Below, piece after piece: positions 1 to 64,000 of a stretch of DNA of 64,000 bases; within the stretch, counting starts at the first letter, position 1; each line of letters begins with the position of its first letter. A program made the translations under genes and the position numbers. Source of the stretch: Raja brachyura (lineage: Eukaryota); the NCBI GenBank assembly GCA_963514005.1, contig OY740802.1, positions 28,396,001 through 28,460,000 of the forward strand, read 5' to 3'. The notes below the pieces were generated by a model, which worked only from the letters and a program-made list of their open reading frames with translations, had not been told where the DNA came from and made no database searches.

Positions 1-918
1 ACATCAAATGCTTCGTGTGCACGTTTGTACGTCTGTGTAGGAAGGATTTGTAGATGATGGTTTATACTGAAGATAGACACAATATGGTGGAGTAACTCAG
101 CGGGTTACCCCAGCATTCTGTGTCCATCTAGCTTGAGTTTAGTTCATTGTCAGGTGTACCGAGGTACAATGAAAAGCTTTTGTTGCGTGCTATCCAGTCA
201 GCGGAAAGACAATGCATGATTACAGCTGAGCCGTCCACAGTGTACAGATGCAGGATAAAGGCAATAACGTTTAGTGCAAGGTAAAGTCCAATTAAAAATA
301 GTCCGAGGGTCTCCAATGGTTTCTGATTTTAAATGGGGAAGGCACAAATTGTTTTGTTGTTGACCTTTGATTCGGTGATTAATGTCGGGATTTGGTGAGC
401 ATATGGTATGCAGCAAGTAATTATGGAGCCATGAAGTTAAGGCTGTAAATAAGAACTGGTAGACAGGAGAAACTGAGCACATAAGCAAAGAAGCTCATTA
501 AAAATCTCGTTGCTCTATGTGACAAAGAGCTTGAACTTGGAACTACTGCCTTTTTCAAATTCTGACTCTCATTTTATTCCACCATTTTTCATTATACCCC
601 ATTGATTCTCGACTGCATTAGTATTAAATGGCAGCTTGTTTGTACATCGTCCAAGTGCCCAGATTTCATGTGTGAGCTTTGGCTCTTGAGCCTTGGCAGG
701 CCACCATGAGTTGGCATTTCATTTTCCCTGCAGGAAATCAGTCATGGTTTGCAGCTTTATCTTTCATGGAGTAATACAGTTTGTAAAATAGCATTGATTG
801 GCCCAAGAACTCCACATAGTGCTTCTATTCTCACCCATCAGCTACCTTCCATTCCCCTCTTCGACTTGTTCCTTTGATAGCCTGATTTGCTCTGGAACAT
901 ACAACATGGAACAGTGCA

Positions 919-1335
919 GACACAAAACTGCTGGACTAACTCAGTGGGACAGGCAGCATCTCTGGAGACGTGTGACGTTTCAGGTCAGAACCCTTCTTCA
1001 GGCTGTTTCTGACTGTCAACTGTTTCAGACTGAGTCTGAAGAAGGGTTCAACCTGAAATGTTTTGGCCAGAGATGCAGCCTGACCTGCTGAGTTACTCCA
1101 GCATTTAAGAAGGAACTGCAGATGCTGGAAAACCGAAGGTAGATACAAGTGCTGGAGAAACTCAGCGGGTGCAGCAGCATCTATGGAGCAAAGGAAATAG
1201 GCAATGTTTCGGGTTTCGACCCAAAACGTTGCCTATTTCCTTTGCTCCATAGATGCTACTGCATCCGCTGAGTTACTCCAGCATTCTGTGTCTATTTTCG
1301 GCATAAATCAGGATCTGCAGCTCCATCCTACACAC
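919..1335. mobile_element. Two adjacent palindromic Penelope-derived short elements
   Basis: gctggactaactcagtggg...cccttcttcag and its inverse ctgaagaagggt...gagttactccagc (919-1106), then a second hairpin of the ctatggagc subfamily (about 1105-1335). Confidence 0.7.
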
Positions 1336-1699
1336 AGGTCCGCGCAGCACAGGAGCAGGCCCTTCGGCTCACAATGTTGCCAATGGATCATCTGCCTGCA
1401 CATGATCCATATCCCTCTATTACCTGCACTTCCATGTGCCTATCCAAAAGCCTCTTCAACGCCACTATTGTATCTGCCTCCACCACCACCACCCCCACCG
1501 AACGCAATGTGTTCCAGTCCCCCCACTCTCTTGCAAACAAACAACACGGGGAAACAGTTTGTCAGGTTTTGTGCATGAAAATGTTCTTCAAGAGAAAATT
1601 GATGGCATTGCAACTGGAAGCTGGCATGTCTAATGTTCAAAGATTGACACACATTTGAGACAGATTTCTACAATTACAACCGTGTCAATGATCACAATT

Positions 1700-2295
1700 A
1701 TGTTTTTATTGTCACATGTGAGAAGTGCTGACATAGTGAAGTATTTTTCATTCAAACAGATCAGTGGGGTCTGGCCATATCCCTGATCCTCGATTAGCAA
1801 GTGTACAGAAATAGTCTACTGAGCCCGCATACACGAGGCGCCATGTATTGGTGCCATTTCCAAAGTTCATGCTCTAGTTCTTGTGCCTGTTCCTGGCAAG
1901 TTCCAGGCTGTAGCGGGCCTCCAGCCATCGCCATGGACACCACGTCCCTCTCCTCGCCCGTCCACCTTTGCTTCCCGCAGCCAACCTCGCGGGTGCAGTC
2001 GACCGGACCCCGGTTCCCTCTCCTCTCCTACCGGCCTCGCTCCTCACCCATGGCGTCCGTCATCGCTGGCTCCCTCCTCCCGGTCTCTGGTCTTCGGGGG
2101 ACCAGCAGGGTCCGGCTCGGTGGGCTTCCCCCTCCCAGGCCGGTGGTCCACTGGGTCCAACGGGCAAGGGACCAGCTTGGCGGCTTCCTCCTGCAGGCTG
2201 TGACCTGTGGGGTCTTCCGTTCGGCTGTGGGGGGGTCCGCAATCTGCCAGCTCTCGAGGTCCCTTATCTTATTGAGTTTCCTTTATCCATTGTAA
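1700..2295. mobile_element. GC-rich dispersed repeat (second, shorter copy at about 7235-7420)
   Basis: Both loci share ttattg(t/c)cac...cgattagcaa.tgt.cagaaatagtctact...gccatgt.ttggtgccattt. Confidence 0.55.
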
Positions 2296-2774
2296 GGGTT
2301 GAATCTACTGCTGTACACGGGGCCCAGTTTACTGTCGGAGTTAGAATTATATTGTAATCTGGGGGCGTGAATGTGTTTTAGCGTTATTGAGTATTATCTG
2401 TCGGGAGGATTTAATTTAATCCTGTGGTTGCTGTTTTGTATTAGAAATCAGAAATGGAAGCTCATCATTTGGGTGGAGAATTGCGACCAATTGATTCACC
2501 AGTGTTCCATTATCTGTACTTCACTGGTCAAAAATAAACTGAACTCTTGATCACAACTGTAGTATTTAACCGAAATAGAAGGTCAACAAATAATCATTGC
2601 AGTTCTAGCTTTCCGAAGAAGCATCCTGACCCGAAACGTCGTCAATCCATGTTCTCCAGCAACGCCGCCTGAACCGCTGAGTTACTCCAGCACTTTATGT
2701 CCCTTTTGTAAACCAGCATCTGCAGTTCCTTGTGTCTCTAATTTTCTTATTTCTGTAATTTTCCACATAGTGTA

Positions 2775-3075
2775 TTAGTTTACTTTAATTTAGAGATATA
2801 AGCGTGGAAACGGGGCCTTCAGCACGCCGAGTCAGCGCCAACCAGGGATCCCCGCACGCTAACACTACTCCACACACGCACGGGACGAGTTACAATTTTA
2901 CCAAGTCAATTAGCCTAATAACCTGTACGGATTTGGAATGTGGGAGGAAACCGGAACTCTCGGGGAAAACCCACGCGGGTCACGGGGAGAACGTGCAAAC
3001 TCCGTACAGACAGCATTCATAATCGGGATCGCACACGGGTCTCTGGCGCTGTAAGGCAGCAACTCTACCGCTGTG
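2775..3075 (-). mobile_element. HE1-like V-SINE
   Basis: Reverse-strand copy. Other - copies at about 6017, 11250, 13640, 17385, 17897, 21780, 26573, 31650, 32288, 35025, 44755, 52075, 53420, 54875, 56041 and 58830. Confidence 0.85.
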
Positions 3076-3717
3076 TCTAGCTAATGTTTTCCTTGTCTCT
3101 CCCCAGCTATTATCAGGTAACTGAACTGCTCTCTCACCAACTAGAGCGCAGCCCTGTCCCCACATCTACCTGATTAGGGCCCCTCAAACTATCTTTAGTC
3201 GGACTTTAACTGGATTTTATCTGGCATTCAACGTTGTTCTCTTTATCCTGTACCTGTAAACTCTGAACGGTTTGATTGTAGTTATGGAAATAGACTTTTG
3301 ACTGGATAGCACGCAACAAAAACGTTTTTCATGGTATCTTGGTACACCTGACAATAATAATAAACTAAACTGAACATAAGATTTATGTTGAATGTGGAGA
3401 TCTAATCGTGCAAATATAAATTGGAAATGGCTTGAAGCTCTGGTTAGTGTTTACAATGCTTAATGGCAGGAAATGACCCAGTTAACACACAGAAAGTAAT
3501 AAATAATTGAACGTTGTGGGATAATGAACTCTGGACATGATCTTGAATCTGAACAACCAAAGTCTGAGTTGACAACGATCATTTGAAGCTAACTCTTACA
3601 GACGTATTAGAGTTTCCGCGACTACACACAAATATTTAGTGAGTGCTAAGCTAAAACCGGGCTAAAACCGAAAATGAAGGAAAACAATTCCATCAAATCC
3701 TGTGAGGGTGAAAGTAA

Positions 3718-3935
3718 AAAAATATATAGAGAAGTTGTTTGGGGAAAGGTTGGTGGATGGGGAAGTGGGGGGGGGGGACAATAGATCACCCAAGAAAATG
3801 TAGAGAGGTTTGTCAGAACCTGGTTGGGGAAAGACCGATGGGGAGGGTATAGATCTTCCACTAAAATATAGAGAAGTGTTTGTCAGTAGTTGGTTGGGGA
3901 AAGGATTTGGGGGAAGGGAGTGCAGATCATTCATT
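3718..3935. repeat. Degenerate tandem repeat, three units of about 70 nt
   Basis: aaaat.tagaga.g...ttggggaaag...gggga...agatc occurs three times. Confidence 0.65.
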
Positions 3936-5774
3936 CCAGTAACCCTGCTCCTTCCCCCCCCCCCCCCCCGCTCCCCGTTCCCCTCCACAGATACCACCCC
4001 ACCCCCAGCTTTAAATGGCACTTCTCTCCTTATCTGACCTTATCTCCTCTTATTTTCCCCAGCTCTCTCCCCACTACAATCTGTCTGAAGAAGTGTCCTG
4101 ACAGAAACGTCACCCTGTCCATTCTCTCCACAGATGCTACCTGACCCACTGAGCTATTCCAGCACTTTGTGATTGGATTGTCAACTCGGGCAGCCTCTGG
4201 CCTACTGCTCTAACAATATCCCTGACGTAAAGTAACAGTTAGTTGATCGGGGATATTGCTGATTTGTACAATGTTTACAAAATAAATACCTGGCAGTTAA
4301 AGTTCAGTTGGAGGTGGAAAATCCTCTTTATTTTTTTTTTACTGTAGGTGGTAACTCAAATGAGCAATGGTAGTCCTTAAAGTAATTTTCCAAAACACAT
4401 TTGACAAAGTTCGACTGGAAGAGAGAGACAGCTGTGTTTTCCTGCGATATTGGTTACGCTAGAAGGATCAATTGGTGGTCTGTCCCCAGTTATTTATCTT
4501 GCGATCAGGATGTTGCCACCATTTGGCTGCCTTTCATCATCAGGTGTTTAGTGTAAATAATGACATAAGCTGAACAGTTTTGTGCAGTATGATTACCACT
4601 TTTTGAAAAGCCACCTGCGTCTTAGCACAACGTGATAAAAAGGAAGTGCAGATGCTGGTTTAGTGCCGGAGTTACTCCAGCGGGTCAGGCAGCATCTCCG
4701 GAGAACATGGATAGATGATGGTTCAGGTTGTGACCCTTCTTCAGACTTCTGTTCTATCATGTCTATCTGTGTTTCACTATATATTTGTGTACAATTCCGG
4801 CAGTGTTAATCACTTCTTATGCAATGGATGAAGACCATGCACCTATTGAACTAAGATGGAATGACCTCCAGACTCGGGAATAGCTTCCTCCCCTCTATTG
4901 TCGGGCTTCTGAACGGTCCTTCCATAAGCTAGGGTGCTGTCCGATTCACCTATATTCCATTGTGGACATTGGGACTGATGGGCTACAATGCTGAGAATTA
5001 TATTCAACACTGTGTCCCCTTTGCTCCCCCTATTGTACTTGAGTTTGATGAGTGTATTTATGTGTAGTATTCTCTGACTGAATAGCATACAAAACAAAGC
5101 TGTTTGCTGTGCCTCAATACATGTGACAATAATAAGCCTAAACCTGATTGCAGTGAATCCGAACCTTGAACCCAGCACTGGGTACACAACGCACTGATAG
5201 CACGCCGCCAACAGCAGATGTATAGTACTAACCACAATGAAAGGGCACTTGAGCAAACACAACGTGCTGGAGGAACTCAGCGGTTCAGGCAGCATCTGTG
5301 GAGGGACAGGCGATGTTACGGGTCGGTGCCCTTCTTCAGACCGAGTCCCAATCCGAAGCATCGCCTGTCCATTCCCTCCACAGATGCTGCCTGAGCCGCC
5401 GAGTTCCTCCAGCACATTGTGCTTTGCTCAGGTTTACAGCATCTGCAGTTCATTGTGTCTCCATTGCAAGTGAACGCTGTGAGGCCAGCCATGGTTTCGT
5501 AGACGGCATTAGTTTCTCAGTCAGAAGGCTGAGAGTGCAAGCGCATCCGAAGAACTAGAGAACTTAAAATCAAAATGGACAAGTCAGTGATATGGGGATA
5601 CGTAATAACAATGAACTGCAGATGCTGGTTTATGCCAAAGATAGACGCAAAATGATGGAGTAACTCAGTGGGTCAGACATAAAGAGGGGCCCCGACCCAA
5701 ACCGCCACCAATCCATTTTCTCCGGAGATGCTGCCTGACCCGCTGAATTACTCCAGCATTTTGTATCTGCATTA

Positions 5775-6400
5775 TGTGGAGAGTTCAGTGCTGTCAAAGA
5801 TGCCATCTTTCAGATAGGCCATGACAGCAAAGCCCCGTCTGCCCCGTCTGCCCCGTCTGCAGACTCCTGTGAATGTAGTTAATCCCATGGCACCGACCTT
5901 TCAAGAAAAACAGAGAAATTATCTTCAGTCCCTTGGCCCATTGTTAATCCCCTTAACTGGTGTCATTCAAAACAGCTGCTCTGGCCATTATCTCACTGCT
6001 GTGTGTAGGAGCTTTACGCTTTAGAGCTACAGCATGGAAACAGGCCCTCGGCCCACCGAGTCCACGTGACCAGTGATCACTCCGTACACTAGCACTAACC
6101 TACAGACTAGTGACAATTTACTGAAGCCAGTTAACGTATAAACCTGTACATCTTTTGGGATGTGAAAGGAAACCAGAGCATTCGCAGAAAACCCGTGTGG
6201 TCACGGGGAGCACGTACAAACTCTGTACAGACAACTGTAGTCGGGATCAAATCCAGATCTCTGGCGCTGTGAGGCAGCAACTCTACTGGTGCGCTCCTGT
6301 GCATTCATTACTTGCTTTCATTGATTGCCAGGTTTCCAATATTAACTCAGTGACCGTGCTCCTTAAATACTTTCTAGTCTACAAAGTGCTTTGGCTTTCT
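5775..6400 (+). mobile_element. Ancient DeuSINE (SacSINE1/AmnSINE1-like) remnant split by an HE1 SINE
   Basis: gctgtcaaagatgccatctttcagat...ccccgtctgccc...atcccatggcac...ctggccattatctcactgctgtgtgtaggagct resembles the Deu domain as I recall it. The tail resumes at about 6310 (ttgattgccaggtttcc...aaagtgctttgg). Confidence 0.65.
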
Positions 6401-6594
6401 CAATGTAAGATCTCCTCAATTTCCCGCCCCCGTTATAACCAATATAGGTCAAAGTGGGAAGATCACAGAAAATTTGCACTTGCTGAAGGTTATGATTAAA
6501 TAGGTGGAGGACAAAAAGTGGTCATCACACGTGAACAGTTAATTCTGTGAAATGCTTTGAACTCAAGATACTGTATGTGCAAATATTTACAATT

Positions 6595-6730
6595 NNNNNN
6601 NNNNNNNNNNNNNNNNNNNNNNNNNNNNNNNNNNNNNNNNNNNNNNNNNNNNNNNNNNNNNNNNNNNNNNNNNNNNNNNNNNNNNNNNNNNNNNNNNNNN
6701 NNNNNNNNNNNNNNNNNNNNNNNNNNNNNN
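6595..6730. other. Assembly gap (136 N)
   Basis: Run of N. Confidence 1.
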
Positions 6731-8718
6731 AAAAACACCCTCTGTTGCCTTGTCAAAAACAATTTGTTTTGAGACCAGTGACCAGTCGGTTACCCTCACA
6801 AATGTGCAGTGATACTGCCTTTCAGCCTAGTGACCATCGCCCATCTTTGCCATGCTTGCTTTAAATCTCCACGCTTCAGTCTGAGTGGTGATGACACTCT
6901 CTTTGTCTCTGCACCATCACCCTTTGCAACTGATGTCATGCTGACAGAGCACAATGTTGTGGGATTTGTTGGCACAGGAAGTTATTTTAAAATTCATTGC
7001 GTTGGAGAATAGATGACGGGTGTAGCCTGGAGGGTGACCACCAGGTTCACCAATAGCTTCTTCCCAACAAGCATCACGTTCTTGAATGCTGCACAACACC
7101 ACCCTGCACTATGAGCTTCTATGGAATGTCTTTGGTTGTACTTAGGCCTACCATTGTTTGCACCAATATTGTGATGATTAATTGTATTGTTTTGCTTATA
7201 TATTCACTCTCGCCACTCTCTCGTCCCTCAATGGTGCTTTTATTGCCACGTGCTAAGAAGTTATTTTCTTACGAGCAGCCCAGTAGAGTATTGCCCTACC
7301 CCCGATCCCCGATTAGCAAATGTGCAGAAATAGTCTACTTTGCCCGCAAGCCAGAGGCCATGTGTTGGTGCCATTTTCAGAGTCCATGCTCTTGCTCTTA
7401 TGAGCGGTGCCTGCTGTAGGACTGTTCCAGTGCAGTTTTGAATGATTATTTAGGATGGCCTCGGATGGTAAGCAAGATGGCTATCAAGCATTCCACCCAC
7501 AAGGATACATGTGAACAAGGTTTACAGAGTGGTGGAACTGAGGTGAGGAGAATTAATGCACACGGAACTAAGCCATTTCGAGACGTCTAAATCCTTTCAA
7601 CTTCAGAATGTGTGAATACATGTTCTGATGGCCTCTCATTGGAAAGACAAGAAGTACGAATGGCAAAGATAGACACAAAATGCTGGAGTGACTCAGCGGG
7701 ACAGGCAGCATCTCTGGAGAGAAGGAATGGGTGACTTTTCCGATCGAGACCCTTCTTCAGCCTGAGAACCAGGGGAGCGAGAATCTAGAGATATGGAAGG
7801 GTAGGGTGTGAAAATGACAGATGAATGCAGACGTTGATCAAGGAGATGGAGAATGGTTAGTTCCTTCCTTCACAAGTACTAATGGCAATTGCCCATAGAC
7901 CGAAACCAAAGCTAGATAATCTGAATGGATTTCTGGCCACTCTATTCTTGAAAGCACGTGGAGGTATTGGAGTGATTGCAAAATTGCTTCTGATGATGGG
8001 ACTGAGAAGATCTCGTTAGGAAGGCTTGAACAAACTGGGACTTGTTTTCTCAGGAGAGAGAATGAACAGTTGGCACGGTGGTGCAGCAGTAGAGTTGCAG
8101 CGCCAGGGACCCGGGTTCGATCCCGACCACGGGTGCTGTCTGTACGAAGTTTGTACGTTCTCCCCGTGACCTGCTTGGGTTTTCTCCGGGAGCTCTAATT
8201 CACTCCCACATTCCAAAGACGGAGAGGTTTGTAGGTTAATTGGCTTGGTAAAATTGTAAATGATCCCTAGTGTGTGCAGGATAGTGTTAGTGTGCGGGGA
8301 TTGCTGGTTGGCGCAGACGGTCCTGTTTCCGCGCTGTATCCCTAAACTAAACTAAAACGAGTAGTGTTATGTGAGGGAAGAGGTTGATAAAATCTTCTTC
8401 CTCATGTTGCTGTCCAAAATTCTGGCCCATAATTATCACGAGGCTCTGGTCACCACTAGATTCAATGGAACGGTTAAGAGGGACTTCTTTTTCAATGTGG
8501 TTGGGGAAAGAGTTGTGGATATGGGACAACGCCACTGACAACAGATGAAGCAAACTGACGTTTTTGTAGACTTTTAAAAAGATTAATTCAAAACTTCACA
8601 TAAATTATAATGTGCACTCATTAAGTTGCAAAACTATCAAAAATTAAAAAAAAATATGAATACTGTATGTATATTTTCTACAACATGTGATATAAGTTGT
8701 GTAGGACAGATCTACAGT

Positions 8719-8746
8719 CTGAAGAAGGGTCTCGTCCCGAAACGTC
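8719..8746 (+). ncRNA. Minimal hammerhead-ribozyme-like motif in a Penelope-derived terminal repeat
   Basis: CTGAAGA-A-GGGTCTCGTCCC-GAAA-CG-TC; same core as at 40276. Confidence 0.55.
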
Positions 8747-9351
8747 ACCCATTCCTTCTCTGCAGAGATGCTGCCTGTCACGCTGAGTTACTCCAGCATT
8801 TAGCGTCTACCTTTTGTGAAATAAGTTGATATTTTTGAGAAGAAACAATATTTCTACGTCACATTTATGGTCCCTGCACTGGGAAGTAAAATGAAAATTG
8901 GACAAGCTGCAGATGCTGGAAATCAGAAACACAGACAAGCAATGCCACGAATGTTTAGGTCAGGCAGCATCTGCGGAGAGGGAAATGGAGATGAGGATTA
9001 ATAAGGGCAAAGTGTTCTGAAGCTTTGTGTCCGGGTGGTGAATCTGTGGAATTCTTTGCCACAGAGGGCTGTGGTGGCCAAGTCAATGGATATATTTAAG
9101 GCAGAGATAGATAGATTCTTGATAAGTACGGGTGTCAGAGGTTATGGGGAGAAGGCAGGAGAATGGGATTAGGAGGAAGAGATAGATCAGTAATGAATAA
9201 ATGGCGGAGTAGACTTGATGGGCCGAATGGTCTAATTCTGCTCCTATCGCTGATGACCTTATGACAAATGGTCTTGGACCTGAAATGTGCGATTGTTTTG
9301 TTTAGATGTGTTGGGCTCAGAACAAATTGGCAATAACCCCGCCTTTCTCCA

Positions 9352-9627
9352 TCGGTCCACCACTGATTTTCCGGCCGATCTCTACCTCATTAGCACTCCC
9401 GTGCCGATCGGTGGGTCGAATTAGCCCTCTGTGGCCGGGGCTCTGGAACCAGAGCCAGCAGATCCGTTCCCATAGCAGACTTCCGCAGCCAGTGTCTCGG
9501 CCACCCAGCGGACAATTCCTGTACCATTGAATTCTTCTCGGAGGCCGTGACCTCTGTTGGTCCGGCAACACAGATAATCCAGAAAGGTTCTGGAACCAAA
9601 GGAGCTGTAAAATCGGTGGAGGACCTG
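9352..9627. mobile_element. Probable TA-target MITE
   Basis: ggtccaccactgatttt versus the reverse complement of aaaatcggtggaggacc (15/17 match). Right end is cctg|ta. Internal direct repeat ctggaacca. Confidence 0.5.
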
Positions 9628-10216
9628 TAGTGCCTGTACACTGGAGTAAAGGTTAACTCCTTTTGACTCCTGCTTCTACAGCTGGGCATCAGAGTGGAAA
9701 CCACTTCTCACCTGCACCTTGGCCTTTGCGCAGCATCTCTGGAGAAAAAGGATGGGTGGTGAACCGTGGATCTAGTAGAAAGACGAGGGTGGGGGAGGGG
9801 GAGAGAGGGGGGATACAATGGATGCAACGAGATCAGTAATACTTGCCCTGGATTACCTGGCCATCTGTTGATCTGGTGATCAGGGACTGGCTGCAGTTGA
9901 AGCTAGCGAATTTGATGTAACATTGGAATCGGACCAAGCAGGTTAACGTCATTACTTTGCCCCATGCGTGAGATACTTTGCCCGTAGAGATGGTTTAAAT
10001 TGTATTCAGTGCCCTCCTGTGTTATCGTTCAGGAGCGCTGGGGTGACTGTTGGGTGCTTTGATGCTGGGATGCACCGCGGAGCTGAACCCCTCCCAGGAG
10101 ACCCGATGGCTGGAAAATGGATGACCCGGCGGGCCGCGGCCTGTGATGGGAAGCCGGTCGAATCACCCGCGGCCTCGCGCAGCAGCAGGCCTGGCTCACT
10201 GCCGGAGAAAAGCCGG

Positions 10217-10545
10217 GGAAGGATGTTTCCACTGGTGGGAGAGTCTAGGACCAGAGGTCACAGCCTCAGAAGTAAAGGGTGCTCTTTTAGAAAGGAGGTG
10301 AGGAGGAACTTCTTTAGTCAGAGGGTAGTTATTCTGTGGAACTCAAGGCCTCCACCGCCCTCTGCGGCAAAGTCAGTGGATATGTTTGAGGCAGAGACAG
10401 ACAAAATAAATTCTTGATTAGAACGGATGTCAAGGGTTATGGGGAGAAAATGGGATTAGGAGGCAGAGATCCGCTGTGATTGAATGGTGGAGTAGACTCG
10501 ATGGGCCGAATGGCCTAATTCTACTCCTATAATTTGTGAACATGA
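10217..10545 (+). mobile_element. CR1-clade LINE 3' fragment
   Basis: RMFPLVGESRTRGHSLR..FRKEVRRNFFSQRVV.LWNS. Related copies at about 9025-9265, 12830-13040, 32636-32840, 35625-36060 and 50310-51050 (+), and 28325-28880, 38800-39160, 45820-46320 and 56750-57037 (-). Confidence 0.85.
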
Positions 10546-11827
10546 AAATTCACGGGGGAAACGTACAAACTCCGCACAGGCAGCACCCGTAGTCATGATT
10601 GAACCCGGGTCTGTGCCGCTGTAAGGCAGCAATTCTGCCGCTGTGGCGCCCGTTGCTCGTGTGTATAAATTCTGAAAGGAGACGTTGAACATTTGAAAAA
10701 AATATATAAATGCTGGACAAACTCAGCAGATCAAGCTGCATCTTTGAGAGTTGGAAGTTTGAGTCAGAATCTAATATTTGGAAATGGACACAAAATGCTG
10801 GAGTAACGCAGCGCGACAGGCAGCATCTCTGGAGAGAAGGAGTGGGTGACATTTCGGGTTGAGACCCTTCTTCCGACTGATAATATTTGGGGTGGGACTC
10901 TTCTTTTAAACCATGAGGGGAGGTGGGAGGCCTGTGATATTGCGGAAGGTGGAAGAGGTTCCATGAGGGAAGACGGTATGGAGCAGGTGGCTGGTGATGG
11001 GACAATCAAAAATAAAACAAATGATGGTGTAAATGGGAGTGGCTGCAGTTTTCACTGAAAATGTTGTATTTAATATTGAGCCCAAAAGACTGTAATGTGC
11101 TTTGTCAACGAACAAGATGACACATGCATGTTGCTGTAATAACTTTCTCATTTCTGAGCTTTACAAGCGATAGGATACATCAGTTGTCATTTATATTCCA
11201 TTGCCCCATTAACACCTTTTTGAATACTGTATCCCTTTCTAGTGTTTTAGTTTGGTTTAGGGATAGAGTATGGAAGCAGGCCCTTCGGCCCACTGAGCCC
11301 ATGCCGGTCATCGATCACCCCAGGCCTCTGTTATCCCACTTTCACATCCACTCCCGACACACGAGGGGCAAGTTACGGAGGGTGAATTAACGTGTAAAGC
11401 CGCACGTCTTCACAATGTATAAATTAACCGGAGGAAACCCACATGGTCACAGGGGGAACGTGGGAGCAACACACACAGACAGCACCCGGGGTCGGGATTG
11501 AACCCGCGACTCTGGCACTGTGAGCAAGCAGCTCTACCGCTGTGCCACAGTGTGCTGCCCTTTCAGAAAGTTGTTTGCTGACAGTGACATCAGATGAGCA
11601 AAATATGATTGATATAATTGATACATTTTATGATTAAAAAAAAATTAAAGATGACTTTCCAGGCTGAGATTTCCATGGTGATCTGACATGGGGAGACTGC
11701 AGCTTTATGGTGATAATATTCAATCTGTAATAAACTGATCTGCAGATGCTGCTATACACCGAAGGTAGACACAAAATGCTGTAGCAACTCATCGGGTCAG
11801 GCAACATCTCTGGAGAAAATGGATAGC

Positions 11828-12297
11828 GAATTGTGGACGCAGCCCAGGCCATACGCAATCCAATCTCCCTTCTATTGACTCAGTTTATACCTCGTGCTGC
11901 CTTGTCAAGGCCAGCACCATAGTCAAGGACGAGTCACGCCCTGCCCACTCCCTCTTCTCCCCTCTCCCATCTGCCAATAGGCACAGAAGTGTGAAAACGC
12001 ACATCTCCAGATTCAGGGACAGTTGCTGCCCAGCCTTTATCAGGCAACTGAACCATCCGACCACCACCAGAGAGCGGTGCTGAACTACTATCTACTTCTT
12101 TGATGTCCCTCGAGCTATCCTTGACCGACCGCACTTTGCTGGCTTTACCTTGCACTAAACGTTATTCCCTTATCATGTATCTGCTCACTGTAAATGGATT
12201 CATTGTAATCGTGCATTGTCTTTCTGCTGACTAGTTAGCATGCAACAAAAAGCTTTTCACTGTATCTCAGTACACATACGGGTAAACTCTGAACTGA
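11828..12297 (+). mobile_element. Rex1/Babar-type LINE 3' end (second family)
   Basis: RCLVKASTIVKDESRPAHSLFSPLPS..RHRSVKTHISRFRDS..PA.IRQLN plus 3'UTR. Other copies at about 130-320 (-), 3095-3370 (+), 16090-16570 (-), 30500-30700 (+) and 41255-42790 (-, interrupted). Confidence 0.75.
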
Positions 12298-13798
12298 GGT
12301 GGCGTTTCTGGTCAGGGCCCTTCTTCAGACTGATTGGTGGGGTTGGGGGTGGAGGGGGGGTTGAGGAGGGGGGCTTGGGGGTGGGGGGGAGGGGAGGGGA
12401 GGGGGTGGAAACGGACTGGGACTGGAAGCTCAGACCAGGAAAAATCTTGGCCAGTAACACCAGGCATGGAGGTTTCCTGACAGGCCGATTGTTGGCTGGG
12501 GACAGTGTGATCCCAAGAGGGATACCTCGTTGGAAACTCCGGAACTGGTTTACCGACTTCAAATGCAGGGAGGGGATTGTTTGTAGAAGCTATGTAAAAT
12601 TAGAGAATCTGGTGGCCCCGCATCAACTTGCAACACATTTGCATCAACTGACTGATCAGTTGATGCAAACCTTCTGATGATTATGGAAAACGATGCAAAT
12701 CTCAGCGTGCATCTGTAGGAGACTCTACATCGGCATGGCAACAAGGGATGTTGGTAGCAGGTAGTTGTTTCTCCCTGGGGCCTCACCGTTGGCTCATCTC
12801 TTCTGAAGTAGTTTGTCGGCGTTGGCCCTGTAATCGCTGGAGTTTAGAAGAATATTGGGGGGGACCTCATTGAAACATACAGAATAGTGAAAGGCGTGGA
12901 TGTGGAGAGGATGTTTCCACTAGACTAGTGGGAGAGTCTAGGCCTCGAGGGCATAGCCTGAGAATTAAAGGAGGGAGATGAGGAGAAATGTCTTTAGCCA
13001 GAGGGTGGTGAATCTGTGGAATTCTTTGCCACAGAAGGCTTCTTAACTATAACAGAGTGTCAGCTGCATAAGGAATATTAATTTCTGTCCCTTTTAAAGT
13101 TATTCTCGAGGGTATTTAATCGTCATGTGGCCCGAGGCAGAACCGATCACTGGTCCAGTCTGAAGAAGGGTTTCGACACACGAAACGTCACCCATTTCTT
13201 TTCTCCAGAGATGCTGCCTGACCCACTGAGTTACTCCAGCATTTTGCGTCTATCTTTGGTTTAAAACAGCAAAGTTCAATATAGAAAATGCGTGTGTGTG
13301 TGTGTACAATGGCTACATAGTTCACAACCGTTCTATTCTCGAGCGTAACAATTTGCAACTCTTATCCTATCCTGGTTTACACCTGTCATTTCATCCCTGG
13401 CCTTTGTTCAACAATCTGCTTATCAAATTACCCCCTTGCTTGTGTTCATCTAGGACAAGCCAGACTCTGTCCAGCCCCATCACTTTCCAGTTTTCTCACC
13501 CCCCCCCCCCCCCCCCCCCGACCCGAAACGCCACCCATTCCTTTTGTCCAGGGATGCTGCCTGACCCGCTGACTTACTCGGGCATTTTGCTTCTTCTGAT
13601 GGTTGTTTTAATGTTTGATTCAGAAGATGGCATCTTTTAGTTTTAAATTTTGTTTTTGAGGTACAGCGTGAAAACAGGCCCTTCGGCCCGCAGACTAGTG
13701 ATAACCCGTTCGCACCAGTTCTATCCCACACACTTGGGACAATTTACAGAAGCCAATAAACCTCAGAACCCACACGTGTTTTGAAGGTGGGAGGAAAC

Positions 13799-13990
13799 TC
13801 TCTTTCCCCCTCTCTCTTTTCCCTGCCCCTCTCTCTTTCTCCCACTTTCTTTCCCCCTGCTCGCTTTCTTTCCCTCACTCTTTTTTTCCCTCTCTCCTCT
13901 CTTTTTCCTCCTCCCTCTTTTCCCTCCCTTTCTCTCTTTATTTTTCTCCTCTCTTTTCTCTCTCTCTCTTTCCTCCCCTCTCTCTCTACC
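13799..13990. repeat. Polypyrimidine (TC-rich) low-complexity tract
   Basis: Almost only T and C over about 190 nt. Confidence 0.9.
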
Positions 13991-14576
13991 CTTATGTATT
14001 TCGCACTCTCACAAAGTTCAGGTGGGCTTTACACACTCGATCCCAACACTAATTTGTTTAGTAAATATCAATTGGCAAGCCTGTTGTCCAGGGGATGCCA
14101 TTGGGAGAGTGGCCATCTGCTCCAGTGAAGCTGGGGCTTGTATCAGCGGCCAGTACCTGGAGGTAAACGTTGGTGCCAGTCACTGGGTCTGCCACCCTTG
14201 CGTGCTGTACACAGCAGGTGCACACTCCAGCTGTTCCTCAGCCAGTGTGCGTGCAGCCAAGTTGCCTATCCCACTTAATCTGCTTCTGATATTTCAAAGC
14301 CCCTTGATCCGTACAACGGGTAAATTCCCATTGTGAAAGTAGACCCTGCGGTCTGTGGCTCTGTTCTGAATGAAAACCTCACTTGCCCACATGGTGGAAT
14401 GTGGTCCGTCCTCACTCCTTTCCAAAAACACCATTGATGTCACGGGACACGATGCAGTTGGTGCAGTTTGCGGCTATTCCTAGGATTCCTCATGGACTAC
14501 ATTCGCCTTGCAGCAGGGGAAGCGGAGATGCAGAATGTATTTTAATTTATTTTTAAATGAGCTGTGAACTGTCTGG

Positions 14577-14720
14577 CACGCACACGCATTCACATACACA
14601 CTCACACACATTCACTCACACTCAAACTCACACACATGCGCACACACAGATGCACGCACACGCACACACACAGACGCACTCACACACACACACACACCAC
14701 ACACTCACACACTCACACAA
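14577..14720. repeat. Imperfect (CA)n microsatellite
   Basis: Direct reading. Confidence 0.95.
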
Positions 14721-14845
14721 ACAGTTGCTGCAAAGTGAAACTACTACAGATGATCGGAATGGACATGGTGGGCTGAAGGGCCTGTCCCTGTGCTGAATAA
14801 CTTTGTCACAAGGTAATTGACTCCTCTCTGCTCCTTCTGTGAAAC

Positions 14846-15195
14846 AAGAATTTAGGAGATTGAGAGGGGATCTTATAGAAACTTACAAGATTCTTAAGGG
14901 GTTGGACAGGCTAGATGCAGGAAGATTGTTCCCGATGTTGGGGAGGTCCAGGACAAGGGGTCACAGCTTAAGGATAAGGGGGAAATCCTTTAGGACCGAG
15001 ATGAGAAGGAATTTTTTCACACAGAGAGTGGTGGGTCTCTGGAACTCTCTGCCACAGAGGGTAGTTGAGGCCAGTTCATTGGCTATATTTAAGAGGGAGT
15101 TAGATGTGGCCCTTGTGGCTAAGGGGATCAGAGGGTATGGAGAGAAGGCAGGTACGGGATACTGAGTTGGATGATCAGCCATGATCATATTGAAT
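14846..15195 (+). mobile_element. CR1-clade LINE 3' fragment (same subfamily as 51129-51812)
   Basis: EFRRLRGDLIETYKILKGLDRLDAGRLFPM...GYGEKAGTGY. Confidence 0.9.
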
Positions 15196-16084
15196 TTTAA
15201 AAAACTGGCTAAAATGAGAGATCATCTAACTCTTTCACCTCCGTAAAGATGCCTTCCGTTGTATCGCACTTCAAGTTCCCCGGCCGATTGAAATATTTTG
15301 CACGCTTGCTTGCTCAAGAAGGTTCGAGTGTCTATATCACCTTCAGGAATAGAGTATGTATTTCTATTTCTGACCGTTCACAGTGGGGGATGTCCTTCAG
15401 TTGCCGTGACCAGCAGCAGGGTGGTGATCGCGCCCATCTCCAGAACGCGGGACTATCAGCATCGTTCCATTCTCTGACTCATTTTCCCTTTAACCGTTGC
15501 CTCCCACCAACTCCCTGCCGTCTGCACACAAGGGGCAACTTACTGAGTTGGTTCATCTACAAGCGCACATATCACTGGGATGCAAACGGAGACTGAAGGA
15601 CCCCAACATGGAACTCGTATGATCACCGGTTTATTTGAACAGTGGACGTGACTCCAGAAGCTTAATGCTGTGCGCCAACCCCTCCGCTAGGTTTGAGGGT
15701 AACCGGAGGGGGCCAACGTTACATTGATCCCATGAGTGAAATTTGACAGAAAAAAAAAATGGTGCTGGTGTTCAACTGGAGCCAAAGTTGCAGATCAGCA
15801 ATGAATGTACAATCTTGTCTGAATTTAGCTCATTCTTGTCTGATTTCCCGTGCAAGCTGATCAAGTAATGCCCAGCTGTTGGCACTCATCGCCAACTGTC
15901 CTGTATGAACATCATATATAACATTGGCAGTGGGCCAACCATAAATATCGCGTGCATCACGGGCAAAAATAACTCTGTCTCAGTTTGTGTCCCCCATGTA
16001 TCTCAAGATGGTTCACCACAACTGCGCGAGGTGCTGAGGAAGCAGTCTTCTATCACGTCGTGTGTGTGTCTGTCTTGCACCTTA

Positions 16085-16570
16085 CTTTAGTTTATTGTCA
16101 CGAGTACCGATGAACAATGTAAAAGCCTTTGTTGCACGGTATCCGTTCACCCAAAAGACAATGCGTGATTGCAATCAAGCCGTCCACTGTGTACAGATAC
16201 AGGATAAAGGGAATAACATTTAGTGCAAGAGTCCAGTAGAGTCCGATTAAAGATAGTCCAAGGGTCTCCTTTGAGCAGATAGTAGTTCCGGACGCTCTCT
16301 GGTTGGATAGGATGGTTCAGTTGTCCGATAGCAGCTGGGAAGAAAGTGTCCCCGAATCTGGAGGTTCTGTACCCCTTGCCTGATGGGAGGGGGATCGGGG
16401 GTGAGACTGTGGGGGGCCGAGGCAGTATGCAATGTAGATGGAGTCAATGGGAGGGATGTTGGTTTGTGTGTTCTGGGCTGGGCTGCGTTCACAACTCGGC
16501 AGTTTTTTGTGGTCTTGGCTGGAGCTGTTCCCTAACCATGCTGTGATGCATCCCGATAAAATGCTTTCTG
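16085..16570 (-). mobile_element. Rex1/Babar-type LINE 3' end
   Basis: Reverse complement of the 11828-12297 family. Confidence 0.7.
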
Positions 16571-18517
16571 TGTTGGATCCAGTGGATATTTGGGATTGGG
16601 ATCTGGTGATGGTGGAGTTGGCATTGAGTTGCTTATTTACTAATGTATTTCAGTTTTGTCTCAGCAAAACCTGACCACGGGAGCTGTCTGCACAGAGTTT
16701 GTACGTACTCCCTGTGACCCCGTGGGTTTCCTCCGGGTGCTCTGGTCTCCTCCCATGCACCAAAGACGGGCAGGTTTGTAGGTTAATTGTCTTCTGTAAA
16801 TTGTAAATTGTCCCGAGTGTGTAGCATAGTGTTAATGTAAGGGGTGATTGTTGGTCGGCACTGACTCGGTGGGCTGAAGGGCTGTATCTCTAAACCAAAC
16901 TAGCTACGTGGGGCATCCAAGCTGGCTTTTCCTCAAATGATCTGAATGGGCAAAGCTGTCAGCTGAGTTTAACATAATGTTCAGTAATCCTTTTGAAACT
17001 ATTTGCCTGGGGGGGTGATGTCACCCTTCTGATCCACTCACCCAGGCTTCAGGGCAGGCTTAAGGTACTGGGATATCATTACACATGTGACCCTCCTTCA
17101 TTGATCCTTGATCCTTGGCCCTTCTGATGACCCTGTGTTTATGGATGTATAAATAAACTCTGAAAGCACTCACGCTAACAGTAAGCATGCCGGTTCATTC
17201 AGTGGGATAAGCTTAGTGGAGCACTGTAATCAGTGAGCTCTGAAGCTTTTCAGCAAGTTATGATACACAAGGGAGGGATACCCATTGTCTCCACAAAGTG
17301 TAGACTTTAGATTGTAAAGATACAATGCTGGTGCTGATAAAGATGCAAAATTAATGTCCTCTGCTTGAATGTGATCCATAAACTTTACTTTAGACTTTCG
17401 AGAGAGAGAGAGCACAGACACAGGCCATTCGGCCCACGAGTCCGGACCGACCAGCGATCACCGTGCACACTCGCACTGCCCTACACACCAGGGACCAGTT
17501 ACAGAAGTCAATTAACCTACAAACCTGTACGTCTTTGGAATGTGTGAGGAAACTGGAGCACCCGGAGAAAACCCACGGGGAGAACGTATAAACTCTGTAA
17601 AGAGAGATCGAACCCGGGCAGCAACTCTGCCGCTGCGTCACTGTGCAGCCCTTTGGACTGTTCTTTGGTTGAGGGACACTACATTCTGAATGCATCTGGC
17701 TCGGTTGAAGTTGGGCAAGTTTTTGTTTTACACATAGAGTAGTGGGTGCCTGTAACATGCTGCCAGGAGTGGTGGTGGTGGTGGAGCCAGAAGTGATGGT
17801 GGCATGGACATAACGGGCTGAAGGGCCTATTCCTGTGCTGTGCTATGTTCAAAGTTATATTCTGCACTTTGGCATTTTTCTCTTTGCACTACCTGTTGTT
17901 TAGTTTAGAGATACAGCGTGGAAACGGGCTCCATGCGACCCAAGGATCACCCCAACACCAGTTCTATCCTATACACTGGGAACAATTTACAGAAGCCAAT
18001 TAACCTACAAACCCCCGCATGTCTTTGGAGTGCAGGCGGAAACCGGATCACCCGGAGAAAACTCACGCGGTCACGGGGAGAATGTACAAACTCCGTACAG
18101 ACAGCGCCCGTAGTCAGGATCGAACCCGGGTCATCTGCCACTGTGAGGCAGCAGATCTACCCGCATCGCCACTGTGCTGCCCTGTTGTACTAGTGTGTGA
18201 CTTGATTGTGTATGGTAGGTTTTGACTGGATAGACAGCAAACACAATTTTTCTTTAGATCCGTGTATAGGTGACAGTAATAAACCAATACCAAGATAATC
18301 ATACCAATTTTGCGGTCAATATATAGCATTGTTAGACCCAGTCTTGTCTGGGGATATTGGGCCTGGAGGAATGTTTGAAGGGACATGTTAACGGCGAGGG
18401 GGTAGTAGAAGTGGGAGGTGGGTGTGACAAGGCTTGGAGGGGCCTTTCCAATCTGCGCGAGTCTGGGTGGGTGAGGGGTTAAAATGGTAGCGGCGTGCCA
18501 GACATCAGGATTGGGAC

Positions 18518-19005
18518 ATCCTAATTTGAGGAAGGACATCCTTGTGATTGAGGCAGTGCAGCGTAGGTTCACGAGATCGATCTCTGGGATGGCGGGACTG
18601 TCATATGAGGAAAGATTGAAAAGACTAGGCTTGTATTCACTAGAGTTTAGAAGGATGAGGGGGGATCTTCTAGAAACTTATAAAAGGACTGGACAAGCTA
18701 GATGCAGGAAAAATATTCCCAATGTTGGGCGAGTCCAGAACCAGGGGGCCACAGTCTTAGAGTAAAAGGGAGGCCATTTAAGACTGAGGTGAGAAAAAAC
18801 TTTTTCACCCAGAGAGTTGTCAATTTGTGGAATTTCCTGCCACAGAGGGCAGTTAAGGCCAAATTACTGGATGGTTTTAAGAGAGAGTTAGATAGAGCTC
18901 TAGGGGCTAGTGGAATAAAGGGATATGGGGATAAGGCAGGCACGGGTTATTGATTGGGAACGATCAGACATCATCTCCTCGTGCACCTATTTTCTATGTT
19001 TCCAT
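18518..19005 (+). mobile_element. CR1-clade LINE 3' fragment, frameshifted
   Basis: PNLRKDILVIEAVQRRFTR...RRMRGDLLETYK and FFTQRVVNLWNFLP in different frames; tttctatgtt tail. Confidence 0.9.
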
Positions 19006-19019
19006 GAAAAGCACAAGAT

Positions 19020-19472
19020 TTACTGCAGATACTGATTTACATTAAAAAGTAGCACAAGATGCTGGAGTAACTCAGCGGGTCAGGCAGCATCGCCAGAGAA
19101 CATGGACAGGCGACGTTCCATGTCGGGACTCTTCTTCAGACTGTGGTGGGGGTGGGGGGAGAGGCAGGACAAAGTGTGGCAGATAACAAGTGAACACAGG
19201 CCAGGGGGTTTATTTGATTGGCAGATAATTGGGGCAGGGGCCAGGGGGAGGGGGAGTAATGGGTGTGTTCTAGGTGGGACACGGGAAGGGGGTGGTCCTA
19301 AAATTCCAGCTCTTCAACTTGCCCCTCACTCCTCCCACCTCCTACTTTCAGACTGAAGAAGCGACCCAACCCAAAACGTCACCCACCCTTTCTCTCCAGA
19401 GACGTTGCCTGACCCACTGAGTTACTCCAGCACCACCCTTGGTATAAACCAGCATCTGCAGTTCCGTGTTTC
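19020..19472. mobile_element. Long palindromic Penelope-derived element (inverted terminal arms around 3'UTR sequence)
   Basis: Arms at about 19023-19142 and 19352-19470 are reverse complements. A reverse-strand GIY-YIG tail fragment follows at about 19475-19550. Confidence 0.65.
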
Positions 19473-21779
19473 TACTCGTTCATTTTCGTTACCATTGGGT
19501 TGGAAGCTACCAAAGTGGAAAATGAGGTGCTGGTTACTGAGCTGCTGTGAGTTTGGATAATAAGCAAGTGTGGCACGGTGGTACAGCAGTAGAGTTGCTG
19601 CCTCACAGCACCAGAGACCCCAATTCGATCCTGACTACAGGTGCTGTCTGTACGGAGTTTGTACATTCTCCCCATGACAGCATGGGATTTCTCCGGGAGC
19701 TCTGGTTTCCTCCCACACTCCAAAGACGTACAGGTTTGTAGGGTAATTGACTTTGGTAAAAGGTTGTAAATTGTCCCCTGTATGTGGGATAGTGCTAGTG
19801 TACGGACTGACCGGCATGGACTCAGTGGGCTGAAAGGCCTGTTTCCATGCTGTATCTATACACTGTAAAAATCAATTTGCTTGAGCAATATTGCAGAGGG
19901 TACATGGCATCCATGAAAAAAGGATTAATTCCTGGCCAGAGCAGGGAGCAAATCCGTAGAAAGATAGGAAGCGGGAAAAAGACCCACGTTGCCAGCGCCT
20001 ACCATCCGATGTCGTGAATGAGCGCGGATGCGATAAGTTCTTGCACCTTGTTCAAGTGCCTTCAAAGCCAGCGGCACGTACTTTGATGTGGAGATCTGCC
20101 ATGTGATCAAGGCCCTTTTATTCCCTGTCGTAGAATGTGTGTTGGGCTCCACTCGTTTGGAACCTCAGTCATTGCTTGGCAGAGGGTGATAATTTAATGA
20201 TGCACAGCAGGGTTACCCTGCCCTTGAGGCATGGAGTGGAAACAAAGAACTGCTGATTCTGGTTTACAGAAAAAAAAACAAGACACCAGGTCACAGGGTG
20301 GCACAGTGACGCGAGGGTAGAGTTGCTGCCTTACAGCGCCAGTGACCCATGCTCGATCCTGACAATGGGTGCTATCTGTACGGAGTCTGTACATTCTCCC
20401 TGTGACCGCGTGGGTTTTCTCCTGGTGCTCCGGTTTCCTCCCGCACTCCAAATATGTACATGTCTGTAGGCTTCTAGAAATGGTCTCCGTGTGTAGGGTA
20501 GAACACTGGTGTACAGGGTGCTCTCTGTTCGGCATGGATGCGGTGGGCCGAAGGGCCTGTTTCCACGCTGTATCTCTAAGGTCTGAAGACCAGAAAGGTC
20601 CCCTATACATGTTGTCCGGAGATGCTGCCTGACCTGCTGAGTTACTCCAGCACCTTGTGTCATTTTGTTCTTAAGAGAAACTTTGGAGATAAACTATTTG
20701 TAAAACCATGATTATGTAAATGCCTTGACATATGGAGGCAACTATCTGTTGTCTGAACATCACCCTACAGGAGCCTAAAGTACAGGCACTCCCCGACCTG
20801 TGCCAGGGTTACGTTCCGTGAACCCTCACCCAAGTTAGATTTGACGTAAGTCAAAATGATCATCCCCATCCCCTGCCCGAAATAACTCACTGCGAGTATG
20901 AACTGTCTCGGTGGAGTCCTGCAGCATCCATACCCATAAAGCAGGATAGAAGGGTTCATTGCATGAAACCATGGTCCACAAAATCTCTATTAATGTCAAT
21001 GTCTCTTTCCTCTAAAAGAAAATCCCTTACGACGCCGATGTGAAGTTAGTCTCACGACCAGCTGATAATTGCTGCCCTGACCTCCATCCCTGTCTGGTGC
21101 TAGATGAGTTTTTAATCGGATGTGCATTCCTTGTAGATATTCTGATCTCTTTAGCAGCTCCAGTCAGGTTCATCTTTATCTCTGATAGCTTTATGTGCTG
21201 GAATGACTCACTGCCCGCTGCATGCCATGTTAGTAGCTGCTTATTCATCGATTAGCGTAGGCCTCTAAATTTATGTGGTAGTCCCTGCCCATTAACCCAT
21301 TCAACGTCTCCAACAGGATATACTTACTGACAGCAGTTGTGACGCAGATCTGAATAGCACGAGAAATCCTGGTGGGAGTGACTATAAAAACATCTTATTG
21401 AAATAGGTAAAAGTGCTTTAAAAGGATAGTTAAAAATGTATTACCTGCAGTTCTCAGGTGAGATAAACCCCTGGTGATTTGAAAATTGTTCATATAGTCA
21501 CAGAGTCAAAAAGTTCATACAACAGGGAAACAGGCCCTTCGGCCCAACTTGTCCGTGCCGACCAAGATGCCCATCTGTGCTAGTCCTCTGTGCCCCACAT
21601 TTTGCCCATATTCCCCTGAACCGTTCCCATCCTGTCCAAATGTCCTTTAAATGCCGGGGAGAACAGACAATGGGAAAGACACCCTGGAGAATATTTTTTA
21701 TCTCCATCCTAAAAGAGCTGTGTAAAAGCAACACATGCCCAAACACCTTAATGTCATTTAATATCAAACCGAGCTGATT

Positions 21780-22085
21780 TTAGTTCTGTTTAGAGATACT
21801 GCGCGGAAACGGGCCCTTCGGCCCACTGAGTACGCACAGACCAGTGATCCTCGCACATTCACATTACCCTGCACATACTGGGGACAATTTACATTTACAC
21901 CAAGCCAAATAGCCTACAAACCTGTACGTCTTTGGACTGCGGGAGGAAACCAAAGATCTTGGAGAAAACCCACACGGTCACGGGGAGAACGTACAAACTC
22001 CAGACAGACAGCACCTGTAGTCAGGATCGAACCCGGATCTCTGGTGATTAGACTGCGCCTCTACTGCTGCACCACTGTGCCGCCC
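21780..22085 (-). mobile_element. HE1-like V-SINE
   Basis: Near full-length reverse copy. Confidence 0.85.
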
Positions 22086-23154
22086 GTGATCTTGAGATTT
22101 ATTGATCTTTTCACAACTAATGTATGTTAAATATCGTTATAGTAACTGCCTAAACTACCTCCTCTGGCAGCTCGATCCATACACCTATCATCCTCTGTGG
22201 GGGATAAGTTTCCCCTCGGGTTCCTATTAACTCTTTCCCCTCTTGCCTCTGGTTCTCGATTCCCCTGCCCTGCTTTCACCCTATCAATTCCCCCACATAA
22301 TGTCATATCCCTCGGGCAACTAATAACTAAGTCTGAAGAAGGGTCCCAACCCAAAACATCACCTATCCATTTTCTCCCGAGCTGCTGCCTAACCCGCTGA
22401 GTTACTCCAGTATCTTGTGTCTGTCCCTCAGACAAATATCTGTTTTGGCCGTTGATCTCTTTACTGTTAATGGGATCTGGCTGAGTATAGCTCGACTGCA
22501 GTGTAAACCTCACTGCAATGGTGTGTACGCTGGAACGTGCAGTAGGATACCGGCTGTAAGTGCTTTTGGATCTCCTGAAAGTCCTGAAACGGTGCAGAAT
22601 AATTGTTGTAAGTTTAGAATTTGTATTTGCATTTTAGTTCATTGAATCAACTCTTATTTGGGTTCTGCGCTGTGGATTAAAGTGCCTATCATGTGCACTC
22701 CAGTGGCACAAGCCAATAGCCTTGTCGAAAGCCATGGATTTCAGTCGAGAGTAGACAATGAACTGCAGATGCTGCAAATGTGAACAAAACACAAAGTGCT
22801 GGAGTGACTCAGCCGGTCAGGCAGCACCTGGACAGGTGATGGTCAGGCAAACGCCTCTGTTGCCATGCTGTGAGAACGGAGAGGATGAGAAGGAGTCTCT
22901 TCCCAGAGGCCATTCGGACTGTAAACTCCTATCTCACCAGGGACTAACTTTACTGGACCATTCAAATTTTTTTTTTTAATTGCTCTTTTTTTTCCCTTTT
23001 CTCTCCTCCCACAAATATGTGAATATGTGCTTCTGTTCCGTTCTGTTTGTAGTTTGTTTGTTTGTTCTTTGCACAGAGTCCGCGAGCATTGCCACTTTTC
23101 GTTTCACTGCACATCTCGTATGTGTATGTCACGAATAAACTTGACTTAAACTTG

Positions 23155-23466
23155 GCAGGCGCGGTGGCGCAACGGTAGAGCTGCTGCCTCACAGCGCCAG
23201 GGACCCCGGTTCGATCCTGCCCACGGGTGCTGCCTGTACGGAGTTTGTACATTCTCCCTGTGACCGTGTGGGGTTTCTCTGGATGCTCCAGTTTCCTCCC
23301 ACACGCCAAAGATGTGCAGGATTGTAGGTTAATTGGCTTCAGTGAAAATTGTAAATCATCCCTGGTGTGTAGGATGGTGCTAGTGTACAGGGGGATCGCT
23401 GGTTGCTGCAGACACGGTGGGCCGAAGGGACTGTTTCTATACTGTATGTCTGCAAAGTCTAAAGTC
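23155..23466 (+). mobile_element. HE1-like tRNA-derived V-SINE, near full length (representative)
   Basis: A-box-like ggtggcgcaacggtagag and B-box ggttcgatcc, V-domain tgtacggagtttgtacattctccc...ggtttctctggatgctccagtttcctcccac, and CR1-like tail gggccgaagggactgtttc...(tctaaag). Confidence 0.85.
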
Positions 23467-23899
23467 CAGTAAAGTCCGATTTAAAAATAGTTTGAAGGTC
23501 TCCAATGAGGTAGATGGTAGGTCAGGACCGCTGTCTAGATTGTGACGGGTGAAACATCACCCGCCCCAGAGTTACTCCAGCACTTTGTACCTCAGTAGAT
23601 GTCCTTCGAAACTATTCCACCTTGTATCAGTGAGAAACCAAAGGGAAGCTGAAACTGGAGAAATGTCCCATGCGCGTTCAAATGATTTTGAAGCCGGACT
23701 CGTGTTGTTTCAGAGGAACTGGGTTTGTTCCCATCTATCAGCTGAACGAGCTGAGGGAAAGGCGATCAGCAAAAACGTACAGTAGTTGCAGAGGCAGCAA
23801 ACTTGTCAGCTCAGCGGGCCTGGTAATCCTTCATCTTTGTGGCAAATCATTTCTGTGTTTGCTGTCTGGAAGGTCTAATTTCCAGAATGAGGGAATGGG

Positions 23900-24359
23900 A
23901 AAACAAATTCTGCTCTGCGTTCCCCTTTCCCGAAGCCAGCGCGCTGTACTCATCTTCTGTGTCGCCGTAAACAAGGTGCACAGCAAACCTTTCCGCCCCC
24001 AGCCCAGCATCAAAGTGTTTGCCGACCTCTGGGGGCGTGTGGGGAAAAAACTGCGAGGGAGGGAGCAGCAAACACACATCTGATCTGGACAAGCCTGTCT
24101 GCTGTTGTTTGTATTGTGGTGGGTTGTGTCTTTGTATGTCCAACTTGTCCCCTCTTTTGTCCTTTAGTGTTTAAGTGAAAACCTCCCCTCAACAAAAAGA
24201 AAAATGTGGATTCGAGTGACTGGCTCGCTGCTGTGCTGTCATGCCGCACAATTTGCTAATCTTTGTGGCGAGACCTGAATAGATGGTTCACCTTGGATTA
24301 TAAAAGACATTTTGATGCATATCACACATTGCGTCCTTTCGGGGCAGTTAGGAGAGATT
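23900..24359 (+). promoter_or_regulatory. Candidate internal promoter / 5'UTR region
   Basis: Repeat-free island with GC boxes (ttccgcccc at about 23991, gggggcgtg at about 24031) immediately upstream of the candidate exon. Confidence 0.25.
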
Positions 24360-24490
24360 NNNNNNNNNNNNNNNNNNNNNNNNNNNNNNNNNNNNNNNNN
24401 NNNNNNNNNNNNNNNNNNNNNNNNNNNNNNNNNNNNNNNNNNNNNNNNNNNNNNNNNNNNNNNNNNNNNNNNNNNNNNNNNNNNNNNNNN
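24360..24490. other. Assembly gap (131 N)
   Basis: Run of N. Confidence 1.
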
Positions 24491-24499
24491 AAATCGCAA

Positions 24500-24546
24500 A
24501 TGTCGGCAGAAGAATTTTACAGCAAATGTTCATCTCACTGGAGCGC
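24500..24546 (+). CDS. Candidate upstream or alternative first coding exon (MSAEEFYSKCSSHWS-A)
   Basis: ATG at 24500 and a gtgagt donor at 24547 give a phase 2 end, compatible with the 37348 acceptor. Weak Kozak context. The 5' side falls in an N-gap. Confidence 0.3.
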
Positions 24547-24601
24547 GTGAGTATTTGTGTGAGATTCAGTGGATTGGGGAGGGTGTCGGGCAGCAGTTAG
24601 T

Positions 24602-24632
<31 letters not shown>

Positions 24633-25086
24633 AGTGCCCAGATGAGCAGCATCTCAATGTAGATGTTTTGAAGATGTTTATGAACGTTAACATCCCCTGG
24701 AGAATTCTTCTATGTTTCATAATTCCATTGAATGGCTATAGATTGTGCTCATGTACAGTAGGATTTTACTGAATTATATGCCGCAGAAAGAATTTCACTG
24801 CACCGGGTTACATCTCACAGTAAAGTACCATCAAACCAGAACTGTATCTGTGTGGGAGTGAGAGAGCATAGAGTCGTGTTTAACTCTGGAATAAAACATG
24901 GTGCTTCACCTTCCTTGAAGCTTATATTTTCATTGCCTGCTTTCAGGCTGGTTGTGTTTAGAGCTGAATTAAGAGTTGCTTTAAACATCAGTCTTGGATT
25001 AAATATCCATGGCTGTGGTCTTGTAATATTTCCATGTCTTGCATCAATCAAATTTGTGGCCTCTCCGGTAATTGTAAATCAAATTC

Positions 25087-25395
25087 GGGCAGCACAGCGG
25101 CGCAGTGGTAGAGTTGCTGCCTTACAGCGCCAGAGACCCTGGCTCCATCCTGACTGCAGGTTCTGTCTGTACAGAGTTTGTACGTTCTCCCCGCCACCAC
25201 GTGGGTTTTCTCCGGGTGCACCGGTTTCCTCCCCCACTCCAAAGACGTGCAGGTTTGCAGGTTAATTGGCTTCGGTAAAATTGTCAATTATCCCTAGTGT
25301 GTAGGATTCTGTTAGTGTCCGGGGCGATCGCTGGTCGGCACTGACTCAGTGGGCCGAAGGGCCTAGTTCCGTGCTGTATCTCTAAAGTCTAAATT
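25087..25395 (+). mobile_element. HE1-like V-SINE
   Basis: Same consensus. Other + copies at about 8070, 16670, 19570, 20295, 27685, 30103, 30970, 34000, 34710, 36533, 40600, 43370, 44515 and 55728. Confidence 0.85.
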
Positions 25396-25602
25396 AAAGC
25401 CACTGATGCTGGAAATCTGAAATGTGAACAGAAAATGCTTGCAGTCCGACATCATCTGTGGAAAGAGAAACGGAGTCACCATTTGTCATTTCGGGTTGAG
25501 AACTCTGCCGATGAACTGTCAACTCTTGCCACGGAAAAATGCTGCCTGATTTACTTAACGTCTGCAGCTTTATCCGCTTTTATTCCTGGCTGCTTCAGTT
25601 AA

Positions 25603-25976
25603 CAGGAAGCCCTCGCAATAACGGACCTTTAAGTGGCAGATTTTGGTTATAGCGGACCGAGGCTCGCATTGCACCCCCTCCCCCACTCCACCGGCGCCAC
25701 GTGGCAGGAGCTTCCGGTTGTGGGAGCGGGGGGAGTGAGCAGCGTGAATGTGGTGTGAGTACGGGGCCCGTCTCTGGTGGGTGCACTGCGTGTGGGGGGC
25801 CTGAGGCTCTGTGGCTCCCGCGCGTTTAACCCCCCCCCCGCCCCCCCAGTGCCGCGTTTCGTCCCTCTCGTCCCTGGGTTAAACGTTACACCCCTCCCCC
25901 GGTTATAGCGGGACAATCGGCAATGACGAATGCCATCCTCACCCCCCTTCCGTTTAGTTATTTTGAGGCCTTACTG
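25603..25976. mobile_element. Tc1/mariner-pogo (Tigger-like) MITE
   Basis: Imperfect TIRs caggaagccctcgcaataac and gttattttgaggccttactg, TA at the right end, subterminal gttatagcgg repeats and a GC-rich core. Confidence 0.65.
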
Positions 25977-26199
25977 TATATTGTTTCAGCCACATCTGAT
26001 CATCCAATGTTCCTGCGCAGTGAATGCATTGGGACCAGTTCTAAGAAAGTTCAGTGGACTCAATACCTGGAATGAGCGTGATGTTTGGTGGGAAAGGATT
26101 AACTGGAGCAGGGGCTTGTGTGAGGAGAAGGCGTTTCATCTTGTGGGTGAATCACGAATTAGGGACAGCTGTTTAAAAATAATGCTTGGCCATGTCCTT

Positions 26200-27150
26200 C
26201 ATGTACATTGGCAAGACCAAGTGTTTTTGCCTGACACTTGCGCTCGGTCTGCCAAGACCTGCTCTCTTCCCCATTGCCAACCATTTCAACTCCGCTTCCC
26301 ATTCCCACACTGACCTTTCTGTCCTGGGCCTCCTCCATTGCCAGAGTGAGGCCACACACAAACAGGAGCAACAGCACCTCATATTCTGTTTGGGTAGCCT
26401 ACACCCCAATGGTTGAATTGTCCTATTTTAGGTAACTACAATAGCACCCCCTTCTTTCTCTTCCCTCCCACACCCCCACTCAGCTGTGGCCCACCTGGAC
26501 ACGCACCTCTTTCTCCTCTCCCCCTCCCCTTTGAGCTGCATTCCTTCCTCCAACTTCACAATTCACAACTCTTTAGACTTTAGAAATACAGCATAGAAAC
26601 AGGCCCTTCGGCCCACCGAGTCTGCGCCAACCAGCGGCCACCCCGTACGCTAGTTCTATCCGACACACTAGGGACAACTTAATTTACAGAAGTCAATTAA
26701 CCTACAAACCTGCACGCTTTGGAGTGTGGGAGGAAACCGGAGCACCCAGAGAAAACCCACAAAGTCGCAGGGAGATGGCACAAACTTTTTGCAGACAGCA
26801 CCCAAGGCCAGGATTGAACCCTGGGTCTCTGGCGCTGTAAGGCAGCAACTCTACTGCTGTGCCACTGTTCTGCCCGCATCAATTCTTTGTTTTGCATCTC
26901 TTTTCATCTCTGGCCTTTGTCCAACCATCTGCCTATATACAGAATATTCCTGACCTGTATCCACCTACTGCCTGCAAAGCTTTGTCACGCCCCTCCAACT
27001 TTCTCCTCCCTAACACCTGCTCTCAACCTCCCGCACAATCAGCCTGAAACGTCACCTATCCCTGTTCTCTAGAGATGCTACCTGACCCGCTGCGTTACTC
27101 CAGAACGTTGTGTCTTTTTTTGTAAACCAGCATCTGCAGTTCCTTGTTTC
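26200..27150 (+). mobile_element. Penelope-like retroelement 3' end (degenerate GIY-YIG endonuclease, 3'UTR and terminal repeat), interrupted by an HE1 SINE
   Basis: Translation YIGKTK...PIANHFNSASHSHTDLSVLGLLHCQSEATHKQEQQHLIFCLGSLHPNG is the vertebrate Penelope endonuclease C-terminus. The element ends in the gaaacgtcacc...gagatgctacctgacccgctg terminal repeat. Confidence 0.8.
26573..26876 (-). mobile_element. HE1-like V-SINE inserted in a Penelope 3'UTR
   Basis: Full-length reverse copy. Flanks caactcttt and caattcttt resemble a TSD. Confidence 0.85.
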
Positions 27151-30100
27151 TAGATCCTACCGGGTTTGATTGTCCAGACTTTGGCCTCTCTGGGAATGCT
27201 CAAATGCACGCAAGGCTGCATGATCATCAAACTAATTATGGCAATTGTTCTCTAAATGCATTTGGCTTCCTTGCTGGGGCCAGGACTGCAGTAGTTTTGT
27301 TTAAATTAAGGAGCACAAATGATTGAAAGCCAAAATAAATAGATGTTGTGTGTTGGGAATCAGAAGTTGCTTGGAGTTGGAATGGTTTCTGTCTGAGCAA
27401 TCAGGCTCCCTTCGAGAGGAGGGAAATACACTGGCAAAGCCAGATAGCTTCTCCTTGAACACAGCTTAACATTTGTTTAATTTAATCAAAAGGAATCTGG
27501 TTTTCCTTACCGGAAAAAGGAGCGTTCAGGGCAACCTAGAGCTTGAGAGGATAGACACTAGGAATCTGGCAACATACCTTCTATTATAAAGAGATATTTC
27601 AGATGAATTCAGAAATTCCTTTTTGATGCATCCAAGAGCTTTGAGAAATATTTTGAAGGACAAGAGCCCTAAAGAGACCGTTTAGGGATGGCACAGTGGC
27701 GCAGCGGTAGAGTTGCTGCCGTGCAGCACCAGAGACCCATGTTCGATCCTGACTTTGGGTGCTGTCTGTATGGAGCTTGTACGTTCTCCCCGTGACCGCG
27801 CGGATTTGCCCTGGTTTCCTCAAACATTCCAAAGATGTACAGGCCTGTAGCTTAATTGGCTTTGGTAAAAGATTGTAAATTTCCCCTGGTGCTGGTGTAC
27901 GGGATGATCGCTGGTAGGGGCAGACTTGGTGGGCCGAAGAGCCTGTTTCTGAGATTCTATATCGGAGACCTTTGAATTATGTTTTAATTAACCTTATTTT
28001 ACGATGATGTTATATCTTGCACTTTTTTGCTGTATCTTTATCTTTTATCCGCACACTGTGGATGGCTTGACTGGATAGCATGCAAACAATAGCTTTTCAC
28101 TGAACCTCAGAACATATGACAATCATGAACTAAACTAAACATAGGCATCCGTAAATTTCCCCTAGAGTGTAGGACATAGAACTAGTGTACGGGTGATCGA
28201 TGGACTCCGACGGCCGAAGGGCCAGCTTCCTCGCTGTATCTCAAAACTCTGCAATGTTGGAAGATAAGTTTCTATACTGCCACAGCGATATGTTTCTCTA
28301 CTGCCACAGCTTTGTACTGGTCTAAGTTCATTAGTTATAGGTGCAGAAGTAGACCATTCGGCCCATCAAGTCTCCTCTGCCATTCAATCATGTCTGATCT
28401 AGCTTACCCTCTCAACCCCATTCACCTGCCTTCTCCCAATAACCCCTAATACCCTCAATCTCCGCAATAAGGAAATCAGTTGACTTGGCTTCCACAACCG
28501 TCTGTGGCAATGAACTCTTTGTTTTCAAGAGAGAGTTAGATTTAGCTCTTAGGGCTAACGGAATGAAGTTACTGATTTTGGATGATCAGACATGATCATA
28601 TTGAATGGCGGTGCTGGCTCAAAGTGCCAAATGGCCTACTCCTGCACCTATATTCTATGTCTGTGTAATTCCACAGATTCACCACCCTCTGACTAAAGAC
28701 ATTCCTCTTCATTGCCTCCCATTATTCTGTGGCGGTGCCCTCTGTGTCTTGGACTCTCCCACTAGTGGAAACATCCTCTCTGCATCCACTCTATGCAGGC
28801 CTTTCGTTGTTCGCTAAGTTTCAACGAGATCCCCCCCCCCCCCCCCCCCCCCCATCCTTGTAAACTCCATGTAGTACAAGCCCTGTCCCATCAAGCTGGT
28901 GCTAATCAGGGCTCACCCACCATACGTTAAACCTCTAGACAGGGTTGGAAAGTTTGGCTGGTGGTTGGTTTGTACGCCGGCACAGATGTGGGGCCTGATA
29001 TATGAAGATGAGATTTCTGCCCTGTTTATGGCCGCTTTCAGCTGTAAAGATACATTGTGTGTTCCTGGAAAAGGATAGATTAAACTGGATTATTGAGGCC
29101 TTCCTGCCAACAGTTGTGCACAATAGTGATCATTTGGGTCAAGTGCAGCTGAGCCCATGGGACTGTATTCCAACTAGAGTTGTTGGCATGAAGATCTATC
29201 AACCGTTGTGGAATCAATGGGGGCTTTGGCCCAGAGATTAACTGTTGCCTGAGTGTTTCTTGTAATTTAAGAATAGTGGTAATTCATTCCTCATTCTTCA
29301 GCTGTTTTTCTTTAATTCTTCAAAACAGTTGGTCAGAGATATCTTCTAGCATTGTCGATCATGGAGTCATACAGCTTGGAAACGGGCCCTTCGGCCCAAC
29401 TTGCCATGCTGACCAACATGCCCCATCTACACTACTCCCACCTGCCTGCGTGTGGCACATATCCCTCTTTCAAGAGAGAGTTAGATTTAGCTTTTAGGCC
29501 TAAAGGAATCAAGGGATATGGGGGGAAAAGCTGGAACAGGTTACTGATTTTAGATGATTAGCCATGATCATATTGAATGGTGGTGTTGGCTTGAAGGGCC
29601 GAATGGCCTACTCCTACACCTATTTTTCTATGTTTCTAAACCTATCCTACCATGTACCTGTTTCTTAAAATGTTTTGAAAGTCCCTGCCTCAACTACTTG
29701 CTCCGGCAGCTCGTTCCACATACCAACCATCCTTTGCGTAAAAAGAAAAGTTGCCCTTTGGGCAACGATTAAATCTTTTAGGATAATTTAGGATATTTAA
29801 TCCTATTAAATCTTTCCCCCTCACCTTAAACCTATGTGGTCTGGTTCTCGATTTCCCCTACTCTGAATGCGGACACTTTCTGTCGATTCTGCTTTCTCTC
29901 CCCCTTGCCTTCTCATCCTTTCACCAATACTCCCCACTCGTCTTCACCCACCCAATGGTCAAGATTTACCCGGCAGGTACAATTTTTCTGCTTCCGTTGG
30001 AGAGAAAAATACAATATATATTCGCAGCCCGCACCCAAGCAGCAGGTTTAAAGGTGGTTGTGGCTTGAAACGTTTGGATTTTACGGACAACAATGAAAAT

Positions 30101-32849
30101 CACTGGGTGATGCAACTTGTTGAGCCACTCCCTCACCGCGCCAGAGACCAGGGTTCAATCCTGACCTCGGGTGCTGTCTGCACATTCCCCCTGTGACCGC
30201 CTGTGGTTTCTCTGCGTATTCCAGTTCAATCCCACATCCCAGAGACAGGCGGGTCAGTAGATTAATTGGCCTCTGTAACATTTCCTGAAGGTAAAGTTGA
30301 GTGCTGGAATTTGGGGAGAGTTGATGAGAATGTGGGAGAATTTCTTTTTTTTAAAATGGGATTAATGTAGGATTAGTGTGAATGGATGACTAATGATCGG
30401 TGTGGACTCTGAGCTGAAGAACCAGTTTATGTCTTGCATCTCTCTATGACTTTAAGAAAAAAATCAAAACTTTAAAAAAATAATTATTATAATATCACTG
30501 GGATGCATCACATCCTGGTTTGGGAACAACTCCATCCAAGACCACAAGAAATTGCAGATAGTTGTGGACACAGCCCAGACTATCACACAAACCAACCTCC
30601 CTTCCAATGACTCATCTACACTTCACGCTGCCTCGGCAAGGCCGGCAACATAATCAAGGACCAGCCTCAACCCCGATCACTCCCTCTTCTCCCCTCTCCT
30701 GCTGACGTTGCTTATTTATTATGGAAACTAAAAATTGGTTTGCCAAATGTTGTTTTCCGTAATAAAAAATGCACTATTTTGCCAAAGATGATAATCATAA
30801 AACAGCCCTGATCGTAACTAAACATAGAAAGAAAATTCAATTTTAATGCAATTTAAATCAATATAAGATGGCTTTTCTCTGCTGTACAGTTTTGATGGCC
30901 AGATTTACATGCCGGCATCGTGTTTGCAAGAGAAAGAAGTGAATGTTCAAAACAGCCCAATGTGCGGTCCAGTGGCACAGCGGTAAAGTTGCTGCTTTAC
31001 AGCGGCAGAGACCCAGGTTCGATCCTGACTACGGGTGCTGTCTGTACGGAGTTTGTATGTTCTCCCTGTGGCTGCGTTGGTTTTCTCCGGGTACTCCGGT
31101 TTCCTCCCACACTCCAAAAGATGTACAGGTTTGCAGGTTAGTTGGCTTCAGTAAAATTGTAACTTGTCCCTCGTGTGTAGGATAGTGCGAGCGCGCGGGG
31201 TTATCGCTGGTCGGCGCGGACTCGGCGGGCCAAAGGGCCTAGTTCAACGCTGTATCTCCCAAGTACAGTAAAGCTATGTAACATTAGTCCTTTATCTTAA
31301 CTGCCTGGTTTGCGGTTGCAAAGGGTCATTTTCATAAACTATAATTACTCAGCTCAAATACGGCTTCCATGTTCCCAACCTCCCAGAGATGGAGCCGGAA
31401 TGGGTGGATCAAGAAAAATAACAGCGCTCTTAAATGCACAGCTCTTGGGAGGTGGGTTTTATGTGTGCATGACTTTTGGGCACTTAGGTACATGAAGACA
31501 TGAAAGCATTTAGTATTCTAAACAGTTTTAATTTGCAGGCAAAGGAAATGGATGCATTTGGGATGGGATGTTTGTCCAATTTGCTAACTTGGCAGCCTGA
31601 GGAAAGGCCCTTTTAATCCTGGTTGCTCAGCTGTGTGCTAAATAGCTGTGGTTTAAGTTTAGTTTAGTTTGGAGATGGGGTGTGGAAACAGGTCCTGCAG
31701 CAAAGACGTCCACGCCAACCACCGATCGCCCGCTCACACGACTTCTATGCTATCCCACTTTCTCATCCATTCCCTATAGATTATGGGCAATTTTGCAGAG
31801 GCCATTTACCCTGTAAACCCAAAAGGCCACTAAAGCGCTGGAGTAACTCAGCAGGGCAGGCAGGCAGGATCTCTGGAGATGGATAGGTGACATATCAGCA
31901 CTCAACCCAAAACACCACCTATCTATCCACGCTCTCCAGAGATGCTGCCTGCCCCACTGAGTTAGTTACTCCAGCACTTCATGTCAGCTTGTGTATTAAC
32001 CAGCACCTGCAGTTCCTTGTTTCTAACCTGCAAACCTGCTGGTCTTTGGGGTGCAGGAAGAATCCTGGTGGTACCCACATGGTTTCCGGGAGAACATGCA
32101 AACTCTGCACAGTGATCCAGGTCAAAGCCTGGACTCTGGAGCTGTGAGGCAGTGGCTCCACCACCAGCGGTGCCACTCCTGCCCAGGTTTTATTATCTAC
32201 TCTAGGCTATGAAGTGGGGATATAGTTCAGACACTGCAGACCCGTTCGGTAAGCCTAGAGGGTTGACAGCGGCCCATGGAACCTGAGCTTAGTTTGGTTT
32301 AGAATGCAGCGTGGAAACAGGCGCTTCAGCCCACCGAGTCCATGACCACCAGTGATCACCCATACACTAGTTCTATCCTACACACCAGGGACAGTTTCCA
32401 GAAGCCCTTTCACCTGCAAACCTGAACGTCTTTGGAATGTGGGAGGAAACGAGAGCATCCGGGGGAAAACCCACATGGTCACGGGGAGAACCTTCCAACT
32501 CCATACAGACAGCACCACTCGTCAGGATCGAACTCTGCTCTCTGCGCTGTAAGGCAGCGACTCTACTGCTGCGCCACTGTGCCGGCAGTCGTGTCTGTAG
32601 AATACTGAGCATCTTATGTTACATGCGTCACTGCCTTCGAGAAGGAGATGAGGAGGAATTTCTTTAGTCAGAGGGTGGTGAATCTGTGGAATTCATTGCC
32701 CCAGGCGCCTGTGGTGGCCAAGTCAATGGATATTTTTAAGGTGGGGAGTGACAGATTCTTCATTGGTAAAGGTGTCTGGGGGATATGGGGAGAAGGCAGG
32801 ATATTGGGGTGGAGATGGAAAGAGATTGATCGGCCATGATTCCAGCAGT

Positions 32850-33305
32850 CGGTGTTAGCCAGTGCCATCCTCTTTGCTGCTGGGGCAGCTGGGCGAAGGC
32901 CGCGGACGTCAATAGGATCAACAAACTCATCAGGAACGCTGGCTCCGTCCTGGGGGCGGGGTTGGATTCATGGGAGGGGGTCTTGGAGGGGAGGATGCTC
33001 TTCAAACTGCGGAGCATCTTGGACAATACAGCTCACCCCCTCCATGACCCACCGGTCAACCTGAGGAGCACCTTCAGCAACAGACTGGTTCCATCAAGAT
33101 GCAGCACAGAACACCACAGGAGATCCTTCTTCCCTGTGGCTATCAAACTGTACAACCCCTCCCCTTCTGTCGTGGGGTAGACTGTGTCTCCCCCCTCCCC
33201 AATCTTTGCACATCCCCACTCCTTGTCATTTTAATTTCATGTTTCATGTATTTTGTGTTTCTATGACTTTTGGCATATCAGTTTCCCTCCTGTAATAAGT
33301 AAAGT
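32850..33305 (+). mobile_element. Rex1/Babar-type LINE RT C-terminal fragment and 3'UTR
   Basis: CWGSWAKAADVNRINKLIRNAGSVLG...KLRSILDNTAHPLH...RCSTEHHRRSFFPVAIKLYN. Confidence 0.8.
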
Positions 33306-35624
33306 TCCATTGTACCTTATCGTATGAACTTCAGTAGGGGTGCCAGCATTTCGCGTCCTAGTGATGTGGATCAAGGAATAGAGAAATGTTATTAAGATGG
33401 TGGCAATTTAGAAGGCGCAGCAATTGGTAAGGATGGAGGAACATTGCTAAATGGTAAAGATAATGATGATAGACTTCAGTAAAGGGGACCCGGCAGGAGG
33501 GGGGGGGGGCATAGAGAATGAAGGGGGACCCAGTGGTTGGGGGGGGGGGGGGTGCGCCAAAAACGGAGGGGTGGGCCTGCTGCCACTGTGGTGGCAGGCA
33601 GTAGATAGGACTGTTCAGTACTTTAATCACTTTGTCGGCACCAAAACGTGGTGACACCCGTGTAGTGCCTGGGTGACGTCTGCCACATGATTTTACCGGG
33701 TTGTACCTCGCTGTGCCTAATGTACATGTGGCAATAAAAGTACCATAGGATCATTGTGCAATATCTGCGTTGAATCCAAGAATGTCAAAATGAGCATGTG
33801 TTTGCGTATTTGCAGAGGAGGGAAGGGATTCGGGTGCGAATGAGTCACGGACACTCGTGAACAGGAGCAAACATTGAGGGTGGAGCTGATAAACAAACGC
33901 CTCGTTGGTTTTGATGTCGGGAGTGGGATGGTTGGAATTGACTAGGGGGTGGCTCAGTTTTAATTGAGGCAGGAGCAGGCCATGTGCCTCCTCAAATGTG
34001 ACGTTTCCTCCCACACTCCAAAGACGTACAGGTTTTCTGGTTCATTGGCTCGGTATAAATGTAAATTGTCCCTAGTGTGTGTAGATAATGATAATGTACG
34101 GGGATTGCTGGTCGAAGGCCGAAGGGCCTGTTTTGGAGCTCTATCTCTAAACTAAACTAAACTGATTTGATGGGGTTAATACAGAGGCGCTAGTTCCTAT
34201 GTGAAAGTGTTGACACATCTTTAGAAGGTCTAACCGTTGAGAAGGAAGTGTACCTAGAAATCCAGATACCGATAGGAAATGTATAGCAGGAAGACAGAGC
34301 TCTCTGTTCTTGTTGCCTCGGATCCAAAGTGAGCTGTTTTATTTCTCCTGCCATTTTTCAGAGCACGGGTTAGAATTCTGCTCCGTTTCATGTCGAAGTT
34401 TAAATTGGAAGAAGTTGGAAGCTTAAGTTTCAAATCAATGCGACAATTAATTGGTTCTGGCACGTTGGATTTGGAAGTAGAAACGTGGAAAAGTCAAAGC
34501 ATCGTAATCGCAATCCGTTGGCTCGGTGAAGATGATAAAAATAATGACTTGCTTATGTACACGGCAATGTTCTATGTCAGGACATCTCACACTGTTTAAC
34601 AGCTGAATTTGTGTGCATAAATTCTTCCAAGAGACAATGTGAAACTGATCATGTAATCTGTTTTTCGTGTTCTGGTCGGGGGACAAATATTAGCCACAAT
34701 ATCTAATATACGGTGGCGCAGTGGTAGAGTTGCTGCCTTACACTGCCAGAGACCCAGATTCGATCCTGACTACGGGTGCTGTCTGTAAGGAGTTTGTACG
34801 TTCTCCTCATGACCTCGTGGGTTTTCTCCGGGTGCTCTGGTTTCTTCCCACACTCCAAAGACGTACAGGTTTGTAGGATAATTGGCTTCAGTAAAAATTG
34901 TAAATTGTCCCTAGTGTGTAGGATAGTGCTAGTGTATGAGGATTACTGGTTGGCGCAGACTTGGTGGGCCTAATCTCTAAAGTAAATATATCCTGTGCTC
35001 TTCAAACCGACAGCCTTGAGAATGAATGATTGAAAGATACAACATGGAAGCAGGCCATTTAGCCCACCGACTCCATGCCAACCATGGATCACCTTTCACA
35101 CTTGCTCGACGTTATCCCACTATTGCATCCACTCCATGTACACAGGGGCCAATTAACCTACGAACCTTTACCTCTGTGGTCACCAGGGGAACGTGGAAAC
35201 TCCATGAACCCAGCACCTGTGGTCAGGATTGAGCTCGGGAGTCTGGTGCTGTGAGGCAACAGCTCTGAGTTATTGTGCCGCCCTTTCATAGAAAGAATAA
35301 ATGACATAATATATTAAAGTTATTTGATATTCAAGGGAAGCCGTGCTTCAGTTCAGTTTCTCATCCAGAACCTGCCCTTCCAGAAGGAAAGAACTCCCTT
35401 GTGATTGAATGTTTTTTTTTAAAAACACCTGGGATATATTTTCCATGAGAAGTATCAACATCCACCATAGATATACAAGATGGCACTGAAGCCAGGTGAC
35501 TCTCTGTGTGCGGGTCCCAGAAGTCGATCTGCGATCGCTCATTACGTTCACTCCACTCTTATAACTCTCTTTTCCAACATCAGCATTTCGTGCGTTACGC
35601 CCTTTATGATGAGCATTTGATGGC

Positions 35625-36060
35625 ACAGGGCCTGTACTCGCAGAGTTCGGAAGGATGAGGGTAAACCTCATTGAAACCTACCGAATAGCGAAAGCCCTGA
35701 ATAGAGCGAATGTGGAGAGGATGTTTCCACTGGTGGGAGAGTCCAAGACCAGAGGCCACAGCGTCAGGGTAAAAGATGTGCCTTTAGAAAAGAGATGAGG
35801 AGGAATTTCTTGAGTCAGAGGGTGGTAAATCTGTGGAATTCATTGACACAGAAGGCTGTGAAGGCCAAGTCATTGGGTAATTTTAAGGCAAAGGTTGACA
35901 GATTCATGATTAGAATTGTGTCAGGGGTTATGGGGAGAAGGCAGGAAAATGAAGTTGAGAAGGAAAGATAGATCAGCCATGATTGAATGTCGGAGTAGAC
36001 GATGGGTGGAATGGCCTAATCCTGCTTCTGGAACGTAAGAACTTCTGAACTAATGAACTT
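35625..36060 (+). mobile_element. CR1-clade LINE 3' fragment
   Basis: ggcctgtactcgcagagttcggaaggatgagg...gagtccaagaccagaggccacagc...gagggtggtaaatctgtggaattc, followed by the 3'UTR. Confidence 0.85.
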
Positions 36061-36532
36061 TATGCCGCATCTGTACACTGGGCGGGCGGCTTGATTGTAA
36101 TCAGGTATTGTCATTTTGCTAATTGGATAGCACGCAACAAAAAAGCTTTTCACTCTACTTTGGTACACACGACAATAGCAAACTAAACTAATTAAATGAT
36201 GTGACGCCTGTTCTTTCATTCTCCTGCAGCTTGCAGGCAGGTGACCTTATTGCCTTGTCCTTATCCATCTGTTTTCAGTAGCGCTGTTGAGATATGGGAA
36301 GCTAATTTATGGACATGACCCAGCGAGCTTCTTTTTTTTATCAGCTCCATTCCGCTTGCTTCCACTTGCGTATAAATAGCAGAGTTGGGGAACGCTGCTC
36401 ATGTGCTGGGGATGTTCAAGTGAAGTAATCGGCACGCAGCTCTGTAAGTGAGGGAACTGCATTAATACAGATAGACTTTCTTATGCAATGTAGGTCTTGT
36501 ATTCCAAAGCTCATAGACCAGACTCACTCTTA

Positions 36533-36825
36533 GGGCGGCATGGTGACACAGTGGTAGAGTTACTGCCTTATAGCGCCAGAGACCCGGGTTCGATCCTGAC
36601 AACGGGTGCTGTCTGCAAGGAGTTTGTACGTTCTCCCCGTGAATGCCTGGGCTTTCCCTGGGTGCTCCGGTTTCCTCCCGCACTCTAAAGACGTGCAGGT
36701 TTGTTGGTTAATTGGCTTAGTTAAAATTGTAAACTGTCCGTAGTGTGTGTAGATAGTGCCAGTGTACAGGGATTGCACGTCGGCGTGGACTCAGTGGGCC
36801 GAAGGGCCTGTTTCCGCGCTGTGCC
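36533..36825 (+). mobile_element. HE1-like V-SINE
   Basis: gggcggcatggtgacacagtggtagag...gggttcgatcc...gggccgaagggcctgtttccgcgctgt. Confidence 0.85.
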
Positions 36826-37347
36826 ACAGTCTGCCCCTTTGGCAAAACAGTTGGGAGTTTAAATGAAAGTTAAAATACTGCTTGATAGAAATGAGTGTGT
36901 GCCTTTCCTTCAAGCAGATAGCAGCACCAGTGGAAGGCTGTTGCATTACACACTGGGCCCCAAGATGATTGCAGCTTGCGTATTCTGGAGTTCTCCTTGA
37001 CCAAATCACCAGGGGTCACCGGGTTTGATGTAGAAACGAGGAACTGAAGATGCTGGATTAATGAAAGGTCGGAATTGGGGTCCCGACCTGAAACATCATC
37101 CATCCGTGTCCTCCAGAGATGCTGCCTGACCCACTGAGTTACTCCAACACTTTGTGTTTTTCACGGAGTCTGACGTGTGCTTTCTGTGTGGGATTGTATG
37201 GGTTAAGTTCACTGAAGCAATATCTATCTGGTGCAATCAGTATAGTGTAGTAATGATATATATTTAAATGAATTGTCCCATTTTTGGTACTTTAACAGCA
37301 GCACAGTGAATGCGTCTTGCTAAAACTTATTTGCTCTTCTTCTGCAG

Positions 37348-38641
37348 AACAAGCTCCACCTGGCAGCCGGCCCCGGGCACCAAGGCATCGATGCTGGTGA
37401 AAGTGGACAGTGGGACGAGCTCGGTTTCCTCGCACGGCTCCGCACCTCAGCCACAGAGCTCCCCATCAGTCTCCGTGCAGAAGGTCCACGTGGCCCAGGC
37501 TCCGGCCCAGCAGGCTGGCTGCGCCCAGCCGGGGGGCAAGGTTCCTTCCCCCCTCGAGGCCAAGCCGTCCCTGCACCTGAAGAAGACAGAGAACGGGGGC
37601 TTCTGCCTGGTGCTGGCGAATGGCCCGGCGCACCAGACCCCCCACAAGACCCAGCCTGGGCAAAGCCAGCCGCTGTCTCCAAGGTGCGCCTCTGGCGCTC
37701 CCATTTACGATGAGCCTCCCATCGAGTCGCCCATCTACGACGAGCCTCCGATGGAGGTGGAGCCGGAGGGAGCATCTCGCGGTAAAGCCGCAGCCCCGAA
37801 GGTGGGCGGACAAGCGGGGCAGAGAGGGCCGGCAAAGCTGCTTCACAACTCGGGCGTCAATAAACACGCCAGGAATCCGTCCACCACTGAGTATAGCCCG
37901 GCAGGGAGAGAGTACATCAAGCAGATGGTCAACATTGACCCGGCCTCCAAACAGGCCTCGTCTCCAAATGGGACGTGCGACAGTGCTGGGAGAGCCCTCG
38001 CCGGTCATCTGTTGGCCAAGGACAGTAACAAGCAGCAGTGGAAGATCCTGGACATGAACTCGCTGAAAAGTAACGAGGTGCACAGCCGGCAGAGCAGCTT
38101 GCAGTCGCACGAGTACCCCACCTCGGTGATCAGCCACCAGGATTCGGGCTACTCCACCGGCCCCTCCCCCAGCCTGCGGAGGAGGAAGGGCAGGAGAACG
38201 GCGGTGGGCCAGGTCCGGCCCGGCTCCCTGGGCAGTAGCAGCGAGCTGAACATCCTGAACGAGAAGCTGATGGCGGAGATGCGGGCGGTGGTGGGCCGGG
38301 CGGTGGAGATCCGGGGCAGCCAGGCCAGCCTGAACGCCGACATCGCCGAGAGCTGCATCCTGGCCGACATCCACAAGATCCGCCTGCAGTCCGAGGGCCG
38401 GCACCTGCGGCAGTACGCCAGCCACGGCTCCAAGGACAACATCGCGGCCAGCACCAGGTCCCTGCACAAACTGGGCGCCGACATCCGGGCCTCGGTCGAC
38501 AGCCAGTTGTCAACCCGACAGGAGGTGGTCCGGCAGAAGAGGACATTTGAGAAGGTGGATTTTTCCAGCAACTCGTTGGAAAGAAGCATCACCAGCCAGA
38601 TTAGCCTTTCTTTACCGAGCCCTGTCCGGAACACGCAGCAG
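37348..38641 (+). CDS. ARHGAP39: ARHGAP39-like RhoGAP, large central exon (low-complexity linker; phase 2 in, phase 0 out)
   Basis: Acceptor ttcttctgcag|A at 37347/8 and donor CAG|gtaaga at 38641/2, inside the 457-aa ORF. Motifs RTSS..MLVKV, PIYDEPP (x2), EYSPAGREYIKQMV and RTFEK match the ARHGAP39 central exon as I recall it. May be a paralog (see findings). Confidence 0.9.
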
Positions 38642-40275
38642 GTAAGAACTGTAGAAACAAGGACCTGCAGATGTAAAAAATAAAGACACAAACTGCAGGA
38701 GTAAACAACAGATCGACACAAAAAGCTGGAGTAACTCAGCGGGACAGGCAGCATCTCTGGAGAGAAAGAATGGGTGACGTTTTGGGTCGAGATTTTGGGT
38801 TGATCTATCTTTCCCTCTCAATCCCACCCTCCTGCCTTCTCCCCATACACCCTGACACCTTTACCAATCAAGAATCTGTGAATCTCCGCCTTAAAGATTA
38901 CCCAATGACCTGGCCTCCACAGCCGTCTGTGGCAATGAATTCAACAGATTCACCACCCTTTGACAAGAAATTCGTCCTCATCTCCTTTCTAAAGGTGTGT
39001 CCTTTGATTCTGAGGCTGTGCCCTCAGGTCCTAGATTCTCCACGTGGAAACATCCTCTCCACATCCACTCTAACCAAGCCTTTCCCTATTCAGTAAGTTT
39101 CAATGAGGTCTCCCCTCAACCTTCAAAACTCCAGCGAGTACAGGCCCAGTGCCATCAAATGCTCTTAATCTTTAAGTAAACTCTATATTCTGTTTTCCTT
39201 TAATTCCCTGCTCACTGGCCCGTACTCTCAGACCTCCAACCAAGAGAGATTGATTGTAAGACTCCTAAAAATAGTACCGAGGGTGAATCAGAAGCCAAGA
39301 CACAAGGACCTGCGAGCAGGCATTGGTCATTTAGATATTCACTGTGGAAAGCAAAAAAAGGGGTGGTCTTGATCCCAATAGCCTTGGAGAGTTCCCAACG
39401 GAGGAATAATTTCCTCTGGGCATTTCTGTGGGCCAATTAGTCAGGCATGGGAATGGGAGAGATCAATGCATTCCCAGCTGCTGGAGCCTGCCAGCGTTTG
39501 AGGGGGAATGTGCAGCGATTGATGGGCTTGAAATGGGTGAGCAGATACGCAGAATTCCTCAGAATAATGTGGACTGTTTTGTTTAAAATCGTAAAAACTG
39601 CAAATCTCCGTCCTAATTATGTTGACAAGAGCAGCATGAACTGAATTAAATTCAAAAGGAACGTGGTTTAGAATGTTTTTCCCGTGCCAAATTTGCGGTT
39701 TCTTCATGCGTTTGATTGTGGTGACTGATTTCACGTCTCTTTCAGGTGATGCTGGGGTGGGGGGGGGGGGGGGAGGGGAGCGGTGGTGAGAGAGAAGAAA
39801 GAGAGGACATTGGGTTAGGGCAGAGGATTTTGAGGAGAGGTTAGGGCAAAGTGTCCTTACACAGTGTGAGTTTGTAATATGCAATTGTCTATCGCAAACT
39901 CAAACATTTAGTTTCTCAGCTTACTAATGGAGGCACAAAGTGCTGGGGTAGCTCAGCGGGTCAGGCAGCATCTCTGGAGAACGTGGATGGGCGACGTATC
40001 GGGTCGGGACCCGTCCTTCCTGTGCCTTGTGATTTGTACAGTTTTCAACTGAGCCAATCTAGAATAAATGAGTGTCTATTAATATTTATATGTAGATACA
40101 AGGAGCTGCAGTTGCTGGTTTTACAAAAAAGACACAAAGTGCTGGAGTAACTCAGCGGGTCAGGCAGCATCTGTGGAGGACGATAGCCATACGAGCCCTT
40201 TTGTCAGAGAAGATCAGGTGTTGATTTGGGGGAATAAAAACTCATGCCAGCCCCGTGAATGTAGAGGCCAATTGT

Positions 40276-40303
40276 CTGAAGAAGGGTCTCGACCCGAAAC
40301 GTC
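40276..40303 (+). ncRNA. Minimal hammerhead-ribozyme-like motif in a Penelope-derived terminal repeat
   Basis: CTGAAGA-A-GGGTC-TC-GACCC-GAAA-CG-TC: conserved CUGANGA and GAAA boxes, a perfect stem II, a palindromic ACGT minimal helix III and a GUC triplet. Confidence 0.6.
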
Positions 40304-41425
40304 GCCCATTCCTTCTCTCCAGAGATGCTGCCTGTCCCGCTGAGTTACTCCAGCTTTTTGTGTCTATCTTCGGCCATTTAGAGAGATTGGCGCGCTCAGG
40401 GTTGGCTGCGGGGGGCACCCCGGGGGCATGAAGGTTGAAGGAGGGAGATGGCGCTTCGAGTGATGACCAGATGGAGGCGATGACTGCCACAGACCCTTGT
40501 TACCAGCTGCGGCTACACCCAAACCTGGAGACTCTTGCACATAGACTCAGTGGGCTATTTCTTGCATTATGTGCAAGATAACTGGGTACTGTACCAATGT
40601 ATGGTGGCGGTAGAGTTGCTGCCTTACACAGTCCCTGGTTCAATCCTGACTGTGGGTACTGTCTGTACATAGTTTGTACATTCCCCCCGTGACCACATGG
40701 GTTTGTAGGTTAATTGGCTTTGTTAAAATTGTAAATTGTCCCTAGTGTGCGGAATAATGCTGGTGTACAGGGTGATCGCTGGTCGGTGTGGACTCGGTGT
40801 GCTGAAGGGCCTATTTCCGCGCAGTATCTTTGAACTAAACTAATCTAAACTATGGCAATGATCTCACTGATCAGGACCTTGGCTGAATACCAGAGATTGA
40901 AACATGAATCAAAATTAACAGTCTGAATGGCCCAGGCCACATCATAAAGACATGAGGACTCTTTGTCTGTCCTACGGTTCAACCGAATCAAGGCCGACCT
41001 GCATCACAAGCCCGCTTTCTATGCCAGTCCCCATATCCCTTGGTTGGCATCCAATAGTTTAGTTTAAGTGGGAGATCAGGACTGAATCTGGGTGTCCTGC
41101 GCTGCGAGGCAGCAGCACTAACATCTTCCCCATGAGCCACCGATTCTTAAAAGTGAACAGGTACTGCATGCCGATGAACAAATGCGATTGGTTAGTGGTC
41201 CGTGTAAAATACTGGCATTCATTGCAAACTGTGGCCAACAAGTGTTATCAGTTTGACTTAGTTTATTCTAAAGATAGTTGCGTGCTATGCAGTCAGCGAT
41301 TAAAACTATACATGATTACACATAAGCTATCCACGTGTGCAGATGCGGGATAAAGAGAATAACGTCAGTGCAAGGTAAAGTCTGATAAAAGGGAGTCGGA
41401 GGGACCACAATGAGGTAGATGGGAG

Positions 41426-41720
41426 TGTTTAAGAAGGAACTGCAGACGCTGGAAAATCAAAGGTAGACAAAAATGCTGGAGAAACTCAGTGGGAGAGGGG
41501 GGTGGAAGATTGCAACCTTCACGTGGTCCGCCCTGTTTCGACTAATGTAATCAACTCGACATGCACAAGCAGAAGATCAAATAGAGGTGGCCACACGAAA
41601 GAAGAAGAAGAAACGGGTGCAGCAGCATCTATGGAGCAAAGGAAATAGGCAACGTTTCGGGCCGAGACCCTTCTGAAGAAGACTGAAGAAGGGTTTCGGC
41701 CCGAAACGTTGCCTATTTCC
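41426..41720. mobile_element. Penelope-derived inverted-repeat element with 14-bp TSD
   Basis: gaggtagatgggag at 41412-41425 and 41721-41734. Internal inverted hammerhead-like motif at about 41650-41712. Confidence 0.8.
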
Positions 41721-41927
41721 GAGGTAGATGGGAGGTTAGGACTGCTCTCCAGTTAGTGATAGGGTGGTTCAGTTGCTTGACAACAGATGGGAAGAAACTC
41801 CCTGAATTCGAGGTGTACAAATTCACACAATTCATACCTCTAGCCTGAGGGGAGAAGCGGGAGTGACCAGGGTGAGACCAGTCCTTGATTATGCTGGTGA
41901 CCTTGCCGAGGCAGCTTGGAGTTTAGA

Positions 41928-42622
41928 TCATAATCATCATCATCATCATAATCATACTGTATTAGCCAAGTATGTTTTGCAACATATGAGGAATTTGATT
42001 TGCCATAGAGTCATACCAATAAAAAGTAACTAAACACACAAAATACATTTTAACATGAACATCCACCACAGCAACTCCTCCACATTCCTCACTGTGATGG
42101 AGGGCGAGAAAAAAAGTTCAATCTCTTCCCTTCTTTGGGGGCCTCGAGCCTTCAGTTGACGGGACAATCTCAGCTCTGCCGCGCCGGGCGATCGGACCCA
42201 GGGTCGGGGCCAGTCGAACCTCTTGCGGCTGTGGAGCTTCCTGACATTGGTGTCTGCCCGAGACTGCGAGCTCCTCGATGGTGAAATCCGCAGGCTGTAT
42301 TTGGAGCGTCGATCCCAGGCAAGGTATCGCAGGCTCCGATGGTGATTCCATGGCCCCGCGGTGGGGCTCAAAGTCAGTCTCGAGCAAGGCTGCCAGCTCC
42401 ATGATGTTAGGCCGCAGAGCGACCGGAGATACGATCCGGAATACAATCGCAAGGTAAGAGATTGAGAAAAAGGTTTTTCCCGGACCCCCTCCCACATCCC
42501 CCACATAAAACAAACCAGAGAACATTAACACATACTTTTTAAAACACACTAAAAATAACAAAAAAGACGAAAAGACAGACAGACCATTGGCGAGGCTGCC
42601 ATGGCTGACGGCGCCACCCGGT
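41928..42622 (-). mobile_element. Non-autonomous GC-rich retroposon with (GAT)n tail inserted in a Rex/Babar fragment
   Basis: (atc)n run at 41928-41953. The host sequence ...gagtttagat|ggagtcgatggaagg... is rejoined across the insert. No coding homology seen. Confidence 0.6.
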
Positions 42623-43859
42623 GGATGGAGTCGATGGAAGGGAGGTTGGTTTTGTGTGATGGTCTGGGCAACATCCACAACTGTCTGCAATTTCTTGTGG
42701 TCTTAGATGGACAATTCCCTAACCGTGCTGTGATGTATCCCGATAAAATGCTTTCTACGGCGCATCTGTAGAAGTTGGAGAGAGTTGTTGGGGATCAGAA
42801 CAATACGGCACAGAAACGGGCCCTTCGGCCCACGATGTTTGTGCCAGACATGATGTCAAGTTAGACTGATCTCATCCGATTGTACATGATGCATGTCCCT
42901 CTATTCCCTACACTTCCATGCACCCTATACAATAACCAATCAATAACCCCCGGCAGTGAAACCCCAAGGTATGCAAGCCTCTGAGAAAAACAACTTCTCC
43001 CCATCTTCATCCTAAATGATGCTGGGATTATGCTCCTGTTTTTCTTATCCATCCACTCAGAATCTTGTACATCTCAAGCACAGAGAGGGAAAGAGAGAAA
43101 ATGCTTTAATTATCTTAACTGTATTGAGTACAGGATGTGTGGTAAATTCAGCATCTAACAATATTAATCCCTCAGCCAACAGCCCTGAACGATGATTATC
43201 TGGTAATTAATATAATTGCATTGTGTGGGAGCCTACGATGTACATTTTATCAGGCGAGGGGATTGAGGTACAGAGTTGAGGTACAGCATATTTGACGGAG
43301 CAGGCTTGAGGGGCTGAATAGCCACCACTGTTCCCACGTTGTGTCTGTATTGTTTGTTTTGTTGCTGATTGTGCAGCGGTGGAGTCGCTGATTCACAGTG
43401 CCAGGATCGATCCTGACTACAGGTGCTGTCTGTACGGAGTTTGTACGTTCTCCCTGTGACCATGTGGGTTTTCTCTGGGTGCTCCGGCTTCCTCCCACAC
43501 TCCAAAGACATGCAGGTTTGTAGGGTAATGGGCTTCTGTGAATTGGCCCAAGTCTGTGGGATGGAACTAGTGTACAAGTGTGGTCGCTGGCCGGTGCGGA
43601 CTCGGTGGGCCGAAGTGTCCGTTTCCATGTTGCATCTTTAAACGAAAAACTAAACTAAATTTGTAAAGTGTCAAATTATTCCTTGTGGGTAGGATAGTGC
43701 TGGTGTAACAGCTGATCACTGGTTAGTGTGGACTCGACGGGCGGAAGGGACTGTTTCTGCGCTGTATCTCTAAAGTCTAAAGTTTAAATGTATGGAATAG
43801 TCAAGACTTGGTTAATTCAGCCCTGCTAATATTAATGCAAGCGTTTATGTGTTCCATGA

Positions 43860-44462
<603 letters not shown>

Positions 44463-45819
44463 TGAGCATGCAATCTTCCTTTTTTTTATTTTTTAAAGAT
44501 GATTATTTGAATTTAGGGCAGCACGGTGGTGCATCCGGTACAGCCACTGCCTCACGGCACCAGAGACCGGAACCCGGATTCGATCTTGACCTTGGGTGCC
44601 ATCTGTGTAGGGTTTGAACTTGGTGATATGGTTTCCTCCCACTCCCCAAAGATGTGCGGGTCACAGATTAATTGGCCCTCTGTAAAATTCGCCCCCCTCC
44701 CCAGTGTGTAGGAAGTGGATGAGAAAGTGGGTAACATAGTTTTAACATTATACGTTTAGAGATACAATGCAGAAACAGGCCCTTTGACTCACCGAAGCTA
44801 GACACAAAGAGCTGGAGTGGCTCAGAGTGACAGGCAGCAGCTCTGGAGAGGAGGAATGGGTGACGTTTTGGGTCTTGACCTGAAACGTCACCCATGCCTT
44901 CTCTCCAGAGCTGCTGTCTGTCCCGCTGAGTTACTCCAGCTTTTTGAGTCTATCTTCAGTTTAAACCAGCATCTGCAGTTCCTTCTTACACCTTTGATTC
45001 ACTGAGTCAGTGCTGGCCATCGATCCCCGTGCACTAGCACTATCCAACACGCTTGTGACAAGTTACAATTTTTACCGAATTTTAACCTACAAACTTGTCG
45101 ATACATCTTTGGAGTGTGGGAGGAAACCAGAGCACCTGGAGAAAACGCATGTGGTCACGGGGATAACGTACAAACTCCACACAGACAGTGCCAGTAGTAA
45201 GGATCGAACCCGGATCTCAGGCCCGTACCTGTATGGCAGCAACTCCACCGTTGCGCCACCGTGAGTGAAAGATGATCAATGGTCGGCATGGACTCAATAG
45301 ACCGAAGGGCCTCTTTCCATGCTATATCTCTGAACCAAACTAAATTAAAAATTAAGCATTTCTTTACTTTTAATGTGGGTATGGTCTGATTGAATTTTGA
45401 TTGAAAGATTAAGCATGGAAACAGCCCCTTCAGCCTATCCAGTCCTGGCCAGCCATCGGTCACCTGTTCACACTGGCTGCATGTAATCCCACTTTCTCAT
45501 CCACTCCCTACACCCTGGGGATAATTTACAGAGGCCAAACTAACCTACAAACCTGCAAGTCTTTGGGATGTAAAGTGTGTCCCTGTTGCGTAACTAGTTC
45601 AAAGGATTTATGATGTGAATGTGGCTTTGCCACTGATTTTCTTTTTACCAAGAGTGTGTTGGCATGGCAACGGGCTGAATGAAGGCTCACAAGTCACCCC
45701 AGGATCGTGCAATCTGGGTTTAATAACAGAGAAGGTAGTTAGCCTGCGTGACACTCCGTTAGACAAAGAGCACCTCTCCTTCATGGTTAGAAAGCACGAT
45801 GCAGTGCTGGCATACGTTC

Positions 45820-46890
45820 ATGAGTTCTAGGAGCAGAAATAGGCCATTCGGCCCATCTAGTTACTCTGCCATTTAATCATGGCTGATCTATCTTTTCCTC
45901 TCGACCCCATTTTGCAGCCTTCTCCCCATCCACAGTGTACAGATACAGGATAAAGTTCATTCGTTCAGAAGTTCTTAAGATCGAGGAGTAGAATTAGGTC
46001 ATTCGGCCCACCCAGTCTACTCCCACATTCAATCATGGCTGATCTACCTTCCCCTCTCAACCCCATTCTCCTGCCTTCTCCCCATAACTCCTGGCACCCG
46101 TACTAATCAAGAACCTGTCAATCTCTGCCTTAAAAATATCCATTGACTTGGCCTCCACAGCCGTCTGTGGCAATGAATTCCACAGATTCACCAATCTGAC
46201 TCGAGAAATTCCTCCTCATCTCCTTTCTAAAGGAACATCCTTTTATCCTGCGGCTCTGCCCTCTGGTCCTAGACTGCCGCACTAGTGGATACATTCTTTC
46301 CACATCCACTCTATTCAGGTGTAAATATTCCTCCATTTGAAGTTGTTCTATCATTGTTTATTCATGGTTGATCTACATTGTAACTCCATCCACCTTTCCT
46401 GGTTCCTAAAACCATATGTCCCATATCCCTCTAACTCTTTCCTCTCCATGTACCTGTCCAAGTGTATTCTATATGTTGTTATAGAACAACACCTCAACTA
46501 CCTCCTTTGGCAGCTCCTTTCATTTGCCCACCACGTCCTGAGTGAAAATGTGGCCCCTCGGGTTTCCGTTAAATCTTTCTCCTCTCACTTTAAACCTGTG
46601 ACCTCTGGTTTTTGATTCCCCTACTCTGGATAAAAGACTGGATATTCAACCCTCTCTATTCCCCTCATGTTTTTATATATCTCTATAAGATCACTCCTGA
46701 TCCTCCTGTGCTCCAAGGTATAAAGCCCTAGCCTGCATGCATTATCTGTCTGCTGACCGGTTAGCACGCAACAAAAGCTTTTCAATGTGACAATGAACTG
46801 AACTAAAACTAAACTGCCCAACCTCTCCCGATAGCTCAGGTCCTCGAATCCAGGCAACATCCTTGTGAATATTCTCTGCGCTTTTTCCAG
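45820..46890 (-). mobile_element. Cluster of CR1-clade 3' fragments
   Basis: Reverse frames give RMYPLVRQSRTRGQS and LPGFEDLSYRERLGSL...GLYTLEHRRIRSDLIEIYK. Confidence 0.8.
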
Positions 46891-47108
46891 CTTATAACAA
46901 GGTGACCTGTGTAATATGAGGCCTAAACCTCTCGCATTGTTTTAAAAAAAAACAATTCATTAAATCCATGAGGGATGATGATTTGTCATCCTTTTATCTG
47001 GTTTGGTCTGAGCATGATTTCAGATCCACTATAATGTAGCTGATTGTTAATCTTTCTCCAAGGTGACCCAGCAATCTGCATTCTAGGAGAAGGTAGAATG
47101 TTTTAAAC

Positions 47109-47457
47109 CAGGGGTGAGGAACCCTTTCATGTTGGAATGTCGCATTGTTAACTATCATCTAATAAGGCCGCACCCAAGAAACTTCAATTAGACATTTCAA
47201 AATGTACATTATTTTATTAAAATACCCCTCAAGACTTACTAATGTTTTAATTGTGGCCGTCAGTCGGGGAGGATTATTTAGTTTAATCTTCTTTTACTCT
47301 TTGGTATTTTAAATATGTTCATTTTAAGATTAAAATAAAAATAATAAAAGACGAACAAAAACATATTAATAATAATAAAAAGAGTTGTTGTACAAAATTT
47401 GGATTCATTCAAAAGGCCGCACTTAATGGTCTTAAGGCCGCAGGTTCCCCACCCCTG
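47109..47457. mobile_element. hAT (Charlie-like) MITE
   Basis: TIRs caggggtgaggaacc and ggttccccacccctg (14/15 match). 8-bp TSD ttttaaac/ctttaaac. AT-rich non-coding interior. Confidence 0.85.
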
Positions 47458-48844
47458 CTTTAAACAATGACAGAGATAGAGTTATACCAAGTAAGGTAGG
47501 GCAATGTCCAATACACCTCAACCCCTTTGCAGGCTTGGACTTTGTTTATGGAGCTGATGTGCTACAATGCTGAGAACGATATCCTGCACTCTGTAACCCT
47601 CTCCTTCACTCTACCTACTTACTGTACTAGAGTTTGGCTTGATTGTGAAGATAGACACAAAAAGCTGGAGTAACTCAGCGGGACAGGCAGCATCTCTGGT
47701 GTCGAGACCCTTCCTCAGACTGGCGTGATTGTATTGTAGACATGCCAGGGTACTAGCCGATTCACCTCGACCTCATTGCCGACGTTGGCCTTTGTCTCTG
47801 GAACTGATGCGCTACAATGCTGAGAACTATATTCTGTGTCTTTTCCGCTTGCTCTATATATTGCACTTCAAATGTATTATATATAGTATCATATTGGATA
47901 GTACACAAAACAAAGCTTTTCACCCGACACATGACAATAGTAATGTTTTACTGTTATTACAATACTAAACCTAAACTTGCAAACTAGCTTTTCGGCCAAA
48001 CTCGGACTGAGGTCTCCATTAGAGCTAATCCCACGTACCTGCATTTGGCCCGTATCTCTCGAAACTTCCGATCCACATAGTTGTCCAAATATGTTGTAAG
48101 TGGATCCTCTCTGCCTGCTTGTTCCATTAACGCTCTACTCTCTGTGTGGAAAGTGGTGCCCCTCAGCTACCCAATAAATCTTTCCACTCTCACCTGGGGG
48201 GGGGGAAGACTGACCATTCACCTTATCTATGGCCCTCCCGACATGAATACCTCTATAATGTCACCTCCCTGGTCCACCTGTCACCATATAACACAAACCT
48301 TCTAGTCCTGGTAACACCCTTGTGAATCCTCTCTGCACCCGTACCAGCTCAATTACATCAATGCCCAGATTCCATGAACAAATATATATTTTTTATAAAC
48401 CAGTGCATCATGAACTCTTTCTATCCACCTTTGCCTCATTCAATACAATAGAATAACAAATAGTTTATCCACCGATAGACACAAAGTGCTGGAGCTACTC
48501 AGCGGGTCAAGCAGCATCTCTGGAGAAAATGGATGGGTGACGATTGGGGTCAAAACCCTGCTTCAGACTCTCTTCCATTCTCTGTCACACGTCCCTTTTC
48601 TCCAAAGACGCTGCCTGACCCGCTGAGTCACTCCAGCACTCTGTATCTATCTTTGGGATCTATTTATTTATTTAATTCTTTATTTCGAACAGAATAAAAA
48701 GCAAGTGTGAAACAGCATACAAAAAACAAAACAAGAACATTTATAAATGTCATAAACAGTATCTATAAATAAATTAAATCGTATTGTGTCCAAAAAGGTA
48801 GAAGCCAAACCTTACTAATTCCCACCCCTTATTCAACTGCTTAT

Positions 48845-49231
48845 AACCATATAACCATATAACAATTACAGCACGGAAACAGGCCATCTCGGCCCTTCAA
48901 GTCCGTGCCGAACAACTTTTTTCCCTTAGTCCCACCTGCCTGCACTCATACCATAACCCTCCATACCCTTCTCATCCATATGCCTATCCAATTTATTTTT
49001 AAATGATACCAACGAACCTGCCGCCACCACTTCCACTGGAAGCTCATTCCACACCGCTACCACTCTCTGAGTAAAGAAGTTCCCCCTCATGTTACCCCTA
49101 AACCTCTGTCCCTTAATTCTAAAGTCATGTCCTCTTGTTTGAATCTTCCCTATTCTCAAAGGGAAAAGCTTGTCCACATTAACTCTGTCTATCCCTCTCA
49201 TCATTTTAAAGACCTCTATCAAGTCCCCCCC
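48845..49231 (-). mobile_element. CR1-clade LINE 3' fragment with (TTATATGG)n tail and cttataa TSD
   Basis: LIEVFKMMRGIDRVNVDKLFP...FFTQRVVAVWNELP. cttataa occurs at 48840 and 49232. Confidence 0.85.
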
Positions 49232-49522
49232 CTTATAATTATCTTATACAAATTTAGCAGCTATATGTACACCATATGTACACCAACAGCTATATATTTA
49301 CATTTATACACTAATCAAATATTTACAAAGCCATACAAAAAAAGAGAGAAAAAGAAAAAGCCCTGATATACTACACAGTATCTCTTAGTCATATATACAA
49401 CCCACCACCCTATAACCACCATTCCCAATACAATCAGTATAACAAATATCCCACTATAAACCAGCATCTGCAGTTCCTACCTACACATCACTATAATGTC
49501 GTCCCTTATTGTTAAATTCCAG

Positions 49523-49615
49523 TAACCCAACGTATCAATGAACTAATGGAAATGAAAAATAAGAAGTTCTCAAAGTCAAGGAAGAAGAGGAAACAGAATA
49601 TCGAGGAGGAAGAGG
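49523..49615 (+). CDS. ARHGAP39: ARHGAP39-like 93-nt symmetric (phase 1-1) exon, basic insert in MyTH4
   Basis: Acceptor aattccag|TA and donor GAGG|gtaagt. Reads (I)TQRINELMEMKNKKFSKSRKKRKQNIEEEE(D), resembling the 31-aa alternative exon of ARHGAP39 (VTQHIKELLE...). Not in the ORF track. Confidence 0.88.
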
Positions 49616-51128
49616 GTAAGTTCTGAGTGGGTTTGATGCGCTGCCACTCGTTTATTCCATCACAGGATGTGTACATCATTGGCAAAGCATGTTGTACTTC
49701 CCTGGTTCATTTACTGCAGTCAGAGACTTTTTTTCCAGGGTATAAATGTTAAAGACTAGAAGGCATAGCGATAGGGTGAGAGGGGCAAAGCTTAAATAAT
49801 CACACAGGGCAGATTTGCCCTTTAGAGGGAGGGTATAGGGTGGTGGGGACCTGGAACGTACTGCTGATGGTAGATGCACATCCAGTAAGGAAACTGTAGA
49901 GGCTTTTAGATGGGCACGTGAATATGTAGGGAATGGCGCAATATGGATCATATGCAGGCCGAGGATTTTAGTGCAACTTGACATCAGGTTCAACACGGTC
50001 ACTGTGGGCCGAAGGGCCTGTTCCCGTGCTGTACTGTTCTGCGTTCTTGCATGACTGCAATCTAAACTTATCTAAATAATTCAATCTAAGGTTGAAGCAA
50101 TGGTAATGTAGCCAGGTAGAGAGAGAGAGTATGGAAACAGGCCCTTCGCCCACTGAGTCTAAGCTGACCAAGTACCCATTCTAACATCAATCCAACCCGA
50201 ACCCATTTTATCTTGCCTACATATCCATCAACTTCTCGCTAGATTCCACCTCTCATCTTTACACTCGGGAATTTACAGCGGCAAATTAACCAGACCGGCC
50301 CGGCTGCAGAATCTGTGGAATACGTTGCCACTGTTGACTGTGGGGGACAAGTCATTGCAGAGATGGATAGGTTCTTGATTAGTTAGAGCGTCAAATGTTA
50401 CAGGGAGAAGGCAGGAGAATGAGGTTGAGAGGGAAAAATAGACCAGCAGTGGTTGAATGGTGGAGCATACTCGATGGGCCGAATGGACGCTATATCACCT
50501 CAAAACACTTGCCTCTTATCAGCTCCTTCGCTGATCGAGCCTCCTCCCAGCACAGCCCTATGCTGTGACATTCCTCCTTCAACCTCATTGAAACGTACAG
50601 AATAATGAAAGGCTTGGATAGAATGGATGTGGAGAGGATGTTTCCACTCGTGGGAGAGTCTGGGACTAGAAGTCATAGCCTCAGAATTAAAGGACGTTCT
50701 TTCAGGAAGAAGATGAGGAGGAATTTCTTTACAGACAGAGGATGGTGAATCTGTGGAATTCTTTGCCACAGAAGGCTGTGGAGGCTGTCAGTTAATATAT
50801 TTAAGGCAGAGATTGATAGATTCTTGATTAGAACGGGTGTTAGAGGTAATGGGGAGAAGGCAGAAGAATAGAGTTAGGAGGGAGAGATAGATCAGCCATG
50901 ATTGAATGGTGGAGTAGACTTGATGGGCTGAATGGCCTAATTCTGCTCCGAGCACTTGTGATCTTATGAAAATTGTTTCTTCCGCCTTTGATCAGCCATG
51001 ATTGAATTGCGGAGTAGACTGGATGGGCTGAATGGCCTAATTCTGCATGTTTTTATTATTGGATTGAACCAACTCTGCTGGAGCTGTGGGGCAGTGGCTC
51101 TGTTTCCTGCACCACCATGCTCTCTATA

Positions 51129-51812
51129 ATAGAAACATAGAAACATAGAAAAATAAGTGCAGGAGTAGGCCATTCGGCCCTTCGAGCCTGCACCGCCATT
51201 CAATGTGATCATGGCTGATCATCCAACTCAGTATCCCGTACCTGCCTTCTCTCCATACCCCCTGATCCCTTTAGCCACAAGTGCCACATCTAACGCCCTC
51301 TTAAATATAGCCAATGAACTGGCCTCAACTACCTTCTGTGGCAGAGAATTCCAGAGACCCACCACTCTCTGTGTAAAGAATGTTTTCCTCATCTCGGTCC
51401 TAAAGGAATTCCCCCTTATCCTTAGGCTGTGACCCCTTGTTCTGGACTCCCCCAACATCGGGAACAATCTTCCAGCATCTAGCTTGTCCAACCCCTTAAG
51501 AATTTTGTAAGTTTCTATAAGATCCCCCCTCAATCTTCTAAATTCCAGCGAGTACAAGCCGAGTCTATCCACTCTTTCTTCATGTGAAAGTCCTGACATC
51601 CCAGGAATCAGTCTGGTGAATCTTCTCTGTACCCCCTCTATGGCAAGGATGTGCTTCCTCAGATTTGGAGACCAAAACTGTACGCAATACTCCAGGTGTG
51701 GCCTCACCAAAACCCTGTACAACTGCAGTAGAACCTCCCTGCTCCTATGCTCAAATCCTTTCGCTATGAATGCTAACATACCATTTGCTTTCTTCACTGC
51801 CTGCTGCACCAC
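51129..51812 (-). mobile_element. CR1-clade (HER1-like) LINE, 5'-truncated, RT C-terminus with open 194-aa frame
   Basis: KKANGMLAFI...LYRVLVRPHLEYCVQFWSP...QRRFTRLIPG...RRLRGDLIETYKI...FFTQRVVGLWNSLP. Ends in a (TTTCTATG)n tail at about 51130. Confidence 0.95.
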
Positions 51813-52928
51813 ATAATGTTTGATTTATTTTGTCATTGGTCCAATTAGGACTGTGGAAAATAGTTTTATATTTTCGACCATCTCAGTGGGTATTGAAAGT
51901 TGTGTATTTCGAGTGCAGAGTCTCAGTGGGAAACGTTTAAATTGTTATTGGATGCACTGTTAACCAACAGGAAAACTTCATTCTTAATCTTGGAAAGTGC
52001 TTTTAAACATTATGTATAAATGGACTGTCAAACCTATAGTAAAATTGGTTGCATGGCGTTAACAAGTCTGACTCTAGACTTTAGGCATTAGAGATACAGC
52101 GTGGAAACAGGCCCTTCGGCCCACCAAGTTCGCACCAACCAGCGATCTCCCCGTATACTAACAATATCCTACACATTAGGGACATCTTACACATTTACTG
52201 AAGCCAATTAAGGTAGAAACCTGTGTGTCTGGAGTGTGGGAGGAAACCGGAGCACCCGGAGAAAACCCACGAGGTCACATGGAGAAACTCCATACAGACA
52301 GCGCCCATAGTCAGGTTTGAACTTGGGTCTCTGACGCTTTAATGCAGCAACTCTGCTGCTGAACCACCGTGCTGTTGCAAGAATGCTGTGTCATTGATAC
52401 ACATTAATGATATTTTTTCCAAATCTTCTCTTTTAAGTGTTGGCTACAAAAAGAGGTGGGAGAGCAAGCGCTTAACATTTCCCTGTTTTTCCTCCTGTCT
52501 TGTCGAGCAGAAATTGGTAGCTGGGACTTGTGTGTGAGCTTTCATCATATACTTACTACCTTCTCCTTCATGTCTTACAAGAGGTCAAAGTTATTCAGCA
52601 AGAAAACAGGCCCTTCAGCCCACTGTGTCTGTGCTGGCCACAGTCCATTACTTGGCCTGTCCCCTTCTATTCTCCAGCATTTTGCATGCGGATCCAAGTC
52701 ATTCTTAAATGTTGTGAGAGTCTCCACATCCACCTCCCCCTCGGCTCAGTGTTCCAGGTCTCAAGCACTATTTAGGTGAAAACAATATCTCCTTCACAAT
52801 TGGCACCGGCTCTCTGGCGGAGGGGCTTGTTTCCATTCTAAACCACTCCCTGATCAGCGCAAGGTCTTCTGCATTGCTAAAAACATGCATGCTAATTGTT
52901 TTTTGTTTATTGCCTCACTCTTCTTTAG

Positions 52929-53002
52929 ATCTACTTATCAGCACGTATGCAAAATATTGTTATCGCAAGCTTCAGAAGGTTGCAGTGACCGGAGGAAAGA
53001 AG
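52929..53002 (+). CDS. ARHGAP39: ARHGAP39-like exon, end of MyTH4 (74 nt, phase 1 to 0)
   Basis: Acceptor ttctttag|AT and donor AAG|gtacaa. Reads (D)LLISTYAKYCYRKLQKVAVTGGKK. Confidence 0.93.
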
Positions 53003-53863
53003 GTACAAATTGTGTGTGTTCGCTCTCCAAATGGACATGTGTTTGACACATTCTTAGTGCCTGTTGCCTTGCGTATATTGGCTTTACCCTCAAAAGGACA
53101 CAAAGTGCTGGAGTAACTAACTCATAGAGGGCCAGGCAGCATCTCTGGAGAAGGTGGAGAGGTGACGTTTTCGGGTCGGGGCTGATTCTTCGGATTGATT
53201 GCAAGTGGGGTGGTGGAGGAAGGAAGCTGGGAGAGAGGAGAGGCGGGACAAAGTGTTGTGGGTCATCGGTGGGCATAAGCGAGGGGGGGTCTGTTGATAG
53301 GCAGATGGTGGAAACGAAGGCCAGAGATTGGAGCAGGTGCGATCTGTTGCGTCATGTGCGTTACGGACAGATTGAAGAGATGCGATTTGTGAAGCCAGAG
53401 GAAGGAATGTAGGAGGTCGGCCACACTAGCTCTATCCTACACACTAGGGACAACTTACAGAAGCCAATTAACCCACAAACCTGTACGTCTTTGCAACGTG
53501 GGAAGAATCTGGAGCACCCGGAGGAAACCCACAGGGAGAACGTACAAACTCCATACAGACAGCACCCGAGGTTAGAATCGAACCCGAGGCAGCAACTCTA
53601 CCTCTGCGCCACTGTGCCGTCCACGGGGCTTCATTAGCTACTTTTCACCATGAATCAAAAGTGTGAACATGAGTAGGCAACATGAATTGAGTAGGCAATA
53701 TATGCCAGTGAATGAGCAAGTTAGACTGTGCATTGAGTTGGGTCGTGCTTACAGAGAGGCGAATCACAACCGTCTCGTGTGATTTTAAGCCAGTGGTGCC
53801 ACCTCTGCTGACTGTCCCTTTGCCACATAACGATGCAGTTGTGTGTGAGCTGGACTGAAATAA

Positions 53864-54082
<219 letters not shown>

Positions 54083-54098
54083 TAAGGCCGTGCGTGGG

Positions 54099-54590
54099 AA
54101 TGAATGAATGAATGAATGAATGAAGACGTTATTGTCACGTGACAAGTCACAGTGGAATTCTTTGCTTGCCTACCTTGCCATGGTATGCAATAGTCGCCGA
54201 TGAAGGGCGCTTACGAAGTTAAAAATTACGCCCCCCCCCCCCCCCCGCGCCAGTTCCCCCTTCCCCCTCCCGCACGGCGGTCCCCCCCACACTGAGTTCT
54301 CCTTTGTTCCTTCCCTCGGCAGCGACGTCCTTGCTTCACGTGTCTGTCTCGTCCGTTATCGGTCTGCGCTGTCATTGACCGCCGCACTGACCTCTCCACA
54401 ACATTGCCGAGTCCTCTCCTGAATCCTCCTGAACCCGGGCCCCAGCTGCGGGTCCCATCGGCTGCTCTGACCAACCTGAGCTTCTCCGTGGCCGTCCAGG
54501 AGGCGTTGAGACCGCAGTTCCTCGATAAAGGCCCCTGGCCGCATTCCAAGTCCGCGGCCATGACGCCCGGCGAGAGGCCTTCTGCGTGGA
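54099..54590 (-). mobile_element. GC-rich non-autonomous retroposon with (TTCA)n tail
   Basis: (tgaa)n run followed by ttattgtcacgtgac, the same 3'-end motif seen on other LINE tails here, then a CpG-rich body. Confidence 0.5.
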
Positions 54591-55659
54591 TGTGTTGTGC
54601 TTAAAAAAAATCACTCTCCTTGGGAGGGTCTACGTGGAAATGACCGCCAATGTATTCAGTAGAAGCAAGGAATTACAGATGCTGGTTTACACAAAAGGAC
54701 GCAAAGTACTGGAGTAACTCAACGGGTCAGTCAGCATCTCTGGAGAACATGGATAAGTGGCATTTTCATTAGTTCATCATTTATAAGAGCAGAATTTGGC
54801 CATTCGGCCCATCAAGTCTACTCCTCCATTCAATCATGGCTGATCTATCCACTCATGTTGTGCCGAGCAGCAAGCAGCCCGTACACTAGTTCTATCCGAC
54901 ACACTGGGGACACTTTAACCCACAAACCTGTACATCTTTGCAGTGTGGGAAGAATCCAGAGTACCCGGAGAAAACCCACGCAGTCACAGAGAGATCGTAT
55001 AAACTCCGTACAGACAGCACCCGAGGTCAGGATCGATCCCGGGTCTCTGGTGCTGTAAGGCAGCAACTCTACTGCTGCACCACCGTGCCGCCCAAAATCC
55101 CAAAGCTGCTCAAAATTCCAGCAACTTCAATCCTGTGTCTTCGGCTCGTTAACATCTCTTCTCTGCTCCCCACCCAACGCCCAGTCGCATCAAAGGAGAT
55201 GAGGTTGGAAATGCTAGGAGAGAATGGTAACTGCAGCTGGCCACTCCACTGTTGTGCTTCTGTACATGACGCGGGGTCGCCTGGCAGTCTCGCCTGTTGT
55301 TTTGGTTGGGAAAAGGACGGCGTGCCCTCGCAACTTCCTGCACGAGCTGCGATGAAATTTCCAACTAGGACGTCTAATTTTAGCTCTTAGTGACCTGGGA
55401 CAGGAAGCCGAGCAAATGTCTTCAAATCTCGAATACCATTCAGCGTACGTAAACTCAGGGTTGGGAACGGTGTTGCAGAGTTTTTCAGCAGTCTTTTTTG
55501 GTGCGTTAATACAAACTCTGTACAGACAGCGCCCGTAGTCAGGGTCCAACCCAGGTCCCTGGCGGTGCGAGGCAGCAACTCTACCACTGCACCACTGGCA
55601 AGGTCCCACTGCAAAGATGCACGACGGTCTCTAAGGAGCAGTTGCAGTGAATCTCATTG

Positions 55660-56288
55660 ATTAGTTTAGTTTAGAGATACAGCATGGAAACAGGGCGATC
55701 GGCCCACCATGTCCGCGCCAACCATCGTGGCTCGGTGTCTCAGCAGTAGAGTTGCTGCCTTACAGCGCCAGAGACCTGGGTTCAATCCTGACTGCGGGTG
55801 CTGTCTGTACGGAGTTTATACGTTCTCCCTGTGACCTGCGTCCGTTTCCTCCAGATTCTCCAGTTTCCTCCCACACTCCAATGATGTACAGGTTTGTAGG
55901 TTAATTGGCTTTGGTAAGATCGTAAATTGTCCCTGGCGTGTGTAGGATAGTGTCAGGGTACGGGGATCGCTGGTCGGCATGGACACGGTGGGCTGAAGGG
56001 CCTGTTTCCGTGCTGTATCTCTGAATTAAACTAAACTAAACCTGTTCACACTCGTTCTATGTTATCCCACTTTCTCATCCATTCCCTCCACACTATAGGG
56101 CAATTTTTACAGAAGGCCAATTAACCTATAAACCTGCCCGTGTTTGGGATGTGGGAGGAAACCTGATCACCCGGAGGAAACCCACGAGTTCATAGGGAGA
56201 AGGTACAAACCCCACACAGACAGCACCCAAAGTCAGGATCGAACCTGGGTGTGAGGCAGAGACTCTACCAACTGCGCCTGCGCCGCCC
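55660..56288. mobile_element. Nested SINEs: + strand HE1 copy (about 55728-56040) inserted in a - strand copy
   Basis: The reverse copy's tail (55660-55725) resumes at 56041 after a complete forward copy. Confidence 0.75.
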
Positions 56289-56334
56289 ATATTAATGATA
56301 ATATTATCTCCTGTAAGACCTTCAAACAGCTTGG

Positions 56335-56640
56335 TGCCTGTTGTCCTGGGCCCCCCTCCACTGCCAGAGAAAGCAAACGGGAGGAACAGCACCTCCTACT
56401 TTGCTTGGGTAGCTTACAACCCAACTGTATGAACATTGAATTTTCCAATATTAATAACTAACCAGTAACAACCCTCTCCCCTTTCCCCCGTCCCTTCCAC
56501 CGATATCCTTTCCTCCGGCCTCACATTTTGCCCTTCTTTCCTTCCTTATCTCACAGCCGTTTGTTATCTTCCCATCTCTGGTCTTTGTCAACCCATCTGC
56601 CATTCAAACCCCATGCACCTTTATCCACCTATCACCCCCT
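56335..56640 (+). mobile_element. Penelope-like GIY-YIG C-terminal fragment and 3'UTR
   Basis: gtcctgggcc...gaggaacagcacctcctactttgcttgggtagcttacaaccc is homologous to 26320-26430. Confidence 0.7.
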
Positions 56641-57569
56641 CTCCCACCCCGGATTTGGGGGGGGGGGGGGGGGGGAGGGGTGGTGGGGGGGGTGATAGAT
56701 GGACACAGTGATGGCCAACAGACTACTTAGCCAATTGGGCTGTTCCTTATAGAAACAAAAAATAGGTGCAGGAGGAGGCCATTCGGCCCTTTCAGCCAGC
56801 ACAGCCATTCATCGTGATCATGGCTGATCGTCCACTATCAATAACCCGTGCCTGCCTTCTCCCCATATCCCTTGACTCCACTAGCCCCTAGAGCTCTATC
56901 CAACTCTCTCTTAAATCCATCCAGTGATTTGGCCTCCACTGCCCTCTGTGGCAGGGAATTCCATAAATTCACAACTCTCTGGGTGAAAAAGTTTTTTCTC
57001 ACCTCAGTCTTAAATGACCTCCCCTTTATTCTAAGACGATCGGTACATCAGCTGATCTGTACATCAGCAAAATCTTTTCTGCCTTCTGGGACTTGTTAGT
57101 TTAAACCTCACTGTCCCCAACCTCATTTTTGCTCTTCCTCTTCTTCTTCCAATGCATCGTCCAAATATACCCTCTGGTACCATGCCTCTGGTGCCGAGAC
57201 TTAGCGGCACGATTCCCTCCCTGAACTTTTGCATCTTTTTTTCCTCTTAGTCCCTCTTTGACCACGCCTGTAGTTGTCTGCCCTCTCACCTCTCCCTGGA
57301 GTTCACGGTCAAACTCATTGCATCTTGCTTCCACCGAGTCACCTGGCTTGCAATTCTACTGTGTTTTGCATCATTTAAGGTGCTTTCTAAATGCAGGCTG
57401 TTGTTAAACATCAGATAAGCCTCTTGTTGATATTGAACCAGTCCCTGAGTTGATAATAGGCTCGGTAATGTGTATAAATATTTGGCATGTGATTGCTTTT
57501 GGCCTCAATTGCTTTTTCTTTTAATTCTGTCTCCAGAACCTATCTAATCTATGTGGAGCATTATTATAG

Positions 57570-57719
<150 letters not shown>

Positions 57720-57954
57720 TAGTGTGGAACATGCTGAAGAAAGGTCCCGACCCAAATCCTCATCTGTCTATTTCCTTCCACTGATGCTGAGTCCCTTCGG
57801 CAGTTTGTTCTTTGCTCTAAACTCCAGCATCTGCTGTCTTTTGTGTGCCTATAATTTGGAACAGTCTCAAAGGGCTGAATGACAGACCTGCGCCTGTCCC
57901 CATGTTTCCCACAAAGCCATGACTTAAATTGTACACAAGCGCGCACGCACGCAC

Positions 57955-58106
57955 NNNNNNNNNNNNNNNNNNNNNNNNNNNNNNNNNNNNNNNNNNNNNN
58001 NNNNNNNNNNNNNNNNNNNNNNNNNNNNNNNNNNNNNNNNNNNNNNNNNNNNNNNNNNNNNNNNNNNNNNNNNNNNNNNNNNNNNNNNNNNNNNNNNNNN
58101 NNNNNN
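57955..58106. other. Assembly gap (152 N), starting in a (GCAC)n repeat
   Basis: Run of N preceded by gcgcacgcacgcac. Confidence 1.
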
Positions 58107-59209
58107 ATGCACCAGGGCCCTCTTGTGGTGGGCAGAGATTATGCATAATTGTGTACATGGTGTGGTTAAAGAGAGAATTGTAAGGTTCCTGATCTTCATC
58201 AATGACCTCCCGTTAGATTTGATGTAACCCTGCACGCCTCACTCTCAAAATGGCTTCAAGTTGTTGATCACCTCCAACATTTTCTCGCATTTGCTGCCCA
58301 CACTCCGCCTGCAGCGATTTCCTCGCCACATTTGAAAATTGTTTCGTGTTTTTTTGTGACAGCCACTCAAAAGATTGGTTGTTCTTCAGAACACGACAAG
58401 ACGTGAAAATGTATTTGGCAAAATCTAGCAATTTGTTCACGGGGACAGAAGCCCTTTCCGATTATAAAAGCCCACGATTATAGAGGTCCCCTGCATCCTT
58501 GCCTCGTGTCCATATATCAAACTAGGTGGTTGACTTTGGTGTGTTCTACTTAAGAATGACCGGTAGGTTTACTGGTAAATGAGTTAATGCCAGCCTCACC
58601 AGCATCCTGAGGGCAAACTGTGAACAAATTACTTTTAAGTTTGAAGAGGAAGTTGGAAATCGGCCCTTAATTTGTCATTGCAATTCAGTTTAGTTTCTTA
58701 TTGTCACATGTACCATGGTACAGTGAAAAGCTTTTTGTCTGCATGCTATCCAGTGAAAGAAAAATGACACATGAAGAGGTTCACAGTCATGTAAGGATGG
58801 TGTGATGTTTAGCAAAAAAATGTTCTTCTTTAGTCTTTTGAGATGCAGGACACCGACTCAGACGCAGATTGGGCCCACCAAGTCCCCGTCGACCAGCACC
58901 CACCCCGTACGCCAGCACAATCTTACACACCAGGGCCAATTTACAATTTCACTGAAGCCAATTAACCTACAAACCTGCACGTCTTTGGAGTGTGGGAGGA
59001 AACCGGAGCACCCGGAGAAAACCCATGTGGTCGCGGCGAGAACATACAAACTCCGTACCGACCACACCTGTAGCCAGCAACAAACTCGGGTCTCTGGCAT
59101 TGTAAGGCAGCAACTCTACCGCAGCGCCACTGATTGAAAGATACAGCATGGAAACAGACCCTTCCGCCCACCACGTCCTCGCTAGCCATTGATTACCCGT
59201 TCACGCTAG

Positions 59210-59605
<396 letters not shown>

Positions 59606-59991
59606 TAGAACGATGACATTCTTCCTTGCAGCAGCACAACAGAATATGTAAACATAGTACACTGTAAACAATAATAGTGTGTGTGTGTGTGCAGAGCCTC
59701 CAAGATCCCAGGCATGTTGCGTTAATCCACAAAGGGAGGGAAAGGGAGAACGCTTTGGATCATACAGGGTCAGCATGGTGGCACAGGGGTAGCGTTGCTG
59801 CCTTACAGCGCCAATCCTGACTACCGATGCTGTCTGTGACGAGTTTGTACGTTTTCCCCATGACAGCGTTGGTTTTCTCCGGGTGCTCCAGTTTGATCTC
59901 GCTTTCCAAAGGCTTCTAATTGGCACCCGGAGAAAACCCACACGGCCACGTGGAGAACATGCAAACTCCGCACAGCCAGTACCCGTAGTGA

Positions 59992-60327
<336 letters not shown>

Positions 60328-61036
60328 GAAGCTCAATGGAATTCATGACAACATATATGCACACACATACATACATACACTTGCCTGTTTCCCCTTCGAC
60401 GTGTGCGTGTGTTTGCTTCTTGGTTCTTCTCCCTTTAAAATGAGTTCCCTCTTCGTCGATAGGCAGACATTCATTGCCAGCAAAGATATTGCTTCCATTT
60501 GGTACCTGGGAGACCCGTGCCTTAGCGCTGTTGACTTTTGGTTCCATTTCTCTCACAATGATGCAGGCTTGAATCCGGGGAGAGTCTGGGACTGAAGAGC
60601 CACTGTGAATATGGAATTTATTATCTAAAACTGCCAACTCAAAGAGTTTTCACTCCACGCGCAAGATAGTTTATTTCTCCACAGATCAGAATTCAAAGGT
60701 GCCTTGTTCTGGAGAAAGCCACGTCAGAAGTTTGGATTGTGTATTGCAATGCACACGGCAGTGTGCTCCAGCGGGATGTAACAGTGGTCCTTCAGTCCTC
60801 ACAAGGACCAAGGTGGAACAACATTGTACGTTGAGGAAGGGGTAATGGGCAAAGTGGTCAATGTACACACAGGGAGACCCCCCATTATGACTCACAACCA
60901 GCAGACATGAGGGGCGAGAGAGAGAGAGGCTGTGCAAACGTGACCGGTTTTCTGTTTTGTATTTGAAAGAAAAACACTTATAACTGGGAAGTTATGTCTT
61001 TATTTTAAGAAGTGAAGAATTGATTGTCAAGTGTAA

Positions 61037-61078
61037 AATAAATGCTTGTAGTCGAGGATCCCGGATTAAAATATTAAA
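61037..61078 (+). terminator. Candidate polyadenylation signals (AATAAA at 61037; ATTAAA at 61065 and 61073)
   Basis: First canonical AATAAA I saw after the stop codon. It ends about 700 nt of largely repeat-free 3'UTR-like sequence, and repeats resume at about 61170. Confidence 0.55.
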
Positions 61079-61384
61079 TGACATGCTCACTCTGCTTTCA
61101 CTGGACGGAAAGGTAGAACCACTACTACTAAACTCGAGGATGTTTCAGACACTCAGCAGCCTGCCTTGAACACAAAGTGCAGGAGTGACTCTGCGGGTCA
61201 AGCAGCATCTCCAGACAATGTGGACAGGCAGCGTTTTGGGTCTGGTCATTCATCACGGTCCAGACTAATTCTGTGCCTCAAGGTTTCTCTCCCACCTAGC
61301 CGTGATATCACTTAGTTCCCCTATCGACTTTGGATCTTCAATTCCTTTCTCCGTCTTGGTCCTCTATAAAGGGAGACATGGTTA

Positions 61385-61760
61385 CCAGGAACTGCAGGTT
61401 TTGATTTGTAAAAAAAGACCCAAAGTGCTGGAGTAACACATCGTGTCAGGCAGGCTCTCTGGAGACCATGGACAGGCGATGTTTCAGGTTGGGACCCTTC
61501 TTCAGACTGATTGTAGAAGGGGCGAGAATGCTGGAAGGGGGAGGTAGGGGAGGGCAAAGCCTGCCAAGTGACAGGTGGATACGGGATAAGCCCCTACCTC
61601 GTTTTTCCCACCTCCCCAATTTTCTCTCCCCCACTATAGTGAGCCTGGAGAAGGGTCACCTCTCCATGTCCTCCAGAGATGCTGCCTGACCCGCTAAGCT
61701 ACTCCAAAGATTTGTGTTCTACGCAAGATTCCAGCATCTGTAGTTCCTTGTATCTCCAGC
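61385..61760. mobile_element. Palindromic Penelope-derived element downstream of the gene
   Basis: Inverted arms at about 61388-61510 and 61640-61755. Confidence 0.65.
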
Positions 61761-61889
61761 ATACTGCCTTGTTTGTGTGAGGAGCTGGATATTCCCATTC
61801 ATTTTTGTTGGAGAGCGATTAGTTTCCTCTATAAACCCCTTTGTAAAATCTTAATCTGGGATTTATGATGGTACATGATAGGTAGAGAG

Positions 61890-62208
61890 TATATGCGTAT
61901 CAATGTGTGCGTGTCTATCAATGTGTGTGCGTATGTATCAATGTGTGCGTGCGTGTATCAGTTTGTGTGTGTGCGCGTATGTTAGTGTGTGTGTACCTAT
62001 CAATGTGTGCGCATGTATCAATGTGTGCGTGCGTGTATCAGTGTGTGTGTATCAATGTGTGTGTGCATCTATCAATGTGTGCGTGTATCAATGTGTGCGT
62101 GCGTGTATCAGTGTGTACGTGTGCGCGTATGTCAGTGTGTGTGTGCCTCAGTGTGTGTGTGCGTGCATCAGTGTGTGTGTGTGTGCGTGTATCAGTGTGT
62201 GTGTGTGA
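61890..62208. repeat. Compound (GT)n-based minisatellite with recurring gtatcaRtgtgtg unit
   Basis: Many copies of tatcaatgtgtg or tatcagtgtgtg separated by variable GT/GC runs. Confidence 0.9.
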
Positions 62209-64000
62209 TTAGATTATTTTTATTCTATTGATTTGGGCTTGTTTCATATTTGACTGAATCCTGATGGGGGTTCCCCACTATTTAAAAAGTTGTGAGCGTC
62301 CTTATCAAGTTCTGAGCCTCATCCAGAATGTGCTCAATGAGCTCTTTGTGGTTTATCGACAAGTTGTCCTTAAATTAAAGACTATATTTATTGTCCATAA
62401 TTTACGCTGGCTGTTTAATTGCTACAAACCACTGGCTAAATATTTCCGTTTGGTTCCCCCCCACCTCATCAGTCTCTTTGGAGTGTTTGAGGAAATGGAT
62501 GATAAGCATTGACTCCTGATTGCCAGCAGATGGATTATTGAATATGCTCCTCAAGACGAGAATGGTCTCGGAACCCACAGGAGATTTCAATCTGTGATTC
62601 TAGTCCTTGTGTCAGGGACGTTAGTAAAATAAACATGCTCGAGAATTGCAAAGTATCTGTTGAAAATTGCAGATCCTCACTGGTGACATTCAAATGGAAT
62701 TTAATAATTAAGGAAAATACAAATACTTGCCCAAAAAATGTGGGCAATTGAAAGCAAAGTCAGGAGTATCAGTCGGTGTTTTCATGTTTAAGTTTAATTT
62801 TTGTTATTTGATACCAAAATAATTTATGTTTCGTAAACTTACATCGTCATTTAGAATGGATGCTCATGGGGTTTCTGGGTGAGCAAAAATGGGGTTTGTA
62901 TCTACATAGAATGGGACTTTTGGTATAGTGGATCTCACTGCTTGTGGCATTGTGGAACAGATGCAGTTTTTTCTTCTGCGGATTGCTTTAGAGCTTTCTC
63001 CCCTCATTCTCTCCAGGTTGGGTTAGGAGAGTTGGGGGAGGGGGGTGGTTTTGCACAAATAAACCACAGCCACCTGCACTGTAGATAAATCATGTCTTGA
63101 GGAACTGTTGAGAGATATTTGCATGGATTAAGACCACTGTTGGAGGTTGATATCTTGCTCCCAGTCTCTCTCTCTCTCTCTCTCGCCCCAAACCGTGCTC
63201 CCCATTATAGCCGCAGAACTTCATTTCTGTTTGTAGTGTTGTTGGCCCTGTGAGGTTGTCGTTGCAAGCAAGTGTTTCTGCTTTGGCTCCAATAGCGCCA
63301 CTGTTATTTATGTGAGGCAGGAGAGGAGTTCGCGTTTGACCTTACTGGAAAGTACCAGCTTCTTCCCACTGACGTCATTTTGCACAGCTTTTAAAATAGT
63401 GTGCAAATCTCACAAATCTTAAAAAAAAAAACCCACAGTGCTTGAGATGGAGTTGCTGGGGTCAAATTTAGCTCTCCACACAAAACAAACCTGAGACTAC
63501 AAGATAGACGCCAAGTGCTGGAGTAACTCAGCGGGTCAGGTGACATTTCGGGTCGAGACCCTTCTTCCGACTCCAGAGATACTGGCTGACTGGCTGAGTT
63601 ACTCCTGCACTTTGTGTCTGCCTTTGTGACTATAAGCCAGCATCTACATTTCTTTGTTTCCATAAACCTGAAATGAACGAGTTTTGAATGTCCTCTCTCT
63701 TTGGTGTAAAAGGTGGGGAAAATATTTATTTTTTTCCTCCAATAATTGAAAATACAAACTCTTCCTGCACCTCGTTAAGTGTATATTGTTGTTTGTACAG
63801 AATGACTTTAGTTTGGGAATCTTTATTGAAGCTAGATCTTTGGCAGGTGTTTACAGTTTCATATTTAGCCTGTGTTTTATTGAGGCTGGATCGCAAATAT
63901 CTGTATCTAATCCTTGCTTCAGTGACCTCCTCCTCCTCCTCCTCCCTATGTTTATGCTGCAAGATATGCAAGGATAATTTGATGTGTGATTCTGTTTCTG

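Follow-up and report, generated by a model that had tools for sequence, protein, structure and literature searches.

Penelope-like elements (PLEs) of metazoans carry minimal type I hammerhead ribozymes in their terminal repeats. The features listed for these motifs include the conserved core boxes, an inserted base, a G10.1-C11.1 pair and a palindrome at positions 15.2-16.2 (Cervera and De la Pena 2014, PMC4209133). In the same account the monomers are inactive and the dimers weak, copies are mostly solitary genome-wide, with 4,000-9,000 motifs per genome cited, and the intron of Drosophila virilis Penelope ends just before the hammerhead core. The role of these hammerheads is stated as unclear in the description of Neptune-type, endonuclease-bearing (EN+) PLEs by Craig et al. 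(2021, PMC8557442), which gives a CX2-5CxxC linker as the mark of Neptune and Nematis elements, and 5' truncation, an inverted truncated copy and an optional tail of 30-40 bp as PLE hallmarks.

Three further descriptions bear on how such copies arise. The Poseidon PLE of Anolis mainly uses RNA that has not been cut, its ribozyme requires the element's protein for cleavage, and its tail is the stretch between two internal starts of reverse transcription (Frangieh et al. 2024, PMC11167929). In Penelope itself the promoter and the start site lie within the terminal repeat, and transcription of the fly element starts well upstream of the motif (PMC2377424). Finally, non-LTR retrozymes are short, non-coding, PLE-derived units that bear hammerheads and stand in head-to-tail arrays with a motif in each unit; the sample described includes one cartilaginous fish (Li, Clavereau and Pollet, bioRxiv 10.64898/2026.07.22.740005).

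We analysed 64,000 nucleotides from the skate Raja brachyura (hereafter the window), in which an initial annotation had placed a hammerhead-like motif at 40276-40303 (CTGAAGA-A-GGGTC-TC-GACCC-GAAA-CG-TC), with sense and antisense copies at 19 other sites. The motif is present exactly as given, and the focal copy and all 19 other sites belong to one repeat family. We consider it likely that these short, often head-to-head repeats are the 5'-truncated 3' ends of a Neptune-type PLE; they were probably made from uncut RNA, and are probably inert. The intronic motifs would thus be passengers of a known class of retroelement rather than switches of the host gene, ARHGAP39, which removes a tempting false lead.

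A search of the 64-kb window for CTGANGA-N4-30-GAAA gives 17 matches where 5.3 are expected, and at least 17 were reached in none of 100 shuffles; ten of the matches are distinct family copies, one is an overlapping duplicate and six are unrelated. BLAST of the window with 40270-40372 as query returns 51 matches. A family profile seeded with 18 copies from the window finds 56, and none in the reversed window; its matches cover 5,849 bases (9.1% of the window), so the very high abundance reported earlier is real. The repeat unit consists of the hammerhead motif, an arm of about 65-70 nt and an optional tail of about 35 nt, which 25 of the 56 profile matches possess, and several subfamilies can be distinguished at diagnostic columns. 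The whole motif is spanned by 27 of the 56 copies and its core is unchanged in nine of these, six sense and three antisense. Only the focal copy among the 27 combines an intact core, a 5/5 stem II with G-C closure, the CG palindrome and the 2-bp helix I. At about 0.4 motif-spanning copies per kb, the density in the window is far above what the genome-wide numbers cited in PMC4209133 represent. One supplement of that paper that was searched does not name skate or shark, and the literature on cartilaginous fish yielded no paper naming this repeat family, for which a Repbase or Dfam entry is quite possible. The abundant skate repeat is a member of the class described in 2014. Coordinates of the main features are collected in Table 1.

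Table 1. Features of the repeat family and its host gene, in window coordinates.
Feature	Positions	Strand	Remarks
Focal PLE stub: minimal hammerhead and ~70-nt 3' arm, without tail	40274..40372	+	
Hammerhead motif	40276..40303	+	C3-A9 40276-40282; inserted A 40283; stem II 40284-40295
Hammerhead motif, second half	40296..40303	+	G12-A15.1 40296-40299; ACGU palindrome 40299-40302; C17 40303
Predicted cut site of focal motif	40303/40304	+	
Focal helix I	40274-40275 with 40304-40305	+	these pairs only
Head-to-head partner arm of focal copy	40092..40178	-	~35-nt tail, no hammerhead
Antisense copy	39921..40019	-	predicted to pair with focal stem II, GAAA and cut site in + strand pre-mRNA
PLE ORF 3' end, broken	26183..26413	+	GIY-YIG endonuclease, YIG to C-terminal end
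Longest copy: 3' UTR, arm, tail	26414..27154	+	first core box deleted near 27043
SINE-like repeat nested inside longest copy	26572-26868		
Second ORF-end and UTR remnant	56342..56635	+	matches both flanks of nested SINE
Third, short GIY-YIG C-terminal remnant	19491..19550	-	adjoins head-to-head pair 19015-19474
Sense stub, core intact	8712..8821	+	one stem II mismatch
Sense stub, core intact	13155..13278	+	partial tail
Near-perfect head-to-head pair, arms 97% alike	41614..41719	both	sense motif at 41683: intact core, without helix I
Head-to-head pair, centre in loop II	1106..1332		
Head-to-head pair, centre in loop II	44790..44990		one arm with tail
Longer copy: pyrimidine-rich UTR ending CAG, intact core, arm, tail	61377..61590	-	
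Host gene ARHGAP39, seven coding exons	37340..60324	+	focal copy in intron 38648-43904

The earlier assignment to the Penelope-like kind of hammerhead stands: the motif is a minimal type I hammerhead whose core, inserted base and palindrome all match. The consensus is intact in the type I order, with CUGANGA followed by GAAA..UH. The base inserted between A9 and 10.1 is A in 26 of 30 copies; this extra A had been entered as a caveat, but it is conserved in PLE hammerheads and described as such (PMC4209133). Among the 27 spanning copies, the 10.1-11.1 pair is G-C in 12 and G-U in 5, and the vestigial, palindromic helix III is CG in 15, giving ACGU. The location in a PLE terminal repeat and the mostly solitary copies genome-wide are further likenesses to the 2014 description. 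The skate motif departs from the norm of PMC4209133 in a helix I of only 2 bp, as in the D. virilis variant and below the 4-5 bp of Schistosoma, beside a helix II of 4-5 bp, and also in that there is no covariation among the window copies.

The likeness could in principle be accidental, arising in a repeat unconnected with ribozymes. An Rfam scan of the window, hammerhead families included, has no match at the gathering score, covariation is lacking, and folding z-scores range from -0.95 to +1.01 in all seven sequences (7/7). We strongly disfavour chance all the same and give it next to no weight, as the published PLE pattern is matched by every core letter, by the inserted base, by G10.1-C11.1 and by the palindrome, and the motif lies where it is expected, 3' of a GIY-YIG ORF.

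Evidence for that ORF comes from the longest copy, which extends upstream into a GIY-YIG endonuclease remnant at 26183-26413, with a broken reading frame. ORF ends occur three times in the window (26183-26413, 56342-56635 and 19491-19550), and the second of these bridges the nested SINE-like repeat and so independently supports the continuity of the longest copy. The first core box is deleted in the sole copy that connects ORF and arm, so the link between ORF and hammerhead relies on homology in the UTR, where the longest copy is 67-68% identical to copies in which this box is intact (19022-19244, 61384-61585). The upstream UTR, a pyrimidine-rich region, is retained to varying lengths in 13 of 55 copies. 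Since these 13 copies reach the UTR and one reaches the end of a GIY-YIG ORF, 5'-truncated PLE ends explain the set.

The protein remnants of the repeat match skate proteins. A search with a single window fragment matched only one mis-annotated skate protein, and the 48-aa fragment drew nothing useful from Pfam or the ESM Atlas. A profile built from 26270-26413, two more window fragments and one stored fragment was then compared with 618 candidate proteins, giving 24 matches, mostly 57-79% identical. Pfam GIY-YIG was matched in 6 of the 13 profile matches scanned, above the curated cut-off in only one. P0012, a 457-aa protein from Hypanus, aligns to 26183-26413 with 46% identity (E 4e-15); its relatives of 750-950 aa have GIY-YIG in 6/6 and RVT_1 in 5/6 of those scanned, and its ESM Atlas neighbours agree with PLE identity. 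A PDB search with P0012 gave no match. The CX2-5CxxC linker is found in all eight relatives examined (8/8), while the window copies lack the part of the protein that holds it. Pieces of this PLE's endonuclease occur in batoid gene models named SAC2-like, DIPK1C, myocardin and DCC (P0001, P0012, P0019 and P0021), as either exonised fragments or annotation errors.

With their C-terminal GIY-YIG domain, the linker in relatives, truncation, an inverted 5' copy and a tail of 30-40 bp, the skate copies resemble the Neptune-type EN+ PLEs of Craig et al. (PMC8557442). They differ from the elements described there in that the window holds no reverse-transcriptase remnant and no full-length element, and the clade is set by the linker motif.

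The initial annotation had proposed instead a separate, non-autonomous, ribozyme-bearing family. In its present form, this would make the stubs products of separate non-autonomous masters of about 100-140 nt, mobilised in trans by PLE protein, and truncation would play no part. A sharp common 5' end, the very high density and the subfamilies at diagnostic columns all suit such masters, and hammerhead-bearing non-autonomous PLE derivatives have been described (bioRxiv 10.64898/2026.07.22.740005). What tells against them is that the copies that do reach upstream (13/55) vary in length and that the ORF end recurs three times; furthermore, internal initiation of reverse transcription near the 5' end of the RNA is enough by itself to give short copies (PMC11167929). 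Head-to-tail tandem units with two complete motifs were found in none of the 21 close pairs. A separate family of this kind is unlikely in our judgement. Non-LTR retrozymes are a related candidate, similar in being short, non-coding, hammerhead-bearing and derived from PLEs. The window copies differ from them in being solo or head-to-head, unlike the published head-to-tail arrays (bioRxiv 10.64898/2026.07.22.740005), and consecutive complete hammerheads in head-to-tail order again number 0/21.

Returning to truncated PLE ends, both ends of the copies are informative. At the 5' side, 14 of 55 copies begin within the 8 columns that precede C3 (p=1.5e-7 if truncation were uniform), a hot spot that may be sharpened by profile seeds that often began near it, although the upstream letters were checked by eye. 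Another 8/55 begin in stem II and 1/55 at the cut site. The sequences upstream of short copies are mutually unrelated. The depth of public contigs is 1.1 million where the core begins and about 0.08 million in the query copy's UTR. At C3 each run has some 2,000 loose ends, with AT-rich flanks in low agreement. The drop and the loose-end figures are both inflated by mismatch to the query copy and by subfamily-specific UTRs, and a summed depth does not measure copy number. The top-ranking joints, at 40274, are the query copy's own start and were left unused. Four sequencing runs over 39700-42100 contained no contig crossing the insertion. At the 3' side, ends fall into two clusters, with 22/54 at columns 240-259, before the tail, and 21/54 at columns 275-285, after it.

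Because copies start before the core and contain both sides of the cut site, they were likely made from uncut RNA, and the 5' ends suggest uncut templates. Most simply, the 5' end of many templates would lie a little ahead of the core, and reverse transcription would set out from within the RNA and run to that end. The two 3' end points after the hammerhead, with the tail between them, and the apparent origin from uncut RNA are both likenesses to Anolis Poseidon (PMC11167929). The differences from that element are that the relatives found here have a linker of Neptune/Nematis type and that no ORF start at stem II was identified.

Neighbouring copies are joined in a characteristic way. Within 150 bp, 12 of 21 neighbours are head-to-head, compared with a permutation mean of 5.3 (p=0.0002), and the arms of head-to-head pairs resemble each other more closely than other pairs do (0.82 vs 0.75). 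The tail is on exactly one arm in 6 of 12 pairs, which is chance level. The two pairs centred in loop II, 1106-1332 and 44790-44990, suggest fold-back at the stem II hairpin; in the former the arms are most alike near the centre. A non-autonomous DNA transposon (MITE) was also considered and fits poorly, as fixed terminal inverted repeats are absent, arm lengths vary and many copies are solo. At 917-1332, two head-to-head insertions meet at 1106, where one seems to have entered the end of its neighbour, an arrangement that suggests insertion into earlier copies.

Fold-back raises a second explanation for the 5' hot spot. The copies would still be PLE ends, but the hot spot would reflect fold-back or stalling of the cDNA at the core-start palindrome and stem II, or else a sequence resembling a 3' splice site, rather than the start of the RNA. 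The loop II-centred pairs, several junctions that stop at the core start and the eight copies beginning in stem II all speak for fold-back or stalling, whereas many hot-spot copies are solo with unrelated flanks, and paired arms often differ in length and subfamily. As for a splice-site-like effect, long copies have a pyrimidine tract and CAG directly before helix I, where the D. virilis Penelope intron also ends (PMC4209133), but hot-spot copies have no upstream exon in common. We regard this explanation as a real possibility, if not the favoured one. The 3' splice-site-like arrangement, with CAG one base before the core, can be seen at 61506-61550, 7761-7805 and 12329-12345, all on the minus strand.

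In the favoured reading of the copies as truncated PLE ends, and by analogy with Anolis Poseidon, the PLE protein would nick DNA and start reverse transcription inside the RNA, at either of two sites 3' of the hammerhead, and the choice between these two starts would yield copies without or with a tail. Many template RNAs may begin 2-8 nt ahead of C3, which would be why most cDNAs end there, and long copies would derive from RNA that reads through. If the ribozyme works at all, it would do so only in the RNA of the element itself, as a dimer formed through ACGU with help from protein; dispersed intronic copies would have no partner, mostly misfold and decay. A more specific account is tentative, and on present evidence rather doubtful: the stubs of about 100-140 bp would be full run-off products of the PLE transcript's 5' end, with transcription from a few bases ahead of the core and internal reverse transcription from about 95 or about 130 nt downstream, and two such cDNAs would often be joined head-to-head. 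It would be a further step to suppose that helix I needs splicing at the adjacent CAG, or the PLE protein, to become complete. If the run-off account is true, the skate genome holds a very large natural record of PLE integration. The sharp 5' and 3' end points, together with the very high copy number, make both the choice between cut and uncut template and the position of the RNA start testable.

Whether the motif still matters within the host gene can be judged from its conservation. Outside CpG, the core has changed at 13/206 positions (6.3%) and the arm at 83/962 (8.6%; p=0.33), a comparison of low power over 22 copies that were picked for spanning the motif, with a trend slightly favouring the core; against all non-CpG arm columns, diagnostic ones included, the figures are 6.3% and 102/1006 (10.1%; p=0.09). 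The catalytic G12 is A in 11 of 39 window copies, and the CpG formed by C11.1 and G12 is altered in 13 of 39 cells. By depth in the contigs of two public runs, G12>A stands at 10.7% and 10.1%, compared with 13.3% and 12.3% at arm CpG. The catalytic G12 decays like a neutral CpG. In these contigs, an excess of C>T over G>A at two hammerhead CpGs (~22% vs 11%, 19% vs 8%) was considered as a sign of selection in source elements; this was rejected because mismatches of the query copy fall on the C positions concerned, and no such excess exists in the window (8 vs 11, 5 vs 9).

Stem II does vary between copies, as had been noted, but the changes are not compensatory and are mostly CpG decay. In 22 rows, which leave out 5 of the 27 spanning copies that have deletions through the motif, two-sided change affects 1 of 9 stem pairs compared with 2.5 in shuffles, the rows being decayed insertions from few subfamilies. 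Stem II is missing from the RNAalifold consensus, and none of 10 pairs shows covariation. Of the motif-spanning copies, 14 are sense and 13 antisense, so the sense orientation is not depleted.

Folding predictions point the same way, for programs that ignore help from protein, dimers in the cell and co-transcriptional folding: the focal copy has P(stem II) and P(helix I) of 0.00 in 4/4 contexts, and the highest value for any of the six intact sense copies is 0.37, in a single context of 41683. The focal monomer in a hammerhead-like fold is predicted at -4.0 kcal/mol, with the minimum free energy (MFE) at -8.6 kcal/mol. An antisense copy about 300 nt upstream is 84% complementary to the focal copy over 85 nt, with predicted pairing that covers 40285-40310. 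In several copies the core and the 5' side of stem II (40276-40322 in the focal copy) are predicted to pair with the downstream pyrimidine stretch and CAGA. Such pairing is possibly a built-in inactive fold, one that covariation does not support.

These results bear on the earlier suggestion that intact sense copies act as intronic ribozymes, cutting or tuning ARHGAP39 pre-mRNA. The focal copy keeps all core letters, two of the intact sense copies lie between coding exons, and ACGU permits a dimer, with a predicted duplex of -3.1 kcal/mol. Dimers of PLE hammerheads were reportedly the subject of a 2017 study by Lunse et al. Published monomers are, however, inactive and dimers weak (PMC4209133), the Anolis motif requires PLE protein (PMC11167929), and no cleavage was seen in 8 of 9 Xenopus dimers (bioRxiv 10.64898/2026.07.22.740005). 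Added to the less stable monomer fold, the predicted pairing with the antisense copy, and a lack of both strand bias and covariation, this makes a ribozyme acting on the host RNA very improbable. The suggestion is not upheld in the window copies, where any advantage in conservation of the non-CpG core over the arm falls short of significance; cutting of ARHGAP39 RNA is unlikely and the motif is probably idle.

The gene in the window is ARHGAP39, whose best named relatives are from rays and sawfish (92-95%). Between its coding exons lie three sense motif-spanning copies (two intact) and four antisense ones. The description of the motif as occurring throughout the gene's introns thus applies for 38648-60324; for 1-37340 it applies only by inference, because the WW exons are absent from the window, and copies past 60324 are beyond the last coding exon. 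Three runs of N (6595-6730, 24360-24490 and 57955-58106) are assembly gaps or masked stretches. On the minus strand, 51228-51824 is a 197-aa open frame that has no Pfam match and presumably resembles the 3' end of a CR1-type LINE ORF. The repeat of about 300 nt nested at 26572-26868, which we take to be a SINE, belongs to a family with dozens of other sites in the window, on both strands.
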